A stretch of DNA of 64,000 nucleotides, taken from assembly GCA_964352085.1 (NCBI GenBank), contig CAYGPN010000009.1, positions 44,539 through 108,538 of the forward strand, written 5' to 3'. A program made the translations under genes and the position numbers. The notes under the pieces are model-generated. The model saw nothing but the letters and a program-made list of their open reading frames with translations. It had not been told where the DNA came from and made no database searches. This stretch comes from an uncultured Gammaproteobacteria bacterium (GTDB lineage: Bacteria > Cyanobacteriota > Vampirovibrionia > LMEP-6097 > CAYGPN01). Position 1 is the first letter of the stretch. The number at the start of each line of letters is the position of its first letter. Below, one piece after another: positions 1 through 64,000 of this stretch.

Positions 1-1430
1 TTCAGCTCTTTATTAGCAGCGCCCAAATCAAGCGCTACTTTAGCTTTCTCTTCAAGTTCCGTTTTTGCTTTTTCTAAATCAGCTTCAATAGCTTTTACTC
101 TTTTTTCAGAATCTGCTTTGAGTGTATTAAGATCTTGCAGCGCAGTAGCTACCTGCTTTTCGTATTTAGCCTTAATAGACTCTAAAGCTTTTTGGGCTTC
201 TTGAGCTTTAGTTTGCAGTTGTAGTTTCTGGCTATCAGTGCCTTTTTTTGCTGCTTGCTCAGCAAGAAGCAAAGTTTCTTCAGCTGCATCAACTTTCTCT
301 TTAGCCTCTTTTTCAGCAGCAGAAAGTTTTCCTTGAGCTTCAGCCAATCTTTCTACTATCTCTTGTTCTTGATTTTCTAAACCTACTATTTCTTCAAGCT
401 TAGAGCTTAAATCCTCTGTAGCTTTAGATAAAGCTGTTTTCTTTGCTCTAAGCTCTTTTTCTGCAATCTGGTTTGCAGACTGCAAAATTTCAGATCTTTT
501 AGTAGCTTCTGTAACTGTTCTAGAGAGCTTATCTAGAGTTTCTTTCTTCTCTACTAATTTTGCATCTAAGACTTCAGCTAGATTAGCTCCTGTAATTTTT
601 GCTGCTTTTGGAGAAAGAACATTTAGTGATTTTTGTAAATTCTTTAAGAAAGCACTTAATTTTTTAAAATGATCTGCTTCACGAGCTAAAGCTGCATTTA
701 GCTTTAATTCTTTGCGGCTGCCTGCCTGCAGAAAGAATGGCTCTATTTTTTCAAGATAAATTAAGGCATCAGAGACTAAAGCCTGCAGATTAGATCTATC
801 TCCCTCTTGATTGTTTAATCTGCTGACAGTGGAGTTTATCTTTTGCTTATCATTAACAGAGTGGCTTTCTGCTCTTAGTGTAAAGATTTTATCTAATATC
901 GTAAAAAGTCCAGCTAAAGCTTTTCTATGAACATCTTCATTTGCATTTACAAAAACCTGATCGCTAAGCCAAGATTTAGGGTCAAAATTTATTTTATCTA
1001 TTTCAGGAAATAGTGTCTGATAGTAGTCACTAAGCTTTTGACCGCCAAGCTCACGAATATCATTAACTCTTGCTTGAGTTTCATTAGCAATTTGCTGAGC
1101 CACTTGATCAAAAACACTTGTAGATTGTGGTAAAAATCCAGGTACAAAAGGGTCTTGTGTCTTTGGACTTTGTTTTGTCTTAACAGGCGCGCCCACCATT
1201 GCTAAAAGCGAACCCACAAAACCTTTCTTCTTAGCTTTTGGCTTCTTAGCGCTAGCGCCTTTAACTACAAAAACTTTTTGAACTATCTGTGATTGTTTAC
1301 GCTTCTCCCTAGCTTCTAAAAGCTCCTCTGGGCTTTGCCAATCCTCTTTTAATTCCTGCCATGCATCACGCTTAGCAGCATAATCTCTTGCACTTATCTT
1401 TGTATAACCTTGACCAAAACTAGAAACCAT
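1..1430 (-). CDS. Coiled-coil protein, 3' end truncated by the window edge (at least 476 aa). It is Lys/Glu/Ala-rich with an N-terminus MVSSFGQGYTKISARDYAAKRD.
   Basis: The reverse-strand ORF stays open from the ATG at 1430 down to position 1. A GGGAGGA RBS lies 5 nt upstream (1435-1441). It is absent from the ORF track because no stop codon falls inside the window. I checked the translated frame by hand at both ends. Confidence 0.55.
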   Translation of the reverse strand, partial: MVSSFGQGYTKISARDYAAKRDAWQELKEDWQSPEELLEAREKRKQSQIVQKVFVVKGASAKKPKAKKKGFVGSLLAMVGAPVKTKQSPKTQDPFVPGFLPQSTSVFDQVAQQIANETQARVNDIRELGGQKLSDYYQTLFPEIDKINFDPKSWLSDQVFVNANEDVHRKALAGLFTILDKIFTLRAESHSVNDKQKINSTVSRLNNQEGDRSNLQALVSDALIYLEKIEPFFLQAGSRKELKLNAALAREADHFKKLSAFLKNLQKSLNVLSPKAAKITGANLAEVLDAKLVEKKETLDKLSRTVTEATKRSEILQSANQIAEKELRAKKTALSKATEDLSSKLEEIVGLENQEQEIVERLAEAQGKLSAAEKEAKEKVDAAEETLLLAEQAAKKGTDSQKLQLQTKAQEAQKALESIKAKYEKQVATALQDLNTLKADSEKRVKAIEADLEKAKTELEEKAKVALDLGAANKEL

Positions 1431-1557
1431 CAATCCTCCCTAAAATCCACGCTCCTGTGCGCAAACACAACTAGATACTATAGTAATTTCAAAGTATTGG
1501 TAACTATCAAATACCCGTTTTTATAATCCTTTAAATAACAAGCTTTTCTTAGCTTTT

Positions 1558-2916
1558 CTAATCTTCTGTCTTTGAGCTCTCTGCATCATAGCCAAGCTCA
1601 GGTGGAAGAATCCTTACTGTTCGAACTCTTTGCTTATCATGCTTCTCTACATAAAGAGTATAGCCTTCATAATCAAGCTTATCACCACGTTTAGGATGTG
1701 GTCCCACTAAACCAAAAACAAAACCGCCTACAGTATCATAATGTTCGGATTCAAAATTTGAACCCACTTCATCATTAACATCTTCAAGAGTAACTAAACC
1801 ATCAATTATGAATTGTCCATTACTTAGTTCTATAACTGGTTCTAGCGAAGGTTCGTTTTCATCTTGAATCTCGCCGAAGATCTCCTCAACAATATCTTCA
1901 ATAGTTACTAAACCACTAGTCCCGCCAAATTCATCAATAAGAATCGCCATCTGCTTTTTCTTACGTTGAAGCTCTTTCATAAGATGAATACAAAGAGTAC
2001 CATCAGGAACAGTTATAGCTGTTTTAGCAAGTGTTTTAATTTTTAGACTATTTTTTCCTTCAGAGAAAGCAGCGAAAAGATCTTTGATAATTATATAGCC
2101 AGTTATATTATCAAGGCGCTCCTTATAAATCGGGTATCTAGAATAGCCAGCCTCGTGAACCTTGGGAATCGCTTGCTCTACAGTTAGAGTTTCATCAAGA
2201 CAGTACATATCAGTACGAGGCGTCATGATCTCTCTAGCAACAGTGTCATTAAACTCAAAGATGCTTTGAATCATCTCCTCTTCGTCCTGTTCTAGAATTC
2301 CTTCTTCTTGAGAAGTGCTCAATATACGTTTAATTTCATCTTCAGAGTGAGCCACTTCACCAATCACTGGATCTATTTTCACCATTTTCAAAATATTATT
2401 AGAAGTCTGATTTAAAAGCCAAACTGGAAACTGTAAAACACTCTGGATAGGGGAAATAAAATAAGCAAAACCTAAACTCACATCCTCAGGTTTAGCAAGA
2501 GCCATAGACTTAGGAACCACCTCGCCTAGAACCACATGCAGGCAAGTGATTAAGGATAAAGCAATAGTAATAGCAACTACATGAGGGTCAACCGGTAATG
2601 GTAAATGCTCCATCACAGGCTCAAGTAATAAAACAAATTTTGCTTCAGCGTAAGCACCCAAAATTAAACTAGCTACTGTAATTCCAATCTGACAAGTAGA
2701 AATGTAATCATTAATATGATCAAGCATTTTTCTTACTTGCTTTGCTTGAATAACGCTAATGCCATGATATTCAGGATCTTTGCCTTCAGCAATATCTTCA
2801 ATCTTAGTTTTTCTAACTCTAGCTAAAGCAAATTCAGTTGCAACAAAAGCGCCGTTGAGAACTATAAGAAAAGTTACAACTAATATAGGGACTAATACGG
2901 GACCAATGTCTTCCAT
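1558..2916 (-). CDS. CNNM/CorC-HlyC family membrane protein with a DUF21 TM region, a CBS pair and a CorC_HlyC C-terminal domain. Such proteins are usually annotated as hemolysin-family or Mg2+/Co2+ efflux proteins.
   Basis: N-terminal TM helices, a central CBS-like pair and a C-terminal transporter-associated domain; the architecture is typical of TlyC/CorC. Confidence 0.65.
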   Translation of the reverse strand: MEDIGPVLVPILVVTFLIVLNGAFVATEFALARVRKTKIEDIAEGKDPEYHGISVIQAKQVRKMLDHINDYISTCQIGITVASLILGAYAEAKFVLLLEPVMEHLPLPVDPHVVAITIALSLITCLHVVLGEVVPKSMALAKPEDVSLGFAYFISPIQSVLQFPVWLLNQTSNNILKMVKIDPVIGEVAHSEDEIKRILSTSQEEGILEQDEEEMIQSIFEFNDTVAREIMTPRTDMYCLDETLTVEQAIPKVHEAGYSRYPIYKERLDNITGYIIIKDLFAAFSEGKNSLKIKTLAKTAITVPDGTLCIHLMKELQRKKKQMAILIDEFGGTSGLVTIEDIVEEIFGEIQDENEPSLEPVIELSNGQFIIDGLVTLEDVNDEVGSNFESEHYDTVGGFVFGLVGPHPKRGDKLDYEGYTLYVEKHDKQRVRTVRILPPELGYDAESSKTED

Positions 2917-3101
2917 TTCTCTTTTAGAACATCAATATACCACGCTTTAGGCGTTTTCCACTAAACTAAAGAGCTCAAATCACTGGATATAACTAGAATA
3001 TTAGCCGATATACAAATTAAAGGCGCTTTCTGAGAGGCTAATAGCCTAAAAACATTAGTGATCTGAAAAAGCCTGAGGGCAAAACCTTCTAAGTAAGTCT
3101 C

Positions 3102-4085
3102 ATGAATAAAACACAGACTAAATCTCAAAGCCTAATAAGCAAAAATTTTCTAATTGCTTTAATTAGCATCGTCGCAATTTTTCTAATGCTTAAACTTGCT
3201 CTACCATCAGCTGCAGCTGATGGATCAGCAGAAGCTACATTAAACTCTGAGCTTTTATCAGCAGGTGCTGTGCATTCAGAAGGATTTTATCTACCGCGCG
3301 GACTTGAAATAAACGCTGAGTTAAGAACACCAATTGATACTCGCATTTCTCAAGTAGGCGATTTAATAACAGTTCAGACAATGACCGATCTTTTCCTTGG
3401 CGACTACAACGTTATACCAGCAAATAGTTTTCTACACGGACACATAAGTCGAATCAAAAAACCAGGCAAAATGTTTAAAAACTCAGATGCCGAAGTTAGT
3501 TTTGATCGTATTTCTATTAAAGGCGATGGCGTTAATCCATCTCGCAATGTTTTTATTAACGGCAAACTAAGTGTTAAAGAGTTTGGGTCAAAAAGCCACA
3601 ATGTAAACGATGGGCAGCTTTATAAATCTCGTGCTATGAAAGCTGCTGGAGCAGGGGCGCTTGTAGGCGGCGGAACTACTGGAGCTATTGCTGGCTTGAC
3701 TCATCTTTATGAAGGTTTTGGTACGTCTGGCATGATGGTTGCTAGAGCAGCGACTCTTTTTGGTGCTGGGCTTGGTGCTTTTGCAGGTGCTAGTTTAATT
3801 CAAAAAGATGATAAGCGACTGGATCCAGGCACTGAAGTACTTATAACTTTAGACGAGCCTAGTTTAGACGTTGGGGAAAATAGAAATTATGAAAATCACT
3901 ATTCAGTAGGTGCGCCTCTTAGAGCAGAGGGTGGCAAAACGACAGATAAAGTAATTGCAGCAAATGCTAATAGTGCTGAGGATATAGATAAAATTACAGC
4001 TGAAGTGATTAATGAATTAGAAGAAATTGATATTGGTGTAGCTTACGATAGATTTGGCGGTAAGCTACATGCTGAATCACTATAA
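3102..4085 (+). CDS. Hypothetical membrane-anchored protein with a glycine-zipper-like Gly/Ala-rich segment.
   Basis: An N-terminal TM/signal segment (FLIALISIVAIFLMLKLALPSAAA) and a glycine-zipper-like GAGALVGGGTTGAIAGL...GAGLGAFAGA region. No recognisable catalytic motif. Confidence 0.45.
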   Translation: MNKTQTKSQSLISKNFLIALISIVAIFLMLKLALPSAAADGSAEATLNSELLSAGAVHSEGFYLPRGLEINAELRTPIDTRISQVGDLITVQTMTDLFLGDYNVIPANSFLHGHISRIKKPGKMFKNSDAEVSFDRISIKGDGVNPSRNVFINGKLSVKEFGSKSHNVNDGQLYKSRAMKAAGAGALVGGGTTGAIAGLTHLYEGFGTSGMMVARAATLFGAGLGAFAGASLIQKDDKRLDPGTEVLITLDEPSLDVGENRNYENHYSVGAPLRAEGGKTTDKVIAANANSAEDIDKITAEVINELEEIDIGVAYDRFGGKLHAESL

Positions 4086-5333
4086 CCCATGGGGTCTGAC
4101 CCCATTTTGACCGCGGTAGCGATTATCAACTATGATATTCTTGTCTTCTCTATGGCGTTCTGTGTCTACATAATCAAAATGACCAGCGTCCATATTATAG
4201 AACCAGAGGTTAGGATACTGCACGCGATCAGGATCCTTCTCATTAATTTCCTTACTTAGATTATCTACCAAGTCTTTAGCATAATCATAAGAAGGAACGA
4301 AACCATCTTTACGTGCGCCAAAAAGAAAGAGCCCTGTACTAGGATCTTTATCCGCTTTTACCATTTCTAAAAGCCCAGAAAGATTTTTAGAATTTGCAAT
4401 ATCTCTTTCCTCACCTTCAAAAGCTTTTTCTATAATCCCACCAAAACGCCCTAGAACTCTTGTGCTCACAGGACCTAACATTTCTTTAAAGACATAATGT
4501 TCTTTAGGATTTTTAAGATCATCTATTAAATGTTTAATTGATCTAAGTGGTGTTGCTAGTTTTATAGAATGAAATTTTAGATCTTTAAACTTATCTTTGA
4601 TATCCAAAAGCGCTTGAGGACCAAAAAGTGTGCCTAAAGAACCTAAGAAAAGCTCTAAGTCACTGGTATCTTTGTACTGATTAATTAAATGGTACAAAGC
4701 AGCACTAATATCAGTAACTATAGTGCTAACACTAAGCTCTCGTCTGCCGCTCACATCATTATGCTCTTTACCTGGCGTTATAAATGCTACCCTCTTGCCT
4801 TCTTCAATAGCCATAGCTATTTTAGGCAAGTAACCCGTTGCGTTGAAACCACCACCTGGAACTATAATTTCAGTTCTTGGATTTTTCTTAAACTTAGTTT
4901 GATCCTTGGGCTCAAAAATAGCTATAGAAAGCCCTACTGATTTTTTGCCATCTGGAAAACCGTCATATTTATGCGAAAACTGCGCGCCATCTATCACTTT
5001 TACATTTGCAATATTTACAATCTTTGGTGATAAGACCACATCTTTGATTTTGAAGCGTTCAGAATTACCGTAGCCAACGTAATAGAGCAAACTATCAAGC
5101 GCACTTGCAAACCAATACTTTGGAGTGCGAATGATTTTTCTTAGACCATCAAATAAAATTCTTTGTCTAGCAGCTAATTTTGCTGTAGCTGGATCAAGAG
5201 GCTTCTGAACTTGAGTAGAGGATTGAGAGCTTGCTTGAAGCCCCTTAAAAACACGGTCTATATGTGGATGGCTATAGCCCTGCTGAAGACTAGCAGTGCC
5301 TCTTGCATTTAATGCTAGAGATCCTAAGGCCAT
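4080..5333 (-). CDS. Hypothetical protein, possibly an alpha/beta-hydrolase-like enzyme.
   Basis: A 417-aa ORF with good coding periodicity and a C-terminal DAGHFDY His-containing segment. No confident family assignment. Its 3' end overlaps the convergent upstream ORF by 6 bp. Confidence 0.4.
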   Translation of the reverse strand: MALGSLALNARGTASLQQGYSHPHIDRVFKGLQASSQSSTQVQKPLDPATAKLAARQRILFDGLRKIIRTPKYWFASALDSLLYYVGYGNSERFKIKDVVLSPKIVNIANVKVIDGAQFSHKYDGFPDGKKSVGLSIAIFEPKDQTKFKKNPRTEIIVPGGGFNATGYLPKIAMAIEEGKRVAFITPGKEHNDVSGRRELSVSTIVTDISAALYHLINQYKDTSDLELFLGSLGTLFGPQALLDIKDKFKDLKFHSIKLATPLRSIKHLIDDLKNPKEHYVFKEMLGPVSTRVLGRFGGIIEKAFEGEERDIANSKNLSGLLEMVKADKDPSTGLFLFGARKDGFVPSYDYAKDLVDNLSKEINEKDPDRVQYPNLWFYNMDAGHFDYVDTERHREDKNIIVDNRYRGQNGVRPHGL

Positions 5334-5415
5334 ATTTTTTAGTTAATCAAGGAATACAAGATCCCTCACAAGCTAAGTTCATTATACTATGGCGCTATCG
5401 CCAGGCCTAGGGTGC

Positions 5416-5456
5416 AAAAAAAAGACCAGGGCTAATAACCTTGGTCTTTTAATTTT
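5416..5456. terminator. Bidirectional hairpin terminator (agaccaggg-ctaataa-ccttggtct) flanked by an A-run and a T-run.
   Basis: 9-bp stem with A8 upstream and T-rich sequence downstream, lying between the FKBP gene end and the upstream gene's start. Confidence 0.5.
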
Positions 5457-5471
5457 AATTTAGAGAATTAA

Positions 5472-6113
5472 CTAGTTAATTCTTTGAGAAGAGTCTGGCT
5501 GTTTTTTAATTCCAGGGATAGGAGCTTTTCCTTCCTTGACAGCTTTAGCTTGAGCTCTAATTTTCTCTACTTCTTCTTTAGGTTGAATCTTAAGAACAGT
5601 TACATCATAAAGAAGATCTTTACCAGCTAAAGGGTGATTGTAATCAAGAGTAATTTCTTTATCTGTTACTTTAACTACTTTTACAGGAAGAGTAACAGGT
5701 TTGCCGTTAGCATCTCTCTGATTAGCTGTAATAAACTGACCAGGCTCTACATTTAGCTTGGTGAATCTCTCATCTTTAGGCACAGTAACTACTTTAGTCT
5801 CATCAACTTCACCATAAGCATCTTTAGCTTTCAGGCTAATTTTCTTTTTAGCGCCTTCAGCCATACCAGTGATTTTCTTTTCGAAAGCCGGCAAAATTTG
5901 ATTTGCACCAACTACGATATTTAAAGGATTTTTACCAACGTTAGAATCAAATGTCTCTTTAGAATCTTGATAAATTCCTGTGTATTCAAGAGAAACTAAA
6001 GCGCCTTCGCTAACTTTAGGACCCTTAGCGCAAGAAGCTAAAAAGATCGAAACAAGACAAAATGTACTAACCAACTTAATAATATTTTTCATCATAATAA
6101 TAATATTACCCAA
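5472..6113 (-). CDS. FKBP-type peptidyl-prolyl cis-trans isomerase, lipoprotein.
   Basis: Lipobox LASC, and an FKBP domain signature FDSNVGKNPL...ILPAFEKKITGMAEGAKKKISL...AYG. The true start is probably the internal MKNIIKL. Confidence 0.7.
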   Translation of the reverse strand: MGNIIIMMKNIIKLVSTFCLVSIFLASCAKGPKVSEGALVSLEYTGIYQDSKETFDSNVGKNPLNIVVGANQILPAFEKKITGMAEGAKKKISLKAKDAYGEVDETKVVTVPKDERFTKLNVEPGQFITANQRDANGKPVTLPVKVVKVTDKEITLDYNHPLAGKDLLYDVTVLKIQPKEEVEKIRAQAKAVKEGKAPIPGIKKQPDSSQRIN

Positions 6114-6179
6114 TTTTTTCTAGCTTTGCACATTATGCAAATCTAAATAAAGAGAAAGAATGAGTATAGCGAAATATTA

Positions 6180-7421
6180 TTAAATATTACCTTGCAAGCC
6201 AAAGCCAATGGTCCAGTTGCTATCAAGTGCGTTGCCTTGAGATGATGGTTTCGGCTGATCTACGTTGAAATCAAGATGAGCCACTGATGCTAAGTACTCG
6301 TTAAATCTATGCTTCCAAGTAGCAGAGATAAGGTTTCTTAAAATATGATCAGTATTATTACCAGCTTCAAAGAAAGAATCAAACATAGTCCAATGCGCGC
6401 CAATCATGTCTTTTCTACCAAGCATATAGAATGCACCAGCTGAAACAGTATTAATTGTAAATTCAGCTGTTTGGAAACTAGAGTTAAAAGTACCCCATCT
6501 AGCATAAGGAATAAAGTTTTTGTATTTTTGGATTAATGAACCATACCAAAGGTAACCATTACCATTATCATCAACCTGAAAAGCTTTAGCTCCACCAACT
6601 ATATAGCCAAAAACAATTTGACCAGGATTTTTATGACCCCAATTTTTCTTTAATTCATTAGAAAAAGACAGTGTCTGAGAGAAGCTTTCTAGCTTATGCG
6701 TGCTAATTGCACCTGTATAAGAAAATCTATCAAAGATAGTTTCGCCATCATTATCCTTTAAGCCAAAAGCAAAACCATAGCTTCCTGTATCAGTAGCACC
6801 AGGTCTATCAAAACCACGAGCTGCGTTCATGACATTAATAATAGGGTTTGTGTTAACAATAGAGCCCATATGAATCGCATCACCAATATCTAAAAAAGAA
6901 CTAGTATGAAATCTCTCACCAATATCAAAATTATCAGGTGTTATCTCATCTTTATCTAAAAAACGACGATTTGCAAATTTACCAAAAACAGCAAAGGCTT
7001 CATTATCTTTTGGAAGCTTCACATCATGTCTATAGAAAAGTTCTGGAAGATCTATAAGACCATCTTTGAAGACATTAACGTCCTCATCTAATATAGAAAA
7101 GCCTTCTACACGAGTGAGCAAGCGACCTTGGTTCTCGTAGTTTTTCCCTTCTCTATTTCTTACAATTCCGGTGTATAGCTGCGCTCGATAATCACCAGTT
7201 AATTTATACTCATCATCACCAGGTCTATTATTAAACCAAGTATTATAAAGCGCTCCATCAGCACGAAAATTGAAAACATCACTTAAATTATTCAATCGAA
7301 TACTACCATCATCTTGAATAATTGGTTCAACGCTTTCTTGTGTTCTGTCGATATTACCAATAGCGAATGCAGGCGCGCTAACGCTAAAAGCTAAAGCTGT
7401 AGATAAAAGGAAACGTTTCAA
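6180..7421 (-). CDS. Secreted hypothetical protein, possibly an outer-membrane protein.
   Basis: Signal peptide MKRFLLSTALAFSVSAPAFA. Rich in aromatic/Gly/Asn beta-strand-like segments, but the C-terminus (…QGNI) lacks the canonical terminal aromatic residue of OM beta-barrels. Confidence 0.4.
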   Translation of the reverse strand: MKRFLLSTALAFSVSAPAFAIGNIDRTQESVEPIIQDDGSIRLNNLSDVFNFRADGALYNTWFNNRPGDDEYKLTGDYRAQLYTGIVRNREGKNYENQGRLLTRVEGFSILDEDVNVFKDGLIDLPELFYRHDVKLPKDNEAFAVFGKFANRRFLDKDEITPDNFDIGERFHTSSFLDIGDAIHMGSIVNTNPIINVMNAARGFDRPGATDTGSYGFAFGLKDNDGETIFDRFSYTGAISTHKLESFSQTLSFSNELKKNWGHKNPGQIVFGYIVGGAKAFQVDDNGNGYLWYGSLIQKYKNFIPYARWGTFNSSFQTAEFTINTVSAGAFYMLGRKDMIGAHWTMFDSFFEAGNNTDHILRNLISATWKHRFNEYLASVAHLDFNVDQPKPSSQGNALDSNWTIGFGLQGNI

Positions 7422-7477
7422 AAAATAAGTACTCCAAAGTACATAATAACCTATATAAAGAATAAGCCTGATTGAAA

Positions 7478-8134
7478 TTAACCAATTGTATCTACTGGCT
7501 TATAACCACTTCTTTTAAGATAATCTTTTAGAATATGCTGCACGTAACTGCGCGTTTCTCCAAAAGGTGGAATGCCGCCATATTTTTGTACATTACGTGG
7601 TCCAGCATTATAAGCAGCTAATGCTTTGGGGATATTACCACCAAACATTTTGATCATTTTAGAAATATACTTAGCGCCACCTTTTATGTTCTGGTAAGGG
7701 TTCGCTGGATTAAAAACACCAAGCTCTTTAGCGGTCGCTGGCATAAGTTGCATTAAACCTACAGCGCCTCTATGACTTCTAGCACTAGGGTTAAATTTAG
7801 ATTCCTGTTTAATAATGCTTCGAAGCAAATCAGTGTCTACGCCTTCTTCTTTAGCAACTGTATCTATATATGCGCCAAAATCTTTAGGCAACTTACTCAA
7901 ATCATCTTGAACTTTATCAGTCGCTTTTGCTTGCTGAGTGGATTTGATTATATTTGAAGAAACAGTTTTAAAAACATTTGAAAACCCTGTTTGACCAGGC
8001 TGGCTAGCTGGTCGACTTGTTTTACTAGCACCATGAATCTTACTATCAAGACCATCTAGATAGTTATCTAGATATGCCATTCTCAAATTTACAGATGAAA
8101 AAGTCATCTTGCCCCCTGAAAAAGCTCCCCCCAT
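7478..8134 (-). CDS. Lytic transglycosylase with an SLT domain.
   Basis: SLT catalytic region IIKQESKFNPSARSHRGAVGLMQLMPATAKELG...AYNAGP. Confidence 0.65.
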   Translation of the reverse strand: MGGAFSGGKMTFSSVNLRMAYLDNYLDGLDSKIHGASKTSRPASQPGQTGFSNVFKTVSSNIIKSTQQAKATDKVQDDLSKLPKDFGAYIDTVAKEEGVDTDLLRSIIKQESKFNPSARSHRGAVGLMQLMPATAKELGVFNPANPYQNIKGGAKYISKMIKMFGGNIPKALAAYNAGPRNVQKYGGIPPFGETRSYVQHILKDYLKRSGYKPVDTIG

Positions 8135-8315
8135 TTGACTTGTTAGGTATTAGAGGAGCACCCACTTAATGTAAACTCACCAAAAGGTGCCGTTCTCTAG
8201 CTTTTATCCCAAAATCTATACTGTAATTACTAGTACAAACGCTGTATCTCTCTTATAGCCTGTATTTAAGGCTTTTTCTGGGCTTTTTTATAAGTAAATA
8301 TAGTAGAATTAAGGC

Positions 8316-8513
8316 ATGCTTCCATTTGGACTAGGAATTCCTGAAATTATAGTGATCTTAGTGATCGCACTTCTTATATTTGGACCTAAAAAGCTCCCTG
8401 AGCTTGGAAAAAGCCTAGGCAAAGGGCTTAATAGCTTTAAAAAAGGGCTTTCTGAAGCTGGAGATGAGCTTAAAACTGAGCTGAATAACGATTCTGAAAG
8501 TCCTAAAAACTAA
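8316..8513 (+). CDS. tatA: Twin-arginine translocase subunit TatA/E.
   Basis: [32 protein letters not shown] is the canonical TatA TM-hinge-amphipathic helix; 65 aa. Confidence 0.75.
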
Positions 8514-8565
8514 AACTGAGTCTTTTCATCTAGATCTTTTAAATTAGCTATCAAAACTTATTATC

Positions 8566-9240
8566 TTGAGCACTTATAAGTGCATACACGCAGGCTATAA
8601 AGCGGGGGAGCTTAAAATGACATCAATAAATAACGCTGCTGGCAGCGCTGATACGAACACGCCAAAAACACAAGTAGTAGATCCAGCAGAGGCACAAAGA
8701 CAAGCTGAAAATCAAAAAAAGCAAGAGGCTGCAAAAAAATTAATTAAACTAATTAAGACTGGACAATTAGGTTTCGAGGGCGCTGACCCACTTGGCTCAA
8801 GTTCAGTAAAACTTTTAATAGAAACTGATAACGACAATCTACTTAAATTTCAAAATATTCAAATTGATGCTGACCTTAGTGGCTCAAATATAGTTGAAGC
8901 TAATTTTAAGGGCGCAAATCTTGAAGATGCAAATTTAGAAGAAGTTAATGCAAATAATGCTGATTTTAGTGGCGCCAATCTTCAGGGCACTAATCTAGAT
9001 GAGGCTAAAGTGGCAGGAGCTAAATTTATAGGCGCAAATTTAAAAAACATTGATGCTGCCAATATCGAAATTCCAGGGGCTGATTTTAGTGATTGCGAAC
9101 TTGATGATTCAAACTTAAATGGAAGCAATCTCTCAAAAAGCTCATTTAGATTTGCTAGAGGAAGAAATATCAGACTCAATGATGCTAATTTATCAAATTC
9201 AGATTTAACAGGTATTGATCTTAAGTGGTCCAGGATCTAG
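8566..9240 (+). CDS. Pentapeptide-repeat protein, N-terminal fragment; the frame is disrupted at about 9225-9240.
   Basis: Long run of A(D/N)LxxxNLxxA pentapeptide repeats; terminates at 9240 while the repeat pattern continues in the +1 frame. Confidence 0.5.
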   Translation: MSTYKCIHAGYKAGELKMTSINNAAGSADTNTPKTQVVDPAEAQRQAENQKKQEAAKKLIKLIKTGQLGFEGADPLGSSSVKLLIETDNDNLLKFQNIQIDADLSGSNIVEANFKGANLEDANLEEVNANNADFSGANLQGTNLDEAKVAGAKFIGANLKNIDAANIEIPGADFSDCELDDSNLNGSNLSKSSFRFARGRNIRLNDANLSNSDLTGIDLKWSRI

Positions 9241-10444
9241 TTTACAACGCACAGATCTAAACAAATCAAAACTTAATGGAGCTAACTTTAAAGAAGCTGA
9301 TTTATCAAACACAGAGCTAAGTCATGTTGAAGCAAAAAGGTCAGACTTTAATAAAGCTAAGCTCAATAATGTAAATGCAGCAAAGATAGACTTAACTGAA
9401 GCTGAGCTAAATGAGGCTAGTTTAAAAAAGGCTAAATTAACTGATGCAAACCTAAGTAGAGCTGAGTTTAACAATGCAAATCTAAGTGAAGCCAGTCTAT
9501 ATAAAGCAAAGGCTCTAGCTGCAGAGTTTAATGGCGCAAATCTATTTAAAGCAAACTTAAATGACACAGATTTATCAGAAGCTGAATTTAAAGATGCTAA
9601 TATGCAAAATTCAAGCTTGAACAACAGCATTGTTGAAAATAGTGATTTTAGTGGCGCTAATCTTAGCAAGTCTCAACTATATAATTTGCAAAGTAAAAAA
9701 CCTGTGACTTTCAAAAGAGCAGGCTTATTCAATACTGAGATCGCTGTTAGTGAGACTTCTAAAGAAAGTGTCTTTGATATGAGAGGAGCTAATTTGGCAG
9801 GAGCAACTATTAACTTGGGTCCTAATAATCAAAGAATACACCTAGCCAAACTTGATGGTGCTTCACTTATAAACACTAACTTTGTACACAGACCATTAAA
9901 AGTTTCTCTCAATGGAGCTTACTTAAGAGCCAATAAAGCAAGCAAAGATGCATTAAGATCTCTAATCTCTATTGCTAAAGCAAATAAATCTTTAAGAGCT
10001 ACTCGCATAGTAGTAAAAGATCTAAATGATCCTGTTGCTTCAAGTACTGTAAATCTACCAAACGGTTTTAGCTTTAGTGAAACAGGCGCTATCCCTGTTT
10101 TAGAAACTGACTGGTCAGAGCTTAATCTTATGGGCACAGACTTTAGTGCAGCTGATAATGACGAGTTGATTTATCCACTCAATAACGCAATCGTTAAAGA
10201 CTCACTTTTAAGAAACGCTATTTTCAAAGGTATAAATTTAGCTGAAGCTTTAGACTTATCAAAAATGAGCTTTGCTCCAGATAGCTGGCAAGGAGCTGAT
10301 ATGCGCGGGGCTATCAATGTGCCAGAACAGTTTTTAGAACTTGGGATTATTCATGATGAAAGCACTAAATGGCGAAGGCAGGGTGGTAGCGACAGAGATC
10401 GCAGGCTTCGTGAGCGCGAAGGACATTCTGGTACCTTCCGCTAA
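9215..10444 (+). CDS. Pentapeptide-repeat protein, C-terminal part; probably the same gene as 8566-9240 after a frameshift.
   Basis: The track ORF begins at a TTG inside the end of the previous ORF. The pentapeptide repeat periodicity resumes immediately (TDLNKSKLNGANFKEADLSNTELS…). The C-terminal ~230 aa are non-repetitive. Confidence 0.5.
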   Translation: MILSGPGSSLQRTDLNKSKLNGANFKEADLSNTELSHVEAKRSDFNKAKLNNVNAAKIDLTEAELNEASLKKAKLTDANLSRAEFNNANLSEASLYKAKALAAEFNGANLFKANLNDTDLSEAEFKDANMQNSSLNNSIVENSDFSGANLSKSQLYNLQSKKPVTFKRAGLFNTEIAVSETSKESVFDMRGANLAGATINLGPNNQRIHLAKLDGASLINTNFVHRPLKVSLNGAYLRANKASKDALRSLISIAKANKSLRATRIVVKDLNDPVASSTVNLPNGFSFSETGAIPVLETDWSELNLMGTDFSAADNDELIYPLNNAIVKDSLLRNAIFKGINLAEALDLSKMSFAPDSWQGADMRGAINVPEQFLELGIIHDESTKWRRQGGSDRDRRLREREGHSGTFR

Positions 10445-10490
10445 TGGGGTCAGATCCGGACATCGGACATTTTAAGGAAAAACACTTAAA

Positions 10491-11252
10491 CTACTTTAAA
10501 GCCAAGGCCGCTTCATGCGCGTCATTCTCAAAGCTATCATCTAGCTCAGGAAGCTTTTTATAATCTGGGTACTTGCGTTCCATGGCTCTTAAAATTAGTT
10601 CGTCAGCTAAATGTGGGTTTTTAGGAAGCAAGCTTCCATGCAAATAAGTACCAATCACATTTTTATAAACAGCACCTTCTGTCTCGTCTAGATCATTATT
10701 ACCAAAGCCTTTATTGATAATTGCTAGAGCTGAAATATCTCTGCGTGCCGGCATGGTAAAGAGCGTGCGCCCTGAATGATTTTCAAAACCCACTAAAGTT
10801 TTTCCTTGGAGTCTATCTAATAAACATTCGGCAACTACATTACCAATAAGCCTAGGCTCTTCATCTTTAGGAGCCTTAGTATGCACATCAAGTATTCCTA
10901 AGCCAGGAATGTTTTTTCCTTCGCCAGTCTGATAAAACTCACCAAGCATTTGATAACCACCACAAATCGCAAGTAGCACAGCATTATCTTCAACTACAGC
11001 TTTTAATTCTTCTTTGCGTTTTTTTAAATCTTCAGCAACGCGCTCTTGCTGGGCATCTTGCCCGCCACCTATAAAAAAGATATCGCAGTCAGCAAATTTC
11101 TTATTTGGCTCATCAAGGTCAATATGATCTATCTGAAGATCAATATCACGCCACTCACAACGGCGACTAAGTGTAAGCACATTGCCCTGATCTCCATAAA
11201 TATTTAGGAGCTTTGGATAAAGGTATGCAAGTTTTAGTGAATAATCGCTCAC
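10491..11252 (-). CDS. gatD: GatD-type glutamine amidotransferase (CobB/CobQ-like GATase domain), the glutaminase partner of lipid II isoglutaminyl synthase MurT.
   Basis: Conserved blocks match staphylococcal GatD: CDIFFIGGGQD, ICGGYQMLG, GLGILD, GFENHSGRT, GNNDLDETEGAVYKNVIGTYLHGSLLPKN. Confidence 0.7.
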   Translation of the reverse strand: MSDYSLKLAYLYPKLLNIYGDQGNVLTLSRRCEWRDIDLQIDHIDLDEPNKKFADCDIFFIGGGQDAQQERVAEDLKKRKEELKAVVEDNAVLLAICGGYQMLGEFYQTGEGKNIPGLGILDVHTKAPKDEEPRLIGNVVAECLLDRLQGKTLVGFENHSGRTLFTMPARRDISALAIINKGFGNNDLDETEGAVYKNVIGTYLHGSLLPKNPHLADELILRAMERKYPDYKKLPELDDSFENDAHEAALALK

Positions 11253-11282
11253 TAAAGATAGTATAACCTTTCAAGCTCCCAT

Positions 11283-11618
11283 CTATTCCATGAAAAGATT
11301 TTTAAAAGTATCGTAGTTAGCATCAACTATATCTTCAGTTGCATAAAGTTCATTAAGATCCTTGCCTTCTTTATGAAGATCTCTAAGAGTGCTCACTAGA
11401 TTCTCTCTAATATCAGGAGAATTTTCTATAGTATCAAGCACATTTTCAAACTGAGCCTGCATTTCACCAAAACTCATATCAGCGTAGCTAGATAAAACGC
11501 TGTCATCTTTATCAGCTTCACTAATAAATTTCCTAGCTTTTTTGATTTTGCGTTTTTTAATTAAACTAGCAACAAAGCTATAAGCAAGAAGCTTATTTGC
11601 ATCTTCATGTGATCCCAT
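11283..11618 (-). CDS. Hypothetical 111-aa protein.
   Basis: ORF with coding periodicity, followed downstream by a hairpin terminator at 11742-11766. No motif recognised. Confidence 0.35.
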   Translation of the reverse strand: MGSHEDANKLLAYSFVASLIKKRKIKKARKFISEADKDDSVLSSYADMSFGEMQAQFENVLDTIENSPDIRENLVSTLRDLHKEGKDLNELYATEDIVDANYDTFKNLFME

Positions 11619-11741
11619 TTTTTACCCCACCTGAGTCTCAAACCCTGATATTAAAGTTATCGGTGACTTTCCCTATTAACTAGAGCTAATGTCTCTAGAT
11701 TTAATCTTTCCTTAGATCCCACTCAAATAAAGCAAAAGAAA

Positions 11742-11766
11742 AGCCAAGGACAATGTCCTTGGCTTA
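11742..11766. terminator. Hairpin terminator (aagccaaggaca-atg-tccttggctt).
   Basis: 11-bp near-perfect stem immediately downstream (minus-strand sense) of the FKBP gene at 11796-12314. Confidence 0.5.
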
Positions 11767-11795
11767 ATTAAATAGGTGTTTTCAGCTAATTTTGC

Positions 11796-12314
11796 TTAGT
11801 TTTTAGCTTTAACTTTTTTTGCTTTTTCGATCTTAACAAGCTCAATATCAAAGATCAAATCTTTGCCAGCAAGCATATGGTTAGCATCGATAAAAACTGA
11901 TTTTTCAGTAACTTTAACCACTTTAACTACAACAGCACCACCAGCAGTTTGCATAGTTAGCTTAGAGCCAAGTTCAGCTTCAACTCCTGCAGGAAGCTGA
12001 GTCTTAGGTATTTCAAAAACTTTTGTTTGATCGATTAGTCCATAAGCTTCAGCTGAAGGGATAGTTATAGTCTTTTTCTCTTTTTTAACCATGCCAATTA
12101 TTCCAGCATCAAAACCTTTTATCATTTGACCAGCACCAGCTGTAAAAGTAAGTGGGTCTTTGCCAACGTTAGAATCAAAAACTCTTCCATCTGCTAGTCT
12201 TCCAGTGTAAATAACTGAAACAGAATCGCCGCTCTCAACCAACTTTTTTGCCATAACAGGGGCAAGAGTAGTTAGCATTAGAGCAAGAACTAATAATTTT
12301 GTAATTTTATTCAT
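11796..12314 (-). CDS. FKBP-type peptidyl-prolyl cis-trans isomerase, secreted.
   Basis: Signal peptide, and an FKBP signature FDSNVGKDPLTFTAGAGQMIKGFDAGIIGM...AYG. Second FKBP paralog in the window. Confidence 0.7.
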   Translation of the reverse strand: MNKITKLLVLALMLTTLAPVMAKKLVESGDSVSVIYTGRLADGRVFDSNVGKDPLTFTAGAGQMIKGFDAGIIGMVKKEKKTITIPSAEAYGLIDQTKVFEIPKTQLPAGVEAELGSKLTMQTAGGAVVVKVVKVTEKSVFIDANHMLAGKDLIFDIELVKIEKAKKVKAKN

Positions 12315-12354
12315 AGCTAGTATTGTAGCAATAAATATACGGATTAACTATGAA

Positions 12355-14181
12355 TTAACGAATAACGCCAGCAATATCTGCAACGAATTCTCTAGATATA
12401 GAATCAAAACCAGTAGTATTAATGTATTCAACATTTACTGAATTGGTAGCTTGATTAAGAGTAAGTCTTAAATTAGCTTTTGTAATATCAACCGCCGCGC
12501 CATCAACTAGTGGTGTAGGAGCGCCTATACCAAAATCAACAGTATTGTTTACTAGATTAACTTTAAGCGGGCATGGAGCAAAGTTATTAAACTTAAGTTC
12601 TCTAGCATCTGCGCCAAAAGCAATAGTATGAACTCTGTTTGCTTGAACTGCATCATTCGGATCAATTGTAAACTTATCAGTATTTAAAAGACCTTGATTA
12701 AGAATCACTGAGCCATTAGTACCCATTGCTGTTAACTCGCCGTTATTGTTTGTGATGTTTATATTATTAGGAGGGTTATTTCCACTTGTATCAGAAATTG
12801 TAACGTTGTTAGTAGTCACGTTATTTCCAACTGGAGTAATAGGCTGACCATTAACAATTAGTGTTCCAGGAATAACAACTGTAGGTGCTGGTGGATTACC
12901 GTTTTGACCATCACTACCAAGAACAATTTGATTGTCAGCTGTCGTAGTAGCGCCTGCTCCAATCGCTGTAGAGTTGTCATTCGATGCCGTAGCGCCTGCT
13001 CCAACTGCTGTTGAGCCCGTGCCTGATGCTGTAGCTGCTGAGCCTAGTGCTGTAGAGTTAGTGCCTGACGCTGTTGCACCATTGCCACCTAAAAGAGTAC
13101 TTGTTAAACCAGTACCAGCTCCAACATTAACGCCAGCAACCGACAAAGTTGTTGCCACTGTTGCAGCGCCTGTTGTATCTAAAGTAGTTACTGTTGCAGC
13201 AGCTGGGTTAGTTCCACCAATAACGGTGTTATCGATAGTACCGCCATCAATGTCTGCTGTAGTTGCTGTAAGGCTTGCTGTATTGCTTGATGTTGATGTC
13301 AAAGCACCAGCATTAGTTGTAGTAGCTGTAAGTGTTGTGAAGCTAGCATTAGCTGGAGTGTTTGCACCAATTACAGAATTATCAATACTAACGCCAGTTA
13401 AAGAACCACCTGTGATTGCAACATTAGATGAAGAAATTCCACCAGTAAAAGATGCGCCTGTAATTGCGCCTGTTACAGCAAGGTTACCGCTTGCATTTAA
13501 AGTTTCAGCAACTATTAAAGAACCGTTTACTGTAGTTGTGTTTCCAGCTGTTCCAATTGAGTTTAAATTATCTGCTGTTGTGATGTTTGGCTGAAGAGCA
13601 GCTACAGAAAGGTCTGGAGTCGTTGTACCATTAGTTACTGTAATAGAAGCGTCAGCTGAAGCTACAGAAGTGACTGAACCTCCTCCTCCACCGCCGCCAG
13701 CGTTAGCTTGAAAACTAGGAGCACTAACACCATTAGAAGTAAGAATCTGACCAGCTGTTCCGGGACCCACTAAAACAGGAGCGCCAGTATTATCAAAAGC
13801 AATTATTTGACCAGCTTGAAGAATATTAGTAGCAAAGTCAACTGCTTCAATATTAGTTAAAGCGTTACCAGTACCATTTGCGTCAAATGAAATATTAGTT
13901 AAAGGACCTTGGAAAAGAAAAGGATTACCTTCAAAAGTAAGAACACCATTAGCAGTATCAATAGTACCTAAACCATCAGCAATTGCTGCATCAGGTAATT
14001 GAAATGCTGTAGCCGAAAAACCATCTGGCGCATTTGAATTATCAAGCGTTGTTCCACCTGGTCCAGCAATGTTTTGCTGAAGCGTTGCATTGGCTGGCGC
14101 TGATACTAAAGTCAGTGACAGTATTGTTGACAGCAGAAAGCCACCAAATTTCTTATTTTGATTCTTTTTCATAATATTCAT
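12355..14181 (-). CDS. Secreted fibre/adhesin-like protein with phage tail-fibre-type repeats (GGxIDNxxIG…FTTL) and YadA-head-like NSTAxG repeats.
   Basis: Likely start is MNIMKKNQNKK at 14181 (GGGGAAAGGA RBS), with a signal peptide ending …VSAPANA. The track ORF extends further upstream to 14304. Gly7 run; repeats ITGGSLTGVSIDNSVIGANTPANASFTTL and IDGGTIDNTVIGGTNPAAATVTTL; NSTALGSAATASGTGSTAVGAGATASNDNSTAIGAGA. Confidence 0.55.
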   Translation of the reverse strand: MNIMKKNQNKKFGGFLLSTILSLTLVSAPANATLQQNIAGPGGTTLDNSNAPDGFSATAFQLPDAAIADGLGTIDTANGVLTFEGNPFLFQGPLTNISFDANGTGNALTNIEAVDFATNILQAGQIIAFDNTGAPVLVGPGTAGQILTSNGVSAPSFQANAGGGGGGGSVTSVASADASITVTNGTTTPDLSVAALQPNITTADNLNSIGTAGNTTTVNGSLIVAETLNASGNLAVTGAITGASFTGGISSSNVAITGGSLTGVSIDNSVIGANTPANASFTTLTATTTNAGALTSTSSNTASLTATTADIDGGTIDNTVIGGTNPAAATVTTLDTTGAATVATTLSVAGVNVGAGTGLTSTLLGGNGATASGTNSTALGSAATASGTGSTAVGAGATASNDNSTAIGAGATTTADNQIVLGSDGQNGNPPAPTVVIPGTLIVNGQPITPVGNNVTTNNVTISDTSGNNPPNNINITNNNGELTAMGTNGSVILNQGLLNTDKFTIDPNDAVQANRVHTIAFGADARELKFNNFAPCPLKVNLVNNTVDFGIGAPTPLVDGAAVDITKANLRLTLNQATNSVNVEYINTTGFDSISREFVADIAGVIR

Positions 14182-14230
14182 TTTCCTTTCCCCGTTATTC
14201 ATTCGATTTCTCCCCCTCACATTTAACTGT

Positions 14231-15652
14231 CTATTGAAGGACCTCCGTGCTGTAAACAGCAACTGGTGATTGTGGTGTAAACACTCCTGGGAATGATTCA
14301 ACATTAACTAAATTAAGAACACCATTTGCTATAAAAACTCTAAGAAGCATATCTTGAACTAAAAGTGATGTTCCAAGAGATGTTGGAGCTGTATTTAAGT
14401 TTGTTACTTGAGCTGTTAGAGGCAATTTAACATTAACCGGATTTCCGTTAGTATCTAATCCAATGATTAATTGCTCGTTGTTTAAAAGAACACCATTAGT
14501 AATAGTGATTCTTCTAGCAATTGCATTTGCACCATTGATGTTATTCAATGGAGTATTGAAAGCAACTGGATTAGTGTTAAGTGCTAAAGATTGTGTTTCG
14601 TTGTTTGTAACTGGATTATTATTTCCACCACCAGCAATTACACAATCACCAACATCTAAAGTACCGTTCCCATTCTGATCAGTAATTCCAGGAGCATCAA
14701 AACAATTTGCACCAGCTGCACCAGGAGCGCCTGTACCACCACTAGGACCAGCAGGACCAGGAGTTCCAGCACCACCAGAACCGCCGCCGCCTGTTACTAA
14801 AAGTGTTAAAGCTGCTTCAGAATTACTAGTGTTACCAAAAACTTGATTTGTGTCTGTTGCAAAGTAAATTGTTCCAGGAGCTACAGTCGCCGGTCTTTGT
14901 GCTGCTGTACCTGAAAGGAAATTTGTGCCACCTGTTGGATTAACTATTTCATTTTGAACGTTAATTACTCTACCTCTTAGCTTACTTGTTGTATTTTTAC
15001 CAGTAGCCTTAAAGTGAATATCAAATCTAGATCCTTCATCAGTCATTCTTGGAACAACACCATTAAATTTTGAAGGCACCATAGCCATCATCAAATGGTT
15101 AGGAAGTTTTCTAGCTATCTCGATGATCTGCTCATCGTTAAAATTATTTGTAAGTGCTGGACCACTAACATCAGAAACTGAAAGGTTACCATCTGGGAAA
15201 AATGTACCTGTAAAGCGTTCAACTGTTTTTCCGTTTTCACCAAGTAGAGTGAATTCATATTGGTTGCCAGACTGTCTTAGCCCCTTGAGAAGACCTCTAA
15301 CAACAATGTTATTTTTCTTAGAAGCTTTTACTGAAAAATCACCAACATTAATTTTAGAACCGTCATCCAAAATTTCTTTTACTTCAACAACAGGAACACT
15401 ATTTTCTGGAAGTCTAAGATTTTTTGCTCTTCTGATAACAAACTTTACTTGAGCTTCATCAGTACCATTAGCCTTTACAATGTTGTCTCTACCAACAAAT
15501 TGAAGTAAAACTCTTTGATCGTCCGGCACGCCGTTATTAGTTTGTAAGCCTTGAATACCTAGATCGATTACTCTTCTTGCAGAAGCTGGGCTAATTGCTA
15601 GGCCTGCGATGAGCGTGAAACTTAGAATTATAGATTGGAACTTTTTAAACAT
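14231..15652 (-). CDS. Secreted protein with a collagen-like Gly-X-Y segment and one Cys-bracketed DxNGNG calcium-binding-like motif.
   Basis: Signal peptide MFKKFQSIILSFTLIAGLAISPASA; GGGGSGGAGTPGPAGPSGGTGAPGAAGA followed by CFDAPGITDQNGNGTLDVGDC. Confidence 0.55.
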   Translation of the reverse strand: MFKKFQSIILSFTLIAGLAISPASARRVIDLGIQGLQTNNGVPDDQRVLLQFVGRDNIVKANGTDEAQVKFVIRRAKNLRLPENSVPVVEVKEILDDGSKINVGDFSVKASKKNNIVVRGLLKGLRQSGNQYEFTLLGENGKTVERFTGTFFPDGNLSVSDVSGPALTNNFNDEQIIEIARKLPNHLMMAMVPSKFNGVVPRMTDEGSRFDIHFKATGKNTTSKLRGRVINVQNEIVNPTGGTNFLSGTAAQRPATVAPGTIYFATDTNQVFGNTSNSEAALTLLVTGGGGSGGAGTPGPAGPSGGTGAPGAAGANCFDAPGITDQNGNGTLDVGDCVIAGGGNNNPVTNNETQSLALNTNPVAFNTPLNNINGANAIARRITITNGVLLNNEQLIIGLDTNGNPVNVKLPLTAQVTNLNTAPTSLGTSLLVQDMLLRVFIANGVLNLVNVESFPGVFTPQSPVAVYSTEVLQ

Positions 15653-15862
15653 TTTTTAGTCATCTCCTGTTTTGTTGGCCAGAATTAATTATATGAAATC
15701 CTTATATACATTCTGTCCAAATAAGAATGATTCTCAATAGCCAATCCTAGCTTTTTCACGTATTACGTGTCAACTGTCTAAAGAGACTATCTTTTCAAAG
15801 CTAATAGCAGCCTATAGACTTGCTATAGACTTTTATATTTTATTCAAGATTAAAAGGCTTCT

Positions 15863-16912
15863 TTATTTACCAAAGACATCCCAACTAAAAGTTAGCGGTC
15901 CTGCAAAAACAGGGCTATATCCAGGCTGATTATCAGCCAATCTTTGTAAAACAAATCTATACTGACCGCCACCTAAATCTTCAACACCATAAAGAATATT
16001 TCCATTAGTGTTCGGTACTACTCCTAAAGTTGTTGTTGGGTCACCACCCGTAGCATTTTGGAAGCCAACATTTATAGATTTATTTGGGAAGTTAAACCTA
16101 AACTGCGGAGAGGTATTATCTGAGACAGCATACTCTAAAGTTTTACCTGCAAGCGCGCCAGCTGGAAACGACAAAGCTGTTGTAGTATTCACTTCTCTTA
16201 AAACTGGGTTGGTTGGGTCTGCTTCAGCTGGCATCACAAGCTCAACTGTTGCTATGTAGCGAGAACCAACTTGATCAAATGTAGCTGCTTCACCAGAGGC
16301 AGTTGCATCTCCAAGACCAGTAAGCTTATTAGAACCCATAACAATATTACCGCCCATAGTAAGTCCTGTTAAAGTACCCACGCTAGTTATATTTGGCTGA
16401 GCTGCTGTTTGAACAGTACCTGTTAAATCACCAATAAAGCTTGTTGCTGTAGCTGTGCCAGTCGTTACAAAATTTCCATCTGAATTAATTGCTCCTATAT
16501 TTAATTCACCAGCAGGTCCCCTTTGAGGAACAGTATTTGGTTGATTGGCAAATACACCAGTAGCTACAGCATTACCATTTACACTTAAAACACCAGATGT
16601 TGTGATATTTAAATTTGTTGTATTAATGTCTAAATTACCAGCAGCATTCTTAGAGAATGTAATAGGGTTTGCGCTATCTTCACCAATTTGTAAAAGTGGT
16701 TCAATCGGCACAATTGCATTTGGGTTACCAACTAAAACAAATCTTTTACCTGTTGAAACATCAGTGGTATCTTGCTCACCTGCTTTATAGAACTGAATGA
16801 AAGTAGCATGAGCTGGCATTGCAGTCATAAAGATTGCAAAAACAAATAATAAAGAAGCTAGAGCTCTAGCGAGTCCTTTTTTCATATTTAGTTTTTCTTC
16901 TCTTCTTATCAT
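15863..16912 (-). CDS. Secreted phage tail-fibre-like protein.
   Basis: Signal peptide …MPAHA. Motif GSNKLTGLGDATASGEAATFDQV matches the conserved tail-fibre collar motif (SNKxTxLxxGTxxxDAVNxxQL type). Thr/Gly/Asn-rich beta-rich sequence. Confidence 0.55.
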   Translation of the reverse strand: MIRREEKLNMKKGLARALASLLFVFAIFMTAMPAHATFIQFYKAGEQDTTDVSTGKRFVLVGNPNAIVPIEPLLQIGEDSANPITFSKNAAGNLDINTTNLNITTSGVLSVNGNAVATGVFANQPNTVPQRGPAGELNIGAINSDGNFVTTGTATATSFIGDLTGTVQTAAQPNITSVGTLTGLTMGGNIVMGSNKLTGLGDATASGEAATFDQVGSRYIATVELVMPAEADPTNPVLREVNTTTALSFPAGALAGKTLEYAVSDNTSPQFRFNFPNKSINVGFQNATGGDPTTTLGVVPNTNGNILYGVEDLGGGQYRFVLQRLADNQPGYSPVFAGPLTFSWDVFGK

Positions 16913-16922
16913 CCATTCAACC

Positions 16923-19025
16923 TTATGGTAAGTAACTTAAATTCAGGACATGTATGTAGAAACCTAAGCCTAAATCTAATCCTCTAAAGACAATCACATC
17001 TGAGCCTGTATCCTTATAGAAAGCCAAGCCCATATTAGTAAAGTTTGGCGCTGCAGAGCTTGCGTTACCAGCTGCAAAGACTGGCGAGCCTGTGTACTGG
17101 AAGCCTGTAATATCGCCTGTTCCATTAAAGAATATAGTCAAGTTTTGGAATGGCACAGTATTATCATTTATAACAACTCTTGTAACATTCACAGCGGCTA
17201 TCATCGGTGCTAGCGCTAATGTAGCTGGAGTATTTGCTCCTGTTGCAGGTATATTAACAATCTCAGTAGTTAAAGTAGTGTTTGATTCATTATTATCTGT
17301 TGGTCCTGAACAACCTGGATCTAATAAATCAACTAAAGTATCACCATCATTATCTAAAAGATCACTACACTGAGGACTAGACTCTGATGGGTCAGTAGGT
17401 CCACTACATCCCGGATCTACTAAATCAATAGCGCCATTACCATCATTATCAGCTCCATCCTGACACTGTTTAAATTCATTATCATTAGCATTTGCGCAGC
17501 CAGTATCAGCAGGGAAATCAACTAAACCATCAGCGTCATTATCAATACCATCCTGACATTGGTTTACAACATTAAATTCATTATTATCTGATGGTCCCGT
17601 GCAACCCGGATCAGCAGTATCTATTAAACCATCTCCATCATTATCTATTCCATCACTACATGCGGGATTCGGTGGCTCAAACTCAGAGTTGTCATTAGCA
17701 CTTGTACAACCATTATCAGCAGGAAAATCTATCAAACCATCTCCATCATTATCAGCACTATCGCTACATTCAGGCAGTGGATTAAACTCATCATTATCTG
17801 TAGCACTTGAGCATCCTGTATCAAGAGGAAAATCAATTAGGCCATCTCCATCATTATCAACAGTATCTTGGCAAGCAGGAAGAACAGAAGTACCAGGATC
17901 ACCTGCTGGTCCTGCTGGTCCTGCTGGTCCAGAAGCGCCACCTTGGCTCATTAACACATGCTCCCAAGAACCATCTGCTTCTAGTTTTCTACTAAAATAA
18001 ACATCGGTGTCTTGCCCTTGAGCGAAAATTGCAGCACTTAGAGCGCTAGTTCCTGTTAAAGAACTTGAACTTAAACTTGTGATCAATGGATCATCAAAAT
18101 TATCTGGACTTCCACCTCTACTAACAACAGTAATAAAACCATTACCTTCAGCAGTTGTTCTATAAATATCACGATCAAGTGGAGTACCAACTCCAAGTAT
18201 GCTTGTACCTTGAATTATTGTGCTGCCCTCTCCAGTGTTAACTACAAGCTTTCCTTTTTTCAAAGACTTGATTAACCTTTTTTTATTTGGAATGTCAAAG
18301 AAAACACCATCAGGATTTCTTGGGTTAATAGAAACACCAGGAGTCTTTGAAGTTCTCAGCATTAAGTTTGGATCGCGCCATAAACTATCTCTAAACTTTC
18401 TAAAAAGAGTGCTTTCTTCTGTCGTCATATCAGCAACAGTTGGCGGCAACTCAAGTTCACTAATCATTGGAACACTATCCTCTATTACTCTTTTTGCAGC
18501 CATAGCAGGGAGCTCAAATTTAAATTTCTCTCCTCTCTCTCCAATCAAATAAAGATTCATAGCTTCTTCTTGTTGATCGTAAGGAATCGGGATACGGAAA
18601 GTAACTCTTTTTGCAACAGGTCCATTTTTACCTTTATCTGCTTTTCTAATTGGAATCGGGAAAGTGACTTTAAATCTAAATTCTTCTTTTATCGAACCAT
18701 CAATTTGTGGCACAGGCTCGTAGCCCATCGCATTCACATAAGTTCTTGTCGTTGCATTTTCTGGACCTACTAAACCATTAAGGTCTACTTGAAGAGGGAC
18801 TACTGCTACATTGGTTGAACTAACAAAAGTTCTTTCAACATCTTTGCGTCGTAACTTAACTCGAGGCTGCGACAAAGAGCCAGTGTCATCACCATCAGAA
18901 GATTGAATGGTGACGAACCTCGAGGCCTTTGTTGCCGCAAAAACTTCTTCGCCAGTGAAAAAATTCACTAGACATATAATGATTAGTGCTGCAAGTATGC
19001 GGTGCACAAGTTTAGACATTGTCAC
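16923..19025 (-). CDS. Secreted 700-aa protein with a collagen-like GPAGPAGPAGDPG segment followed by seven Cys-bracketed CxDxxDNDGDGLIDFPxDxGC repeats resembling thrombospondin type-3 calcium-binding repeats.
   Basis: Signal/TM N-terminus. Repeats ACQDTVDNDGDGLIDFPLDTGC, ECSDSADNDGDGLIDFPADNGC, ACSDGIDNDGDGLIDTADPGC, QCQDGIDNDADGLVDFPADTGC, QCQDGADNDGNGAIDLVDPGC, QCSDLLDNDGDTLVDLLDPGC and more. First gene of the minus-strand cluster. Confidence 0.55.
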   Translation of the reverse strand: MTMSKLVHRILAALIIICLVNFFTGEEVFAATKASRFVTIQSSDGDDTGSLSQPRVKLRRKDVERTFVSSTNVAVVPLQVDLNGLVGPENATTRTYVNAMGYEPVPQIDGSIKEEFRFKVTFPIPIRKADKGKNGPVAKRVTFRIPIPYDQQEEAMNLYLIGERGEKFKFELPAMAAKRVIEDSVPMISELELPPTVADMTTEESTLFRKFRDSLWRDPNLMLRTSKTPGVSINPRNPDGVFFDIPNKKRLIKSLKKGKLVVNTGEGSTIIQGTSILGVGTPLDRDIYRTTAEGNGFITVVSRGGSPDNFDDPLITSLSSSSLTGTSALSAAIFAQGQDTDVYFSRKLEADGSWEHVLMSQGGASGPAGPAGPAGDPGTSVLPACQDTVDNDGDGLIDFPLDTGCSSATDNDEFNPLPECSDSADNDGDGLIDFPADNGCTSANDNSEFEPPNPACSDGIDNDGDGLIDTADPGCTGPSDNNEFNVVNQCQDGIDNDADGLVDFPADTGCANANDNEFKQCQDGADNDGNGAIDLVDPGCSGPTDPSESSPQCSDLLDNDGDTLVDLLDPGCSGPTDNNESNTTLTTEIVNIPATGANTPATLALAPMIAAVNVTRVVINDNTVPFQNLTIFFNGTGDITGFQYTGSPVFAAGNASSAAPNFTNMGLAFYKDTGSDVIVFRGLDLGLGFYIHVLNLSYLP

Positions 19026-19202
19026 TCCCCAATGTAGTTTTGCATATAGCTCCCTGCTAGTGCAAAATATTTATGCTAAAAGTATTTAACCTTTTACTTT
19101 TGACATAATGTATCACAATATTGTTAACTTAGAGTAATTAAATCAAAAAATAATTCATTTCTGATTAATCTATGAAATAATTACCCTGAGTATATTATTC
19201 CC

Positions 19203-19646
19203 ATGAATACTAGAAAGTTTAGCCTTTATATAGCCGGATTAATCTGGGCGCTTGTCGGCGTGAGAATAGGCATGAGGGCTGTAAACTGGCTCACACCCTA
19301 CTTCGATCCACCTAGCTGGCAGTTAATTTTCATCGTTTTATCAGTAATTGTAGGTATATTCAAGGCCAAGAAAGTACTTAGCAAGTCGGTCAAAAGAGGC
19401 ATAGAAAATTCAGATAGTCTAGATGATAGACCTCTCAACTATTTGATTGGCTGGCTTAAGCTCTATGGCCTACGTGGTGTAATTATAGTTTTATTGATGA
19501 TTGGGCTAGGATTTTTCTTGCGGGCCCTAAGATCTATGGGCTTTGATACTTACAATATCTTTGGATTTTTATATCTAGCGGTATCTTTTGGGTTAATAAT
19601 GGCATCAACCTTTTACTTCAAAGCAGCCGCTGAGCTTAAAGACTAG
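19203..19646 (+). CDS. Small hypothetical inner-membrane protein with 3-4 TM helices.
   Basis: Hydrophobic helices IAGLIWALVGVRIGM, LIFIVLSVIVGIF, VIIVLLMIGLGFFL, LYLAVSFGLIMA. Confidence 0.4.
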   Translation: MNTRKFSLYIAGLIWALVGVRIGMRAVNWLTPYFDPPSWQLIFIVLSVIVGIFKAKKVLSKSVKRGIENSDSLDDRPLNYLIGWLKLYGLRGVIIVLLMIGLGFFLRALRSMGFDTYNIFGFLYLAVSFGLIMASTFYFKAAAELKD

Positions 19647-19696
19647 AGAATAAGCTAGAATTATTTGCATACAACGTTACTACTACGGAGAAAACA

Positions 19697-20944
19697 ATGA
19701 ATAAATTTGATCACTACGATGAACTAATACTAGAAAGAAAAGAAAATACGCCCGAAGCTAAACAGATATCGAAGGGGATACTTATAGCAAAAAATTCAAG
19801 AGGGCTATATATAGATTTAAACAAAACTTTTGAAGGCTTTATATCAGCAAACGAATTGGGCAAGAAAAAACTGGACGAATACCAAATTGGTGAAAAATTT
19901 GATGTCTTTATTTGCGCAAACCAAAATCAGGATGGTGTATTCAGGCTCTCAATTAAAGAAATAGAGAAGCAAGCAAGCTGGGGTAAATTAGAAACACTAG
20001 AAGGGCAGAACTTAGAACTTAAGATAACTAAGATTGTTAAAAGCGGTGTTGAAGCGGAAATTATAATCACTGGACAAACAGGTTTTCTTCCTGGAAGATA
20101 CATAGATTCAAATCAAGAAGTTCTTCGCGGGAAGACTCAAAACGAATGGGTGGGAATAAATATTCCGGGAAGAATTCACGAGCTTGATAAAGAAAAAAGC
20201 AAAATAATTTTAAACAACAGAGTTATTTCTGAAGAGCAGCGCAGCGCACACGCAGAAGAAACTCTTAAAACTTTGACTGTTGGTCAAAGCATTGAAGGTG
20301 ATGTTGTTAGATGCACAGACTTTGGTGTCTTTGTTGATATCGGTGGTATTGATGCTCTTATACCAGCTTCAGAGCTTTCTTGGAGAAGGTTCAAAAAACC
20401 ATCAGATATTTTAAAACCTGGTGATAGAACTAAAGCTAAGATTTTTAGAGTTGATATTGAAAACAAAAAAGTTGGTTTGAGTATTAAGCAAGAAGAGCCT
20501 GATCCTTGGACTGCCCTTCCAGAAGAAGCTAAGATCGGAACTGAAATTACTGGAACAGTGGTGACTCACGCTGAGTTCGGCGCTTTCCTAGAAGTCTTTC
20601 CTGGTGTAGAAGCTTTGCTTCATAAATCTAATATTCCAGATGGAGTTCTTCCAGCAATTGGATCTGAGGTTAAAGCAGAAATTACAAACATTGAGCCTGC
20701 TAAAAAACGTATGGGAATTGCTTTAACAGTTACTGGAACTAAGCCAGAAGCAGTCACAGAAGAGGCTAAAGCAGTAGAAGTCAAGGAAGAAAACAGCTTA
20801 GCTGAAACTAAGCCGGAGACAGTTGAAACAAGCGCAACTGTTGAAGCAAAAGAAGAAATTAAAACAAAAGAAGCTCCAACTGAGAACAAAGGTGCTGAAG
20901 GAAATCCTGAATCTGAAACAAAGGAACTAGAACATGCAAAATAA
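19697..20944 (+). CDS. S1 RNA-binding-domain protein, resembling a shortened ribosomal protein S1 with four S1 domains and an acidic C-terminal tail.
   Basis: Repeated S1 signatures, e.g. GDVVRCTDFGVFVDIGGIDALIPASELSWRR and GTVVTHAEFGAFLEVFPGVEALLHKSNI. Confidence 0.6.
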   Translation: MNKFDHYDELILERKENTPEAKQISKGILIAKNSRGLYIDLNKTFEGFISANELGKKKLDEYQIGEKFDVFICANQNQDGVFRLSIKEIEKQASWGKLETLEGQNLELKITKIVKSGVEAEIIITGQTGFLPGRYIDSNQEVLRGKTQNEWVGINIPGRIHELDKEKSKIILNNRVISEEQRSAHAEETLKTLTVGQSIEGDVVRCTDFGVFVDIGGIDALIPASELSWRRFKKPSDILKPGDRTKAKIFRVDIENKKVGLSIKQEEPDPWTALPEEAKIGTEITGTVVTHAEFGAFLEVFPGVEALLHKSNIPDGVLPAIGSEVKAEITNIEPAKKRMGIALTVTGTKPEAVTEEAKAVEVKEENSLAETKPETVETSATVEAKEEIKTKEAPTENKGAEGNPESETKELEHAK

Positions 20945-21527
20945 AGAAAGTTTAGTTAAAGAAACTAAGAGCTTATTACAAACAGCTCAAAAAGAAGTTA
21001 CTAGAGAAATGAACTCTCAAAAAAGTTTTTTCTCAAAGCTTTTTAGTGGTAATGCTTTAGAAGCTCTTAAAACCGCTCAATCCAATATCGCTAAAGCTTT
21101 AAACAACCTAGAGTCTTTCAATGAAAGCGGCACTCAAGCTGAGCGCAAACTTCAAGCTAATCTTGGAGAAAGAGACACTAAGATTAAAAGCTTAGAAGAA
21201 GAGTTGACTGCAGCTAGAAACGACGCTAGTACTTTATCAGATAGAATTAAATTCCTAGAAAATCAGCAAGCTAAGCTTGAAGCTGAAAAAATAGAGCTCA
21301 AGGAAGAGGATCAGACTCCTTCTGCTCCTCTTCCTGAACAAGCCCCTGTTATTTCTAATGAAGAAGTTAAAAAACTAGAAGAAGAAAAAGAAAAACTTCA
21401 ATTTGAGAGAGCTGAAATAAATGATAAATATCAAAGCACTAAAAAAGACCTTAAAGATGCTCAAAACCTAGCTATTGAATTTAATAAAAGATTAGCTAGA
21501 TTAAAAACTGAAATTCTTGTTTCTTAA
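20934..21527 (+). CDS. Hypothetical coiled-coil protein.
   Basis: Heptad-rich Lys/Glu/Leu sequence. Overlaps the S1 gene end by 11 bp and abuts folB, which suggests an operon. Confidence 0.4.
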   Translation: MQNKESLVKETKSLLQTAQKEVTREMNSQKSFFSKLFSGNALEALKTAQSNIAKALNNLESFNESGTQAERKLQANLGERDTKIKSLEEELTAARNDASTLSDRIKFLENQQAKLEAEKIELKEEDQTPSAPLPEQAPVISNEEVKKLEEEKEKLQFERAEINDKYQSTKKDLKDAQNLAIEFNKRLARLKTEILVS

Positions 21528-21901
21528 TGCAGAAATCAGACACTATACATTTAAAAAACATCGAGTCTTTTTGCAGGCTCGGTGTTTTTGATATAGAAAG
21601 AGAAAAAGGTCAGATAATTAAAGTTGATTTAGATGTTGATCTGGATCTTAAAGCATCGGGTGATAGTGATGACTTAAAAGACACCGTGAACTATGCTGAT
21701 TTTTCTTTCAAGGTTCAAGAGATTGCAAAAGCAAAAGAATATTTCTTAGTAGAACATTTGGCTGAAGAAATCATTAAAGCCTTATTTTTATGTTCTGAAT
21801 TAATCAAAGCAATTAAAATTAAAGTACATAAACCAACAATAATCACAGAGGGCTTTTCAGGCGATGTCGCTATCACACTACATAGAAGCAGAGAAAACTA
21901 A
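21527..21901 (+). CDS. folB: Dihydroneopterin aldolase.
   Basis: 124 aa. The pattern matches FolB (GVFDIEREKGQ…SDDLKDTVNYADF…LVEHLAEEI…IKVHKPT). Confidence 0.65.
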   Translation: MQKSDTIHLKNIESFCRLGVFDIEREKGQIIKVDLDVDLDLKASGDSDDLKDTVNYADFSFKVQEIAKAKEYFLVEHLAEEIIKALFLCSELIKAIKIKVHKPTIITEGFSGDVAITLHRSREN

Positions 21902-23081
21902 AGACCTCTCAATCTTAAAAGAAATACTAGGAGCTGAAGATAGTTTCTTCTTTGAAACTATAAATGAAAATAGCAGTGAGATTAAAATCATAACCGCAGC
22001 CAAACCTATTCAGAAATTCAGATCTCTAGATGAGCTAGATGGTTTCATTAAAAACCATGGGGATAAATATAAAAACACCGATGCTGGGATGGCTGGATAT
22101 ATAAACTACGAGGGGGCTTTAGAATTTGCTTTTTATGAAAAAATTCATGAGCTAAATTTAAAACAAGAAGATCTCAAAAGCTTATTGATGCCTTATCAAG
22201 ACAAGGAAACAAAGTATAAAATAATCACTCCAGATAGTGATGAGTTTATTAACAATGTCAAAAAGGCACAAGAGTATATAAGTGAGGGGGATATTTATCA
22301 AGCTAATATAACTCGCAAGTTTTTAATTGAAAATCAAAAAGAACCTTTTCTAAACAAGCAAGCTAAAGCTAATTTCAAATCACAAAAAATAGGCTTGAAT
22401 ATTTACTCAAAGCTCCGCAAAGCTAATCCTGCACCTTATTGTGGCTATTTAAATTTTGAAGACTACGAAATTATTAGCAGCTCGCCAGAATCATTTTTAA
22501 AAATCTATTCAGAAGGATCTAAATTAAAAATATCAAGCTCACCAATTAAAGGTACCGCTGATTTAGAAAATAGAAACTTTCTTATCAATTCAAAAAAAGA
22601 TAAAGCTGAGCATATTATGATAGTTGATCTTGTTCGCAATGATCTGGGGCGCATTTGCAAAACTGGAAGCATTGAAGTGGGTGAAATGCTCGGTATTTAT
22701 CAATTCAAAAATCTTTTTCACTACATCTCAACAGTTTCTGGTGACTTAAAAGACAAGCTTAGTTTTAAAGAAATCTTTGAAGCTTGTTTTCCTGGTGGTT
22801 CTATAACCGGCGCACCAAAGATCCGAGCAATGGAAATCATAAAAGAATTAGAGCCAGTAGAGCGCGGTCCTTACACCGGCTCTATGGGTTATATGAAATA
22901 TAATGGCGAGCACTTAAAAGCTGAGTTTAATATCTTAATTCGAACTATTGTAATAAATAAAAAAAAGAACGAGGCTTCTTTTCACAGCGGTGGTGGTATC
23001 ACTGCATATTCTGACCCTAAACTTGAGCTTGAAGAGAGCAATTTAAAAGCAGAAAAGCTAATTGACGCTTTAAACACTTAG
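21864..23081 (+). CDS. pabB: Aminodeoxychorismate synthase component I / chorismate-binding enzyme.
   Basis: Chorismate-binding C-terminal signature …CFPGGSITGAPKIRAMEIIKELEPVERGPYTGSMGY…. Overlaps folB by 38 bp and sits in the folate context. Confidence 0.6.
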   Translation: MSLSHYIEAEKTKDLSILKEILGAEDSFFFETINENSSEIKIITAAKPIQKFRSLDELDGFIKNHGDKYKNTDAGMAGYINYEGALEFAFYEKIHELNLKQEDLKSLLMPYQDKETKYKIITPDSDEFINNVKKAQEYISEGDIYQANITRKFLIENQKEPFLNKQAKANFKSQKIGLNIYSKLRKANPAPYCGYLNFEDYEIISSSPESFLKIYSEGSKLKISSSPIKGTADLENRNFLINSKKDKAEHIMIVDLVRNDLGRICKTGSIEVGEMLGIYQFKNLFHYISTVSGDLKDKLSFKEIFEACFPGGSITGAPKIRAMEIIKELEPVERGPYTGSMGYMKYNGEHLKAEFNILIRTIVINKKKNEASFHSGGGITAYSDPKLELEESNLKAEKLIDALNT

Positions 23082-23120
23082 GTATTTACTTAAGTAGGCT
23101 GAAAATGATAAGCTCATTAA

Positions 23121-23741
23121 GTGCCAATGACAGATAGCAAAATTAAAAAAACAGCGCCTTTTATAAGCGACGACTTGTCTAAATCAAGGCCCTCTGAAGA
23201 AGAGCTAAAGGCTGCTATTAAAACAATCATTAAAGGCATCGGTGATGACCCCAACCGTGAAGGAGTGCTTGAAACTCCAGATAGAGTTCTTAGATCATAT
23301 AAAGAACTTTTTGCTGGCTACGAGCAAAATCCTAAAGAAATTTTATCTAAGACTTTTGAAAATGATGGTGGCTCACGAATGGTACTTTTAAAAGATATTG
23401 AGTTTTACTCAAGTTGCGAGCATCACATGATCCCTTTTACAGGCAAAGTGCATATTGGTTATTTCCCAACAAACAAAATAGTAGGGCTTTCTAAATTAGC
23501 TCGCTTAGTAGAATGCTTTGCTAGACGCCTGCAGGTGCAAGAGCGCCTCGTTAGTCAGATTGCTGATGCTATAGAAACTGAATTAAATGCTGAAGGTGTA
23601 GCGGTAGTAATTGAAGCTAAGCATTTTTGCATGTGCTCAAGAGGCGTTAACAAGCAAGATTCAGTGATGATCACATCAGCTATGCGCGGACACTTCCTTA
23701 AAGCTGAGCCTCGTAACGAGTTTTTGACGCTTATAAAATAA
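23121..23741 (+). CDS. folE: GTP cyclohydrolase I.
   Basis: Catalytic motif SSCEHHMIPFTGKVHIGYFP and the C-terminal segment typical of FolE. Confidence 0.8.
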   Translation: MPMTDSKIKKTAPFISDDLSKSRPSEEELKAAIKTIIKGIGDDPNREGVLETPDRVLRSYKELFAGYEQNPKEILSKTFENDGGSRMVLLKDIEFYSSCEHHMIPFTGKVHIGYFPTNKIVGLSKLARLVECFARRLQVQERLVSQIADAIETELNAEGVAVVIEAKHFCMCSRGVNKQDSVMITSAMRGHFLKAEPRNEFLTLIK

Positions 23742-23819
23742 ATTATTTTCTCTGCAAATACTTAATCAATCCAGCAAGCATTATAAAGCCAAATAAAAAG
23801 CCTTTAAATAAAGAAGCTA

Positions 23820-24503
23820 TCATTGATGCAAGCACACCTTAGTTGAAACCTCTCTGCCTAAATTTGGATGGATCAAACGATAGCCGTACTCATACTTAGC
23901 TTCATCAGCTGTGTAATTTAAAAGATTGAAGCTAGCTATTTTACCAAGAGGCGATTTATATTTATCAATATTATCAACGTTATTAGTTTTCTTTCTTACC
24001 TTCTCTAAAAGCTTTTCAGGGAAAGCATCTGGAGAAAGGTAAATCACACCGGTGCATCTACCATGAACATTTGACATCAAATCATCCATGCGAGGTATTT
24101 CTTCCTGCGCGCCAGGATGCAAGATGCGAGCTTTAACGAACTTATCTGTTGATGAATCTTTTAGATAAATATCAGTGATTGCATAATTATCTTTTTTAAC
24201 CCAGAAAGGATTTTTAATAGTTTTAATTTCTATTTTTTTTGTTCTTGCAATTGTAGACCACATTTCTTTTTGTAAATTATAAAGTCCATTTTGGTGAACT
24301 AGATAGAAAAAATCTCTAACTAAAAAAACTACAGTCGCGCGAACTAAATTATCAATTTCAGCATCACCTGCTTGAAAATCAATATTCATGCAAACCTGTT
24401 TAAGATCTTCTGGTTTCCAAGAGCGCGGCTCAAACAAAACATCTTCCATGCCCTGCAATTCTTCTATACGTTTTGATACTGTTATAGTCACTTCTTTCCT
24501 CAT
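23820..24503 (-). CDS. Hypothetical protein.
   Basis: 227-aa ORF with no recognisable motif. Confidence 0.35.
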   Translation of the reverse strand: MRKEVTITVSKRIEELQGMEDVLFEPRSWKPEDLKQVCMNIDFQAGDAEIDNLVRATVVFLVRDFFYLVHQNGLYNLQKEMWSTIARTKKIEIKTIKNPFWVKKDNYAITDIYLKDSSTDKFVKARILHPGAQEEIPRMDDLMSNVHGRCTGVIYLSPDAFPEKLLEKVRKKTNNVDNIDKYKSPLGKIASFNLLNYTADEAKYEYGYRLIHPNLGREVSTKVCLHQ

Positions 24504-24529
24504 ATCCTTAAGTGGATACCACCATTATA

Positions 24530-25363
24530 CTAGGCATTTACAGATCCCCAAAGGAATTTATCCCTTAAGATATTGTAGAAGCTAAGCTTCTTACCTTTAA
24601 GTCCAGCAAGTTTAAGTTTATAAGGTGACTTTTGCACAATAATTTTAGAGCCTGGTTTTAGTTCTATAAGTTCTTGACCATCAGCTTGCATAAAAAACTT
24701 AATCTCGTCGCGGCTATGAATAACTATTGTTTGATCATTAGAAATTACATGCGGGCGACTTGTTAAAGAGTGTGGTGCAATAGGTACTATTTGAAAAGCT
24801 TGAATGCCTGGATCCATAACTGCTCCTCCAGCACTAAGCGCGTAGGCTGTTGATCCTGTTGGCGTGCAAACTATAAGCCCATCAGATCTAAAACTAGAAA
24901 GAAGATCTTCGCCTACATAAAGATCTGTGTAAAGAAGATTTGCTAAGTGCGAGCGGTTAATAACTATATCGTTCAATGCATGAAACGATATATCTAGCTC
25001 AGGCAGATAACCCTGGAGCATATCACGATCTTCAATAATTATATTTTCGTGATTAATATATTCAGCTAATTCTTCAAGATCAATATCAGCAGATTCTGAC
25101 AGGAAGCCCAAATGTCCATGATTAATTCCCAGAATTGGGATCTCATACTTGCAAACATTTCTTGCTGTATTTAAAAAAGTACCATCCCCGCCAAAAACAA
25201 TAATTAAATCAGAATCACTATCTATAGGCTCCCAATCTTTTTCTTCTTTCCCGGTAGTTTGGATCCAAACTTTATATTTATCTTTAATAAGATCAGCAAG
25301 CTCATCGGCTCTTTCTTTGAGCTTCTCTTTGATTGGGTTATAAAGTATACCGATCTTTTTCAT
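24530..25363 (-). CDS. nadK: NAD+ kinase.
   Basis: GGDGTFL and NHGHLGFL motifs in the usual spacing. Confidence 0.7.
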   Translation of the reverse strand: MKKIGILYNPIKEKLKERADELADLIKDKYKVWIQTTGKEEKDWEPIDSDSDLIIVFGGDGTFLNTARNVCKYEIPILGINHGHLGFLSESADIDLEELAEYINHENIIIEDRDMLQGYLPELDISFHALNDIVINRSHLANLLYTDLYVGEDLLSSFRSDGLIVCTPTGSTAYALSAGGAVMDPGIQAFQIVPIAPHSLTSRPHVISNDQTIVIHSRDEIKFFMQADGQELIELKPGSKIIVQKSPYKLKLAGLKGKKLSFYNILRDKFLWGSVNA

Positions 25364-25375
25364 GCGCTTAGTTAA

Positions 25376-26533
25376 TTATAAAACAGTAGCTAGCCTAGAC
25401 CAATGGCTAGTTTGAACATTATCAGAAATTTGAAAGGCTTCTTCCTTATTACAAAGCAAATAAGCTTTGGAATCTGGCTTAAGCTTCACAAAAGCCTCTA
25501 AAGATTTTCCATATTCTTTTTTTGGTGTTGCTGTGAGTTTCACTTCTGTTGCTATCACTTGCCCTTTATACTCAATTATAAAATCAACCTCTAAACCATT
25601 ATTGTCTCTAAAAAAATATATGCTTGGTTTTTTTCCTTGATGGTTAAAGAACTTAACAAGCTCACTTAAAACCAATCCCTCAAAAAGAGCTCCAGACATT
25701 GGTCCTTTTTGTATTTGCTCTTCACTTGCGTGCCCTGTAAGATGGCTTACTATTCCTGGATCCAAGAAATATAATTTTTGAGATTTCACTATACGCTTAC
25801 CTAAATTATTATGGTATGGAGGCACCAGATAAATTAATTGGCTTTTTTCTAATAAGGCAATCCAAGACTGAACTGTTAATTTGCTTACACCAAGCTCTTT
25901 TGATAGAGAAGCAAAATTCAATTCCTGAGAACTTCTTAGAGCTATTAATTTTATAAACTGGTCATAAACTTTTATATGCTCTTTTTTTATATTTGCTCTT
26001 ATATCCTTATTTAAAATTGTGTCAATGTAAGAATCAAACCATAATGTTCTATCCATTTCTTTAATATTAGGTTCTGGATACAATCCTTTAAGTACGATTT
26101 TAGACCAAAGTGGCACTTCTTTTGAATACAATTCTTGAACAGAGAAAGGATTTAAAGATAGAACAGCCATGCGCCCAGCAAGGCTTTCATGAACATCAGC
26201 CATTAGGTTAAATTGCTGCGATCCAGTAAGAACAAAAGCTCCTTCTTTTTGCTCATTATCAACTTTCTTTTTTATATATGAAAGTAAGTCAGGGGCGTTT
26301 TGAATTTCATCTATAATAAGCGGGCATTCATTATATTTTAAAAACAAGTCGGGGTCTTCATTTGCTTGCCTGCGTGTTTCTATATCATCCAAGCTCACAT
26401 AGTTATATTCTGGCAATATCGCTTTTAAAAGCGTAGATTTGCCAGACTGCCTAGCACCAGTTAATAAAATCACTTTAAACTGAGCGATTGCTTTTTTGAG
26501 AATATTTGAAAGATCTCTCTTAAAATATGGCAC
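25376..26533 (-). CDS. AAA+ ATPase of the COG1373/DUF4143 type with a C-terminal PD-(D/E)xK-like segment (paralog 1).
   Basis: Walker A TGARQSGKST, Walker B LIIDEIQ, and C-terminal …GLEVDFIIEYKGQVIATEVK. Confidence 0.6.
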   Translation of the reverse strand: MPYFKRDLSNILKKAIAQFKVILLTGARQSGKSTLLKAILPEYNYVSLDDIETRRQANEDPDLFLKYNECPLIIDEIQNAPDLLSYIKKKVDNEQKEGAFVLTGSQQFNLMADVHESLAGRMAVLSLNPFSVQELYSKEVPLWSKIVLKGLYPEPNIKEMDRTLWFDSYIDTILNKDIRANIKKEHIKVYDQFIKLIALRSSQELNFASLSKELGVSKLTVQSWIALLEKSQLIYLVPPYHNNLGKRIVKSQKLYFLDPGIVSHLTGHASEEQIQKGPMSGALFEGLVLSELVKFFNHQGKKPSIYFFRDNNGLEVDFIIEYKGQVIATEVKLTATPKKEYGKSLEAFVKLKPDSKAYLLCNKEEAFQISDNVQTSHWSRLATVL

Positions 26534-26563
26534 AAATATATTATACCAAAGTTAAGTGCTACT

Positions 26564-26641
26564 TAACATACGTATGAATTTTAGCTATTTTTATGCCATA
26601 TTTCATACAAAAAGCAAGTCATGCTTAACATATGTATAAAT
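26564..26641 (-). promoter_or_regulatory. Two direct copies, about 60 bp apart, of TGCTTAACATAYGTATRAAT containing palindromic cores (CATACGTATG; ACATATGT), in the promoter region of AAA-ATPase paralog 1.
   Basis: gtgctacttaacatacgtatgaatt (26557-26581) and gtcatgcttaacatatgtataaatc (26619-26643). They lie between the tlyA stop codon and the AAA-ATPase gene start at 26533. Confidence 0.4.
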
Positions 26642-27417
26642 CAGTCTAGCCTAAAGTGAGCTAAAAACTCCACATTACCTTTAGCGCCTTTAATTGGTGA
26701 TTCTGTTAAAGCTAGCTTTTTATAACCCTGCTCTTCTATCTGGCTAATTACTCTTTCCACTATTTCATTACGAATCGTTTCGTCAGTGATCACACCTTTA
26801 AATTTATCAGCTATTTTTTTACCTGCTTCAAATTGAGGTTTAATCAGAAAAACGATATCTGTTTTATCATCAGCTAAAACAATCTTTAAATTTTCCAAGA
26901 TCTTTGTAATAGAAATAAAAGAAAGATCTGCAACAACCATATCAACTTGCTCATTATCAGGGAGCTTAAGCTCTTCTCTTTTTAAATCTTTTACATTTTT
27001 CCCTTCGATATTTAAAATGCGTTTATCATCTCTAATTTTATAAGCAAGCTGCCCTTTGCCTACATCTATTGCTATCACTCTTTTAGCGCCATTTTGAAGT
27101 GAGTAGTCAGTGAAGCCACCAGTCGATGCGCCCAAATCCAAAATCACTTTATCTTTAAAATCTAATTTAAAATCCTGATGAGCTTTTTCAAGCTTGTAAG
27201 CGCCTCTACTAACGTAAGGCATAGACTTATCCTGAACTTCTATTAGATTAGGGTTCTCTTCGAGTTTTTTTATACTCACTTGAGTGCCAGCTTTATTCTG
27301 CACTTGACCAGCTACTTTTACGTAATTAGACATAATTGCAGTGCGCGCCTTTTCGCGGCTATCATAATAGCCTTGCTCAAGAAGTATTTGATCTAGTCGT
27401 TTTTTAGACAAATTCAT
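26641..27417 (-). CDS. tlyA: TlyA family rRNA 2'-O-methyltransferase (hemolysin A-like) with an S4 domain.
   Basis: N-terminal S4-like KRLDQILLEQGYYDSREKARTAIM and an FtsJ-like SAM motif ILDLGASTGGFTDY. Confidence 0.7.
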   Translation of the reverse strand: MNLSKKRLDQILLEQGYYDSREKARTAIMSNYVKVAGQVQNKAGTQVSIKKLEENPNLIEVQDKSMPYVSRGAYKLEKAHQDFKLDFKDKVILDLGASTGGFTDYSLQNGAKRVIAIDVGKGQLAYKIRDDKRILNIEGKNVKDLKREELKLPDNEQVDMVVADLSFISITKILENLKIVLADDKTDIVFLIKPQFEAGKKIADKFKGVITDETIRNEIVERVISQIEEQGYKKLALTESPIKGAKGNVEFLAHFRLD

Positions 27418-27481
27418 TAAAAGTATAATGGAAATCCGCTATGATTAGCGAAGTGCGGCAAGAAAGCACGCGATTACAAGG

Positions 27482-28039
27482 ATGAGCCAAACTGCAGTGA
27501 AAAAATATACTTTAAATAAAGGCCTAAGTCTCTGGCTCACTGGATTATCAGGTTCTGGTAAATCTACTATAGCTTATGCTCTTTATAAAAAATTATCAGG
27601 ATCTATCTCACGTATTGAAGTGCTTGATGGAGATGCTATGCGCGAGCATATTAACAAGGGTCTAGGCTTTACTAAAGAAGACAGGCTCATTAACATCGAA
27701 CGTAACGCTTATATAGCCGGACTTTTATCAAAACATGGAATTTTAGTAATAGTTCCAGTAATAGCTCCTTACAAAGAAGCTAGAGCTAAAGCTCGTTCTC
27801 TGAGTGAAAATTTTGTTGAGGTTTTTGTAAAAGCTGATATAGAGACTGTTAAAGAAAGAGATGTTAAAGGTCTTTATAAAAAAGCTATAGCTGGTGAGAT
27901 AGAAAATTTCACTGGAATATCTGATCCTTATGAAGAACCAGAAAATCCTGAGATACTAATTAATACGGATAAATTATCTATTGAAGATTCTGTTCAAAAT
28001 ATTATTGATTATTTAATTGAAAATGACTATATAAGTTAG
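27482..28039 (+). CDS. cysC: Adenylyl-sulfate (APS) kinase.
   Basis: P-loop LWLTGLSGSGKSTIA and overall APS-kinase length and pattern. Confidence 0.7.
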   Translation: MSQTAVKKYTLNKGLSLWLTGLSGSGKSTIAYALYKKLSGSISRIEVLDGDAMREHINKGLGFTKEDRLINIERNAYIAGLLSKHGILVIVPVIAPYKEARAKARSLSENFVEVFVKADIETVKERDVKGLYKKAIAGEIENFTGISDPYEEPENPEILINTDKLSIEDSVQNIIDYLIENDYIS

Positions 28040-28078
28040 TCTATAAATTTCTAATTTAGCCTATTATATTTTTTTGAC

Positions 28079-28420
28079 AGTTTATCTACAGATAGATTGC
28101 TTCGCTTCACTCGCAATGACGGTTTCTAGCCTTTATATTCAAATAGTTGCGTCATTACCAATAATAAAAGCCTTAAGAATACTGTAGAAAACTGTTTATA
28201 ACTTGTAGAAAAGTCTACAGAGAAAGTAGATAAAAATAGGCTCTTTTTCTATTAAAAATCGAAACTGTTCATAACTTTAAAACTGTAGAAAGTTTTCTAC
28301 ATCAATTCTCTAATACAGAAGCCCTCTTTGGGACTTATCTACAAAAACTTATTAGCCTACTACTACTTTTAATATATATAATCTATTGTTCTAATAGTAA
28401 GTATAAATATAAAAATCTCA
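28079..28420. promoter_or_regulatory. Cluster of DnaA-box-like 9-mers (TTATCTACA / TTTTCTACA, both orientations) followed by an AT-rich stretch, lying upstream of dnaN. Candidate oriC.
   Basis: TTATCTACA at 28082 and 28337. TGTAGAAAA (the reverse complement of TTTTCTACA) at about 28185 and 28205. TTTTCTACA at about 28295. CTTTCTACA as a reverse complement at about 28284. AT-rich aatatatataatctattgttctaatagtaagtataaatataaaaat at 28370-28420. Confidence 0.45.
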
Positions 28421-28508
28421 CAATTGGAGATTGTGTAGAATAGAGAGTGTTAAGGAGATGGGTGTTTAAATAAACACTATCCACCTGCACTAAAGAAAGA
28501 GACGGTTT

Positions 28509-29627
28509 ATGAAATTAAAAGTTCCCAAGTCAACATTAGATAAAGCATTAAAAGCTGTATGTCGAGCTGTACCAAATAAGGGGATTCAGCCGATTCTAAA
28601 TAATATTCTTTTAGAAAACAGTAACGGTCATTTGCTTTTAAATGCAACAGATTTGGATTTTTACATTGAAGCTAAAATCCCATCAACAAATATTGATCCT
28701 GGACGTATTACTCTTTCAGCTAAAAAATTAGAAGAAATAGTGGCTAAGCTTGATGACGATGATGTATCTATTGACGTGAATATTGGTACCAATGAAGCAA
28801 AGCTAGAGTGTAATAGCGCTCATTTTGATTTGCTTGGTATTTCTGCTGAAGATTTTCCTGAATTCAAAAAACCAACATCAGAAAACTTTTTTTCAGTTGA
28901 AGCTAGTAAACTGGCTAGAGCTCTTAATCTTGTAAGTTTTTCAGCATCTAGATTTGATATCAATAATATCTTAGGTGGTGTTTATATGTGCATCACTGAC
29001 GGGGTTTTAGAGCTTGCAGCAACTGATGGTAATAGACTTTCTAGTTATGAGTTAAAGCTTGAAAATGCGCCTACTGAGCTTGAAGGTAAAGAAGTTGTTG
29101 TGCCTGTTAAAGTGATTGACGAGGTTAATAAAATTATCGAAAGCAGCGTGGATGAAAATGTAGAAATTGCATTTTTAAACTCACAGATTGTAATCAAGAC
29201 AGAAGATAGGTTTGTGGTTTCTAGACTCCTTGATGGCGTTTATCCTAAATACAAACAACTTATACCGAAAGAGAGTGATAAGATCGCTCAACTTGATCGT
29301 AAGGCTTTTTATAGCTCACTTGAAAGAGTTGCTGTGATGGCAAATGAAAGAACTAATTTAGTTAAACTTAGCTTTAATGAAAATCTACTTGATATTCAAT
29401 CTAGTAATTTAGATCTTGGTGGCGCTGAGGATAATATGGAAGTTGAGTATATGGGAGAGCCAATAGATATCTTCTTTAACGTTAAATATATGCTTGAGGC
29501 TATTAAAAATATAAATTCTGAGAAGATACAAATCGCTATGACTAAATCATTAAGCCCAGCAATTATTAAGCCAATTTCTGAAGATAAGTTTATTTACCTC
29601 ATAATGCCTGTTAAATCAAAGGCTTAG
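28509..29627 (+). CDS. dnaN: DNA polymerase III beta sliding clamp.
   Basis: 372 aa. N-terminus MKLKVPKSTLDKALKAVCRAVPNKGIQPILNNILLE, a three-domain length, and C-terminus …PAIIKPI…YLIMPVK, all typical of DnaN. Confidence 0.75.
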   Translation: MKLKVPKSTLDKALKAVCRAVPNKGIQPILNNILLENSNGHLLLNATDLDFYIEAKIPSTNIDPGRITLSAKKLEEIVAKLDDDDVSIDVNIGTNEAKLECNSAHFDLLGISAEDFPEFKKPTSENFFSVEASKLARALNLVSFSASRFDINNILGGVYMCITDGVLELAATDGNRLSSYELKLENAPTELEGKEVVVPVKVIDEVNKIIESSVDENVEIAFLNSQIVIKTEDRFVVSRLLDGVYPKYKQLIPKESDKIAQLDRKAFYSSLERVAVMANERTNLVKLSFNENLLDIQSSNLDLGGAEDNMEVEYMGEPIDIFFNVKYMLEAIKNINSEKIQIAMTKSLSPAIIKPISEDKFIYLIMPVKSKA

Positions 29628-29628
29628 G

Positions 29629-29766
29629 GTCATTACGAGCAATTTTATGTCATTGCGAGTAAAGCGAAGCAATCCCATGGATCACCACGTCGCCTTTGGC
29701 TCCTCGTGATGACATGCTAGCTGAACTCCTCGTGATGACATGCTAGCTGCGCTCCTCGCAATGACG
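29629..29766. repeat. Intergenic palindromic repeat element cluster, with modules gtcattgcgag / gcgaagcaatcc / atggatcaccacg / ctcgtgatgac.
   Basis: Directly visible; shares modules with the loci at 40280, 41526, 49419, 61240 and 63569. Confidence 0.8.
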
Positions 29767-29917
29767 AGTTAGAATATATATATTGTGGCTGAAGACATAG
29801 ATATCAAGATAAAAAAAATACTTGATGAGCTTTTTGCAGGATCAATAAGCGAGGAGACTAAGGATCTTCTTGTTCAAATAGTTAGTGATGAGGTCACGAA
29901 CTGATAACGGTAGCTAA

Positions 29918-31354
29918 ATGGTATTAAGTACTGTAGATATCAAAAAAGGAATAATAGATGTAGTAATCGATTTTCAGAGCAAAATCGATTACTACCAAGG
30001 CGAGTATGATGTCAAAAATAAAGAAGCCATTGAAATTTTAAGTGTAGCTAAAGAGATTAATAAGATCATAGATGCTCTTGATAGTGCTTCTTTAGCAGAT
30101 CTGGGGATTAAAGAGCCAAAGATTAATTCAAGTGAGTACGGAAAGTTAAAGCGTGTTTTAGACCTTAGTTTTAGGTATAAGACTGATTTAAATGCCATAG
30201 CAATGGATATAGGTGAGAAGCTTTCTTATTCAAATCAACTTTTGCATATAGGTGTTGATTATATCTACCAGAACTTAAGTGGTAAAAGATTTGAGAAAAT
30301 AGCAGTTGAGGAATTTAATAAAAGAGCCTCTGGTAAGAAAGAAGAGGACGTAGCTAGAAGACCTAAAAAACCAGTTGCACAAAGGGCTCAAAAGAAAAAG
30401 ACAGGTGGTTTTGCCAGGTTACTTTTCTTTTTTCTTTTAATTGGTGGTGGTTATTACGTTTATGACGCGATCTTTAATAATCATGCTACTCGCGTTAGTT
30501 CTTTAGTTAGAGAATATAGATCTGATAAAAAACTATCTGAAGTAGAGAGACCGGTTATAACTAAGACTTTAAAAATATCTGGCTCTCCATCGCTAGTAGG
30601 CTCGGTTTCTAAATGGCAAAGTAACTTTTTAGCTACTTATAAAGATCTGTCTGTTGAAACAAGTGTTATTGATAGTGGTTTAGCTATAGCAGAGCTTTTA
30701 GATGGCGATATTAATATTGCTGCAGCTTCAAGAATTCCTAATTTAGAAGAAAGAAGGAAATCACAAAAACTAGGAAGGTTACTTGCTGATCATAAAGTTG
30801 CCATGGATGCTGTTGCTGTCTTTGTTCACCCAAATAACCCTATTAATGAACTTTCTGTAGAAGATTTGAAAGAAATATTTACAGAGGGTGATAATGATTT
30901 TTGGAAAGATTTTGGCGGAGGTCTTAATTTAGTTAAAAAATACTCTCCATCACCGCAAAGTGGTACTTATGCTTTCTTTGGTGATAGAGTGATGTTTCAT
31001 GAAGAGTATGATGATGATGTTATTAAAATGATTGACGCTAATCAAATAATAGATCAGGTTGCTAAGGATCCTAATGCTATTGGTTTTGCTAGTGTTAGTA
31101 ACTCTATTGGTAAGAATGTAAAAATACTTGCTATAACAACATTTTTAAATGAAGATAGAGGGGTTTCTCCAGCAACTAAAGACGCTGATATTAATAGATC
31201 TGTAATTAAAAATGGCGAGTACCCACTTACTAGATATCTTTATCTGATTACTGCAGGTGAGCTTGATGATGCTTCAGCTAAGTTTATTGATTACTTTAGA
31301 AGCGCAGAGGGTCAAAGAGCTCTTGGTGATGTGGGTTTAGTTAGTATCTATTAA
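29918..31354 (+). CDS. Membrane-anchored protein with a C-terminal PstS-like (PBP type 2) phosphate-binding-protein domain.
   Basis: N-terminal cytoplasmic segment, TM helix LLFFFLLIGGGYYVY, then the PBP signature …VIDSGLAIAELLDGDINIAAASRIP… and …YSPSPQSGTYAFF…. Confidence 0.5.
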   Translation: MVLSTVDIKKGIIDVVIDFQSKIDYYQGEYDVKNKEAIEILSVAKEINKIIDALDSASLADLGIKEPKINSSEYGKLKRVLDLSFRYKTDLNAIAMDIGEKLSYSNQLLHIGVDYIYQNLSGKRFEKIAVEEFNKRASGKKEEDVARRPKKPVAQRAQKKKTGGFARLLFFFLLIGGGYYVYDAIFNNHATRVSSLVREYRSDKKLSEVERPVITKTLKISGSPSLVGSVSKWQSNFLATYKDLSVETSVIDSGLAIAELLDGDINIAAASRIPNLEERRKSQKLGRLLADHKVAMDAVAVFVHPNNPINELSVEDLKEIFTEGDNDFWKDFGGGLNLVKKYSPSPQSGTYAFFGDRVMFHEEYDDDVIKMIDANQIIDQVAKDPNAIGFASVSNSIGKNVKILAITTFLNEDRGVSPATKDADINRSVIKNGEYPLTRYLYLITAGELDDASAKFIDYFRSAEGQRALGDVGLVSIY

Positions 31355-31552
31355 TTTAACAGTAGCTAAAAGCATGGTCAATATAACTGCTTGAGAGCTG
31401 TGGACGACCAAGCTATGTAATTCTCTTATTAGTCTTTCAGAAATAGTGTTTTTTTATCTTTTTCTATTAAGTCGTATAGAAAATCCAAAGCTTCTTTAAG
31501 TGTGAGAGTATTGCCTTCTATGGCATTAGAGTTATCGTACCTCTTAAAGAAG

Positions 31553-32455
31553 TTACAACCCTTCTTTCCTAGCTTCCCTGAGCTCTTTTCTTGTTATGCC
31601 AGTTTGACTAAGATCTGGTGTGCCTTTTGCTCCCATTTTTATTAATCTAAGAATCAAGCCTCTAGGACCATAGGAATCTTCTATATTAAATTTACGAATG
31701 AGTTCAGGTCTAAAAAATCTGAATCTCCTCATGTTTGTTCTAAAATCACTAAGATCTAAGCCTTTTAATGAAAATTTCTTATCACTATTTATAACTTCCT
31801 TATAAACATCTTCTAAGTTTATCCCTAAGGAATCTAAATCAACACCTCGGCTTTTTAAGAACAATAGAACATGAAGATGTTCATTGTCTGCAGCAAATAT
31901 AGCTGCAAGATTATCATCTGCAGAGAAATCAACACCCGGCTTGCCATCAAGAAACTCAAGAACATGAAGTTGCCCATAGAATGCAGTAAATATAGCTGTT
32001 TGATTATCACGTGCAGAAAAATCAACACCCGGCTTGCCATCAAGGAACTTAAGAACATTAAGATGTCCACTCGGAGCCGCCAATCTAATTGCTTCATTAT
32101 CATTTGCAGCAGGGTCTGCACCAGCAGAAAAAGCAAGTTTTACTTCTTCAAGATTTCCTCTTTTTGAATGTTCTATAAGAGCATTATCCTTATCTTCCTG
32201 GCTCATATTAATATATGGATTCTCTAATTTTCTAGAAGTCTTATTAGTATTAGAATCATCAGGAGGATCACTAGGTGGTGGATTGGCAGATCCTGTTGCA
32301 GAATTGGGTATATGGTGATGCAGTTCTTTTTTATTTATCTCATTTGGTTCTTTGGAAGAATCTGAAAAATGCTTTATACCTCCACCTGAATTTGCTGCAC
32401 TTATTGGTGGCGCGAATCTTTGTTCTATTTGGGCTTGGTATACCTCTAGACCCAT
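31553..32455 (-). CDS. Ankyrin-repeat protein with a Pro-rich N-terminus.
   Basis: Tandem ~33-aa repeats …GADPAANDNEAIRLAAPSGHLNVLKFLDGKPGVDFSARDNQTAIFTAFYGQLHVLEFLDGKPGVDFSADDNLAAIFAADNEHLHVLLFL… matching the ankyrin consensus (xxGxxxLHxAAxxGHxxVVxxLLxxGA). Confidence 0.6.
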   Translation of the reverse strand: MGLEVYQAQIEQRFAPPISAANSGGGIKHFSDSSKEPNEINKKELHHHIPNSATGSANPPPSDPPDDSNTNKTSRKLENPYINMSQEDKDNALIEHSKRGNLEEVKLAFSAGADPAANDNEAIRLAAPSGHLNVLKFLDGKPGVDFSARDNQTAIFTAFYGQLHVLEFLDGKPGVDFSADDNLAAIFAADNEHLHVLLFLKSRGVDLDSLGINLEDVYKEVINSDKKFSLKGLDLSDFRTNMRRFRFFRPELIRKFNIEDSYGPRGLILRLIKMGAKGTPDLSQTGITRKELREARKEGL

Positions 32456-32582
32456 GGTTTAAGTATATACTGATCTTAAAGGCTTTATCTATAGCTGAAA
32501 ACCCTTATTTTAAAGATGATAGTCTCCTAATTAGCATGAATTTAGAGAATCTAATCTCCAAATTAAGGGTAAAATAGAGAAT

Positions 32583-33713
32583 ATGCATATAAACCGGGCT
32601 CTTAAAGTAGAGATAATCAGCAAGCTTAAAGATAGTAATAAAATAATCATCTTATATGGCCCCAGACAGATTGGTAAGACCACCCTGGCTAACAGGGTCA
32701 TTGAGGATCTTGGTTTTAGAACCTTAAGCATTAATGCTGATGAGCTTAAATATAATGAGATTCTTTCCAGTCGCGATTTAACTAAGCTCAAATCTTTAGT
32801 AAGCGGTTATGAATTGCTTTTTATAGATGAGGCACAAAGAATAAAAGATATAGGCATTAACCTAAAAATCCTTAAGGATAATTTAGCTGATTTGAAAATT
32901 ATAGTCACAGGTTCCTCAACTTTAGATTTAGCAAATGAACTAAAAGAACCTTTAACAGGAAGAACCTGGACCTATAATCTTTATCCAATATCTTTCCTTG
33001 AGTTGAAAGAGCATTTTAATGACTTTGAACTAAAAGAACAGCTAGAAGAGAAAATGATCTTCGGTCTTTACCCTGAGCTTTTTAGTATCGAAAACAGAGA
33101 AGAAAAAATTCAATATCTTGAAGAAATCAGCAGGTCTTATTTATATAAAGATGTCTTGGAGATTTCAAATATTAAGCATTCTTATAAGCTTAGAGATCTT
33201 CTTAAGTTGCTAGCTTTTCAGATAGGCTCAGAAGTCTCTCTCAATGAGCTTGGCAGACAATTAGATATGTCTAAAGAAACAGTAGCTAATTACATTAATC
33301 TTCTTGAGAAATCTTTTGTACTTTATAGATTGAGTGGTTTGAGCCGTAATCTTAGAAAAGAAGTCTCTAAAATGGATAAGATTTATTTTTATGATCTTGG
33401 TATAAGAAACATTCTTATAGATAATATGAAAGATCTTAAAGATAGAGATGATAAAGGAAAGCTTTTTGAGAATTTCTTAGTTATAGAACGTTTAAAACGA
33501 AATAAATACACAGCAAATTACTGTTCAGAGTATTTCTGGAGAATATATACTGGCGCTGAATTGGATTATGTAGAAGATAAAGATGGCAAATTTTCTGCTT
33601 ATGAATTTAAGTTTGCTAAAGAAAAAGCTAAAGTACCACAATCATGGCAAGAGGCTTATTCGGGTTCTTTTGAGCTTATTAATAAGGATAACTTCTTAGA
33701 ATTTATTCGCTAA
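32583..33713 (+). CDS. AAA+ ATPase of the COG1373/DUF4143 type with a C-terminal PD-(D/E)xK-like segment (paralog 2).
   Basis: Walker A YGPRQIGKTT, Walker B LLFIDEAQ, and C-terminal GAELDYVEDKDGKFSAYEFK. Confidence 0.6.
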   Translation: MHINRALKVEIISKLKDSNKIIILYGPRQIGKTTLANRVIEDLGFRTLSINADELKYNEILSSRDLTKLKSLVSGYELLFIDEAQRIKDIGINLKILKDNLADLKIIVTGSSTLDLANELKEPLTGRTWTYNLYPISFLELKEHFNDFELKEQLEEKMIFGLYPELFSIENREEKIQYLEEISRSYLYKDVLEISNIKHSYKLRDLLKLLAFQIGSEVSLNELGRQLDMSKETVANYINLLEKSFVLYRLSGLSRNLRKEVSKMDKIYFYDLGIRNILIDNMKDLKDRDDKGKLFENFLVIERLKRNKYTANYCSEYFWRIYTGAELDYVEDKDGKFSAYEFKFAKEKAKVPQSWQEAYSGSFELINKDNFLEFIR

Positions 33714-33726
33714 GGTGTCCAGAAAG

Positions 33727-34893
33727 CTACAAAAGACTTTCTATAGCCCATTTAGCTGTTTCTCTTAAAACTTTGTCTTCGTGATTAATATACTTTTCTA
33801 TAAGCGGCTTAGATTTTTCTGATCCTGAGTTAGCAGCAGTAATTATCGCGTTGCGTATCATACCCTTGCGCTTAGGTCTTGATAATGGTGTGCGGCAGAA
33901 TTTTTTATGAAAAATATCATCAGCTTCTTTTTCACTCAGTTTTCCGTGAATATGATCCATTTCTAAAATTTCAGGTAGGTAAAGCCAGTGTCCTAATCCA
34001 CTCTCAGGCTTAAATTCTTCCCATATATTACTCTCAGATTGTTTTTTATTATAGGGACAAATAGTCTGACATAAATCACAACCAAAGACCCACTCACCCA
34101 TATTTGGCATAAGATCTTTATCTATTAAAGATTTAGTTTCGATGTTTAAATAACTAATACATTTAGTGGCATCTATCTGGTGATCACCTACAAGTGCGTT
34201 AGTCGGGCAAATATCTTGGCAGCGAATGCAAGCCCCGCAAGTACCGCTTGCAGAGTATGATTCGCTTTCATCTGTATCAAAATCTATATCGGTAACTATT
34301 TCAGCAATAAAATTAAAACTACCTGTTTCTCTTGATATTAAAAGAGTGTTTTTGCCTTTAAAACCAAGACCAGCTTTTTTAGCATAAGATTTTTCCATTA
34401 AAGGTACTGAGTCAGTGAATACACGCGAGTTTTGAAATATATTAAATATCTCGTCTGGTTTTTCTAGATTTAACTCTTCACATTTTTTACTTATAAAATC
34501 TATATCGTTTAGCTTTTTAATGAGCTCTTTAAGTTTCTTTTTAATGACTTTATGATAATCAAGGCCAACAGCATAATTAGCTACCTTCCCGTGATCATTA
34601 GAGGGTCTAGGAGGAGCTTCACTATAATAACTAACAGTAAAGATGATGATAGTTTTAGCGCCCTCAAAGAGCTCATTAGCTCTAGCATTTATAGGCTCAT
34701 CTCTAAGCAGATAGCTCATCTCACCTGCATATCCCTTTTCTCTCCATTCTAGATATTTTTTTTCAGAATCAGGGAGTGGCTTAGCTCTAGTGATACGCAC
34801 ATCATTAAAACCCATATCAAGGGCAGCTTTTTTTAATAGAGATTTAGCTAGAGTTTTATTCAATCTAATCGAACATGCCAGAAACAGAACCAT
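33727..34893 (-). CDS. queG: Epoxyqueuosine reductase.
   Basis: Two 4Fe-4S ferredoxin motifs ([16 protein letters not shown]; [11 protein letters not shown]) and an overall QueG-like length. Confidence 0.7.
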
Positions 34894-35893
34894 CAGAATA
34901 AATTCTGCGAATCGCTTCAGCCAGGAATGGTGCTACTGATACTTGTTTAATTTTTTTAGATTGAACCCACATAGGAGCTAGTGGAATAGAGTTGGTAACA
35001 ATTAATTCCTTAATAGGAGAAGCTTCGATTCTATCGTAAGCAGGTCCAGAAAGTACTGGGTGAGTTGCAGCAGCAAAAACTTCTGTAGCCCCTTCTTTTA
35101 TAAGGAGTTCAGCTCCTTTGCACATAGTTCCTGCTGTATCGATGATGTCATCGATAAGGATTGCTGTCTTACCTTCAATATCACCAATAACATTCATAAC
35201 TTCTACAACATTTTGCTCACTGTGAACACGACGTTTATCTATGATTGCTATAGGTGCGTCTAATTTTTTAGCGTAAGCTCTAGCTCTAGCAACACCACCA
35301 ACATCAGGCGATACTACTACTAAATTTTCCATATTAATAAATCTTTTTATATAGTCAATTAAAACTGGAGCAGCATAAAGGTGATCAACTAAAATATCAA
35401 AAAATCCAACGATCTGTGCCGCGTGAAGATCAAGACAAACCACACGATCAGCGCCGGCATTTTCTAGCATTTTAGCAACAAGTTTACTTGTAATAGGCTC
35501 TCTGCCTGCGGCTTTTCTGTCTTGCCTAGCGTAGCCATAATAAGGAATAACAACATTAATTGTTTTAGCTGATGCGCGTTTTAAAGCATCTATGATAATC
35601 ATAGTTTCCATTAAATTTTCATTAACGGGCGCGTTAGTTGATTGCACTAAAAATATATCGTGTCCTCTAACACTCTCCTGGATTTGAACATAGAGTTCAC
35701 CATCAGAAAAAGGTTTGATCTTAATTTTGCCAACTTCCATTCCTAAACAAGTAGCAATTTCATTTGTCAGCATAGGATTAGATCTGCCTGTAAAAATTTT
35801 GACTTTTTTTCCAGAGTCACATTCTATGGGTTTTATATTCTCAGGTAGTCCGAGGGTTTCCACTTTTAATGCTTCCAATACTTGCTTATCCAT
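34865..35893 (-). CDS. prs: Ribose-phosphate pyrophosphokinase (PRPP synthetase).
   Basis: KIFTGRSNP…[10 protein letters not shown]…[10 protein letters not shown]-terminal domain and the PRPP-binding loop [12 protein letters not shown]. The track start may be too far upstream. Confidence 0.8.
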
Positions 35894-35996
35894 AATTAGT
35901 ATTGCATTATATCATTTAAGAGCTTTAAATTTTTAAGTTTTTCTAAAAAGCCTGATATAGCTTTATTGTGGAGCTTATTTGGCTATTCATTGATGC

Positions 35997-36872
35997 TTAA
36001 TCATTCGGTAAATTCCGAAATTTTGCTGGGCAGTCTTTTCTAAATTTTCCATTTAATGAAAGGTTTAAGAATAGTAGATCTCTATTAGTTTCATCTGCTT
36101 GCTTGCAGAGTTTTTTTCTTTTCTTTCCTTTTCTAAACTTCTTTTTATACTCAGCTTGAAAGACAGCCTTATTTTGCACAATAAAAGGATCTAGCAAATC
36201 ACATTCATTAAATTGCTCGCATTGCTCGTTAACGGCAAAATTAAAATCATCTACTAAATCAGGGATAAGCTCCAGAGCGTTTTTAAGCGCCACACTTAAA
36301 CCCCTGTTATGTGCTTCATTAGCAATCATTTTATTAAAGACTATTTGATCATCAGCCGTTAGAGGAAAACCTGAATTGTTTTGGTAAGCATCCACATTAT
36401 CAGGCTCAACAGCATTACAACCTTTGCTAACAGCAAGATCTAGTCTAGATTTGACATGATCTAGTGTACGGACATCTCTGATGTCTAACCAAAACTCATC
36501 TTTAAAACCAATTAAAGGGTTGCCTTGAATATCTTTAGGTATTTGATCAAAGTCTGCTCTAAAACTTTCAGCAGTCCCAGCACTAAAATAACAAAGGATA
36601 ATTTTATCTTCGCTTTGCAAAGATTGAAAAGTTTCAACATTATTATCTATAAGATCTATATCATAGACTTTTACGTTTTTATTTTTAAGCTTTCCTTTTA
36701 ATTGCCAGAGCCACGAAGTTCCAGGCACTATATTTAATTCTTTGCCTGGCTCAGTATCAAAGCCCCCGATCTTTTCTAGTTTGATTTTTGCCGAGCTTGG
36801 TGTGATTAATCCAGCAATTAAAACAGCTAGAAAAAGATTTTTAAACTCTACTAAGTTTAAGTTCATCACCAT
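35997..36872 (-). CDS. Putative glycoside hydrolase family 114 enzyme (PelA/Ega3-like endo-alpha-1,4-polygalactosaminidase, TIM barrel), secreted.
   Basis: Signal peptide, and GH114-like blocks VYDIDLIDN…IILCYFSAGTAESFRADF…FWLDIRD…SKGCNAVEPDNVDAY. Confidence 0.45.
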   Translation of the reverse strand: MVMNLNLVEFKNLFLAVLIAGLITPSSAKIKLEKIGGFDTEPGKELNIVPGTSWLWQLKGKLKNKNVKVYDIDLIDNNVETFQSLQSEDKIILCYFSAGTAESFRADFDQIPKDIQGNPLIGFKDEFWLDIRDVRTLDHVKSRLDLAVSKGCNAVEPDNVDAYQNNSGFPLTADDQIVFNKMIANEAHNRGLSVALKNALELIPDLVDDFNFAVNEQCEQFNECDLLDPFIVQNKAVFQAEYKKKFRKGKKRKKLCKQADETNRDLLFLNLSLNGKFRKDCPAKFRNLPND

Positions 36873-36897
36873 TATTATATTCCTTAAAAGTTAAGTC

Positions 36898-37110
36898 TTG
36901 ATAAAAGCCTTTATGGATAAGCTTTTTGAGGTTAGAATAATAGGCATGTGCCCTAATTGTATTAGCCAAGGTACCTGGATCTGGATCGGACCAATTTTAA
37001 TTTGTGTTGCCTTTGCTGCCTACGCTGGCTATTTCTTTTTTAAAGGAAAACAATCTGGCGAGTTCTCTGGTGATGAAGAAGAAGCGAAGTTTAGCGTTTT
37101 TGATGATTAA
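36898..37110 (+). CDS. Small hypothetical membrane protein with a CPNC-like Cys pair.
   Basis: 70 aa, MCPNCISQGTW then the TM helix IGPILICVAFAAYAGYFFF. Could be a spurious ORF. Confidence 0.3.
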   Translation: MIKAFMDKLFEVRIIGMCPNCISQGTWIWIGPILICVAFAAYAGYFFFKGKQSGEFSGDEEEAKFSVFDD

Positions 37111-37874
37111 CTAGAACTTCTTAAAACAACTATCCCGCTAGCATTTTTGCTTAGACTTAAAAGCTCTTCATCAATTACTTTCATATAGTTTTCTTTGGAA
37201 GAAGCGTTTCTTATGTAAGTTTTGCCATGTTTTTTAATAGCAATGCCCACATGAGAAACATCAAGCCCTGGCTTGCTTGTAAATAAGCCTATAAAATCTC
37301 CGCTTTGGATTCTAGAGAGAAGTTCTTTATTAATATCTTTACTTGGAATAAACCAGATCTTTCTTTTTTTGGCTTTTAAGCCTTTTATTAGACTTTGGTT
37401 TTTATTAAGCTCCTTAGTCCAGTACCTGCTTTTAGAGCCTCCAACTTCAATGCTGACATCTTTTATATAGCTTGTATTATTCTCTATCCAGTCAGTGAAA
37501 AAATGATTTCTGCTTTTAAACTTTACTTTGCCATCTTTATATCTTATGTTTTTAAGTGCATCTTTAAAGCCTTGGCTTTTACTAAGCTCTTCTTTCTCTA
37601 GATTTAAGCCAGCAATTTTTTCTGCTAGAACATAGTCTATAAAGGTATAACAATCCATTTCGTTTAGATTAATAAGCAGCTTCTCTTTTTTATCTCTAGA
37701 GCCAATTAAAGTATGAGCGTTATAAGGGCTGCCGATATATTTTTTAGAAAGCTCAGCTATTGAGTTTGCCTCAACTTCAAGGGTGCTTAAACTGAAAATG
37801 AAAGCTAAAAGAAGTGCTACTAAAAACCTTTTAGTTTTGAACTTTAAAGAGTTTCGCTGATGGCTTAAAATCAT
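37107..37874 (-). CDS. Secreted hypothetical protein, possibly a papain-fold Cys/His hydrolase (DUF1460-like).
   Basis: Signal peptide; candidate nucleophile context NEMDCYTFIDYVLA and downstream DVSHVGIAI. The family assignment is tentative. Confidence 0.35.
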   Translation of the reverse strand: MILSHQRNSLKFKTKRFLVALLLAFIFSLSTLEVEANSIAELSKKYIGSPYNAHTLIGSRDKKEKLLINLNEMDCYTFIDYVLAEKIAGLNLEKEELSKSQGFKDALKNIRYKDGKVKFKSRNHFFTDWIENNTSYIKDVSIEVGGSKSRYWTKELNKNQSLIKGLKAKKRKIWFIPSKDINKELLSRIQSGDFIGLFTSKPGLDVSHVGIAIKKHGKTYIRNASSKENYMKVIDEELLSLSKNASGIVVLRSSS

Positions 37875-37913
37875 TACTTTAAAGATAACAACTATTTAAT
37901 TAATCGCAAGTAT

Positions 37914-38879
37914 CTAAGAAAGATCAAGCAACATTGAAAGGTCTATATTGCTTGGCTTATTAGTTAAAGAGCCCACGGAAATTAAATCCACGCCAGCTTT
38001 AGCATAAGACTCGATACTATCAAGCGTGATGCCACCACTCGCCTCTATCTTTATATTTTTATTAATGCCGTACTTTTCTATTAGAATTTTAACTTCGCTA
38101 ATCGCCTTTTTGCAATCTTCAGGAGAGAAGTTATCAAGCATGATTACATCGACAGCTGCTTTAACAACAGGTTCTAGTTGCTCAAATTTTTCTACTTCAC
38201 ACTCTATCTTTGTATCTTTAGAAATTTCAGAAGAGAGAAGCTTCTCTCTAGTTTTGTTTATAAATGTTTCTAGGCAGAGCTTGTCGTCTTTCAGATTTTC
38301 TTTAGCTGCAAAAATAAGATGATTTTCTTTTATTAAAACCATATCGCTAAGGTTATAACGGTGATTAGAACCTCCCCCCTGAATCACTGCCTGTTTACCA
38401 AGCTCTCGCATGCCTGGCATAGTCTTTCTAGTATCTAGTAGTTTGACGGGGTAATCTTTTATTTTTTCTATAAATTTGCTTGTGTAAGTAGCTACTCCAG
38501 AAAGTCTTTGGAGAAAATTTAAAACAGTACGCTCAGCGCTTAGAAGAACATGAGCTGCGCCTTCAAGCTCAGCAATTGTATCTCCAGCTTTAAAAGCTTC
38601 ACCATCTTTATATAAAAACTGAATGCTCGATTTTTTAAAATTGAAGCGAGGTTCAATCTCTCTAGATAGAATCTCAGTGCATTCATCAAGGATTTCTTGA
38701 GCTAGCTTCGAGCAAGCCAATATCCCATCTTCTTTAGCGATGATCTTGCCTTTAGCCATAGTTTCAGGGTCTATTGAGAATCTGCAGGTGATATCACCAT
38801 TTGGTTCAAGGTCATTAAGAAGAGAGATCCTTATTAGCTCTTTGTTGCGGCTTATTGTTTTTGTGGGGTTTTTTAGCAT
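37914..38879 (-). CDS. nadC: Nicotinate-nucleotide pyrophosphorylase (quinolinate phosphoribosyltransferase) / ModD family.
   Basis: GGGSNHRYNLSDMVLIKENH and C-terminal EASGGITLDSI…GVDLISVGSLT motifs. Confidence 0.65.
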   Translation of the reverse strand: MLKNPTKTISRNKELIRISLLNDLEPNGDITCRFSIDPETMAKGKIIAKEDGILACSKLAQEILDECTEILSREIEPRFNFKKSSIQFLYKDGEAFKAGDTIAELEGAAHVLLSAERTVLNFLQRLSGVATYTSKFIEKIKDYPVKLLDTRKTMPGMRELGKQAVIQGGGSNHRYNLSDMVLIKENHLIFAAKENLKDDKLCLETFINKTREKLLSSEISKDTKIECEVEKFEQLEPVVKAAVDVIMLDNFSPEDCKKAISEVKILIEKYGINKNIKIEASGGITLDSIESYAKAGVDLISVGSLTNKPSNIDLSMLLDLS

Positions 38880-39017
38880 CAGAGTTAAGTAACACAGATT
38901 ATAGCTTATACTGATTAGTTTTTGCCTGCGCTTGCTAGTTCAAATCAAAGATTTTCAGGATATCCTTAAATAACTATTATGAACCTGTATTGCGAATATA
39001 TATTTCAGTTTCGCCCT

Positions 39018-39026
39018 TGCTATAAT
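39018..39026 (+). promoter_or_regulatory. Extended -10 element (TGcTATAAT) upstream of rplK.
   Basis: tgctataat lies 34 nt upstream of the rplK ATG. Confidence 0.3.
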
Positions 39027-39060
39027 ACCTATTCGTCTCCACAAGGGGCAGGTAATAAAA

Positions 39061-39495
39061 ATGGCAGCAAACGGAAAAAAAATATCAGGGTTCATTAATC
39101 TTCAGCTAGAAGCAGGAAAGGCCTCACCAGCGCCCCCAGTAGGCCCGGCACTTGGTCAACATGGTGTTAACATCATGGATTTTTGTAAAGCATACAATGA
39201 TGCGACAAAAGATAAAGCCGGATATATTATTCCAGTTGTAATCACCGTATATGAAGATCGTTCATTTACTTTTATTACAAAAGAGCCGCCAGCAGCTATT
39301 CTTATCAAAAAGAAAATCAAATTGGCTAAAGGTTCAGCAGTTCCTCATAAAGATAAAGTTGGAAACATTACTGACAAACAACTTGCTGAAGTTGCTGAAG
39401 CAAAAATGCCTGACTTAAATGCTAATGATATTGATGCAGCGAAAAAAATTATTGCTGGATCAGCGCGTAGCATGGGAGTTACAACTGTAGGCTAG
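39061..39495 (+). CDS. rplK: 50S ribosomal protein L11.
   Basis: [40 protein letters not shown] is the canonical bacterial L11 N-terminus. Confidence 0.85.
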
Positions 39496-39566
39496 TGCCA
39501 AGAGCACTTTTTATAATGGTTTGAAAATCAGATAAAGCACAAAATTATTTAACTAGGAAAAAAACA

Positions 39567-40274
39567 ATGGCGAAAGAAACTAAAAGACAAAAAGCAATTA
39601 AAGAACTAGCAACAGCTAATCAGGGCTCAAGTCCTGCTGAAGCAATTAAGACGCTAAAAGAATTTTGCAAAGGTCAAAAATTTGACCACACAATTGAGCT
39701 AGCTGTTCAACTTGGTATCGATACTAAAATGAGTGACCAGCAAGTTCGTTCATCTATTCCACTTCCGGCTGGAACTGGTAAAAAAGTTAGTATCGCTGTT
39801 ATCGCTAAAGGTGAGAAAGTTGCTGAAGCGAAAGAAGCTGGCGCTGAGTTTGTTGGTTTCGAAGATCTTATTAAGAAAATTGAAGGCGGATGGATGGACT
39901 TTGATGTTCTAGTTGTAACTCCTGATGCTATGGCTCAGGTTGGTAAACTTGGTAGAACTCTTGGACCTCGTGGTCTTATGCCTAACCCTAAAGATGGCAC
40001 AGTTACTATGGATATTAAAAAAGCTGTAACTGAGCTTCAAGCAGGTAAAGCGCAGGTTCGTGCTGAGAAAACAGGCTCTGTAGTTCATGTTCCTATCGGT
40101 AAAGCAAGCTTCTCTGAAGAAGACCTAGCTAAGAATTACTCTGCCGTTATGTCTGAAATCCAGAAGAATAAGCCAGCTTCAGCTAAAGGCACTTACCTGA
40201 AATCAGTAGCTCTTAGCAGCACTCATGGACCTGGGATTTCAATAGCTTCTGATAAAGCACTAGTTACCGCTTAA
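39567..40274 (+). CDS. rplA: 50S ribosomal protein L1.
   Basis: 235 aa, follows rplK. …VDVLVVTPDAMAQVGKLGRTLGPRGLMPNPKDGTVT… is the L1 signature. Confidence 0.85.
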   Translation: MAKETKRQKAIKELATANQGSSPAEAIKTLKEFCKGQKFDHTIELAVQLGIDTKMSDQQVRSSIPLPAGTGKKVSIAVIAKGEKVAEAKEAGAEFVGFEDLIKKIEGGWMDFDVLVVTPDAMAQVGKLGRTLGPRGLMPNPKDGTVTMDIKKAVTELQAGKAQVRAEKTGSVVHVPIGKASFSEEDLAKNYSAVMSEIQKNKPASAKGTYLKSVALSSTHGPGISIASDKALVTA

Positions 40275-40279
40275 TTCCC

Positions 40280-40340
40280 GTCATTGCGAGCCCGAAGGGT
40301 GAAGCAATCCATAGATCACCACGCTTCGCTCGTGATGACA
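40280..40340. repeat. Single copy of the ~60-bp palindromic repeat element (reverse orientation) between rplA and the phosphatase-like gene.
   Basis: gtcattgcgagcccgaagggtgaagcaatccatagatcaccacgcttcgctcgtgatgaca is the reverse complement of the unit at 41526-41736. Confidence 0.8.
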
Positions 40341-40456
40341 ATTATTTAATCCTTCTTATCTTGACTAAAATACCAAGTGTATTGCTATAATTCTTCGTGA
40401 AAGGCTGATTTAGCTCTTGAAAAAGCAAGTCAATACAATCTTGTCCTTCAAAAATA

Positions 40457-41524
40457 ATGGCAATTGGTGTAGCAAGTCAAATAAAACCCACGCCTCAAGT
40501 AATGGGGATGCAAGAGCTTCTTGCAAATCCTAACTTTGATTTTTCAAAAATTGATCCTGAGATTTTAAAATCTCTGCCTCCTTTAGATCCTGCGCAGCTT
40601 CATCAGTTTTCAAATTTAGATTTATCAGAAGCCTCATCATCAATTTCAAACACGGACTTAACAGGGAGGACAAAGTCTGAAGCTCTTAAAGATATAAATA
40701 TTGCACCTAAATCTCAGATACCGAAAGGGTCTGAGATTATTACTTTTGATTTAGATGAAACTCTTATCTCATGTAACAAACTTACTAACGCTATGAAGAA
40801 AGCCGGTCAGAAGCTCGGCTATAAACTTTATAAATCTAAAGAAGGTAGTGAGTTTTTTGTAAGACCTGGTGCTGAAGAGCTTCTTAAATGGATTAAAGAT
40901 CAAGGTTTTAAGATAGTAGTTTCAAGTCGTAATTTTGAAAAGTATGAAGATGATATTTTAGCAAGTTGTGGTTTGGGTCAGTATGTGGACTACACTACTG
41001 GACATATGGATTTAGTTGAGTCAGCTAAAGCTGCTGACAAAAAGAAATTTCCTAATCATCCTAATAATAAATTAGGAATACTTACTTGGTCAGGAAGAGT
41101 TACCCACTCTGTCTTTAAAGGAATTTTTAAAGATACTTTGTGGCGTGGTTTTAAGCACTATGTTTTAAGAGACCAAAATATCAAACCATATTTCCCTGTT
41201 GCAGCTTGGCGTAATAATAAATATCCACCGTATCTAAGCGGGTCTAGAGTTTTGATAGATAATCTTTATGAAGAAACTCTTATTAACAGTAAAGCTTCAG
41301 AAGATTGGGTTGCACTTAACCCTGGTGAATTCTATGGTGATAAAGAAGAGCCTAAGAATAAAGATGGCGAATATACTTGGGTGGCTAATATTAAAAAAGG
41401 TCTGAATATTCAGAAGAACCAAGGCTGGAAAGCCCTGTATGAACGTGAGTATCATAAAAAACCAATAGATGATAAGGTTCCACTTGCTGAGCAAGCTAAA
41501 GCCGAGCCTAAGATTAAAGTTTAA
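40457..41524 (+). CDS. HAD-superfamily phosphatase of the FCP1/NIF (NLI-interacting factor, CTD-phosphatase-like) type, with an N-terminal extension.
   Basis: Motif I ITFDLDETLIS (DxDxT with Leu-Asp-Glu-Thr-Leu as in FCP1-homology domains), then FFVRPGAEELLKWIKDQGFKIVVSSRN (motif II Ser/Thr region) and later Lys/Asp-containing segments. This domain type is mainly eukaryotic. Confidence 0.5.
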   Translation: MAIGVASQIKPTPQVMGMQELLANPNFDFSKIDPEILKSLPPLDPAQLHQFSNLDLSEASSSISNTDLTGRTKSEALKDINIAPKSQIPKGSEIITFDLDETLISCNKLTNAMKKAGQKLGYKLYKSKEGSEFFVRPGAEELLKWIKDQGFKIVVSSRNFEKYEDDILASCGLGQYVDYTTGHMDLVESAKAADKKKFPNHPNNKLGILTWSGRVTHSVFKGIFKDTLWRGFKHYVLRDQNIKPYFPVAAWRNNKYPPYLSGSRVLIDNLYEETLINSKASEDWVALNPGEFYGDKEEPKNKDGEYTWVANIKKGLNIQKNQGWKALYEREYHKKPIDDKVPLAEQAKAEPKIKV

Positions 41525-41525
41525 A

Positions 41526-41736
41526 GCCATCACGAGTGAAGCGTGGTGATCTATGGATTGCTTCACCCTTCGGGCTCGCAATGACAACCCGTCATCACGA
41601 GCGAAGCGTGGTGATCCATGGATTGCTTCACCCTTCGGGCTCGCAATGACAACCCGTCATCACGAGTGAAGCGTGGTGATCTATGGATTGCTTCACCCTT
41701 CGGGCTTGCAATGACGGGGCTATGCTCGCAATGACA
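41526..41736. repeat. Three tandem copies of the ~60-bp palindromic repeat unit (gtcatcacgagYgaagcgtggtgatcYatggattgcttcacccttcgggctYgcaatgac) separated by aacc.
   Basis: Directly visible. Each unit is an imperfect palindrome (gtcatcacgagcgaagcg … cgcttcgctcgtgatgac in the reverse-complement sense). Confidence 0.85.
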
Positions 41737-41737
41737 C

Positions 41738-43312
41738 TTAAAAAACTTCTAAAATAATCTGACTATCTATAAAACCACTATCAGTGTCTGTTGCAGTCAC
41801 AGTGATTTGAGCTCCTTCAGTTAAAAAGTCAGGAAATTCATCAAGGAAATCACTAAGAGGCGCAAATGTGGCAGTAATTTTTTTATATAATTTACGTTTG
41901 CCTATTTTAAAACTCTCTTTATTAAAGCTAATTAAATCCGGAGAGCTTGAGCTAAGACTTAGTCTCACTGTTTTCTTTTTAAATGGTTTAATTTTAGTAA
42001 ATTTAATTTTAGAAGTCACTTCATCAAAATCACCAACTAGAGTTGAGTTATTTACTGCTTTGCCGCTAGCTTTAAAACTTCTTTTAATTGCATCAGGGTC
42101 AGTACCTGGCATCCCACCATTAGTAGCACCACCCAAGTTAATAGTTGTTAGTTGTCCAGCATTAATAGTTATTTGCTGAGCGTTATTAAGAGCGTCTTCT
42201 AAGCTGACATCTAAAAGAGCCTCACCTGTTCCATTAAAAAATCCAGTAGTAAAAGAACTAGGATTTTTAGGTGGAGCTACAGGACCTACTGAAGATGCAC
42301 CTGTAAATTCGCTAAAGATTGGCTCAACTTTTAAAATATAGTTGCCAGGAGGCAAGCCTGGGATTATAAATTCAGCGTTTCCAGTTGTAAAGAGATCTAC
42401 AACGCTAGAAACAGCCAGAGCAGTGTTATCTACATTAAAAGCAATTACATTACCGCCAGTTAAAGCATTACTGTTAGAATCTCTAGCTTCGCCTCTAAGT
42501 GTTCCAAACTCTGTCATAAAATCAGTTTCGGCGTAAGCAGCTGGGGAAGAAACAGAAACAACATCATCTAGAAGTAGAGTGAAACCTGGATTTGCAAGAA
42601 TGGGAAACATGATTGGTATGTTTGATAAGTTCGAGGGTTGACCATTACGTCTTTTTAAAAACTCCTCTAAGAAAACTTGAGTGTGGTCTAAGCCAATTGC
42701 ATGTCCAAATTCGTGAAGAACAGTTGATTTAAAATTATTTGTATTTGTAACAGAAGTCTCACCAAAAAGATTAGATAAGGTAAAAAGAAAACCATTAAAA
42801 GCTGCTTGTGACTCGACTATTATTTCTGAACTTGGTGATATGAAAGTCGGTCCAGCAAAGCCAAGCACACTTGCCTTAGACCCTTGACCAAAGAAGCTTT
42901 CGAAGATCTCCCCATCATCATCAAAAACTATAGGTGTAAAACCTAAAGTACCATTAGGTGAAAGAATGGACTGGAAATTAGTTTCATTAATATCAGAGCT
43001 CAAAGTACCTTGATTTAGAAAATTGATTTTAGAAGTTTCCACATTATTCCAAGTAGCTAGAATATCGTTTGTAAGCATTTGCGGGTTGACAAGGTCGCCT
43101 AAAGGACCTTGATCGTTTCTATAAAGTACATTAACAACTGTGCCGCTGCTTGGGAAAGTGGGATAGAACTTTTGAGAGTCTGAACAATTTGAACCTCCAT
43201 TTGGGCAGGCTGCTAAAAGTCCAGCAGCTTTTGCTTCGCTCACAAAATTAGCAAAGGACAAAACAAATATAAGGAAAGCTAAAAATCTTAGCGATAAGGG
43301 CTTGAGGAGCAT
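41738..43312 (-). CDS. Secreted zinc metalloprotease of the metzincin type (HExxHxxGxxH plus Met-turn).
   Basis: Signal peptide; HEFGHAIGLDHTQ and a downstream IMFPIL Met-turn. Paralogous to 43322-44533. Confidence 0.6.
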   Translation of the reverse strand: MLLKPLSLRFLAFLIFVLSFANFVSEAKAAGLLAACPNGGSNCSDSQKFYPTFPSSGTVVNVLYRNDQGPLGDLVNPQMLTNDILATWNNVETSKINFLNQGTLSSDINETNFQSILSPNGTLGFTPIVFDDDGEIFESFFGQGSKASVLGFAGPTFISPSSEIIVESQAAFNGFLFTLSNLFGETSVTNTNNFKSTVLHEFGHAIGLDHTQVFLEEFLKRRNGQPSNLSNIPIMFPILANPGFTLLLDDVVSVSSPAAYAETDFMTEFGTLRGEARDSNSNALTGGNVIAFNVDNTALAVSSVVDLFTTGNAEFIIPGLPPGNYILKVEPIFSEFTGASSVGPVAPPKNPSSFTTGFFNGTGEALLDVSLEDALNNAQQITINAGQLTTINLGGATNGGMPGTDPDAIKRSFKASGKAVNNSTLVGDFDEVTSKIKFTKIKPFKKKTVRLSLSSSSPDLISFNKESFKIGKRKLYKKITATFAPLSDFLDEFPDFLTEGAQITVTATDTDSGFIDSQIILEVF

Positions 43313-43321
43313 AGTTATATT

Positions 43322-44533
43322 TTAGTTTAATGAGGAGAGGTCTAGGGTCCCAACTTTGGTTTTTTTACCAGCCGTTACTGTTATTAATCCACTTTCGCTG
43401 ATCTGATTAACAGCGCTGGTAACTAGAGTGCTAGCTGCTAGGAAAGGACTCCCTGAACCAGCAAAATAACCACCTTGAAGACTAGTATTTGGTGAGTAAA
43501 TCCCAACAGAAGAAGCTCCAGTGAAAGTTGAACCAATTGGTTGAAATCTTAATATAACTTGAGTTGATCCATTAACAGGGAAAGGTATGCTAAATGATCC
43601 AGTGCCTTTACCTTTAGTGTCAGATGGTACAGAGACGGTTTTGTTTGTTGGATCGTTAATATCATACGCAGTAACTACAAAGCCAGTAACTGCTTTGCCT
43701 GCATTTTGAATCTTTCCAACAATTTTTCCGTAGCCAGCTTTAAAAGCGGTTTTATTTTTATAGGCATCAGAAACAGCAGCTTTGTCATCTTCTTTAAGGC
43801 TAGGGCTTTGATTTAGAAAGCTAAATAGCGTAGGGAACATTACAGAGACATTTCCAGGGTTACTGCCTTCCTCACCAGTTTTAAAGTTTCCATCAAAGTT
43901 CTGGGTATGATCTATACCAAAAGAATGACCAACTTCATGAGTAATAGTTAGATCTGCTCCATTTTTGATAGTCTGCAGGCTAGAACCTGGGTTATTAGCT
44001 GTTGTAAAGAAATTACCATTAACAATTAATCTAGAGTTATTAATTTTTTTAGAGCTAGGTATAACAAAAAGAGGACCACCAAGACCAAGTACAGTATTTT
44101 CACCACCTTGACCAAAAATTGAGTTTATCGCGTCACCCGAATTATCTATGATTGCAACACTGCCACTTTTAGTTTTATTAAAAGTATTAAGAACATCATT
44201 TAAATTATCAAACTGAAGTGCTGAGCTTGAGAGCGTTAATTTAAATTTTGATCCAGGCACATTTGCCCACCTGCTAAATGCGTTTTGTACTAACTGTCTT
44301 GCACCAGCAATATCACCAATGCTATCAGCTCCACCTTGAAATATACCAAGCTTGTATGTGGTCTTAGGTTTTTTGCCTTTGTATTTAAAGAATAGGTTTT
44401 TTTTAGGTACGCAATTAGATGAACCATCTTTGCATCTGCCTATTAAACTTGCGCTATAAGCTGCATTATCGAGAAGCAGTGCAAAAATAACTGCTAATGA
44501 AAGTGTTAGTAAAGCTGATTTTCTAAGTTTCAT
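43322..44533 (-). CDS. Secreted zinc metalloprotease of the metzincin type; tandem paralog.
   Basis: Signal peptide; HEVGHSFGIDHTQ and VMFPTL. Shares the blocks VLGLGGPLF, NGNFFT and TFTGASSVG with its neighbour. Confidence 0.6.
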   Translation of the reverse strand: MKLRKSALLTLSLAVIFALLLDNAAYSASLIGRCKDGSSNCVPKKNLFFKYKGKKPKTTYKLGIFQGGADSIGDIAGARQLVQNAFSRWANVPGSKFKLTLSSSALQFDNLNDVLNTFNKTKSGSVAIIDNSGDAINSIFGQGGENTVLGLGGPLFVIPSSKKINNSRLIVNGNFFTTANNPGSSLQTIKNGADLTITHEVGHSFGIDHTQNFDGNFKTGEEGSNPGNVSVMFPTLFSFLNQSPSLKEDDKAAVSDAYKNKTAFKAGYGKIVGKIQNAGKAVTGFVVTAYDINDPTNKTVSVPSDTKGKGTGSFSIPFPVNGSTQVILRFQPIGSTFTGASSVGIYSPNTSLQGGYFAGSGSPFLAASTLVTSAVNQISESGLITVTAGKKTKVGTLDLSSLN

Positions 44534-45032
44534 TATTTGTTTCTTGAATTTTTTTTGGAATTAATCTGGATTTGGCATTGCCATAGCTCATCCTTAATAT
44601 ATATTCCCTTCCTGTAATAGAGTCTTGGATTTCTATATGCCTTCCAAAGCCTAGCTTAATGTCTTTGATGATAAGCCTTTCAGTGAGTTTGTCGCCTTTG
44701 TTATAGGCTACAGGGATGATAAACATATCGCCAGCTCTTAGGCTGTTTGATCTAGCTATAGCTGCTTTAACTGTGCCTTGTGATCTGAAAATAGATTTTA
44801 CGTAAAATTCTGTTTCTTCGGGCATTATGCTCTTATCTACTAAAGTGTAATAAACAGGTTTTGTATTTGTAGTTTCTTCTTCGATTTTTTCTTCACTAGC
44901 TTTTTTCTCTTCAACTTGTTTTTCTTCAAGTTTTTGAGCAGCTTCTTCTTTTATTTCTTCTGCAAAAGCAAAAGTGCTCGCATTAAATACGATTAAAAAA
45001 CTTATTAAAAGAAGTGCTGATTTCTTCATCAC
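44523..45032 (-). CDS. Small secreted Glu/Lys-rich protein, co-oriented immediately upstream of the protease pair.
   Basis: Signal peptide MMKKSALLLISFLIVFNASTFAFA, an acidic linker and a C-terminal ~90-aa domain. Overlaps the next gene by 11 bp. Confidence 0.4.
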   Translation of the reverse strand: MMKKSALLLISFLIVFNASTFAFAEEIKEEAAQKLEEKQVEEKKASEEKIEEETTNTKPVYYTLVDKSIMPEETEFYVKSIFRSQGTVKAAIARSNSLRAGDMFIIPVAYNKGDKLTERLIIKDIKLGFGRHIEIQDSITGREYILRMSYGNAKSRLIPKKIQETNNET

Positions 45033-45063
45033 CAGATTCAGTATAGCAAGCTCTCACTTTTGC

Positions 45064-46890
45064 CTAACAAAGCCAAATTTGAGCGCTATTTTCTAAATCT
45101 CTATCTCCTTGGTTTAAAGGTAGTGTAAAGAAGAATTTACTACCTTTTCCTTCTTCGCTTTCACACCAAATTTGACCGCCATGAGCATTAAGGATCTCTT
45201 TGCAGATAGAAAGCCCTAAACCTGTGCCGCCTATACTTCTGGTGTCACTATTATCTATTCTGAAGAATCTATCAAAAATAGAATTTTGCATATTTTCTGG
45301 AATACCAATACCTTCATCAGCAACACAAATAAAGATGTCATTGCGATTTGCTTCAATGGAGCAACGTATCGTAGTACCCTCTTCTGAATACTTAATAGCG
45401 TTACTAAATAAATTGCTGAATACTCTATTTAAAGCTTCAGGATCAGCGAAGCTTGGAGGAAGTTCTTTAGATTTAATCCATTTAATTTCATGCTTTTGTT
45501 TTTGGCTACCTAGCTGCGCCCAAGCATTTTCAGCAATCCAATCAATTTCAATTTCTTCAAACTGTCCAAGAGGAATTTTACCTGTAGCCTCAATTCTAGA
45601 TAAGTCTAAGAAATCTTGGATAAGGTTGGACAGTCTATGAGAGGCTGTGTGGATTTCTTGAATATAAGTTTGGCTTGTTTCTTTAGCGTAATCTCTATGT
45701 AAAAGTAATTCACTAAAACCAAGAATATTTGCCATTGGTGTTCTTAGCTCATGAGAAACTGTGCTCATTAACTGAGACTTCAGTCTATCTAGTTCTAAAA
45801 GTTTTTCATTACTTTGCTTAAGATCGTTTATTAATTGTGCTTGGCTTATGCAAATAGAAACCTGGTCTCTAATTATTTCTAGAAGCTTGATATCGTCTTT
45901 GCTCCAAATACGGTGATAGTCTTTCTGGCTAAGACCAAGCATCCCACAGACTTTGCCCTTCATTTTAATAGGTAGGTAGATAAAGCTTTTTACATCTAGT
46001 TTTTTGTAGACTTGGTAAAGCTCTTCAGATTTAGGTTTGAGCTCTTTTTCAATATCATTAATAATGATGTAACCTTCACTTAATGATCTCTCAATTACAT
46101 CAAGACCAAGATCTAGTGGTCCTGTTAGCCCTAAAACCTTTTTTAAGCCAGGGGCTGTATACTCGGCTTGAATGATCCAGCTCTCTCTAGCGATACCAGC
46201 AAAGAAAGACCTGCTGCAGTTCATGATCTTCCCAAGCTTTTTAACAACAGTAGTAATGATAGTGTCTATGTCTTGAGTTTTATTTATCTCATAGAAAAGT
46301 TTGTTTACTTGCAGGCTTTTTTCTGCGTTAGATTTAACTTGGTAAAATCTTTCTGAGTTTTCAATAGCGTTAGCTAGTTGTTTGGTGATTTCTTCGATTG
46401 CTGTTTTAGCAGCATCTACACCATCAAGACTTTTAACCCCAATGTTTAAAGTGCCTAAAGTATTTTTAGTATTTGTGCTAATAATTGGAAAGATTACTCG
46501 ATGGCCAATTCCTTGCTCTAATAAAAGTGCTGATTCCTTGTAATCCATTTGAGAAAGATCATCTGTGATTATTGCTTTGTTTTTGATACATTTGCTATAA
46601 GCAGTATTTTCATAAGAAGAATTTACAAATTCTTGGTAGTGAGATTTAAATTCCTCTAATTTTTTATCTTTAGTTTTATCGTTATTTGTTGAGTGGCTTG
46701 AAAAAGCTTTTAGGTTTATTGTTTTTCTTTTTTCTTGGTCAGAAAGAACTATGCTAACGATTATGACGTCTTCGTCGAAGAAATCTATTATCGTGTCACA
46801 AGCAATCTGAAGGATCTCGTCTATATTGAGAGTCGCTGAGATAGGTTGTAATAACCCATTTACTTTTTGTTTTTCGGGAGCAGTCACCAT
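45064..46890 (-). CDS. Cytoplasmic sensor histidine kinase with GAF domains.
   Basis: H-box STVSHELRTPMANILGFSELL and the HATPase G-boxes DEGIGIP…GGTGLGLSICKEIL. No TM segments, and no adjacent response regulator. Confidence 0.7.
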   Translation of the reverse strand: MVTAPEKQKVNGLLQPISATLNIDEILQIACDTIIDFFDEDVIIVSIVLSDQEKRKTINLKAFSSHSTNNDKTKDKKLEEFKSHYQEFVNSSYENTAYSKCIKNKAIITDDLSQMDYKESALLLEQGIGHRVIFPIISTNTKNTLGTLNIGVKSLDGVDAAKTAIEEITKQLANAIENSERFYQVKSNAEKSLQVNKLFYEINKTQDIDTIITTVVKKLGKIMNCSRSFFAGIARESWIIQAEYTAPGLKKVLGLTGPLDLGLDVIERSLSEGYIIINDIEKELKPKSEELYQVYKKLDVKSFIYLPIKMKGKVCGMLGLSQKDYHRIWSKDDIKLLEIIRDQVSICISQAQLINDLKQSNEKLLELDRLKSQLMSTVSHELRTPMANILGFSELLLHRDYAKETSQTYIQEIHTASHRLSNLIQDFLDLSRIEATGKIPLGQFEEIEIDWIAENAWAQLGSQKQKHEIKWIKSKELPPSFADPEALNRVFSNLFSNAIKYSEEGTTIRCSIEANRNDIFICVADEGIGIPENMQNSIFDRFFRIDNSDTRSIGGTGLGLSICKEILNAHGGQIWCESEEGKGSKFFFTLPLNQGDRDLENSAQIWLC

Positions 46891-46973
46891 TTATTTTATT
46901 CCACTTTTATTTTGGCGTCTTTACGCATTTGCGCTTGCCGTGGACCTTCCTATATCTTACAATTACTAAAGTT

Positions 46974-48518
46974 ATGGGTATACCTGATATTTCAATTATT
47001 TCGCAAGTTTTATTGCCTGAGTTTTTTATAGTGCTCGGAATTTTGTTGGCTCTTCTTTTTAGTGCTATTGGCAAACACAAATATGTTTGGCTAAGTTCAA
47101 TGCTGGCATTAGCATTTGCGCTCTTGCAACTCGTAACAGTTCAACTGCCAGCTACTTTTAGTCATGCTCAAGAAGCAACAGGCCCTATAAACATTATTTT
47201 TGATAGTTTTGTTTTTGATACGCTATCAGTTTTCTTTAGAATACTTATTTATGCTGTTACTTTGCTAATTTGCTTAGCTTCATCTAAATACATGTCAACA
47301 GTAGAAAGCCCGGGTGAGTACTATAGTATTCTTCTAACAGCAGCGCTTGGCGGTTCTTTTTTAACTGGTGCTAATGATTTTCTAGTATTGTTTGTTGCAA
47401 TTGAAACTCTTGGTTTAAGTTCTATTCTTTTAGCTTCTTACGCTAGAAAGAGTAATAATTCTAATGAAGCAGGTATTAAATATCTCTTTACTTCAGCTGT
47501 GGCAACTTCGATGCTTTTGCTAGCAATCTCATTTGTATATGGCTTAACTGGTGCAACAAACTTTGTTGAAGCAAATAGTACTTTATCTAGTTTAAGTTCA
47601 GCAGGTTTTATTTCTAATCCTTTGATTGCTTTAATTTCTGTTTTATTTATTGGTGCTGTGGGTTTCAAGCTTTCAGCAGCTCCTTTTCACAACTGGGCTC
47701 CAGATGTTTATAGCGGAGCGCCAACTACAACCACACTATTCTTATCTGTTGTTTCTAAGGTAGCGGCTTTTGGTTTAGCTATTAGATTATTTACTTCAGT
47801 ATTCCAATCTGACATCTTCTCAGCTTTAATAGCAGCAGCGGCAGTGATTTCTATTGTTGTTGGAAATTATATCGGTGTGGTGCAGATTTTAAATAGAGCA
47901 TCAGTGAAAAGACTTTTAGCTTATTCTTCTATTGCGCAAGCTGGTTATCTAATGATTGGCTTAGCTGTTGCTAGTGAGCAGAGTCTTAGTGCTCTAGTCT
48001 TTTATCTAACTGTTTATGCTGTAATGAATACAGGCGCTTTTCTTGCGATGATTTATTTTGAGCAAGAAGCTCAAACAGATGAGATTTATGAGCTTTCTGG
48101 TCTTGTTCAGAAAAAACCATTAACAACAGCAGTCTTCTCTCTATGCTTGATTAATCTAGCTGGCTTACCTTTTATACCAGCTGGTTTTATAGGTAAGTTT
48201 TTCTTATTCTCCTCAGCTTACAGTTCAAGCCTTTGGTTTGGTAAATGGATCGCCGTTATAGGTTTGCTTGGTTCAGTGGTTGCTCTTTTCTTCTACTTAT
48301 ATCTAGTAAAAATTATGATTGTAGATTCTCCTTCAACATCAGTTAGAGCTTTAACTTCAACTACTGCTGATAACCGTAGTTTTGTTGCGGTTCTAGAAGA
48401 CAATGCGATTCAAACAGCTATTATTCTTAGCTTTGCTGCTTTGATTTATATTGGCGTTTTTAACACTGACTTTTTTACAAGAATGGCAGCGTCTGTAGTT
48501 AGTGGAATCGGCGTTTAA
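46974..48518 (+). CDS. NuoN/MrpD/NuoM-family proton-translocating antiporter-like membrane subunit. It stands alone.
   Basis: About 14 TM helices and an NDH/Mrp antiporter-type sequence (…AAPFHNWAPDVYSGAPT…). I placed the start at ATG 46974; the track ORF begins at an upstream TTG (46929). Confidence 0.6.
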   Translation: MGIPDISIISQVLLPEFFIVLGILLALLFSAIGKHKYVWLSSMLALAFALLQLVTVQLPATFSHAQEATGPINIIFDSFVFDTLSVFFRILIYAVTLLICLASSKYMSTVESPGEYYSILLTAALGGSFLTGANDFLVLFVAIETLGLSSILLASYARKSNNSNEAGIKYLFTSAVATSMLLLAISFVYGLTGATNFVEANSTLSSLSSAGFISNPLIALISVLFIGAVGFKLSAAPFHNWAPDVYSGAPTTTTLFLSVVSKVAAFGLAIRLFTSVFQSDIFSALIAAAAVISIVVGNYIGVVQILNRASVKRLLAYSSIAQAGYLMIGLAVASEQSLSALVFYLTVYAVMNTGAFLAMIYFEQEAQTDEIYELSGLVQKKPLTTAVFSLCLINLAGLPFIPAGFIGKFFLFSSAYSSSLWFGKWIAVIGLLGSVVALFFYLYLVKIMIVDSPSTSVRALTSTTADNRSFVAVLEDNAIQTAIILSFAALIYIGVFNTDFFTRMAASVVSGIGV

Positions 48519-48543
48519 TTCTTAAAGGACAAGTAAATTATTT

Positions 48544-49416
48544 ATGCACTTAGAATTACCAAAAGAAAAAGTATCTTCTAAGGTGCAGACTATTATTAAA
48601 GTGATTCTAGGATTTAATATCCTGGTTTTTCTAATGAAACTTTATATTGGAATAACAGCCCAATCACTTAGTATTCTTGGTGATGCTGCTCATTCCGGTG
48701 TTGATAGTTTAAATAATGTTTTGGGTTTAGCTATGGTCTATATAGCATCGCAGCCTCCTGATAGAGAACATCCTTATGGTCATGAGAAATTTGAGACACT
48801 GGGTGCTATAGCAATTGTTGCTTTTTTAGGTGTTGCATCTTTTGAGTTGATTGAAAAATCAATTATGAGATTTTTGCATCCAGCGGAGCTTCCTATTATT
48901 GATAAAACGACTATCATCTTTTTATTAATTACTTTAGTTATTAATATCTTTGTTTGGCTTTATGAGAAAAATGCTGGGCATAAATATAACTCAGAGTTTT
49001 TAAAGGCAGATGCTGAGCATACTTTTTCTGATATTTTAATTACACTTTCTATTCTTGCAAGTACTTACTTTATTCTTAAAGGCTATTATTTTTTAGATCC
49101 TCTTCTTGGGATATTAATTGCATTTATCATTTTAAGAAGCGCTTTTGAGATTGCTCAAAGAACAGTGCCAATTTTAGTGGATGAGTTTTGGATTGATCCT
49201 GAAGAGCTTGAAAAGATAGCGATGTCCGTTAACAAGGTGGCTGAATGTGAGGATATTAAATCTAGAAAAAGTCATTTAGATGGTTTTATAGAAATGACAG
49301 TGAAGTTCAGGACTGATTCTTTGGTTGAAGCTCATAAGCTTAGTCATGAAATAGAACATAAAATCCATGAGAAACACGGTGATTGTCTGGTTACTATTCA
49401 TATAGAGCCTGTTTAG
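48544..49416 (+). CDS. Cation diffusion facilitator family transporter.
   Basis: HSGVDSLNN…PPDREHPYGHEKFE signature, six TM helices and a C-terminal cytoplasmic domain. Confidence 0.7.
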   Translation: MHLELPKEKVSSKVQTIIKVILGFNILVFLMKLYIGITAQSLSILGDAAHSGVDSLNNVLGLAMVYIASQPPDREHPYGHEKFETLGAIAIVAFLGVASFELIEKSIMRFLHPAELPIIDKTTIIFLLITLVINIFVWLYEKNAGHKYNSEFLKADAEHTFSDILITLSILASTYFILKGYYFLDPLLGILIAFIILRSAFEIAQRTVPILVDEFWIDPEELEKIAMSVNKVAECEDIKSRKSHLDGFIEMTVKFRTDSLVEAHKLSHEIEHKIHEKHGDCLVTIHIEPV

Positions 49417-49418
49417 TT

Positions 49419-49540
49419 GTCATTGCGAGCACGGAATTGTCATTGCGAGCAGAGCGAAGCAATCCATGGATCACCACGTCGCCTTTGGCTTCTCGTGATG
49501 ACAATGCGTCATTGCGAGCAGAGCGAAGCAATCCAGCGAG
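49419..49540. repeat. Two copies of a palindromic repeat element variant (gtcattgcgagcagagcgaagcaatcc…).
   Basis: Directly visible; same modules as the other loci. The ORF-track ORF at 49383-49586 is a translation artefact of this repeat. Confidence 0.8.
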
Positions 49541-49664
49541 GGTATTTACCCATTTGTTAAGGAGAATGTTCAAAATTCTTTTATAATTGGTAATACGGGT
49601 ATTGCTAAAATTTTATATGAAAGCTTAGTCTAGAAAAGCCTTTTAGCTAAGCGGGGAAAGAAAA

Positions 49665-51161
49665 TTGATAATAAGAAATAACAGATTAGCACCATTTTTA
49701 CTAGCGCCAGTTTTAGCAGCGGGCTGCGTCTCGCCAGCTGAAAGAATAAAAGAGCGTGACAAAATAGCGGCTGTTGAAGGTCACAGTGCTTTAGATAAAT
49801 TTAGAGACTCTTATTATAAAGCAGCTGATGAATTCTATGACGAAGTTGTAAAAACTTACGTGCTTCTTTTGCAAGACAATACAGAGAAAGCAGAAAAATT
49901 TAGAGAAATTTATCGATTAGATGATTTAAATAAATTAGATATTCCTGAGACTAAAAAGATAAGAGAGTACTTTCAAAAGAAAGGAGATACAACTTTCATC
50001 ACTAAGTTGATTCTTTCAGCAAGAGCAACAGTGCCTCTAATAGATGCTGAATATAATGTTGCGATTAATAGTGATTCAAGTACTAGTAGACTAAGAGAAC
50101 TTAAAAGAGACTGGTACGATGCTTCAGCTAATTTTCTTCTTCTCTTGCAGAGCAAGTTTAAGCGTATAGCTTTTGATAATAAGGAAGTAGATGAAGCTGG
50201 GAGATTTGGTGGATATACTGCTAAAAAGAAAATTGATATTGGTGTTTTTGGTGATGTGATTGGCACTAAAGGTTACGCAAGAAATGAAATGCAAAAAGCC
50301 ATAAAGACTTTGGAAGATAATGGTTTTCCTAGAAATGAGAATAGAGCTTTAAAATCTATAGTGCATAGTCTTCAAGGTTTAACAGCAAGTAGTTATTTAA
50401 GTGAAAAAGGATTATTAAATGTCATTCAAGGACTTAAACAAGCTTTTCCTAATGTGTTTCTAAGTGCGGCTAAATTATTTGCGACTGGTCCTTCAAAAGC
50501 GAAAGTTAAAGGTCCTAGTCTTGCAGACTTGAAAAGAAAGTCAGGTGAAGAGGCAGCGAAAAGAGCTGAGGCAGCAGATGCAGCGAAAAGTGCAGAGCCA
50601 AAGAAGGGTGCTGCTAAGGCAAAGAAAGCTACAAGAGCAGAAGGCTTGCCAGTAGCGAGAGTTTCTAGTGGTAAAAAAGTTAATGAAGCTAATAGTGAGC
50701 CGAAGCCAGTGATTAAAAAAGAACCTGTGCCTCTAAAACCAGAACTTGTAGCAAAACCGAAGTCCGAAGCTAAAGAAGCAGTTGCAGTAATCAAAGCAGA
50801 AAAGCCAAAACCTTACTTGAGAGAAATAAAAGGCGTGAAGGAGTTTACTGCTGAGCAGATTGCTGGCTATAGGGAAACTAAACCAGGAGCTTATAACTAC
50901 TACACTAAGCTTGCTGAGAGGATTAACGAAGAAGCTACTCCTCTAAAAATAATATTTAAAGATAGCAAGCATGAGCATGATGTCATAATCTCAGAAACTG
51001 ACCTTAAAGCGCTTAAGCAAAAAGCAGATGGCTTTTATAATGGCCCTAAAAAACTTATGAATCTTCGTGTGTTAGTGGGCAATGACGGAAGTGTTTATTC
51101 AATTCCCACAGCTCAAATTCAGAAATTAATCTCAGGGGGAGAAAATAATGACAGTAACTAA
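49665..51161 (+). CDS. Putative lipoprotein with a histone-H1-like Ala/Lys-rich C-terminal region.
   Basis: Lipobox LAAGC; AKRAEAADAAKSAEPKKGAAKAKKATRAEG segment. No enzymatic motif. Confidence 0.45.
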   Translation: MIIRNNRLAPFLLAPVLAAGCVSPAERIKERDKIAAVEGHSALDKFRDSYYKAADEFYDEVVKTYVLLLQDNTEKAEKFREIYRLDDLNKLDIPETKKIREYFQKKGDTTFITKLILSARATVPLIDAEYNVAINSDSSTSRLRELKRDWYDASANFLLLLQSKFKRIAFDNKEVDEAGRFGGYTAKKKIDIGVFGDVIGTKGYARNEMQKAIKTLEDNGFPRNENRALKSIVHSLQGLTASSYLSEKGLLNVIQGLKQAFPNVFLSAAKLFATGPSKAKVKGPSLADLKRKSGEEAAKRAEAADAAKSAEPKKGAAKAKKATRAEGLPVARVSSGKKVNEANSEPKPVIKKEPVPLKPELVAKPKSEAKEAVAVIKAEKPKPYLREIKGVKEFTAEQIAGYRETKPGAYNYYTKLAERINEEATPLKIIFKDSKHEHDVIISETDLKALKQKADGFYNGPKKLMNLRVLVGNDGSVYSIPTAQIQKLISGGENNDSN

Positions 51162-54100
51162 TAATAGTGGACTTAATCTAGGCGTAGGTTTGAGCGGGCA
51201 AGCTGGTGGAAATCAGCATAGCCCTAAGGATAAATTATTAGCTTTTATTGATAGTAATCTTCCTGGTGGTGAGCTTGCTAAGGCAAGAACAGAGAAACTT
51301 ATAGAAGCTATTCAAGCTAGAGACCCAGATGTAAAAATTCCTATTGCTAAAAAACATATAGAAGCCTTTCTTAATAGCAATATTAAGACTTTATACCTTG
51401 ATGGAATAAAGGGGCAGGTTGCTGGCGCAGATGCATCTGCAATAAAAGAAGAAAATATGGAGCAAGTTGAAGCTGGCGTGAATAAAATCTGGGAGAATTT
51501 TATAAGCACTAATTTTCCTTTTGTAAATGAGCCTGCTTCAGCTGTGGTTGAACCAGTAGAGCAAACTGCAGTTAAGCCAGAGCCTCTAGCTCCAGCTCAA
51601 GAAGCTGCAACTCAAAGAGAAGCTAGTGAGCCTGCTAGGCAAGTAGCTGAGACTTTTAATATGGCTTTAGCAACTGACGAAGAAAAGATTAATCATTTTG
51701 CAAAGAAAATTCAAATATTTTTGATTAAAAAGCACTTTACTTTTATCCAAAAGGAAAGCACAAGTGATGAAGATTTTACAAATAACTTGCCTGAAATGGT
51801 TGCAGAAGCTGTAAAAGCTAATATGGGTAGAATTGTCCCTGTCATGAAAGCTCTAAAGATTCCGGAAGAAGATATTGCAGCACTTGAGGTTAGGTTAGAG
51901 CATTATTTTACAACTGCTTATACTGCACTTGCAAAGACTGATCCTGAAGCTAGAAGGCTATTACTAGAAAATAAGAATTTTATCTATGAAGTCTTAGGTA
52001 CTTTAGAGTTATTAGAAAGTTTCGAGACGAAGCTTCCTGAAATTCTTGCTTATGATCCTGCAAGTATTGAAGAAGTTTTAGCTGAAGCTGAAGTTTCTAA
52101 TCCTTCGTTTGGCACATATGAGCCTTTAGTTTTAATGGATGACACTAGCGTATTAAATGAGCCAGAAGATAGCGATCTTCAAGCTCAAGCAGATGCAACA
52201 GCAGCAGTTGCTGAATTAGTTTCGCTTGAAGAAAGTCCTGTTGCTGAGCCAGAGTTTCCAGCAGCGCCTGTTGCACCTGCCCAAAGTACTCATTCTTGGC
52301 TTGATAATATAACCTCTACAGCTGTATCTAGAAACTCTAGAAGTAATCCAGCTACTGATCTTGAAGAACCTCAAAGTTTACCTTTCCCTTTAGCTAGAAA
52401 TCCTGAGTTTGATCCTGAGCCGTCACAAGTAGCTCCACGTATAAGTGTAGACACCTTTTATGAACCTGTTCCTAATAATATTCATGAAGCTGCTCCAGGA
52501 AGTGGAAGGCATCGTATTCCAGTTCTAGATGTTTCTGTTGAAGACGAAAAGACCCCTAAATCTCCTAGTGACACTGATCTAGCTATTAAAGTTCCAAGTG
52601 ATGATGAAATTGCTGCTGTTGCTACTGAAGAAGAGATTCCTCTTGAAGATTATGAAGCAGGTTTTGATGATCCAGAAGATGGATCAGAATTGAATATTTT
52701 CAATGCAGAAGGCAACCCTTCAGAAAGTATAACTAGATCTTCTATAAAAATAGAAAATCCTCATGCAATTCCATTAGCACCACTTCCTAGCCCTCAAGCA
52801 CTACCACCACTGCCGCCAATGCCTAGTTTTGCAGTTCCAAGTGTTGTTGAAGAACCTACATCACCACCATTAGCTAGCCCTGCGGCAATTCCAGTGGCAC
52901 CTACTGCTCAAAGTCCTCTTATTGAAGAGCCGTCTCAGCCAGTTAATCCAATTGCTGCTATCCATGCGGCTAGACCTTCACTAGCTATTGATTTTGATGA
53001 TCCAGTTGAAGCTAATACCACTCCTGTTTTTAATGATGATGATGCGCCTATTAAGCCACTTAAAAAAAGACGAGCTGGTCTTTGGTTAACAGGACTTGGT
53101 TTAACGGGTGCTGGAATCGCAGCTACCGTTTTCGGTCTCAGCGAAAGAGCTAAAACTAAAAAAGAAGGACCTAAAAAACTATTAAATAACGGTTCTGATA
53201 CTGATCCTAAAAAAGGAATGCATGTATCTGTAAAAGATCCTAAGGCTAAAAATCCTGTGGGTCTAGAGACAACTGATTTTCCAGAGACAAAACCGAAAGT
53301 TGACGTGATTAAGCCTAAAACTGATAAACCTGATTTTAATCCAGATGAGTTTGAAGCGGAGCTTGAAAGCAAAAAGCTCACGAAAGAAGAGTTAAAGAAA
53401 TTAAACCCTATTTTAGGAAATTTAAAAAAGCTGATTCCAATTCTAGGTGGACTTTATAAGGCTCATCCAGAACATTTCTCAAACTTTGATATAGATGTAG
53501 CTAATAATGCTGCTAAAGCTTATGAAGCTCTAGAGAAATCCGTAGAGTCTGGCAAAAAAGCTGGGCAGCTTGATGAAGCTAACAAGCTCGAGCAAGCTAT
53601 GGGTGCTGTAATACTTAGTGTTAGACGAAAAGTTGTTGCTGCACAAGAGAAAGCTACACGTGATGCAAAAATTAAAGCTGCTCAAAAATCTAGAGAAGCT
53701 CAAATTGAAAAAGTTCAACGAGAAGCTGAAGCAGCGAAGTCTGCAGAAAAAACTGCTAAAGGTCCAGATAAAGCTAAAGCAAAAGCGAAGACTAGAGCAT
53801 CTTTAACTAGGCTTGACTTTATTAAGAAGATTAATGAAGCTTTGAAGAATGAAGAAGCTCAACGTGGGTCTGCTTCTTTTAAAGCTATTGAAAAGATATA
53901 TATCCCTGATGCAAGTGTTTTTGAGGGTTTGAGAGCTTTAGATGATGGTAAAGATCCAAGAATAACACTTATTACTACGACTGACTCTGCAAGAGAGAAA
54001 ATCTTAGTTGCTGGTGTTGTGACTATGAAGTTAGGCAAGGCTAATTTTAAAGATACTAAGACAGCAGCAGACAATCCTTATAATGATAAGGTTGGAGGCT

Positions 54101-54648
54101 TTCTTTCAATACCACAAAGTGAGATTAAAAAATTAGGTTATGTAGAGAAAAGTGAATTTAAAGGATTTTTGAAGAACCCAGAAAACTTTGTTCAGGCATT
54201 GTTTGGTGTTAGAGCTGAGAAAAGTGCTGATGCTGCAGTTCCTGAGCGCAGAACTGAAAAAGCAGGTCCTGGTGATATCAAACCTAGTAAAAAAGCAGAT
54301 TTAACTAGCTATGCTGCATCTAATCCAAGCATTGCTTTTAAAACTGTATTTGAAGAAGATCTTAGTCTTGAAGATATCTTTGATGGTGGCGCTAAAGTTA
54401 GGATGACTTTCACTTCTGATAAGCAAACACCAAAGGTTATAAGAGCTAAGAGTTATGATCTTGTGATTCAAAATGATCTAAGCTTTAGTAATTCTAGAGG
54501 TGAGTTCTTTATTGATGGCGAAGATGCTGTAGGTATTCAAGGTGATTATTTCTTTGCTTATGATCCTAAAACTAAGCAAGTTTATAAGCTGAAGATGATT
54601 AACGTGAAGAACACTGAGACACTTCAAGAGTCAGTAAGAGTTAAATAA
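51148..54648 (+). CDS. Giant (1166-aa) single-pass membrane protein. The N-terminal half is acidic and Pro-rich (PLPSPQALPPLPPMPS); the C-terminal half is Lys-rich coiled coil followed by a globular part.
   Basis: One central TM helix GLWLTGLGLTGAGIAATVFGL; the start overlaps the preceding gene by 14 bp. No known domain recognised. Confidence 0.5.
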   Translation: MTVTNNSGLNLGVGLSGQAGGNQHSPKDKLLAFIDSNLPGGELAKARTEKLIEAIQARDPDVKIPIAKKHIEAFLNSNIKTLYLDGIKGQVAGADASAIKEENMEQVEAGVNKIWENFISTNFPFVNEPASAVVEPVEQTAVKPEPLAPAQEAATQREASEPARQVAETFNMALATDEEKINHFAKKIQIFLIKKHFTFIQKESTSDEDFTNNLPEMVAEAVKANMGRIVPVMKALKIPEEDIAALEVRLEHYFTTAYTALAKTDPEARRLLLENKNFIYEVLGTLELLESFETKLPEILAYDPASIEEVLAEAEVSNPSFGTYEPLVLMDDTSVLNEPEDSDLQAQADATAAVAELVSLEESPVAEPEFPAAPVAPAQSTHSWLDNITSTAVSRNSRSNPATDLEEPQSLPFPLARNPEFDPEPSQVAPRISVDTFYEPVPNNIHEAAPGSGRHRIPVLDVSVEDEKTPKSPSDTDLAIKVPSDDEIAAVATEEEIPLEDYEAGFDDPEDGSELNIFNAEGNPSESITRSSIKIENPHAIPLAPLPSPQALPPLPPMPSFAVPSVVEEPTSPPLASPAAIPVAPTAQSPLIEEPSQPVNPIAAIHAARPSLAIDFDDPVEANTTPVFNDDDAPIKPLKKRRAGLWLTGLGLTGAGIAATVFGLSERAKTKKEGPKKLLNNGSDTDPKKGMHVSVKDPKAKNPVGLETTDFPETKPKVDVIKPKTDKPDFNPDEFEAELESKKLTKEELKKLNPILGNLKKLIPILGGLYKAHPEHFSNFDIDVANNAAKAYEALEKSVESGKKAGQLDEANKLEQAMGAVILSVRRKVVAAQEKATRDAKIKAAQKSREAQIEKVQREAEAAKSAEKTAKGPDKAKAKAKTRASLTRLDFIKKINEALKNEEAQRGSASFKAIEKIYIPDASVFEGLRALDDGKDPRITLITTTDSAREKILVAGVVTMKLGKANFKDTKTAADNPYNDKVGGFLSIPQSEIKKLGYVEKSEFKGFLKNPENFVQALFGVRAEKSADAAVPERRTEKAGPGDIKPSKKADLTSYAASNPSIAFKTVFEEDLSLEDIFDGGAKVRMTFTSDKQTPKVIRAKSYDLVIQNDLSFSNSRGEFFIDGEDAVGIQGDYFFAYDPKTKQVYKLKMINVKNTETLQESVRVK

Positions 54649-54750
54649 GAGCTTAAGATATAGCTGAAAACCCTCGGTTTTAAGGGGTTTTTGACTATTT
54701 TTATCAAATTATATATAGCCCTTTCTTTTTATTAAAGGAGAGAGGGATAA

Positions 54751-56502
54751 ATGATTATTGCAGCTATAAAACAGCCTATAAATTTAGATAAATTGCTTAA
54801 AACAAAAGCAGCAGATAAGGCCGAGAAAAAAGATAATTGCCCTTTAGGTGAAGATACTTTTTTATGTCAGGATATTGATCCAGCTAGACCTACTCCAGTT
54901 AAAAAACAAACTATTACTAATCCTGGATCTAAAAATCCTGGACTTTATTTTCTTTATAAAAAGAAAGCTGGTGGTGGCGTAGATATAGTTCCAGTTCAGA
55001 AAATTGCTGATGGCACGTCTACACAAACTTATTATAGAGAACTTGGTTCAAATAAACTTAAGTGTGAAGCTTTTGATTCAAAAATAAAGGTCTTTGATAT
55101 AGCAAATTTCCCTGGAGTTTTAGGCATTAGGTTTAAAGATGGAAGCTACAAAGAGTTTAAGCCAGGTGATATTAAAGCTAAGGGAGCAGATTATGAGCTG
55201 ACCTTAAGAGAATCAGGAAGTACTTTTAAGCATAAATTATCTGATATTAAAACCATAAAGAAAGTTTTTTATGGTTATAAAGTCTTTCAGGAAAGATATC
55301 TAAAGCTAGCTACTGTTAATGGTGATATGAAAGCTAAGAAGCTTTATTCATTAAGAATGAAAGATGGTTCTATAGTTATTGCTAAATCAGAAAAGGTTAA
55401 TAATAAGCTTGTTGGATTAAAAGATATTACAAATAATAATGTAATAGAGACAGGGAAAATTAATTTCTATAAAGATATCTGGTTCCCTAGTACAGGAGAG
55501 CAATTAAACGTTACTAGAAAAACAGATGGCAAAGTTTTTACAGGCTTAGTATCTAATAAAAGTGCTGCTAAAGTAGCAAGTATTTATGTAAATGACACTA
55601 AGGGTACTATCACTACTATTCCTTATGATCAAATTACTAAGATAGAGCGCGCTGATAAACCTAAAGATGAAGCTAAAAAAGAACTTCCTAAAGCTAAAGC
55701 TTTAGCTTTAGGGCTTCTTAAACTTAAACATGGTCAAGTGTATACAGGCTTATTTAGAGAATATAAAGGCACAGTTTATCTTGCTGCTCATGAGACTATG
55801 AAAGTTTGGACTACTTCTAAAGCGAATTCTAATGACCTAACGGCTTTGAAAGTTGATGAGGCTTATACAGTTGATGAAAAAACTTATAATGAGCTAAAAG
55901 CCAAGCTTGATAATCACATTAATATGGAGACTGCTAAAGAAAAAGCTGCAGAGAAAAAAGCTAACTTAGTGAGAATTGAAAAGATAAAACAAGCTGTAAG
56001 TTTAGAAAGAGCAAAAGGTTTTAGCCTTTATAAAAAAGGCGACAAGCTGGTAGCAGGAAGATATATCGTCAAAAGAATTACTAAAGATGGGGAATTAGCT
56101 AAAGCTTATGAAGTAGTTAGTAATGATGGTAAATTAACTAAGAAATACGAAGTTACTGCTAGTGGCTCTAAGAGAGCAAGTGGCAGATTCTCTATGATTA
56201 CTCGCACAGGTAATACTTTCCTTTATAAAGAAGTCGATCCTAAGACTGCATCTTTAGGATTAGCTAAAAGAAAAGAGCTAAAAGCATTTCTTGCTAAGGG
56301 CTTTAAAAGATATTCTAAAACTATGACTTTTGTAAATGGTCAGAAATACACAGTTAAACTTTTCTCTTCCAGGGGAGAGAATGATATTGTAACTATTGCT
56401 GAAGCTGGAGTTTTAAAATATCTAAATTCTAAAACTAAGAAGCTGCATGTTCTAAAGATGGAGCGCCCGTCTCAGTTGATCCTGATCAAAAAATCACCTT
56501 AA
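54751..56502 (+). CDS. Hypothetical 583-aa protein with internally repeated ~60-aa modules.
   Basis: Repeated GxKxxxGxYxVxxxTxDGxxxKxYEV-like modules; no signal peptide. Confidence 0.45.
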   Translation: MIIAAIKQPINLDKLLKTKAADKAEKKDNCPLGEDTFLCQDIDPARPTPVKKQTITNPGSKNPGLYFLYKKKAGGGVDIVPVQKIADGTSTQTYYRELGSNKLKCEAFDSKIKVFDIANFPGVLGIRFKDGSYKEFKPGDIKAKGADYELTLRESGSTFKHKLSDIKTIKKVFYGYKVFQERYLKLATVNGDMKAKKLYSLRMKDGSIVIAKSEKVNNKLVGLKDITNNNVIETGKINFYKDIWFPSTGEQLNVTRKTDGKVFTGLVSNKSAAKVASIYVNDTKGTITTIPYDQITKIERADKPKDEAKKELPKAKALALGLLKLKHGQVYTGLFREYKGTVYLAAHETMKVWTTSKANSNDLTALKVDEAYTVDEKTYNELKAKLDNHINMETAKEKAAEKKANLVRIEKIKQAVSLERAKGFSLYKKGDKLVAGRYIVKRITKDGELAKAYEVVSNDGKLTKKYEVTASGSKRASGRFSMITRTGNTFLYKEVDPKTASLGLAKRKELKAFLAKGFKRYSKTMTFVNGQKYTVKLFSSRGENDIVTIAEAGVLKYLNSKTKKLHVLKMERPSQLILIKKSP

Positions 56503-56526
56503 TCTCTATATGATATTATTAGCCTT

Positions 56527-57075
56527 ATGCAAATCAAGGCAAAAATACTCCCTATAGCCAGTTCCAACATAGATACAGACCAAATAATTCCAGCTAGATA
56601 CCTTACTGGGATCTCTAAAGAAGGTTTGGGGCAGTATCTTTTAGAAGATGTGCCTAATAGCCCTATTAATGATGAGAAGTATAAAGGCGCTAAAGCGATA
56701 GTAACTTTAGAGAATTTTGGATGTGGTTCATCTAGAGAGCATGCTGTTTGGGCGATTATGGATCGTGGTTTTCAGGCTGTAATAGCTGTGAGTTTTGCTC
56801 GTATCTTTGAAGAGAATTGCTATAACAACGGTCTTGTGCCAGTGAAGTTAGAGGCGAAATATGTAGAAGAAATTTTAAAAGACGTTCAGGGAGAAGCTGA
56901 ACTAGAGATTGATGTAATTAATCAAACGCTTAAATACCAAGCTGGCAAAGATATTCGTGAGCTTAAATTTGATCTTGATCCACTTAAAAAAGAATTTATT
57001 TTAAAGGGTGGCTTTATGAAGTTTCTAGAAGCTAAAGTGCCTGATATTAAAAAATGGGAAGCTACTGCTAAGTAG
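56527..57075 (+). CDS. leuD: 3-isopropylmalate / homoaconitate-type dehydratase small subunit (archaeal-type short LeuD).
   Basis: 182 aa; GCGSSREHA and IIARSFARIF-like blocks of the aconitase swivel domain. Confidence 0.65.
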   Translation: MQIKAKILPIASSNIDTDQIIPARYLTGISKEGLGQYLLEDVPNSPINDEKYKGAKAIVTLENFGCGSSREHAVWAIMDRGFQAVIAVSFARIFEENCYNNGLVPVKLEAKYVEEILKDVQGEAELEIDVINQTLKYQAGKDIRELKFDLDPLKKEFILKGGFMKFLEAKVPDIKKWEATAK

Positions 57076-57077
57076 TT

Positions 57078-58517
57078 TTAGTTTTTAAGCGAATTTAAAA
57101 TCTCAAAGAAATTAGGGAAGGAAGTCTTCACAAATTCTGTTTTATGAATTTCTATAGGCTTAGTAGAATGTAAAGCTGCTATCGCTGCGCTCATAGCTAT
57201 TCTATGATCTCCATGACTATCGAAGATGATCTTTTCATCAGTCACTTTAGCCATATCATTTTCGTAGCCAGAGTTTGGCTCAAAAGGCTTTCCATTTCTG
57301 CCTTCTATAATCATCCCGTCAGGTTTCTCTTCTACATTAACTCCAAGAGCTAGAAGAAGATTAACAGTGGTTTTGATGCGATCTGATTCTTTTACTCGCA
57401 GTTCTTCAGCATCTTTAATAATAGTAGTGCCATCAGCTTGCGCAGCTAAAACCGCGATGATAGGAATCTCATCAATAAGACTAGGGATAAGCTCTTTACT
57501 AATAGTAGTAGCTTTAATTTCTGAATCTTTAGCAACTATGTCAGCCACTGGCTCGCCAGCTTCTACTCTTTTATTACCAAGGCGATACCTGACTTGCATT
57601 TTGTCAAAGACTTTTAGAATTCCAGTGCGCGTTGGGTTAATCCCAGTTTCTATAAGAGTTAATTCGGCTTTAGGTAAGATCGCTGCAGCTACCATAAAAA
57701 ATGCGGCACTAGAAATGTCACTAGGAACTCTAAAGTTCTGCCCTTTAAGCTCTTCTTTAAGTGTTTTAATGGATACGCAAAATCTGCTTCCTTCTTTGTA
57801 GACACTAAGATCAGCGCCAAAGGCTTTAAGCATAAGCTCGCTATGATTTCTTGATAGCTCAGGCTCAGTAACAGTTGTTGTGCCTTCAGCGTTTAGCCCT
57901 GCTAGCATAAGGCAGGATTTTACTTGGGCTGAGGCGATTGAAGAGTCATAGTTAAAGCCAGCGAGCTTTAATTCTCTATTAGTAAAATTACTGAGATTTC
58001 CATTCTCGCCTTTATTAATTATTAAAGGAGCAAAATTATCTTCTCTAGCTTCTATATTTGCGCCCATTTTTTTAAGTGGCTCAACCACTCTTTTCATAGG
58101 TCTTTGACTTAAATACTCATCACCAGTTAGCACTGTCTCAAAAGGCAAGCCCGCAAATAATCCAGATAAAAGTCTAATTGATGTGCCGGAGTTTCCCAGA
58201 TAAATTTCTTTATCAGGTTTTTTCAGTGCGCTAAAACCTTCACCATGAATAATAAGCTGCTTAGGTCTTTGGTCTTTACTAAGGTTTGCGTAGCTAGGAG
58301 GAAGATTTTCTATTTCTTTTTCTTCGGTCTTTACTCCCATCGCCTCAAAAGCAGCTTTAGTGCAGAGGCAATCTTCAGATGCTAAATAGTTATTCACTAC
58401 TGTCTTGCCTTTAGCAATTGAGCCAAAGATAATAGATCTATGCGTTATAGATTTATCGCCAGGGACTTTAATCTCTTTGCGAACTTCCTTGCTGATTGCT
58501 CCTACAGTTTCTTTCAT
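57078..58517 (-). CDS. aroA: 3-phosphoshikimate 1-carboxyvinyltransferase (EPSP synthase).
   Basis: KVPGDKSITHRS…LGNSGTSIRLL and C-terminal …DHRIAMS… motifs. Confidence 0.8.
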   Translation of the reverse strand: MKETVGAISKEVRKEIKVPGDKSITHRSIIFGSIAKGKTVVNNYLASEDCLCTKAAFEAMGVKTEEKEIENLPPSYANLSKDQRPKQLIIHGEGFSALKKPDKEIYLGNSGTSIRLLSGLFAGLPFETVLTGDEYLSQRPMKRVVEPLKKMGANIEAREDNFAPLIINKGENGNLSNFTNRELKLAGFNYDSSIASAQVKSCLMLAGLNAEGTTTVTEPELSRNHSELMLKAFGADLSVYKEGSRFCVSIKTLKEELKGQNFRVPSDISSAAFFMVAAAILPKAELTLIETGINPTRTGILKVFDKMQVRYRLGNKRVEAGEPVADIVAKDSEIKATTISKELIPSLIDEIPIIAVLAAQADGTTIIKDAEELRVKESDRIKTTVNLLLALGVNVEEKPDGMIIEGRNGKPFEPNSGYENDMAKVTDEKIIFDSHGDHRIAMSAAIAALHSTKPIEIHKTEFVKTSFPNFFEILNSLKN

Positions 58518-58611
58518 GTTTTAAGTTATTCTAGTTAATACTATATCAAGCCAGCCCTCTTAAAAGAGAGCCAAAAATAAGGGTTTTTTGTGTATAAAAA
58601 GCAAAATATCA

Positions 58612-58651
58612 GATAATATGATGTTTTTGGCATCATATTATCGGGTATAAT
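58612..58651 (+). promoter_or_regulatory. Perfect 12-bp inverted repeat (gataatatgatg-N7-catcatattatc) overlapping a TATAAT -10 box upstream of AAA-ATPase paralog 3. Candidate operator.
   Basis: Directly visible at 58612-58642; tataat at 58646-58651; gene start at 58663. Confidence 0.45.
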
Positions 58652-58662
58652 GATTTTAGGCT

Positions 58663-59877
58663 ATGAAATCAATAAAAAGAGAAATTAACCAAGATATTTT
58701 AAAATATCTTGGAAACGATCAAATACTGCTTTTAATTGGTGCAAGGCAGGTAGGTAAGACTACAATTCTGAGGCAGATCAAGACTCATCTAGAAGTTCAA
58801 AGCTTGCAGACTCATTTTATTAATTTAGAAGATCCAGAGTACTTAGCATTAATAAATGAATCACCTAAAAATCTTTTTAAAATATTGTCTATAAATCTAG
58901 AAAGTAAATCTTATATTTTTATAGACGAGATTCAGTATCTAGATAATCCTAGTAATTTTTTGAAATATTTTTATGATGAATACGGCGAGAAAATGAAGCT
59001 TATAGTTTCAGGTTCTTCTGCCTTTTATATAGACTCAAAATTTCAAGATTCGTTAGCTGGAAGAAAAAAGATCTTTTATGTGCGCAACTTGTCATTTAGT
59101 GAATTTCTATTATTTAAAGACCAAGAAGCATTATCTAAAAAAAGCTATATCTCTTTAAGTCTTAAAGAGAAAGACATAGTGCAGCGTGCTTTTGAGGAGT
59201 ATCTTGTCTATGGAGGCTATCCTAGAGTGGCTCTAAGCTCTGATCTTGAAGAGAAAAAAGAGATTTTAAGAGAGCTTGCTTACTCATATATTAAAAAAGA
59301 TATTTTTGAATCAAAAATTAAAGATGATAAGTCTTTTTATGCTTTGATGAGAATTCTGGCTGACCAAGTAGGCTCACTAGTTAATTCAAATGAACTGGCG
59401 TCTACCCTAGCTATTTCCAAGTCTAGTGTTGATAACTATCTAAATATCTTGCAGAAATCTTTTCATATATTTTTAGTGAAACCTTTTAGTAAAAACATAC
59501 GTAAAGAGCTTACTAAAATGCCTAAAGTCTATTTTGCTGATATGGGCTTGAGGAATTTTCTGGTGCGCGACTTTGAGCCATATGCTCTTAGAAGTGATAA
59601 AGGAGAGCTTTTAGAGAATATAGTTTTTAGGAAACTTTTAGATACTAATCATCATGAGGATATTATGTTTTGGAGAACTGCTGAAAAGCAAGAGCTAGAC
59701 TTTGTCTTGCAGGATAAAGCTGCAATTGAAGTTAAGGCTAATCCAGAAAAGTTTAATGTCAAAAAATACCAAAAATTTATAGAAGTTTATCCGGAAAAAG
59801 AGCTTAGTTTGGTTTCTTATGATTACAAAGGCTCTGCAGACTTTCCGGTTAAATATAAAGATGTTTTAGAGCTTTAA
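58663..59877 (+). CDS. AAA+ ATPase of the COG1373/DUF4143 type with a C-terminal PD-(D/E)xK-like segment (paralog 3).
   Basis: Walker A IGARQVGKTT, Walker B IFIDEIQ, and C-terminal QELDFVLQDKAAIEVK. Confidence 0.6.
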   Translation: MKSIKREINQDILKYLGNDQILLLIGARQVGKTTILRQIKTHLEVQSLQTHFINLEDPEYLALINESPKNLFKILSINLESKSYIFIDEIQYLDNPSNFLKYFYDEYGEKMKLIVSGSSAFYIDSKFQDSLAGRKKIFYVRNLSFSEFLLFKDQEALSKKSYISLSLKEKDIVQRAFEEYLVYGGYPRVALSSDLEEKKEILRELAYSYIKKDIFESKIKDDKSFYALMRILADQVGSLVNSNELASTLAISKSSVDNYLNILQKSFHIFLVKPFSKNIRKELTKMPKVYFADMGLRNFLVRDFEPYALRSDKGELLENIVFRKLLDTNHHEDIMFWRTAEKQELDFVLQDKAAIEVKANPEKFNVKKYQKFIEVYPEKELSLVSYDYKGSADFPVKYKDVLEL

Positions 59878-61214
59878 AGACTATTAGCGCTAGTAATCTT
59901 GCCTTTAATCGCTGAAGCAGCTACAGTAGCTGGGCTTGCTAAATGAGCTCTAGATCCTGTACCCATACGTCCAGGGAAATTGCGGTTTGTTGATGACACG
60001 CATCTGTTTTTAGGAGCAACTACTCCCATGCTCATTCCTAGGCATGGCCCGCAACTAGCATGCGTCCAAAGCGCGCCAGCATCTTGGAAAATATCATGCA
60101 AACCTTCTTTCTCTGCTTGCCTTTTAACAGCCTGAGAGCCTGGAGTTATGATAGTTGGCACAGCTACTTTCTTTCCTTTTAAAATATCAGCAGCAATTCT
60201 CAAATCAGAAATTCGAGCGTTTGTGCAGCTACCTATAAAAGCTTGGTCAATTTCTAAATCACCAACTTTATCACCAATTTTAAGTCCCATATAATCTAGA
60301 GATTTGTTTTCAGCATCTTTAGGAATAGTGCCTGTCGTAGAGACAGTCTCACCAGGATTTGTGCCCCAAGTAATTTGAGGCTCGAGTTTAGAAATATCTA
60401 GTTCAACAACCTCATCATAACTAGCATCAGCATCGGCTTTAAACTGTGACCATTTTTCTTTTAATTTTTCAAACTCAGCAGGGTCTTTTGGAAGCATCTC
60501 TTTACCTTTAAGGTATTCAAAAGTCACTTCGTCAGCTTCTATCATCCCGCTTGTAGCGCCAGCTTCAATAGCCATATTACAGATAGTCATGCGCTCTTCC
60601 ATATCAAGATCTTTAATAGCATCACCAGTGTATTCAAGCACGCAGCCAGTCCCACCTTTAAAAGTTACTTTATTAATGATCGCTAGAATGATATCTTTAG
60701 CGTAAACACCAGGCTTTCTTTTACCAGTAACATTGATTTTCATTACCTTAGGTTTTTTAAGAAGCAAGCACTGAGATAACATCGCACCAGCATTAGCAGT
60801 AGTTCCAATTCCTAAAGCAAAACATGCAAAGGCACCATTAGTGCAAGTATGACTATCACCGCAACAAAGAGTCATGCCTGGCTGCACGTAACCGCGTTCA
60901 GGAGCAACGATATGACAAATACCATTTTCACCAATATCAAAATGTCTAATGCCATGTTTTTTAGACCACTTTCTTAAAAGCTCTGCTTGAATAGCTGTAG
61001 CGGTATCTTTAGCTGGAGCCACGTGATCATTAATAGCTAGTATGCGATCTGGCTCGTAAATCTTACCGCCAAACTCTTCATCAATTTGAATAGCGCCTTG
61101 TGGAGTTGTGATTTCATGAGCCACGATGCGATCCATGAAAATTAAATAGTTGCCGCCCTCAAGCTCTTCAACTACATGTGCGTTCCATACTTTTTCAAAT
61201 AATGACTGTCCCAT
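59874..61214 (-). CDS. leuC: 3-isopropylmalate / homoaconitate-type dehydratase large subunit (archaeal-type LeuC, aconitase family).
   Basis: Aconitase-family Fe-S ligands GSCTNARISDL and ASCGPCLG; about 420-450 aa, the archaeal-type size. Confidence 0.7.
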   Translation of the reverse strand: MGQSLFEKVWNAHVVEELEGGNYLIFMDRIVAHEITTPQGAIQIDEEFGGKIYEPDRILAINDHVAPAKDTATAIQAELLRKWSKKHGIRHFDIGENGICHIVAPERGYVQPGMTLCCGDSHTCTNGAFACFALGIGTTANAGAMLSQCLLLKKPKVMKINVTGKRKPGVYAKDIILAIINKVTFKGGTGCVLEYTGDAIKDLDMEERMTICNMAIEAGATSGMIEADEVTFEYLKGKEMLPKDPAEFEKLKEKWSQFKADADASYDEVVELDISKLEPQITWGTNPGETVSTTGTIPKDAENKSLDYMGLKIGDKVGDLEIDQAFIGSCTNARISDLRIAADILKGKKVAVPTIITPGSQAVKRQAEKEGLHDIFQDAGALWTHASCGPCLGMSMGVVAPKNRCVSSTNRNFPGRMGTGSRAHLASPATVAASAIKGKITSANSL

Positions 61215-61239
61215 ATCTGTTCTATATTAGCATTTAGCT

Positions 61240-61267
61240 GGATTGCTTCGCTTTACTCGCAATGACA
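61240..61267. repeat. Partial copy of the palindromic repeat element (ggattgcttcgctttactcgcaatgaca).
   Basis: Matches the 3' half of the unit; lies between leuC and the chaperonin gene. Confidence 0.7.
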
Positions 61268-61270
61268 GGC

Positions 61271-62851
61271 TTAAACATTTCTAGCTTGCAGCACTGTATT
61301 AATTTTTAAGATTTGACAAGCAATCTCTGAAGCGATTTTAAAAGCATTAATCTTTACCTCTAAAGGATCTAATATCCCAGCTTCAAGTAAATTTATAATT
61401 CCGCCAGTCTCTAGGTCATAGCCAGCCACTGATTTATTAGCTTTTAGACTGATGTTTTGTCCATTTAAAATAGTTTCGAGCATTAGCTCTGAATCAAAAC
61501 CAGCGTTCTCTACTATCTGATTGAACAAAGCAGCAAGGCTGTGTTTCACAATTTCCATTCCAGCTATTACGTCTTCTTGGTATAACTTTTCTTTATTAGA
61601 TTTCGCTATTAATTTATCTAATGGTCTGATTGCATTAAGCTCAGCAATGCCTTCACCCAGCACAAAACCAGATCTGTAAGCAGCTTGCATAGCTTTCGCT
61701 GCGTCAATAGCTATGCGTTCTTTTTCATTAGCTAAAACAGATGTTTCTGCTGAAATTAAAACTGTTGGTAGGTAAAATTTATCGCCCTCTATGCTAATTC
61801 CACCAAGCTCAGCTTCTAGATTTAATTTTTTAATTTTACCGCTTAGTTTTTTTACTGCTTCAGCTGATGTTATATTAAAAAGATTTTGCCTAGTTAGCAT
61901 TTTAGTCCCTGAGCATAGTGCTATAGCTTTTAAATCTTGTTTTTGTATTTGAGTTAAAACAAAAATGCCTTCTTTTACAAAATACTCTTCGATATTTTGG
62001 TACATAGAAGCATCTACAAAAACCGCTTTGACTCCAGCTTTAGCAATAGTCTTAGCTGTTTCTCTTATTACTTGAATGTTGTTTGAAAATTTCTTAACGC
62101 CCTCATCAGTTGTTACTGACTCCGGTGGAACTGCTTCAGGCTCAAAAGCACCCTCAATTACCAAAACAGAAATATCTTTAAAGGTTTTATAGTCATAATT
62201 AAAATGACTTTTCTTTTTAACGAATAATCCATCTATGATTTTAGTTTCATGACCCGGGTAAGCTTTAATCAAAGTAGAAAAATCAAAACTTTTATCTATA
62301 AAAAAGTCTTCACCGTGTTTTTTGTTTTTCTTTAATAGCTTGGATGCTGCATTGATGACAGTTTCAGCTATCTTTTTTTCATTCCTTGCTGAAATAAGAG
62401 TGAGTGCTAGAAGATTTTCATCATCTATGCCCTCTATTTTTTGTGCTTGTTTTTTCAAATCATCTAAAACGCTTTTAAGCCCAAGTTCAATACCTCTAAT
62501 GAGTCTAGTAGCTGAAATCCCTGATCTAATTCTGTAAAGTGCTTCAGTTAATAATGCATCAGTTAGAATCGTTGCTGTAGTAGTGCCATCACCTACTTTA
62601 GATTCTTGAGCCTTCGCTACTTCTATAGCTAATTTAGCAGCAGGGTGACTAAGTTCTATTTTAGAAAGAATCTCAACACCATCATTTGTGCAAGAATAAT
62701 CGCCGTATTGATCAACTAGCATAACGTCTAAACCCTTAGGACCAACAGTTCCGCGAATTGTTGCAGCTAAAGATTGAATTGCAGCGATATTAGAACTAAG
62801 AATTTCTATATAGCTATTTTGGATATTTTCGCTTCTTTTGTTATTTTCCAT
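61271..62851 (-). CDS. Group II chaperonin (thermosome/CCT-like Cpn60), not GroEL.
   Basis: [13 protein letters not shown] (compare thermosome TLGPKGMDKMLVD), …[44 protein letters not shown]… (compare …[43 protein letters not shown]…). Confidence 0.75.
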   Translation of the reverse strand: [526 protein letters not shown]

Positions 62852-63013
62852 CTTTTATATATAAGTATAAAACTTGGCTGGCTTTTCTTGCCGCTTATCT
62901 ATTATTTACACAGTTTTAGGGCTTTTTAAGCATTTTTGATTTTTTTAAAGGTCTTAACTAGAGCTTAACCATGCCTTGATATAAAACATTAGACGGTAAA
63001 ACGGAGAAAAATC

Positions 63014-63508
63014 ATGGGAAGAAGCATAACAGCAAGTCAGAGTCAATTAACCAAGCTAAAAAGTCTTGAGCAATCAGCCCAAGAGAAGATAGATTCTTTA
63101 GGTGCTGGAGTTCAAAGCGCGGCAGATAAGCAGGCCTTAAATATAGAACTAGGTAGATTATCTCAAATTCGTGGTCAAATCTCGTCAGTAAATGCTGAAA
63201 TCAGATCAACTGAAGGTACTGATACTGATAAAAAAGACGCTAAAAAGCAGTCTGAAATTAAAGACGATGTAAAAGCTGAAGATAGTAAGCATGTTTCAAA
63301 AACTGAAAGTTCATCAAAGAGTGGTGGTTCTAAAGGTCTAAGCTATTTAGATCCAGCACCAGAAGCTAAAGACACCAAGAACATCGGTGCTTATGGTCAG
63401 TCTAATACTCAAAGCTCGCCAGCAGCTGATACTAAAAATGCTGATGCAGCTAAAAGTGATTCTGCGAAAGGTAAAACAGATACTTCTAATAAGAGCAAAA
63501 ATAAGTAA
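63014..63508 (+). CDS. Hypothetical Ser/Lys/Asp-rich low-complexity protein.
   Basis: 164-aa ORF followed by a strong rho-independent terminator. Confidence 0.4.
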   Translation: MGRSITASQSQLTKLKSLEQSAQEKIDSLGAGVQSAADKQALNIELGRLSQIRGQISSVNAEIRSTEGTDTDKKDAKKQSEIKDDVKAEDSKHVSKTESSSKSGGSKGLSYLDPAPEAKDTKNIGAYGQSNTQSSPAADTKNADAAKSDSAKGKTDTSNKSKNK

Positions 63509-63534
63509 ACAAGTATAGGAAAGTGAGGTTCATA

Positions 63535-63563
63535 AAGATCGGGTGAAAACCCGATCTTTTTTT
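63535..63563 (+). terminator. Rho-independent terminator (aaagatcggg-tgaaaa-cccgatcttt plus a T7 run).
   Basis: Perfect 10-bp stem, 6-nt loop and a T-run, directly after the stop of the 63014-63508 ORF. Confidence 0.7.
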
Positions 63564-63568
63564 GCGTT

Positions 63569-63753
63569 GTCATCACGAGCGAAGTGTGTTGTCATCACGA
63601 GCGAAGCGTGTTGTCATCACGAGCGAAGCGTGTCGTCATCACGAGCGAAGCGTGTCGTCATCACGAGCGAAGCGTGGTGATCCCATGGATTGCTTCGCCA
63701 GTAGGCTCGCAATGACAGCTAGGCTCGCAATGACAGCTAGGCCCGCAATGACA
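63569..63753. repeat. Tandem array of five 22-bp units (tYgtcatcacgagcgaagYgtg), one palindromic core, then three units of ctaggcYcgcaatgaca. It is a repeat-element variant with no spacers.
   Basis: Directly visible. The unit is half of the palindromic element found elsewhere. Confidence 0.85.
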
Positions 63754-63799
63754 TTTTCTTAACTTCGGCTTAACCAAGGCTTTGTAAACTAGCTAAGTA

Positions 63800-64000
63800 A
63801 TGAGTTCAACATCGGCTGGAGGAAATAATGCAAGCACAAGCGCACAAATGCGCCAAGCGATGCTGCGTAATACCCAGATTAAGCAGGCCGCAACAGAAGA
63901 AAAACCGGCTCAGAAAAAAGTAGATAAGAAAAAGTCTTTAAAAGCTGAAAAGCAAGAAATAATAAAACAAAATTCAATAGCAAGAGAAGGCGTGGATCGT
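63800..64000 (+). CDS. Start of a Lys-rich hypothetical protein, truncated by the window end.
   Basis: ATG at 63800 (MSSTSAGGNNASTSAQMRQAMLRNTQIKQAATEEKPAQKK…) stays open to the window end. An alternative ATG lies at 63828. Confidence 0.3.
   Translation, partial: MSSTSAGGNNASTSAQMRQAMLRNTQIKQAATEEKPAQKKVDKKKSLKAEKQEIIKQNSIAREGVDR

What the first reader, a model, noticed from the sequence alone, without database searches (positions are those of the whole stretch)
12355..19025. Four-gene cluster of signal-peptide-bearing phage-tail-fibre-like / collagen-like fibre proteins with no phage structural genes.
Four consecutive minus-strand genes all start with Sec signal peptides. They combine features normally seen in Caudovirales tail fibres and trimeric adhesins. 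Collagen-like GPAGP runs occur in 14231-15652 and 16923-19025. The tail-fibre collar motif GSNKLTGLGDATASGEAATFDQV occurs in 15863-16912. Tail-fibre repeats of the GGTIDNTVIGGTNPAAATVTTL type and YadA-head-like NSTA(I/L)G repeats occur in 12355-14181. No capsid, terminase, sheath, baseplate or integrase gene is present in the window. This looks like a chromosomally encoded set of secreted trimeric fibres, of the kind described for predatory-bacterium prey-recognition fibres or R-type-pyocin-independent adhesins, rather than a prophage. An FKBP prolyl isomerase gene lies immediately downstream (11796-12314). It could assist folding of proline-rich collagen-like segments; this link is my inference.
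Basis: partly seen in the sequence, partly recalled or inferred. Interest (0 to 1): 0.7.

Follow-up and report, generated by a model that had tools for sequence, protein, structure and literature searches.

The report
Secreted fibre-protein gene cluster in Melainabacteria
Four neighbouring genes in an uncultured non-photosynthetic relative of cyanobacteria encode exported fibre-like proteins; they form two copies of a gene pair, are kept in a few related genomes, and are most likely cell-surface attachment fibres rather than a leftover virus.

Summary

The cluster is not four unrelated fibres. It is two copies of a two-gene module:
- **Collagen-like genes:** P4 and P2 are paralogues (hhalign 99.5%, E 3e-22). 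They share an unrecognised ~300-aa N-domain, a short Gly-X-Y run, Cys-bracketed DxDxDG calcium-type loops (6 in P4, 1 in P2) and a C-terminal beta-rich domain.
- **Fibre-like genes:** P3 and P1 each follow a collagen-like gene. They carry the QPNITSVGTL phage-fibre repeat, a neck motif shared by trimeric autotransporters and T7 gp17, and YadA-head repeats (P1, Pfam 1.9e-11).

The host is Melainabacteria-like. The same P4-P3-P2-P1 order recurs in a relative at 28-50% identity. Partial or rearranged versions lie at the same chromosomal site in three more. Three other relatives carry a phosphofructokinase gene there instead. No phage structural gene is in the window, so a prophage is very unlikely.

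All four proteins are near-orphans in billions of sequences. Trimer formation, surface display, adhesion and the FKBP link remain inferred, because AlphaFold2 failed. I rate it a new variant of a known kind (chromosomal mosaic secreted fibres), of moderate interest.

The parts
16923..19025 (-). P4 = collagen-like protein A (CLP-A), 698-700 aa. The likely true start is the ATG at 19019. Layout: signal peptide; N-domain at 17940-18935; Gly-X-Y run at 17886-17939; six Cys-bracketed DxDxDG loops at 17310-17873; C-terminal beta-rich domain at 16926-17273.
   Evidence: ORF. Repeats by regex. Teneurin-2 C-rich region 6cmx at E 2.9e-4. Orthologues: L012 715 aa (37% identity, E 4e-137), and L016 596 aa (E 2e-38). 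Start codon and ribosome-binding site.
15863..16912 (-). P3 = fibre-like protein A (FLP-A), 349 aa. Layout: signal peptide; variable N region; QPNITSVGTL fibre repeat plus neck motif at 16268-16510; conserved C-terminal domain at 15866-16267.
   Evidence: PHROG tail fibre 1.2e-8. Near-orphan apart from the repeat. Orthologues: L009 partial (40-45% identity, E 3e-43) and L016 375 aa (E 1e-30). The family profile matches the BadA head, VompD, phage Gp44 and gp9, and the T7 gp17 N-terminus at the neck motif, E 1e-3 to 0.5. The L016 orthologue hits YadA_stalk at 4.8e-5 and Phage_T7_tail at 5.9e-4, both below the curated cutoffs.
15653..15862 (-). 210-bp spacer between the two gene pairs. It holds a promoter-like site (TTGACA, 18 nt, TAGGAT) at 15773-15744 and an AGGAG ribosome-binding site before P2.
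   Evidence: This is a consensus match only: promoter-like sites are not enriched over shuffles in the region (18 found, 23.5 expected).
14231..15652 (-). P2 = collagen-like protein B (CLP-B), 473 aa. Layout: signal peptide; N-domain at 14786-15577; Gly-X-Y run of 9 triplets at 14705-14785; one Cys-bracketed loop, CFDAPGITDQNGNGTLDVGDC, at 14639-14704; C-terminal domain at 14234-14623.
   Evidence: An exhaustive phmmer search of 1.84 billion representatives found a single full-length relative, P0095 (30% identity, E 1.7e-9). Paralogy with P4: hhalign 99.5%, E 3e-22 over 321 columns. The C-domains align at 68% probability, E 5e-5. No Pfam or PDB sequence match for the N-domain.
12355..14181 (-). 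P1 = fibre-like protein B (FLP-B), 608 aa (615 aa if it starts at 14202). Layout: signal peptide; conserved N-terminal ~215 aa at 13459-14100, which includes a QPNIT motif; two GGxIDNxVIG repeats; YadA-head repeats at 12892-13113; unique C-terminal ~170 aa.
   Evidence: Pfam YadA_head 1.9e-11. PDB BpaC 3.8e-13 and Hep_Hag 8.6e-9. No YadA_anchor and no Peptidase_S74. Near-orphan. The L016 partial orthologue is 50% identical over 222 N-terminal residues and then diverges. The N-terminus of the L010 partial is also similar (E 2e-6).
11796..12314 (-). FKBP172, a signal-peptide-bearing FKBP prolyl isomerase with a ~45-aa insertion. It is a possible folding helper; its membership of the unit is inferred.
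   Evidence: FKBP_C 2.8e-21 spanning aa 25-160 for a 94-position profile. It is 42% identical to the backbone lipoprotein FKBP213 at 5472-6113, and FKBP213 rather than FKBP172 is the orthologue of the FKBP next to SLT in L014. The gap after P1 is 40 nt with no terminator-like site.
11741..11765 (-). Terminator-like hairpin (11-bp stem with 6 G-C pairs, followed by a T-run), the probable end of the transcription unit.

Best explanation
**What it is.** The locus is a lineage-specific accessory island of a Melainabacteria (Vampirovibrionia-like) subclade. It consists of two tandem copies of a two-gene module.
- **Collagen-like protein (CLP; P4 and P2).** Each has a signal peptide, a conserved novel ~300-aa N-domain, a pre-collagen GTxYxATDxxxFxxxxxGxW motif, a short Gly-X-Y run, one to six Cys-bracketed DxDxDG calcium-type loops and a ~120-aa C-terminal beta-rich domain.
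- **Fibre-like protein (FLP; P3 and P1).** Each is assembled from modules otherwise seen in phage tail fibres and trimeric autotransporter adhesins.

**Proposed mechanism (inferred).**
1. The proteins are exported by Sec.
2. They fold and trimerise in the periplasm, possibly helped by the adjacent exported FKBP.
3. They reach the cell surface by an unidentified route.
4. There they form fibres a few tens of nanometres long. A conserved end holds the fibre on the cell. The calcium loops, collagen segment or YadA-head repeats stiffen the shaft. A distal domain binds a target on another cell or surface.

Functionally they would work like Bdellovibrio MAT fibres or like non-anchored YadA-type and collagen-like adhesins.

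**Shown:** gene structure, export signals, module content, P2/P4 paralogy, conserved gene order, patchy distribution, absence of phage genes.
**Inferred:** trimers, surface location, adhesion, the FKBP role.
For: - **Genes and signals.** ORFs and signal peptides are.
- **Modules.** YadA_head 1.9e-11 and BpaC 3.8e-13. Tail-fibre PHROG 1.2e-8. The neck motif matches TAA heads and phage fibre N-termini. The teneurin-type calcium-binding Cys-rich motif scores 2.9e-4. The Gly-X-Y run is present in all 10 family members, and phage tail-fibre PHROGs match it in 5 of them.
- **Paralogy.** P2 and P4 families align at 99.5% probability, E 3e-22.
- **Conservation.** L016 has the same P4-P3-P2-P1 order. 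L009 keeps P3 followed by P2. L012 has the P4 orthologue at the same site. L010 and L013 have CLP-CLP-FLP at the same site.
- **Rate of change.** Cluster proteins are 28-50% identical between the window and L016, against 57-60% for the flanking membrane protein and S1.
- **Mosaic pattern.** The P1 N-terminus is conserved and its distal part is replaced.
- **Accessory distribution.** The island is absent, with a PFK gene in its place, in L014, L015 and L017.
- **Chromosomal context.** Housekeeping genes surround it and no phage genes were found.
- **Host.** The best named S1 hits are Melainabacteria and Cyanobacteria MAGs. NuoN is closest to cyanobacterial NdhB.
Against: - There is no structural evidence. 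AlphaFold2 gave mean pLDDT 29.8 for P2 and 37.2 for P3.
- No outer-membrane anchor, lipobox, autotransporter barrel, S74 chaperone or known sorting signal was found. How the proteins would leave the periplasm is therefore unknown.
- The Gly-X-Y runs of the window proteins (6 and 9 triplets) may be too short for a stable triple helix on their own.
- The neck-motif and teneurin matches are only marginally significant.
- The family is known from about six metagenomic contigs, most of which break inside the cluster.
- No expression or localisation data exist.
Confidence: 0.55

Rival explanations
1. The proteins are structural envelope or matrix fibres rather than adhesins. They would form a hair-like nap, sheath, S-layer-associated or extracellular-matrix layer (compare the BclA nap on Bacillus exosporia). 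Their role would be protection or spacing rather than target recognition.
For: - The collagen-like segment plus C-terminal domain architecture resembles BclA-type proteins.
- Calcium-type loops are common in envelope proteins.
- The N- and C-domains of the CLPs are conserved rather than hypervariable.
- The C-terminal domain of the P3 family is conserved at 34-45% identity.
Against: - The distribution among close relatives is patchy, which is unusual for a core envelope layer.
- YadA-head and phage-fibre modules are typically binding or shaft elements of adhesins.
- The distal part of P1 is swapped between relatives, as in receptor-binding fibres.
Confidence: 0.2
2. The proteins are secreted effector-type or bacteriocin-like proteins that use phage-fibre receptor-binding modules to target other cells. 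They would be released rather than retained on the producer.
For: - They have Sec signals with no detectable anchor.
- Phage-derived receptor-binding modules are present.
- The locus is a fast-evolving accessory locus.
Against: - No toxin, enzyme or immunity domain was found in any of the four proteins or their immediate neighbours.
- The CLP N-domain is conserved, as expected for a retention or assembly domain.
Confidence: 0.08
3. The cluster is the remnant of a prophage, tailocin or contractile injection system, whose tail-fibre genes survive while the rest has decayed or lies outside the window.
For: - Tail-fibre PHROG hits are found in P3 and in CLP orthologues.
- Proteins that share the P3 repeat carry Phage_tail_C, End_tail_spike, T4_gp9_10_N and Peptidase_S74 domains.
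Against: - All four proteins and all orthologues carry signal peptides, which virion fibres lack.
- No phage structural, integrase or lysis gene lies within 64 kb.
- The same gene order is kept at 28-50% identity in a relative, flanked by the same housekeeping genes.
- The flanks are the same housekeeping genes in genomes with and without the island.
Confidence: 0.04
4. The ORFs are low-complexity sequence whose motif resemblances are compositional coincidences.
For: - The composition is rich in Thr, Ala, Gly and Asn.
- Most homology hits cover only 6-30% of each protein.
- The four proteins show no significant pairwise BLAST similarity to each other.
Against: - Full-length orthologues exist with conserved order.
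- The YadA_head hit lies above the Pfam gathering score.
- Profile-profile paralogy between the P2 and P4 families reaches 99.5% probability.
Confidence: 0.01

Closest known systems
Bdellovibrio bacteriovorus MAT (mosaic adhesive trimer) fibre superfamily (Caulton et al. 2024, PMC10769870)
   Same: - Both are chromosomal, not prophage-borne.
- Both have a Sec signal peptide.
- Both are built from phage-tail-fibre-like modules.
- Both have one conserved end and a variable remainder (P1: N-terminus 50% identical, distal part replaced).
- Both occur as several paralogues, some at nearby loci.
- In both, the route to the surface is unknown.
   Different: - No sequence similarity to any Bdellovibrio protein was detected.
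- There is no S74 domain.
- Half of the proteins here (the CLPs) have a large novel N-domain, a Gly-X-Y run and calcium-type loops, an architecture not described for the B. bacteriovorus MATs. One MAT-like protein listed from another predator, a Saprospiraceae bacterium, has a collagen-like tip.
- The strict pairing of a CLP gene with an FLP gene is not a MAT feature.
- The host is Melainabacteria, a group absent from the paper's list of MAT-bearing lineages.
Trimeric autotransporter adhesins (YadA, BadA, BpaC; Hep_Hag)
   Same: P1 has YadA_head repeats above the Pfam threshold and aligns to BpaC and Hep_Hag head structures. The P3 family has a neck-like motif, NRxTGLGxGxxxxDAVTxxQL, that matches the BadA head and VompD.
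   Different: There is no C-terminal YadA_anchor beta-barrel and no ESPR extended signal peptide. These proteins therefore cannot autotransport. The repeats occupy only about 70 of 608 residues.
Phage collagen-like tail fibres and bacterial collagen-like proteins (Scl of Streptococcus, BclA of Bacillus)
   Same: - A Gly-X-Y run is preceded by a GxxYxxTxxxxxFxxxxxxW-type motif. P0097 and the PHROG tail-fibre families match this region.
- Globular domains flank the run.
- The run length varies between relatives, from 4 to 14 triplets.
   Different: - The runs are much shorter than typical Scl or BclA collagen regions (own knowledge).
- There is no LPXTG motif and no exosporium-targeting motif.
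- The N-domain has no Pfam or PDB sequence relative.
- A C1q/TNF-like C-domain is not detected by sequence.
Teneurin C-rich / thrombospondin-type-3-like calcium-binding Cys-bracketed repeats
   Same: P4 has six CxDxxDNDGDGLxDxxDPGC units. The best PDB match is the teneurin-2 C-rich region (6cmx, E 2.9e-4), and isolated calmodulin EF-loops match weakly. P0096 shows the same [Gly-X-Y run + Cys loop] unit four times.
   Different: The context differs: here the repeats form the shaft between a collagen-like run and a C-terminal domain of a bacterial secreted protein. Calcium binding was not tested.

Membership tests
Trimeric autotransporter adhesin (TAA) | YadA_head / Hep_Hag repeats | tested here: met
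   P1 scores Pfam YadA_head 1.9e-11, 44.4 bits against a cutoff of 25. PDB BpaC scores 3.8e-13.
Trimeric autotransporter adhesin (TAA) | C-terminal YadA_anchor beta-barrel translocator | tested here: not met
   None of the four proteins hits PF03895 at E<=0.1. The PDB hits align only to aa 357-432 of P1.
Trimeric autotransporter adhesin (TAA) | Neck or stalk connector | tested here: inconclusive
   The P3-family profile matches the BadA head 3d9x at E 1.3e-3 and VompD at 0.026. The L016 orthologue hits YadA_stalk at 4.8e-5, 24.1 bits, below the cutoff of 28.4.
Bdellovibrio MAT superfamily | Sec signal peptide | tested here: met
   Sequence inspection and hydropathy calculation. No dedicated predictor was available.
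Bdellovibrio MAT superfamily | Conserved ~130-aa beta-rich N-terminal domain shared with the Bd MATs | tested here: inconclusive
   No Bdellovibrio or MAT protein appeared among the hits of P3, P1 (word-indexed searches) or P2 (exhaustive phmmer). I had no MAT N-domain sequence or structure to compare directly.
Bdellovibrio MAT superfamily | Intertwined trimeric beta-prism or beta-helix shaft | not testable with these tools
   The AlphaFold2 monomer models were unusable, with pLDDT 29.8 and 37.2. No multimer prediction was available.
Bdellovibrio MAT superfamily | Mosaic design: one conserved end and a variable tip, either S74 or non-S74 | tested here: inconclusive
   P1 fits the pattern: its N-terminus is 50% identical to the L016 orthologue and its distal part is unrelated. 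P3 shows the reverse, with the C-domain conserved. No Peptidase_S74 domain was found.
Phage tail fibre (prophage, tailocin or contractile injection system) | Tail-fibre sequence modules | tested here: met
   P3 hits phrog_6942 at 1.2e-8. Its QPNITSVGTL repeat is shared with proteins that carry Phage_tail_C, End_tail_spike, T4_gp9_10_N and S74 domains.
Phage tail fibre (prophage, tailocin or contractile injection system) | Location within a tail, baseplate or virion gene module | tested here: not met
   Pfam and NCBIfam found no phage structural gene across the 64-kb window. The neighbours of the orthologous loci are housekeeping genes.
Bacterial collagen-like proteins (Scl / BclA type) | Collagen triple-helix repeat region recognised by Pfam PF01391 | tested here: inconclusive
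   P2 and P4 have no hit at E<=0.1 and only 9 and 6 triplets. Six of 10 family members match at E<=1, and one (L013, 530 aa) exceeds the cutoff at 29.6 bits against 27.2.
Bacterial collagen-like proteins (Scl / BclA type) | Known anchoring or tip domains: LPXTG, exosporium-targeting N-terminus, or C1q-like C-domain | tested here: not met
   No such Pfam domain was found. The C-domain profile has only a weak FlgE-fragment match at E 1.8e-3.

The most novel reading that the evidence does not exclude
The locus would encode a previously undescribed two-component surface fibre system specific to a Vampirovibrio-related lineage of non-photosynthetic Cyanobacteriota. The collagen-like/calcium-loop protein and its phage-fibre-like partner would co-assemble or act in tandem as the attachment organelle of an epibiotic predator or symbiont. 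A dedicated exported FKBP would serve as folding factor. This would be an independent domestication of phage tail-fibre modules, parallel to the Bdellovibrio MAT fibres.
Probability: 0.22. Interest if true: 0.75.

Novelty: new variant of a known kind. Interest (0 to 1): 0.5.

Why it matters
- **Wider spread of the strategy.** Chromosomal, Sec-exported fibres built from phage tail-fibre parts have been characterised experimentally only in Bdellovibrio. A conserved but unrelated set in Melainabacteria would show that the strategy arose more than once. It would also give candidate attachment molecules for a phylum whose only cultured member, Vampirovibrio chlorellavorus, attaches to algae through a pad of unknown composition (PMC4451040).
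- **A new protein family.** The collagen-like family has a ~300-aa N-domain with no Pfam or PDB sequence relative. Its compact unit of a short Gly-X-Y run followed by a Cys-bracketed calcium-type loop also recurs in an unrelated 707-aa protein (P0096).
- **Limits.** The evidence is sequence-only and rests on about six metagenomic contigs.

Tried and rejected
1. **Direct comparison of the four proteins.** BLASTP and Smith-Waterman with shuffles found nothing significant. The P2/P4 relationship appeared only after orthologues allowed profile-profile comparison.
2. **hhalign of the P3 family against P1 and against the CLPs.** No relationship beyond the QPNIT motif.
3. **AlphaFold2.** P2 with a 3-sequence alignment gave mean pLDDT 29.8, and P3 as a single sequence gave 37.2. 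I ran no fold search, because the matches would be meaningless.
4. **Genome-collection scan with the S1 protein.** It found no close relative among species representatives, so the organism could not be named that way.
5. **Metagenome scan with the P3-family alignment.** It returned 232 relatives, all matching only the fibre-repeat region. None of the 76 loci kept encodes a CLP, P1 or P4 relative.
6. **Viral-contig scans.** The P4-family alignment matched only the calcium-type repeats in two contigs. The P2-family alignment was too divergent to search with.
7. **PDB profile searches.** The CLP N-domain found nothing (best E 0.05). The C-domain found only a weak FlgE-fragment match (E 1.8e-3), which I do not rely on.
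8. **Run accessions.** Searching papers for the sequencing-run accessions found nothing.
9. **The conserved 147-aa membrane protein at 19203-19646.** I considered it as part of the system and rejected it, because it is also present in relatives that lack the cluster.
10. **The weak Terminase_2 hit of the 111-aa ORF.** I rejected it as sub-threshold.

Full report
**1. The observation**

The four minus-strand ORFs are present at the stated coordinates:

| Name | Coordinates | Length |
|---|---|---|
| P1 | 12355-14181 (ORF open up to 14304; a gene caller on an identical metagenomic contig chose 14202, 615 aa) | 608 aa |
| P2 | 14231-15652 | 473 aa |
| P3 | 15863-16912 | 349 aa |
| P4 | 16923-19025 | 700 aa |

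- P4 more probably starts at the ATG at 19019. That ATG lies 6-7 nt after a GGGGAG ribosome-binding site, and the orthologue begins MSKI.
- Each protein begins with a basic stretch, a strongly hydrophobic 12-residue core (Kyte-Doolittle mean 2.3-3.0) and an AxA-type cleavage site. This is inspection, not a dedicated predictor.
- The downstream FKBP has the same kind of signal.
- All quoted motifs are present.

**2. Module content**

- **P1.** It matches Pfam YadA_head above the curated cutoff (E 1.9e-11, 44 bits against 25). It aligns to the head repeats of BpaC (3.8e-13), a Hep_Hag protein and EibD in the PDB. It lacks the YadA anchor and the S74 chaperone domain.
- **P3.** It matches a phage tail-fibre PHROG (1.2e-8, aa 140-194). 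Its relatives in a 5.8-billion-protein search share only the repeat TAAQPNITSVGTLTGL. Those relatives carry Phage_tail_C, End_tail_spike, T4_gp9_10_N, Peptidase_S74, or Mtd_N plus C1q domains.
- **The 'collar' motif.** A three-sequence P3-family profile hits the BadA head (1.3e-3), phage Gp44 (2.6e-3), gp9, VompD and the T7 gp17 N-terminal domain at exactly this motif. The L016 orthologue gives sub-threshold YadA_stalk and Phage_T7_tail hits. These matches are marginal individually but consistent.
- **P4.** It contains six CxDxxDNDGDGLxDxxDPGC units. Their best PDB match is the calcium-binding C-rich region of teneurin-2 (2.9e-4).
- **P2.** It has one degenerate copy of that unit directly after its Gly-X-Y run.
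- **Gly-X-Y runs.** They are short: 9 triplets in P2 and 6 in P4. Neither reaches Pfam Collagen at E<=0.1.

**3. The genes form a duplicated two-gene module**

- The four proteins show no significant pairwise similarity.
- An exhaustive phmmer search of 1.84 billion representatives found one full-length relative of P2 (P0095, 30% identity).
- On its 2.5-kb contig, the gene upstream of P0095 is a P3 homologue (40-45% identity, E 3e-43).
- I then used the flanking S1 protein to find relatives and read their contigs. This gave 10 members of a collagen-like family.
- A 7-sequence P2-type profile aligns to a 3-sequence P4-type profile with 99.5% probability (E 3e-22) over 321 columns. The alignment runs from the signal peptide to the start of the Gly-X-Y run.
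- The C-terminal 130 residues align at 68% probability, E 5e-5.
- P2 and P4 are therefore paralogues with one architecture: signal peptide; N-domain; the motif GTxYxATDxxxFxxxxxGxW; a Gly-X-Y run of 4-14 triplets present in every member; 0-7 Cys loops or another insert; and a C-domain.
- Each is followed by a fibre-like gene, giving the order CLP-A, FLP-A, a 210-bp spacer, CLP-B, FLP-B.

**4. Conservation and distribution**

The host is Melainabacteria-like:
- The best named S1 hits are 'Candidatus Melainabacteria bacterium' and 'Cyanobacteria bacterium' MAGs at about 50% identity.
- NuoN is closest to cyanobacterial and chloroplast NdhB (278 and 236 bits, against 178 for E. coli).

| Contig(s) | What lies at the site |
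|---|---|
| L016 (S1 60% identical) | Same order as the window: P4-like (E 2e-38), P3-like (1e-30), P2-like (8e-8), P1-like (50% identity over 222 N-terminal residues) |
| L012 | P4 orthologue (37% identity, E 4e-137) |
| L010, L013 | CLP, CLP, then a fibre-like gene |
| L014, L015, L017 | Same backbone (148-aa membrane protein, S1, ~190-aa protein, FolB, PabB), but a phosphofructokinase gene where the cluster would be |

- The cluster is therefore an accessory island of a subclade.
- Its proteins diverge faster than the flanking genes: 28-50% identity against 57-60%.
- In all four relatives that have it, the contig ends inside the cluster. Internal repeats such as those in the L016 P1-like protein probably cause this.
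- No paralogue exists elsewhere in the window.

**5. Not a prophage**

- The window carries dnaN, L11/L1, prs, nadC, folE/folB/pabB, an NAD kinase gene, aroA, leuCD, nuoN and a chaperonin gene. It has no capsid, terminase, portal, sheath, tube, baseplate, integrase or lysis domain.
- Virion fibres do not carry signal peptides, whereas all members here do.
- GC content is only slightly above the flanks (0.37-0.40 against about 0.355).

**6. The FKBP gene**

- FKBP172 lies 40 nt downstream of P1 on the same strand with no terminator-like site between them. A strong hairpin terminator follows it.
- It is an extra paralogue. FKBP213 at 5472-6113, a lipoprotein, is the orthologue of the FKBP next to SLT in a relative without the cluster. 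FKBP172 is 42% identical to FKBP213.
- This is compatible with a dedicated folding helper, but it could not be checked in relatives because their contigs end too early.

**7. Mechanism**

*Shown:* export signals; modules that are obligate trimers elsewhere (collagen, YadA head, neck; established knowledge of those folds); the conserved pairing; fast evolution; patchy distribution.

*Inferred:* Sec export, periplasmic trimerisation, transfer to the surface by an unknown route, and adhesion through distal domains. I put 0.55 on secreted trimeric surface fibres with an adhesive role.

Rivals:
- A structural nap or matrix layer: 0.2.
- Released receptor-binding effectors: 0.08.
- A decayed phage or tailocin: 0.04.
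- A low-complexity artefact: 0.01.

**8. Comparison with known systems**

- The locus works most like the Bdellovibrio MAT fibres (PMC10769870). These have a signal peptide, a conserved N-domain, a trimeric phage-like shaft and a variable tip, are surface displayed, and reach the surface by an unknown route.
- Membership is not established. No Bdellovibrio protein appeared in any search. There is no S74 domain. The CLP architecture is not described for the B. bacteriovorus MATs. The paper's list of MAT-bearing lineages has no cyanobacterial relative, although it does include one collagen-like tip in a Saprospiraceae bacterium.
- The proteins are not trimeric autotransporters, because they have no anchor.
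- They are not standard Scl or BclA collagen-like proteins, because they have no known anchor or tip domain and their runs are very short.

**9. What failed**

- AlphaFold2 gave pLDDT 29.8 and 37.2, so no fold comparison was made.
- The CLP N-domain has no Pfam or PDB sequence relative.
- The C-domain has only a weak match to Treponema FlgE fragments (E 1.8e-3).
- Metagenome and viral scans found only the widespread repeats.

**10. Verdict**

- The feature is real, conserved and chromosomal. It is a new variant of a known kind, namely mosaic secreted fibre proteins built from phage, autotransporter and collagen modules.
- It contains a new protein family and a new paired gene organisation in a little-studied phylum.
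- Function and assembly remain inferred.
- Interest 0.5.

Noticed in passing
window 8566-10444 (+): Two adjacent pentapeptide-repeat proteins (224 and 409 aa). They lie about 1.4 kb beyond the FKBP, 111-aa ORF and GATase_3 genes that follow the cluster.
   Followed up: no
window 61271-62851 (-): A chaperonin that scores best against archaeal thermosome/CCT models (thermosome_alpha 2.5e-61) rather than GroEL, although far below the curated cutoffs. A group II-like chaperonin is unusual in a bacterium.
   Followed up: no
window 25376-26533 (-), 32583-33713 (+), 58663-59877 (+): Three paralogous AAA_14 + DUF4143 ATPase genes are scattered through the window. A relative (L014) has one next to a Cas1 gene.
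   Followed up: no
window 41738-45032 (-): Three consecutive signal-peptide-bearing genes. Two have weak metalloprotease similarity (Reprolysin_2 2e-6; Matrixin 4.5e-4). They may form a secreted protease set.
   Followed up: no
window 49665-56502 (+): Three large consecutive ORFs (498, 1166 and 583 aa) with no Pfam or NCBIfam hit at all.
   Followed up: no
window 11796-12314 (-) and 5472-6113 (-): There are two exported FKBPs, both with a ~45-aa insertion in the FKBP fold (SlyD-like flap?). The 213-aa copy has a lipobox and is the conserved backbone copy. The 172-aa copy next to the fibre cluster is an extra paralogue (42% identity).
   Followed up: partly
L010, L012, L013, L016 (contig ends): Every related contig that carries the cluster ends inside it. 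The L016 P1-like protein contains ~70-aa tandem repeats (RVIxDNGGALQxDGLTITLMNANGAILLGPNTVN...), which probably break short-read assemblies.
   Followed up: partly
P0096 (707-aa protein from the P2 search): An unrelated protein repeats the unit [Gly-X-Y run + ANC(F/Y)DxVGDxxGDGTxDxxDC] four times. This is the same collagen-plus-Cys-loop unit seen once in P2, which suggests a reusable structural module.
   Followed up: no
window 14234-14623 and 16926-17315 (CLP C-terminal domains): A 10-sequence profile of the CLP C-terminal domain aligns over its whole length to Treponema flagellar hook FlgE fragments (6ndv, 6ndx) at E 1.8e-3. This is a weak and possibly compositional match.
   Followed up: partly
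window 11283-11618 (-): A 111-aa ORF downstream of the FKBP gene has a sub-threshold Terminase_2 hit (E 0.014, 16.5 bits against a cutoff of 26.1). I judged it to be chance.
   Followed up: partly

Follow-up and report, generated by a model that had tools for sequence, protein, structure and literature searches.

The 64-kb stretch of DNA analysed in the present study, hereafter the window, contains a conserved cluster of four genes for secreted, fibre-like proteins, the first of which (16923..19025, reverse strand; stop codon at 16923-16925 in the ORF list) encodes a protein of 700 aa from a GTG start, or a 698-aa form from the ATG at codon 3, as in public assemblies. The ORF was intact, and because contigs of three independent sequencing runs each carry a gene for the identical 698-aa product, a frameshift artefact, which the preliminary description of this DNA had raised as a concern for resequencing, is unlikely. 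One full-length orthologue, P0009, was found, with 36% identity at 95% coverage.

Regarding the N-terminal end, approximately aa 1-30 (18936..19025, reverse strand; MTMSKLVHRILAALIIICLVNFFTGEEVFA, followed by ATKA) may be read as a signal peptide with a basic n-region, a hydrophobic core, and an A-x-A-like cleavage site, without a lipobox. The region that follows (aa 31-362; 17940..18935, reverse strand) is lineage-specific and starts with a probable beta-sandwich. When 1.84 billion representatives were searched exhaustively with HMMER, it matched only four proteins, namely itself, P0009, P0121, and P0122. Its AlphaFold2 model had a pLDDT of 62, with values of 65-83 in the first 145 residues or so, and a Foldseek search with this low-confidence model returned weak, generic beta-sandwich matches, every one with E>1e-3. 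The C-terminal domain (aa 585-700; 16926..17273, reverse strand) is predicted to be beta-rich at a pLDDT of 39-64. It gave no match in the family searches (Pfam and NCBIfam); in a profile comparison with hhalign, the corresponding domain in the family of the 473-aa neighbour described below resembled it weakly (65% probability, P 6e-5 over 65 columns). A query that joined the N- and C-terminal parts retrieved the protein itself alone, and, as judged from these comparisons, both flanking domains are near-orphans. A cell-anchoring signal was looked for in the 700-aa protein and none was found, and a search of PHROGs with this protein also gave no match.

Between these domains lies a short collagen-like run of five Gly-X-Y triplets (aa 363-377; the run with its final Gly, aa 363-378, GAS GPA GPA GPA GDP G, occupies 17892..17939 on the reverse strand). 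The sole detection by Tandem Repeats Finder was the 9-bp repeat that encodes (GPA)3 in this run (x3.2, 17902-17930), and the Pfam Collagen model (PF01391) had no match on the 700-aa protein. A stable triple helix is not to be expected from five Gly-X-Y triplets alone; the orthologues have approximately 10-11 at the same position. The repeats had been described as directly following a collagen-like segment, and the Gly-X-Y run is indeed adjacent, but it comprises five triplets only and is separated from the first Cys of the array by the six residues TSVLPA.

The array itself consists of six units (aa 385-584; 17274..17873, reverse strand) that start at aa 385, 420, 456, 490, 521, and 553. A repeat profile based on 126 units, of which 120 came from other proteins, gave six matches of 43-55 bits on the ORF, against a maximum of 2.6 bits in the six-frame translation of the rest of the 64-kb window, and the repeat far exceeds what chance would give. 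Its period of 31-36 aa is made up of a Cys-to-Cys loop of 20-21 residues and an acidic tail of 10-15 residues. The loop consensus is C-x-D-x-x-D-N-D-G-D-G-L-I-D-(F-P)-x-D-x-G-C, in a 21-aa form that ends in D-F-P-x-D-x-G-C (units 1, 2, and 4) and a 20-aa form that ends in D-x-x-D-P-G-C (units 3, 5, and 6). The tail has a conserved x4-D-x-x-E, whose Asp and Glu stand at +5 and +8 from the closing Cys.

In order along the protein, all on the reverse strand, unit 1 (aa 385-419; 17769..17873) reads CQDTVDNDGDGLIDFPLDTGC SSATDNDEFNPLPE and scored 54.9 bits against the profile, unit 2 (aa 420-455; 17661..17768) reads CSDSADNDGDGLIDFPADNGC TSANDNSEFEPPNPA at 50.6 bits, and unit 3 (aa 456-489; 17559..17660) reads CSDGIDNDGDGLIDTADPGC TGPSDNNEFNVVNQ at 49.4 bits. 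Unit 4 (aa 490-520; 17466..17558; CQDGIDNDADGLVDFPADTGC ANANDNEFKQ) scored 48.3 bits, unit 5 (aa 521-552; 17370..17465; CQDGADNDGNGAIDLVDPGC SGPTDPSESSPQ), in which ligand position 10 is Asn, 43.3 bits, and unit 6 (aa 553-584; 17274..17369; CSDLLDNDGDTLVDLLDPGC SGPTDNNESNTT) 43.1 bits. A seventh unit is ruled out by the profile scan, and the preliminary description, which counted seven repeats of about 25 aa, is corrected on both points. It had the motif and its position right: the units and the Gly-X-Y run both fall within 17250-17950. The Cys spacing, which it had proposed to count, is also regular, with two Cys and a loop of 20 or 21 aa in all six units.

The mature protein has 12 Cys, every one of them part of a loop-closing pair, and the only other Cys is C18 in the signal peptide. 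The array of 200 aa contains 50 Asp and Glu against a single Lys or Arg, and its units have diverged in DNA, with 62-80% identity over their first 45 nt. In the AlphaFold2 model of aa 380-579, the pLDDT was 80-93 and helix and strand were nearly absent, the only regular elements being 3-residue helical turns.

A family for this repeat has already been curated at NCBI. The model NF033662 ("acidic double-disulfide repeat", acid_disulf_rpt) matched the protein in six stretches with 111.3 bits (E 1.2e-32) at a cut-off of 41, and it matched five of five scanned homologues and orthologues. The likeness lies in the period of approximately 32 aa, the acidic composition, and the cysteine-bracketed loop. 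The name of the family implies two disulfides, and hence four Cys, per repeat, whereas the units described here have two Cys and at most one internal disulfide, as appears to be the rule among homologues, 1,425 of 1,446 homologue units having exactly two. The units align to positions 7-28, approximately, of the 32 in the model, and the multi-Cys core of teneurin-2 to positions 5-32. A literature search on the family name returned no publication describing it, and no study of the bacterial repeat was met otherwise.

The loops had been likened to thrombospondin type-3 and EF-hand-like loops, and a profile search that included Excalibur models had been proposed. Pfam gave no match to TSP_3, Excalibur, EF-hand, Dockerin, or MopE, either for the whole protein at E<=1 or for the array alone at E<=10, and membership in these families was not upheld by the profile check. 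Thrombospondin type-3 repeats (PF02412; the "wire" of TSP-1 and COMP; bacterial MtsC) are likewise tandem, Asp-rich, disulfide-stabilised DxDxDGxxD loops that wrap around Ca2+ without secondary structure, but their cysteine framework differs from that of the array. Loop 2 of calmodulin, DADGDGTIDFP, resembles the DNDGDGLIDFP of the array, and calmodulin entries in the PDB gave weak matches (E 0.004-0.3). The array differs from EF-hand, dockerin type I, and Excalibur modules in that the AlphaFold2 model has no helices flanking the loops. NF033662 matched neither calmodulin nor a TSP-1 type-3 test sequence, the latter being recognised instead by TSP3-type models for bacteria in NCBIfam. The top 60 profile matches in the PDB included no chain of thrombospondin or COMP.

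The closest relatives of solved structure are the C-rich domains of teneurins. NF033662 matched that of teneurin-2 with E 1.4e-8 and the core of teneurin-4 with E 4.4e-8, and teneurins ranked first in a direct phmmer search of the PDB (6cmx, E 2.9e-4; 7plp, E 6.6e-3). In the PDB search with the repeat profile, 7plp was marginal (E 0.029); the similarity in direct searches is marginal because the motif has only about 20 residues. The teneurin core, C-x-D-x-x-D-N-D-G-D-G-L-V-D-x-x-D-P-x-C (human teneurin-4 834-871; 7PLP, 6CMX, 8FIA), is the same motif. The Cys-Cys spacing in units 3, 5, and 6 is identical to that of teneurin (20), and units 1, 2, and 4 have an insertion of one residue. Unit 3 by itself scored 39.2 bits against NF033662 and aligns to residues 11-33 of teneurin-4 in 7plp. 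The modules are, on these matches, homologous to the teneurin C-rich core.

The structure of the teneurin-4 C-rich domain (7PLP, 1.5 A) contains three Ca2+, with sites I and II in thrombospondin type-3 geometry, ligands D840, D843, N844, D845, D847, D851, D854, D856, and E835, and the disulfide C838-C857 (PMC9058538). The in-loop ligands D840, D843, N844, D845, D847, D851, and D854 are kept in all six units, with the single exception of D847, which is Asn in unit 5; the conserved Asp spacing noted earlier holds on alignment. The ligand positions and both Cys are also invariant or almost so, and the most conserved, in 1,417 units from 120 homologues, a pattern that is partly constrained by the search pattern used to collect these units. 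The loop-closing Cys pair corresponds to C838-C857 (disulfide 1-3), which agrees with the earlier reading that each repeat is closed by a Cys pair. Of the six Cys of teneurin, which form the disulfides 1-3, 2-5, and 4-6, the units keep the 1-3 pair only. Position 15 is F, T, or L in place of C852, Gly replaces D856, and no acidic residue stands at -3 from the first Cys (E835 in teneurin), so both of the ligands E835 and D856 that are used by teneurin site III are absent. Teneurin has a single copy with three disulfides and a conotoxin-like C-terminal half, located between EGF8 and TTR in a eukaryotic type II membrane protein, whereas the present protein has six tandem copies with one predicted disulfide each and an added D-x-x-E tail. 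With the homologous teneurin-4 structure as a guide, the units are very probably Ca2+-binding loops with one disulfide each. The Ca2+ signature recognised in the preliminary description is thus supported through the NF033662 match, which is common to the teneurin core of known Ca2+-bound structure, but not through membership in the thrombospondin type-3 or EF-hand families.

The module is widespread. It was present in at least 2,707 proteins of many architectures from diverse bacteria, with Myxococcota, Patescibacteria, and Rhodanobacteraceae among the hosts, and also on some viral contigs, where an N-terminal domain precedes the array and a beta-helix-like part follows it; in 50,697 phage genomes searched by tblastn, no match to the array was obtained. 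The copy number was 6, 6, and 3 in the orthologues and ranged from 6 to 19 among the homologues listed. In 23 of 120 homologues, the array is flanked on one side by an enzyme or Ig-like domain and on the other by a C-terminal tail resembling a sorting signal, and one homologue comprises an M36 peptidase, 16 units, and a MYXO-CTERM signal, in this order. The protein is a further example of an already catalogued, widespread repeat family, and the earlier view that its architecture is unusual for a bacterial surface fibre cannot be maintained.

All four genes of the cluster are conserved in L005. Gene 2 (15863..16912, reverse strand) encodes a secreted protein of 349 aa that matched PHROG phrog_6942, "tail fiber protein", over aa 140-194 (E 1.2e-8), and its homologue at the same position in L005 has 34% identity over 227 aa. 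Gene 4 (12355..14202, reverse strand; the mechanical ORF extends to 14304) encodes a secreted protein with a Pfam YadA_head match (E 3.2e-11); its length is 615 aa as called in L001, and the L005 homologue has 50% identity over 222 aa. No paralogy to the first protein was detectable by hhalign in the 349-aa and 649-aa neighbours. Gene 3 (14231..15652, reverse strand) encodes a secreted protein of 473 aa in which a single Cys-bracketed loop, CFDAPGITDQNGNGTLDVGDC (aa 317-337; nt 14642-14704), comes directly after a Gly-X-Y run, at the place equivalent to that of the array. BLASTP gave E 1e-5 between aa 323-398 of the first protein and aa 246-333 of this neighbour, the hhalign matches were collinear but weak, and the gene 3 protein is a probable distant paralogue. 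The preliminary description regarded its loop as a related unit. The loop exists and its position is analogous, but it was not scored by the repeat profile or by NF033662, permissive thresholds included, and on these two models it was rejected as a bona fide unit.

A prophage origin of the cluster was rejected because it is flanked by housekeeping genes (S1, folate synthesis, FKBP) whose order is shared by two related contigs. The mosaic adhesive trimer (MAT) fibres on the surface of Bdellovibrio (PMC10769870) offer a functional analogy, with several co-existing secreted proteins, phage-tail-fibre-like segments, and varied C-terminal domains; they use trimeric beta-prisms or beta-helices and not acidic disulfide loops, and the analogy carries no demonstrated sequence relationship. 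Since the gene heads a conserved cluster of fibre-like secreted proteins, its product most likely belongs to a surface fibre or adhesin set. The terms "surface fibre" and "stalk", which go back to the preliminary description, are used here in an interpretive sense, and any trimerisation of the chain would be conjectural.

The explanation that we consider probable is that the array is a Ca2+-loaded, disulfide-stapled spacer in a secreted modular protein, with a signal peptide, the lineage-specific N-terminal region, the Gly-X-Y segment, six modules, and a small C-terminal domain following one another. By reference to the teneurin-4 structure, the two Cys of each module would form one loop-closing disulfide, and the conserved Asp and Asn side chains, together with backbone carbonyls, would hold two Ca2+ in a geometry like that of thrombospondin type-3 repeats. 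The Asp at +5 and the Glu at +8 in the tail may supply a further site or bridge adjacent units. Six units would carry roughly 12-18 Ca2+ per chain. An array of this type would be compact, rigid, strongly anionic, and free of regular secondary structure, and would serve to hold the domains on either side apart and project them outside the cell, where conditions are oxidising and Ca2+ is present. The variable copy number and the position of the array between other domains in homologues speak for such a role.

A passive spacer and an active binding role are not told apart by sequence alone. The repeats may be a working adhesive surface, in which Ca2+-loaded acidic loops bind a polysaccharide, a mineral, or a protein of another cell, and a number of observations are compatible with this: no other part of the protein is conserved outside its close relatives, many homologues are made up largely of the array, in which as many as 19 units may begin directly behind the signal peptide, and the C-rich domain of teneurin-4 contributes to a Ca2+-dependent protein-protein interface (PMC9058538). 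However, the surface-exposed positions that are not ligands (2, 4, 5, 9, and 12) vary widely from unit to unit and from protein to protein, as would not usually be seen at a specific binding site, the copy number is highly plastic, and the module is joined to many unrelated catalytic or Ig-like domains that are able to give specificity themselves. We consider an adhesive role rather unlikely.

It has to be considered less likely still that the repeats are a Ca2+-dependent module for assembly or oligomerisation that joins the four proteins of the cluster, or attaches them to a common base, following a logic similar to that of dockerins. The co-encoding of four secreted proteins in a conserved cluster would fit such a role, as would the location of the teneurin-4 C-rich domain at a dimer interface stabilised by Ca2+ (PMC9058538). 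Nevertheless, the repeat is carried by one of the four cluster proteins, a cohesin-like partner was not found, there was no match to the dockerin or EF-hand families, and the model lacks the helices that would flank such loops; an assembly function is, accordingly, improbable.

It appears highly improbable that the metal bound by the loops is not calcium but, for example, copper, as in an old comparison with the MopE motif, or a lanthanide. Tucker et al. aligned the teneurin core with PF11617, "Cu-binding_MopE" (PMC3278476), all-oxygen acidic sites are able to bind lanthanides, and the calmodulin control matched lanmodulin-type models; however, PF11617 had no match to the protein, the ligands are all oxygen (Asp or Asn), with no His, Met, or free Cys, and the homologous solved structure holds Ca2+. 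A compositional or low-complexity artefact without folded structure, which the extreme richness of the segment in Asp, Asn, and Gly and the lack of predicted regular secondary structure might suggest, is effectively refuted by the position-specific conservation over 1,417 units, and the strict Cys pair of each unit, the high pLDDT, the match to a curated HMM, and the preservation of the motif in units that have diverged in DNA also stand against it.

Returning to the spacer, a wider and frankly speculative reading, which we consider unlikely, is that the cluster represents an undescribed surface-fibre set of an uncultivated bacterial lineage in which the array is a stalk switchable by Ca2+, and that the bacterial repeat family is the source of the metazoan teneurin C-rich domain. 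Such a stalk would be rigid and extended with Ca2+ and collapsed without it, in an echo of the switch between compact and extended forms in teneurin-4. Regarding the origin of the teneurin C-rich domain, a proposal made in 2012 invoked a diatom or algal enzyme, and the teneurin papers examined, PMC9058538 and PMC3278476 among them, either derive the domain from algae or do not settle where it came from. The homology described above provides a concrete lead on how the teneurin ectodomain acquired its last "non-bacterial" piece.

In the other direction, the structure of the teneurin-4 C-rich domain is a ready structural and functional template for a bacterial module that has no Pfam model. From it, each unit is predicted to hold two to three Ca2+, to have one conserved disulfide, and to depend on Ca2+ for its stability. 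An unannotated ORF of 700 aa may thus be read as a secreted, probably Ca2+-dependent modular protein, and the window draws attention to a conserved fibre-like cluster of four genes in a low-GC bacterium. As a minor observation, the chaperonin was found by a homologue search to be group II/III-like and not GroEL.

The ORF that carries the Cys-bracketed acidic repeats (16923..19025, minus strand) encodes a 700-aa protein if translation begins at a GTG; starting at the ATG (codon 3) gives 698 aa. Identical copies of the 698-aa product are encoded on contigs from three separate sequencing runs; therefore, an assembly artefact in the reading frame is unlikely. The N-terminus has a typical signal peptide, as judged from the sequence, and the protein is thus predicted to be secreted. 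One of its 13 cysteines lies within the signal peptide, and the remaining 12 open and close six loops, which start at aa 385, 420, 456, 490, 521, and 553. The Cys-to-Cys loop has 21 residues in units 1, 2, and 4 (C-x-D-x-x-D-N-D-G-D-G-L-I-D-F-P-x-D-x-G-C) and 20 residues in units 3, 5, and 6, in which it ends in D-x-x-D-P-G-C, and each loop is followed by a tail of 10-15 residues containing D-N-x-E. The array of 200 residues includes 42 Asp (50 Asp plus Glu) and only one Lys or Arg. Seven units with a period of approximately 25 aa had been described, whereas we counted six with a measured period of 31-36 aa. The array was also stated to directly follow a collagen-like segment; a Gly-X-Y run of five triplets (aa 363-377) does precede it, but six residues lie between this run and the first Cys.

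A unit profile made from 126 units, 120 of which were from other proteins, was run on the six-frame translation of the window with every filter off. It gave six matches in the target ORF (43-55 bits) and no seventh unit, and no score in the rest of the window exceeded 2.6 bits. The neighboring 473-aa protein had been credited with a related unit; its loop (CFDAPGITDQNGNGTLDVGDC, nt 14642-14704, minus strand) was not scored by the unit profile or recognized by NCBIfam, and this relationship was not sustained. The only tandem repeat detectable at the DNA level was a 9-bp (GPA)3 stretch. The nucleotide identity among the units was 62-80% over the first 45 bases, which marks them as old duplications retained by selection on the motif.

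No Pfam model matched the whole target at E<=1 or the array alone at E<=10, and the checks against TSP3, Excalibur, and EF-hand-type profiles were accordingly negative in Pfam at these thresholds. The NCBIfam model NF033662, "acidic double-disulfide repeat-containing protein", matched the target in six stretches with 111.3 bits (cut-off 41). At least 2,707 proteins matched at E<=0.001 among 8,000 candidates scored when 5.8 billion protein clusters were searched, and nearly all of them share only the array with the target (approximately 29% of the query). In these relatives, which include proteins from Myxococcota, Patescibacteria, and Tahibacter, the array is combined with M36 or S8 peptidases, DUF11, He_PIG Ig-like, Calx-beta, Stig1-like, and other domains. 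NCBI curates this very common repeat family, the target adds one more member, and the architecture cannot be called unusual as initially proposed. Pfam has no model for this repeat, no paper was found under the NCBIfam family name, and no study of the repeat in bacteria turned up in other searches. Among the best 120 of these relatives, 1,425 of 1,446 units have exactly two Cys, position 15 holds an aromatic or an aliphatic residue but in no case a Cys, and the loop has 21 residues in 971 units and 20 in 424. An Asp three residues before the closing Cys is present in 1,341 of 1,417 units in the same set, as are a tail Asp at +5 (1,202/1,417) and a tail Glu at +8 (1,365/1,417).

A PDB sequence search with the whole target ranked teneurin-2 (6cmx, E 2.9e-4) and the 49-residue C-rich domain of human teneurin-4 (7plp, E 6.6e-3) at the top, above the EF-hand loops of calmodulin. 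With the unit profile, 7plp was also first (E 0.029, covering the whole loop including both cysteines with one gap), followed by fly teneurin-m. Such marginal E-values are to be expected of a motif 20 residues long. Scanning teneurin sequences with NCBIfam was decisive: against NF033662, the teneurin-2 C-rich domain scored 34.4 bits (E 1.4e-8, profile positions 5-32 of 32) and the 23-residue teneurin-4 core had an E-value of 4.4e-8, while a single target unit scored 39.2 bits (profile positions 7-28). The negative controls gave the expected outcome: calmodulin matched EF-hand-type families and an approximate TSP-1 type-3 sequence matched bacterial TSP3-type families; neither matched NF033662. 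Based on these matches and controls, the bacterial repeat belongs to the same sequence family as the C-rich core of teneurins, a family that is separate in sequence from the TSP type-3 and EF-hand families.

Tucker (2012; PMC3278476) traced the C-rich domain to an enzyme of diatom or algal origin and to the MopE motif, and the teneurin-4 study (PMC9058538) states that the domain as a whole is unlike any known fold; its origin was not discussed in the remaining teneurin papers checked. The match of teneurin with NF033662 is therefore a useful side result, and a bacterial source for the C-rich domain, as for the YD shell, appears plausible.

The 1.5 A structure of the teneurin-4 C-rich domain (Meijer et al., PMC9058538) contains three Ca2+ bound by E835, D840, D843, N844, D845, D847, D851, D854, and D856 together with backbone carbonyl groups from A837, K842, and L849. 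[quoted passage not shown] The first and closing Cys of the unit correspond to C838 and C857, and D3, D6, N7, D8, D10, D14, and D17/18 to D840, D843, N844, D845, D847, D851, and D854, positions that are kept in all six units with one exception (Asn for D847 in unit 5). In contrast, the target units have Phe, Thr, or Leu in place of C852 and Gly in place of D856, and E835 has no equivalent at -3. The units are thus predicted to retain the disulfide that closes the loop together with the pair of TSP3-like Ca2+ sites; the other two disulfides of teneurin and part of site III are missing from them. In the tail, Asp(+5) and Glu(+8) are strongly conserved and have no teneurin equivalent; they may serve to complete a third site or to connect neighboring units. 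In an AlphaFold2 model of aa 360-700 (alignment of 85 sequences), aa 380-579 had pLDDT of 80-93, no strands, and only helical turns of 3 residues, a prediction that fits Ca2+-wrapped loops.

Each loop would then be closed by one disulfide and hold two Ca2+, or perhaps a third if the tail contributes, and the array most likely acts as a rigid anionic spacer, the integrity of which would depend on Ca2+ and oxidizing conditions. The units of the target sit between two non-repeat regions, and copy number is variable among its orthologues. The spacer reading is supported by the placement of the array in other architectures: one relative has an M36 peptidase, 16 units, and a MYXO-CTERM sorting signal in this order, and a hydrophobic, basic sorting-signal-like tail follows the array in 23 of the best 120 relatives. 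Nine viral-collection contigs, including two giant-virus MAG contigs (L008 and L013), also carry the same acidic disulfide-loop module. In two viral ORFs on IMG/VR contigs (L006 2329-5214 and L007 2632-4227, the latter with an FnIII-like N-terminal domain), 2-3 units join an N-terminal domain to a C-terminal beta-helix-like part, with domains assigned by eye. An array functioning as an active Ca2+-dependent binding surface is conceivable but unlikely, a role as an assembly module is more doubtful still, and we consider it very improbable that the loops hold a metal other than Ca2+.

The N-terminal 330 residues of the target have hardly any relatives: when 1.84 billion representatives were searched exhaustively with HMMER, the only matches were the target itself, the full-length orthologue P0009 (715 aa), P0121 (596 aa), and one fragment (243 aa). 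The three full-length proteins have one architecture, consisting of the N-terminal region, a Trp-containing hairpin-like motif, a Gly-X-Y run (5, approximately 11, and approximately 10 triplets), units (6, 6, and 3), and a C-terminal domain of approximately 115 aa. The model of the N-domain is weak (pLDDT 62), and its start suggests only a generic beta-sandwich; the C-terminal domain was also predicted poorly (pLDDT 39-64). A short conserved motif, (I/V)(Y/F)(F/Y)-x-x-D-T-x-x-(V/F)(Y/F)...G-x-W, lies directly before the Gly-X-Y run in the target (aa 323-362, nt ~17940-18059) and 473-aa (aa 246-295) families and their orthologues, and presumably resembles motifs ahead of collagen-like segments in phage tail-fibre proteins.

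The target is flanked on one side by genes for a 147-aa membrane protein, ribosomal protein S1, folate synthesis, NAD kinase, and FtsJ, and on the other by FKBP. Since these neighbors are housekeeping genes and their synteny recurs around P0009 and P0121, the locus is chromosomal, and a prophage locus was rejected on the same grounds. Three more secreted fibre-like proteins are encoded downstream on the same strand (12355-16912, minus strand; L005 7723-12572 on a related contig): a 349-aa protein (15863-16912) with a phage-tail-fibre-like segment (PHROG 6942, E 1.2e-8), the 473-aa protein (14231..15652) which itself contains a Gly-X-Y run and a single loop bracketed by Cys, and a protein of approximately 615 aa (12355..14202) with YadA-head repeats and no YadA anchor. 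Homologues of all four genes are found in the same order on L005. The 473-aa protein is probably a distant paralogue of the target, the similarity being weak; collinear matches cover the pre-collagen region (BLASTP E 1e-5), the C-terminal domains (hhalign P 6e-5), and part of the N-terminal region (hhalign P 1e-3).

Regarding the YadA-head protein, the mechanical ORF of 649 aa (12355-14304, minus strand) shares 74 nt with the end of the gene upstream and has more in-frame Met codons right ahead of the signal peptide; the gene call on a public contig begins at Met35 (615 aa, nt 14202). Contigs of two other samples encode the identical 698-aa protein, yet differ in intergenic spacing, and their next gene (L002 4416-5438 and L003 2931-3953) encodes 340 aa versus 349 aa in the window, which suggests strain-level variation in the tail-fibre-like neighbor.

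Elsewhere in the window, a Cpn60/TCP-1 family protein (61271-62851, minus strand) is not a GroEL. Among named proteins, its nearest relatives are those labelled "TCP-1/cpn60" in Firmicutes MAGs (approximately 31-34% identity) and archaeal thermosomes (approximately 28%); it appears to be a group II/III-like chaperonin of bacterial type from a poorly sampled lineage. Four large ORFs of 1166, 583, 498, and 524 aa (51148-54648, 54751-56502, and 49665-51161, plus strand; 41738-43312, minus strand) have no Pfam match at E<=1e-5, and the three plus-strand ORFs follow one another. Three AAA_14/DUF4143 ATPase paralogues are located within 35 kb (25376-26533, minus strand; 32583-33713 and 58663-59877, plus strand), and two pentapeptide-repeat protein ORFs (8566-9240 and 9215-10444, plus strand) are adjacent with a slight overlap.

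Follow-up and report, generated by a model that had tools for sequence, protein, structure and literature searches.

Proteins that join an AAA_14 domain (PF13173) to a DUF4143 domain (PF13635) form a family that is already known under several names. They are filed in COG1373 as 'predicted ATPase, AAA+ superfamily'; DUF4143/COG1373 is listed as family #100 among the PD-(D/E)xK families of Steczkiewicz et al. 2012 (PMC3424549); and PADLOC holds them as the phage-defence candidate PDC-S01 (Payne et al., bioRxiv 10.1101/2024.01.29.577857), described as a single-gene ATPase fused to a PD-(D/E)xK domain (PMC12988326). The nomination of PDC-S01 was based on some members being embedded in BREX, DISARM or type I restriction-modification loci, and PDC-S01 is reported to be the fourth most common 'defence' match across prokaryotes (PMC12988326). 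In the sole assay found in the literature searched, a PDC-S01 gene did not protect E. coli B from T4, T5 or T7, and a demonstrated activity of any AAA_14-DUF4143 family member was not found. COG1373 is among the genes shared between genera (PMC10782964), and an AAA_14/DUF4143 gene of Thermus was induced 6.6-fold by plasmid DNA (PMC4406477). The literature searched yielded no description of the family's cassette anatomy, i.e., its own promoter and palindrome, slot swapping and flanking repeats.

The family is very large, with 51,966 representatives (clusters at 50% identity; E <= 1e-3), and is found on 504 plasmids and one CTnDOT-like element. Among 2.9 M viral contigs it matched 46 loci only, and because only 17 of 50,697 phage records gave a match, most of them faecal fragments without annotation, a phage origin was rejected. 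Here, we describe three family members within one stretch of 64,000 nucleotides, called the window below, and a fourth (copy 4) on the same contig, 4.4-5.6 kb past the window's left edge. The separate ancestry of the copies, the existence of copy 4, the slot swaps, the palindrome/-10 units and the flanking repeats of some cassettes are new.

Domain content and predicted fold of the three proteins

The preliminary description had proposed three open reading frames encoding an AAA+ ATPase with a PD-(D/E)xK-like C-terminal part, and all three are present: copy 1 at 25376..26533 on the minus strand (385 aa, GTG start; AAA_14, wHTH and DUF4143 (PD-(D/E)xK)), copy 2 at 32583..33713 on the plus strand (376 aa) and copy 3 at 58663..59877 on the plus strand (404 aa). 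In each of them AAA_14 precedes DUF4143 within one polypeptide, both above the Pfam gathering thresholds (AAA_14, 97.7-106.8 bits, cut-off 27; DUF4143, 125.5-155.7 bits, cut-off 28.1; for copy 1, E-values of 2.7e-30 and 1.1e-45, respectively). The Walker A/B and C-terminal D…ExK strings that had been pointed out were found in all three copies and align with one another, Walker A reading GxRQxGK[ST] and Walker B DE. Eight residues do not vary among 58 family members (copy-1 numbering: G31, K32, T34, D75, E285, D317, E330, K332); the last four, which make up the nuclease signature E…D…ExK, are also invariant in a 19-sequence alignment of the domain. The PDC-S01 models of PADLOC matched over nearly the full length (copy 1, PDLC04790, 5.2e-104; copy 2, PDLC04789, 1.8e-142; copy 3, PDLC04789, 8.5e-102). 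NCBIfam returned neither a family nor an equivalog, the sequence search against the PDB gave P-loop matches only, and PHROG held no family match beyond the P-loop. Sharing domain order, a length of ~380-400 aa, Walker motifs and E…D…ExK with the described COG1373 proteins, copies 1-3 are, as far as their protein sequences tell, ordinary members of the AAA_14-DUF4143 family.

The AlphaFold models of the copies are of high confidence (pLDDT 92.4 for the full-length AF2 model of copy 1). Modelled separately (AF2 pLDDT 94.3), the C-terminal domain contains the elements H29-47, E54-58, E64-71, E74-80, H88-100 and E105-110, an alpha-beta-beta-beta-alpha-beta core. Its top Foldseek matches in the PDB are nearly all PD-(D/E)xK nucleases, with Can2, Cdn1, DdmD, McrC, Hjc resolvases, Bax1 and AgeI among its structural matches. 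The restriction-endonuclease-like fold suggested earlier for the DUF4143 part is thus borne out, both by these best structural matches and by the invariance of the catalytic acidic and lysine residues. The remainder shows the features of AAA+/STAND-type NTPases: Walker A and B, a P-loop core, and then a helical and winged-helix module. According to the models, each protein consists of three modules, namely an AAA+/STAND-like P-loop NTPase, a helical and winged-helix middle part and a C-terminal PD-(D/E)xK nuclease whose active site is intact, and the activity predicted for copies 1-3 is metal-dependent phosphodiester cleavage.

Palindromes and -10 boxes upstream of the copies

Palindromes had previously been noted in the promoters of two copies; the palindromes are real, but the number was too low, as all three copies have one. 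The proximal control region of copy 1 (26540..26567, minus strand) comprises the palindrome GTTAAGT-agc-ACTTAAC with 7-nt arms (26551-26567), the spacer TTTGG and the hexamer TATAAT (26540-26545), which constitutes a TGn-extended -10 box and ends 6 nt before the GTG, a leaderless-type spacing. TTAAGT-N3-ACTTAA and the -10 box, with the same 6-nt spacing, are conserved upstream of the copy 1 orthologs in the loci L008 and L010. A related distal site, ATGTTAAGCATGACTT (26616..26631, minus strand), starts 10 nt after the TlyA stop codon and may serve either as a second operator or as a weak terminator. L008 has, at the corresponding distal place, a perfect palindrome with 10-nt arms, GCATATTAAG-tg-CTTAATATGC.

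The control region of copy 2 (32539..32582, plus strand) holds the imperfect palindrome AATTTAGAGA-atctaa-TCTCCAAATT (32539-32564; 9/10) and a -10-like TAAAAT (32570-32575) that ends 7 nt before the ATG. Its ortholog in locus L009 carries a perfect 10-nt version of this palindrome, and the 31 nt at 32555-32585 are 100% identical between the two. The similarity begins ~50 nt upstream of the ATG and stops at the stop codon. Upstream of copy 3 (58612..58651, plus strand) lies the perfect palindrome GATAATATGATG-tttttgg-CATCATATTATC (58612-58642), followed by GGG and TATAAT (58646-58651), the latter with its end 11 nt before the ATG; the palindrome loop contains a -35-like TTGGCA. With perfect 12-nt arms this palindrome is unique in the window, and no shuffle gave a match. 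A simple two-hexamer promoter scan scored it as terminator-like on the minus strand. The half-site GATAAnATG also occurs upstream of the relatives of copy 3 from the candidate phyla radiation (CPR), as two direct copies in L097 and again in L098.

None of 49 regions upstream of other window genes contains a perfect arm of at least 8 nt. Family-wide, palindromes with arms of at least 8 nt precede 21% of the family genes vs 4.9% of controls (p = 2.5e-4), and a -10-like box is found 13-34 nt before the start in 50% vs 13% (p = 3.6e-9); several family genes show leaderless-type spacing. In the two-hexamer promoter scan the upstream regions were no richer in promoter-like sites than shuffles, and the promoter calls are based on the conserved -10 hexamers and the family-wide enrichment. 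Read in this way, the cassette is a short predicted control region plus the open reading frame, with a putative -10 box that precedes the start by 6-11 nt, in or beside a palindrome that is specific to the subfamily. This specificity hints at autorepression via the protein's own winged helix; the palindromes could also be bound by some other regulator.

Ancestry, genomic slots and flanking repeats

The proximity of three divergent copies had been called unusual, and the counts agree: the family HMM matched three times in the 64-kb window and not at all in a 1.27-Mb background, which consists of 80 loci from other phyla gathered by a QueG search (QueG relatives at 30-39% identity). With copies 2 and 3, copy 1 shares only 25-29% identity, and each copy has relatives at 50-79% identity in other genomes. 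For copy 1 these are found in MAGs of Caenarcaniphilales/Cyanobacteriota (50-59%). Copy 2 is 79% identical to one ortholog, P0242, and its other relatives (60-65%) are spread over many phyla, while the closest named relatives of copy 3 belong to Patescibacteria/CPR (58-61%). Local duplication, tandem or segmental, was rejected, as copy 1 is so distant from the other two and far closer relatives exist outside. Judged by these identities, the copies represent deep subfamilies with separate histories. Recent transfer, as far as composition can tell, was not supported either: GC3 (z = 0.0-0.6) and codon usage are host-like, and for this reason we regard the copies as long-term residents. Copy 2 has a pN/pS of ~0.17 vs its ortholog; at the DNA level its coding sequence is only 72% identical to the L009 ortholog, with synonymous sites saturated.

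Copy 1 fills the gap between genes for a TlyA-like methyltransferase (26641-27417) and NAD kinase (24530-25363), and all three genes run on the minus strand. Copy 2 follows an ankyrin-repeat gene (31553-32455) and converges with QueG (33727-34893), the stop codons being 13 nt apart. Copy 3 is flanked by the divergent AroA (57078-58517) and a convergent gene for a LeuC-type aconitase large subunit (59874-61214), whose stop codon it overlaps by 4 nt with its own. Cassette boundaries are found at a distance of 0-13 nt from a host stop codon, the host gene being a conserved one. The immediate neighbours are all housekeeping genes, the neighbours within the window including NAD kinase, TlyA-like methyltransferase, APS kinase, DnaN, PBP, QueG, AroA, LeuC/D and GroEL, and no restriction-modification, BREX or CRISPR genes were seen near the window copies. 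Two associations raised in the preliminary description consequently found no support in the window: the copies are embedded among housekeeping genes and not in defence islands, and none of the window's REP-like palindromic repeats abuts any copy.

Such core-gene surroundings, with one copy next to dnaN, could mean that the genes are housekeeping factors of DNA metabolism (replication restart, repair or Orc/Cdc6-like functions) that are multi-copy in this lineage. The host-like composition and the purifying selection point in the same direction, as does the resemblance of the NTPase module to Orc1/Cdc6 and clamp-loader ATPases. A comparison with three related loci speaks against it, since position, orientation and subfamily of the family genes vary between related genomes while the flanking genes, 40-84% identical between genomes, are conserved (LeuC and RNR are 80% identical to those of GCA_013216135.1). 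The slot QueG|PBP-DnaN harbours copy 2 here and a copy-1-type gene in L008; the slot LeuC|AroA harbours copy 3 here and a copy-2-type gene in L009; and the slot at RNR-small harbours copy 4 here and a copy-1-type gene in L007. Different subfamilies have used the same insertion points, and in both orientations. Among the three loci compared, none had an empty slot, and a DnaN search of metagenome contigs delivered a single irrelevant locus. Further arguments against a housekeeping role are that the nearest named relatives of copy 3 belong to another phylum, that the family is missing from the 1.27 Mb of loci from other phyla, that plasmids and a conjugative element carry it, and that no NCBIfam equivalog matches. 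We therefore consider a housekeeping role very improbable. As part of the overall explanation that we favour, and with the same modest confidence, we take the copies for accessory single-gene cassettes that were exchanged horizontally, and neither for housekeeping genes nor for local duplicates.

Direct repeats frame some of the cassettes. Copy 4 is flanked by perfect direct repeats of 27 nt and the L009 cassette by perfect repeats of 29 nt; in both cases the repeats copy the 3' end of the upstream gene, i.e., local coding sequence, and enclose a single-gene unit of ~1.19-1.22 kb (~1.23-1.25 kb with one repeat copy) lacking a recombinase. In the L010 array the family genes, a HEPN/MNT pair, a bAvd-like gene and an HTH gene are separated by copies of a ~150-nt imperfect palindrome with a common core, and repeats of 12-16 nt occur at every junction. 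Two of the L010 cassettes sit inside the core of this palindromic element, and the core is duplicated. Family-wide, flanking repeats were detected in 7 of 44 cases vs 1 of 135 controls (p = 2.4e-4); around copies 1-3 they did not exceed the shuffle level. The window does not contain the junction core of L010.

These repeats suggest the alternative that the genes are selfish mobile elements and that any defence-like effect is secondary. The protein would cut at a palindrome or immediately behind the stop codon of a host gene, and repair or fill-in would then insert the cassette with a target duplication of 12-35 bp. In favour of this scenario are the perfect repeats that duplicate the upstream gene's 3' end around recombinase-free single-gene units, the two L010 cassettes within a duplicated palindrome core, the family-wide enrichment of flanking repeats, the reuse of insertion points by different subfamilies in both orientations, and the portability of genes that each bring their own promoter, several of leaderless type. 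The structural comparisons fit as well: Hjc junction resolvases and the R2 retrotransposon endonuclease are among the fold neighbours of the nuclease domain, and TnsC and MuB, which select transposition targets, are among those of the ATPase module. On the other hand, a PD-(D/E)xK nuclease by itself cannot join DNA, the cassettes contain no transposase, and the copy 4, L009 and L010 junctions revealed neither terminal inverted repeats nor end motifs in common. The length of the repeats is variable (12-16, 27, 29 and ~35 nt), unlike that left by a transposase with fixed stagger; copies 1-3 lack repeats, identical multi-copy insertions were not seen, and the copies, ameliorated in composition and under purifying selection, look like stable residents. 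We regard the selfish-element scenario as unlikely, and we doubt the proposition that PDC-S01 genes are autonomous single-gene mobile elements inserting by staggered cuts near stop codons or at a palindrome/cruciform with a 12-35-bp duplication. If such a mobile-element reading were true, it would define a new kind of minimal mobile element, and much of the 'immunity' counted by defence-finding software would be selfish DNA.

The L010 array, composed of unrelated genes and a repeated ~150-nt palindrome, resembles a cluster of recombination sites and raises the alternative that the cassettes are passive cargo of machinery encoded elsewhere, the function of the protein being unrelated to mobility. 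Candidates for such machinery are an integron- or Xer-like recombinase acting on palindromic sites, or homologous replacement via flanking genes after DNA uptake. A Y1 transposase adjoins the family gene in L094, and flanking genes that are 40-84% identical between genomes would be able to mediate replacement. As in integron cassettes and attC clusters, unrelated L010 genes (two family members and a toxin-antitoxin pair) are spaced by one imperfect palindrome. In contrast to attC, the L010 palindrome is interrupted at its centre and not at an R-box at its base, and neither an integron integrase nor any other integrase was seen in the loci examined. Moreover, the family cassettes come with promoters of their own, no such palindromic element or shared junction element accompanies the window cassettes, the 27-29-nt repeats are local coding sequence instead of a common recombination site, and homologous replacement leaves the target duplications unexplained. 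Passive transport by other machinery hence seems an improbable explanation to us.

Proposed role and comparison with known systems

The explanation that we favour, if by a modest measure, is that the copies are autoregulated, horizontally exchanged, ATP-dependent nucleases engaged in genetic conflict. The protein's own winged helix would bind the palindrome and hold expression low. Upon a trigger, which might be foreign or abnormal DNA, for example, ATP-dependent assembly of the NTPase module would switch on the nuclease, and DNA would be cut. The cell would benefit from this in genetic conflict, whether mobile elements are fended off or an infection is aborted. Domain identity, fold, conserved catalytic residues, separate ancestry, slot replacement, the conserved and enriched palindromes and the repeats around some cassettes stand as results, whereas autoregulation, ATP gating of the nuclease and the role in defence are inferences from them. 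A defence or mobile-DNA-associated function had been suggested in the preliminary description, and it matches the PDC-S01 filing and the cassette behaviour; the window copies do not lie in a defence island, though, and the one phage assay was negative. The minimal portable unit of palindrome, -10 box and open reading frame offers a testable handle on a very large family (~52,000 clusters at 50% identity), as do the subfamily-specific palindromes, the shared insertion points beside housekeeping stop codons and the long perfect duplications retained by some cassettes. If these features hold, they could help to tell whether PDC-S01 genes act in immunity, as selfish elements or in both ways, which would bear on how such genes are counted in censuses of defence systems.

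Compared with the loci on which the nomination of PDC-S01 was based, the window copies lie among housekeeping genes, and an association with defence genes appears only in relatives: a Fic gene is located near copy 4, and in L010 two family genes lie beside the HEPN/MNT pair, the bAvd-like gene and a DNA methyltransferase. The likeness to the archaeal ATPase_2 proteins PABY2304 (PDB 2qen) and SSO1545 (PDB 2fna), which combine PF01637 with DUF234, is structural only, at ~20% identity, and the Pfam ATPase_2 (PF01637) scores of 16.9-23.2 bits stay below the cut-off of 33.2. Matches to the Pfam nSTAND models were below threshold, too. Unlike the STAND immunity NTPases (Avs/AVAST, plant NLRs, Apaf-1/CED-4), the copies are without a C-terminal repeat sensor (TPR, LRR or WD40), carry their effector at the C terminus and not at the N terminus, and are two to three times smaller. 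With Can2/Card1, McrC, the nuclease domain of DdmD and Hjc, they have in common the alpha-beta-beta-beta-alpha-beta fold (Foldseek probability ~1.0, TM 0.45-0.56) and the pattern of catalytic residues. The likeness is confined to the nuclease domain, whose partner in the copies is a P-loop NTPase on the same chain instead of a CARF domain, the McrB GTPase or a helicase.

Intact AAA_14-DUF4143 proteins of separate ancestry

All three open reading frames named in the preliminary description are present exactly where it placed them: copy 1 at 25376-26533 on the minus strand (385 aa), and copies 2 (32583-33713; 376 aa) and 3 (58663-59877; 404 aa) on the plus strand. AAA_14 and DUF4143 score above their Pfam gathering cut-offs in all three, and the Walker A and B motifs align among the copies, as do the D…ExK strings at the C-terminus. 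In a 58-sequence family alignment, the Walker A columns G26, R28, G31, K32 and T34 show no variation, and D75 (Walker B), R121 and the nuclease residues E285, D317, E330 and K332 are invariant. The C-terminal 134 residues, modelled alone (pLDDT 94.3), form an alpha-beta-beta-beta-alpha-beta core, and the best PDB matches are nearly all PD-(D/E)xK nucleases; Can2, Cdn1, the DdmD nuclease, McrC, Hjc resolvases, Bax1, AF1548 and AgeI were among the matches. The earlier PD-(D/E)xK reading was therefore correct, and copies 1-3 are family members with this fold and intact active sites.

The family HMM found three matches in the 64-kb window vs none in 1.27 Mb from 80 loci of other phyla; thus, the local density is well above this background. 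The same contig carries a fourth member, copy 4 (385 aa, AAA_14-DUF4143), 4.4-5.6 kb outside the left end of the window, at L145:13384-14541 (a reversed locus in which position 8941 corresponds to window position 1). Although the copies were described as dispersed paralogs, and are divergent family members, local paralogy of copies 1-3 is ruled out: copy 1 shares 25-29% identity with copies 2 and 3, and each has far closer relatives elsewhere. Those of copy 1 (50-59%) come from MAGs named Candidatus Caenarcaniphilales or Cyanobacteriota by NCBI. Copy 2, to which copy 4 is 43% identical, has a 79% ortholog and relatives at 60-65% in Peregrinibacteria, Armatimonadota, Patescibacteria and large genomes, and the best named relatives of copy 3 are Patescibacteria (58-61%). 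The copies have separate ancestry. In composition they resemble the host genome (GC3 z = 0.0-0.6; codon-usage rank 24-35 of 52), and copy 2 is under purifying selection relative to its ortholog (pN 0.139, pS 0.836), so they are functional genes that did not arrive recently.

A control region attached to the gene

Operator-like palindromes had been noted in the promoters of two copies; they exist, but in all three, each beside a -10-like hexamer near the start codon. In copy 1, GTTAAGT-agc-ACTTAAC is followed by TTTGG, TATAAT, 6 nt and GTG; in copy 2, AATTTAGAGA-N6-TCTCCAAATT by 5 nt, TAAAAT, 7 nt and ATG; in copy 3, GATAATATGATG-N7-CATCATATTATC by GGG, TATAAT, 11 nt and ATG. Across the window, the 49 remaining upstream regions contain no perfect arm of 8 nt or longer. 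Arms of at least 8 nt occur in 21% of 48 unique family upstream regions vs 4.9% of 596 control genes (Fisher p = 2.5e-4) and 3.1% of shuffles. Of the family genes, 50% have the hexamer 13-34 nt 5' of the start codon, vs 13% of controls (p = 3.6e-9); for the leaderless-type distance of 5-8 nt the figures are 12% and 3% (p = 0.007). A simple -35/-10 scan of the upstream regions did not exceed shuffles; it scored the palindrome of copy 3 as terminator-like on the opposite strand.

The palindrome and -10 elements move with the gene. Between copy 2 and its ortholog in the related locus L009, which sit in different slots (gaps between conserved host genes), DNA similarity extends only from ~50 nt 5' of the ATG through the stop codon, and includes 31 nt at 100% despite 72% coding DNA identity and saturated synonymous sites; the L009 palindrome is a perfect 10-nt-arm version of that of copy 2. 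Two further related loci, L008 and L010, repeat the copy-1 motif with the same 6-nt spacing, a distal site is additionally found in copy 1 and L008, and the half-site GATAAnATG of copy 3 also lies 5' of two Patescibacteria relatives. Palindrome and promoter are conserved, and with the gene they make up a minimal portable cassette. Because the palindrome is subfamily-specific and accompanies the gene, we infer autoregulation, in which the protein's own winged helix would repress its gene through this site.

A perfect 10-bp-arm palindrome, CCAAGATATT-ttaa-AATATCTTGG, also lies within the first codons of copy 3 (58689-58712, ~+27 to +50). It scored terminator-like on the minus strand and could be a second regulatory site.

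Occupant replacement in conserved slots

Related contigs keep the flanking genes and order of the window but carry a different occupant. L008 is syntenic in DnaN (58% identity), PBP (40%), QueG (47%), PRPP synthase (72%), L11 (80%) and L1 (63%), with QRPTase also in common, and the QueG|PBP slot there is filled by a copy-1-type gene in opposite orientation (51% to copy 1, 29% to copy 2). L009 shares GroEL (60%), LeuC (84%), AroA (58%) and LeuD (75%); its LeuC|AroA slot, occupied by copy 3 in the window, contains the copy-2-type gene (79%) and a 600-aa unknown. In L007 (GCA_013216135.1; RNR 79.5% identical), a copy-1-type gene with 27% identity to copy 4 lies ~460 nt 3' of RNR, the gene that copy 4 follows on the window's contig. 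At the nucleotide level, the distance between cassette edge and host stop codon is 0-13 nt: for LeuC 0 nt in copy 3 and 3 nt in L009, for QueG 13 nt in both genomes, for TlyA 10 nt and for RNR 8 nt. Three of seven independent related loci, a small sample, are syntenic with the window's contig in slots occupied there, which by rough inference is far above random scatter; no empty slot was seen. Other relatives occupy unrelated sites: 3' of an RND efflux operon, next to a Y1 transposase and within a polysaccharide cluster.

A subset of cassettes has flanking duplications. On either side of copy 4 stands a direct repeat that is perfect over 27 nt and reaches ~35 nt if one indel is allowed; its upstream copy is the RNR 3' end (last codons and stop). 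The L009 cassette is likewise bordered by a perfect 29-nt repeat of the LeuC end including the stop codon (shuffle maximum 11-13). The units between the repeats measure ~1.19 and 1.22 kb (~1.23-1.25 kb with one repeat copy), and each comprises a single gene, with no recombinase. Repeats scoring at least 14 flank 7 of 44 family genes but just 1 among 135 controls matched for size (p = 2.4e-4), and at some family loci it is the operator palindrome that is repeated. No flanking repeats above chance surround window copies 1-3. That the cassette is a self-mobilising selfish element, as such duplications and its portability might suggest, is unlikely: cassettes with long, variable duplications have neither terminal inverted repeats nor shared end motifs.

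In L010, a ~150-nt imperfect palindromic element is interrupted by two convergent family genes, which gives the order left arm-core-[a]-core-[b]-core-right arm; intact copies of the element bracket a bAvd-like gene. Passive cargo moved in trans, which this arrangement and the neighbouring Y1 transposase elsewhere would suit, is an unlikely explanation. L010:7731-12021 resembles a cassette array, its ~150-nt palindromes (32-nt arms, core TCCACATTGGTTCGAT) setting apart the two family genes, a HEPN/MNT toxin-antitoxin pair, the bAvd/23S-IVP-like gene and an HTH gene. Next in line, at 12401-14080, comes a DNA methyltransferase.

Neighbourhood and role of the family

The immediate neighbours of copies 1-3 in the window are all housekeeping or non-defence: TlyA-like methyltransferase and NAD kinase for copy 1; DnaN, a phosphate-binding protein and an ankyrin-repeat gene on the 5' side of copy 2, with QueG on the other; AroA and LeuC for copy 3, with LeuD and GroEL farther out. 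A housekeeping role, which such neighbours and the host-like composition would suit, is very improbable for genes that replace one another in these slots.

Copy 1 is co-directional with the tlyA-like and NAD kinase genes (24530-27417, minus strand), 12 nt from the NAD kinase start, and these two genes are adjacent in many bacteria; transcription of copy 1 and of NAD kinase may therefore be coupled. The ankyrin-repeat gene in the QueG|PBP slot (31553-32455, minus strand; 93-nt internal tandem repeat at 31866-32051) is probably also accessory, since it is missing from the equivalent L008 slot. At 56527-61214, aroA and the copy 3 cassette separate the large- and small-subunit genes of a LeuC/LeuD-type dehydratase, likewise split in L009 around a different cassette. 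Copy 4 lies directly 3' of the RNR small subunit, followed by a 206-aa orphan and a Fic-domain gene (15385-16563). A 700-aa ORF (16923-19025, minus strand) contains 85-105-nt tandem repeats of 61-76% identity at 17285-17881; neighbouring ORFs at 12355-15652 share short repeats, and all may encode repetitive surface proteins. Pfam matches were absent for ORFs 23820-24503 (minus, 227 aa; also called in the same-genome Logan contigs L002 and L003), 54751-56502 (plus, 583 aa) and 63014-63508 (plus, 164 aa). Dispersed REP/MITE-like intergenic repeats, with cores GTCATTGCGAGC…GAAGCAATCC and GTCATCACGAGCGAAGCGTGGTGATC, occur at 28090-28137, 29629-29714, 40277-40339, 41501-41722 (three 65-nt tandem units at 41528-41722), 49419-49537, 61236-61283 and 63566-63723 (22-nt tandem units at 63566-63679). 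None adjoins an ATPase-nuclease gene, which rejects the association with palindromic repeat elements that was to be checked.

The proposed defence or mobile-DNA role finds a counterpart in the PADLOC PDC-S01 models, which copies 1-3 match at E = 1e-102 to 1e-142, but not in their neighbours. PDCs are candidates that owe their nomination to those members that lie inside BREX, DISARM or type I R-M loci (bioRxiv 10.1101/2024.01.29.577857); PDC-S01 was reported as fourth among the commonest prokaryotic 'defence' hits, with ~29,500 instances in bacteria and ~10,000 in archaea, and validation pending (PMC12988326). In a literature test in E. coli B, expression of one PDC-S01 gene gave no protection against T4, T5 or T7. 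Our profile search of 1.84 billion cluster representatives recovered 51,966 members at E <= 1e-3. The family is nearly missing from phage genomes (17 of 50,697 records; 46 loci in IMG/VR), occurs on 504 of 72,556 plasmids, and is found on a CTnDOT-like tetQ-rteABC element. In this Bacteroides finegoldii record (NZ_OY725962.1, deposited as a 12.4-kb 'plasmid'), the family gene lies directly 3' of rteC in the order tetQ-rteA-rteB-rteC, typical of CTnDOT-type conjugative transposons. COG1373 is on a published list of genes shared among gut genera (PMC10782964), and plasmid DNA induces a Thermus megaplasmid member 6.6-fold (PMC4406477).

On balance, we lean towards a cassette encoding an ATP-dependent nuclease, autoregulated, exchanged horizontally and most likely defensive, in which nucleotide-dependent assembly would gate the nuclease and the biological role would be genetic conflict. 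The literature searched yielded no description of the cassette anatomy, which makes a family that ranks among the most abundant uncharacterised ones directly accessible to experiment. The ATPase-PD-(D/E)xK fusion itself is already known: DUF4143/COG1373 was family 100, of 'unknown' function, in the 2012 PD-(D/E)XK survey (PMC3424549), and copies 1-3 are ordinary new members of it.
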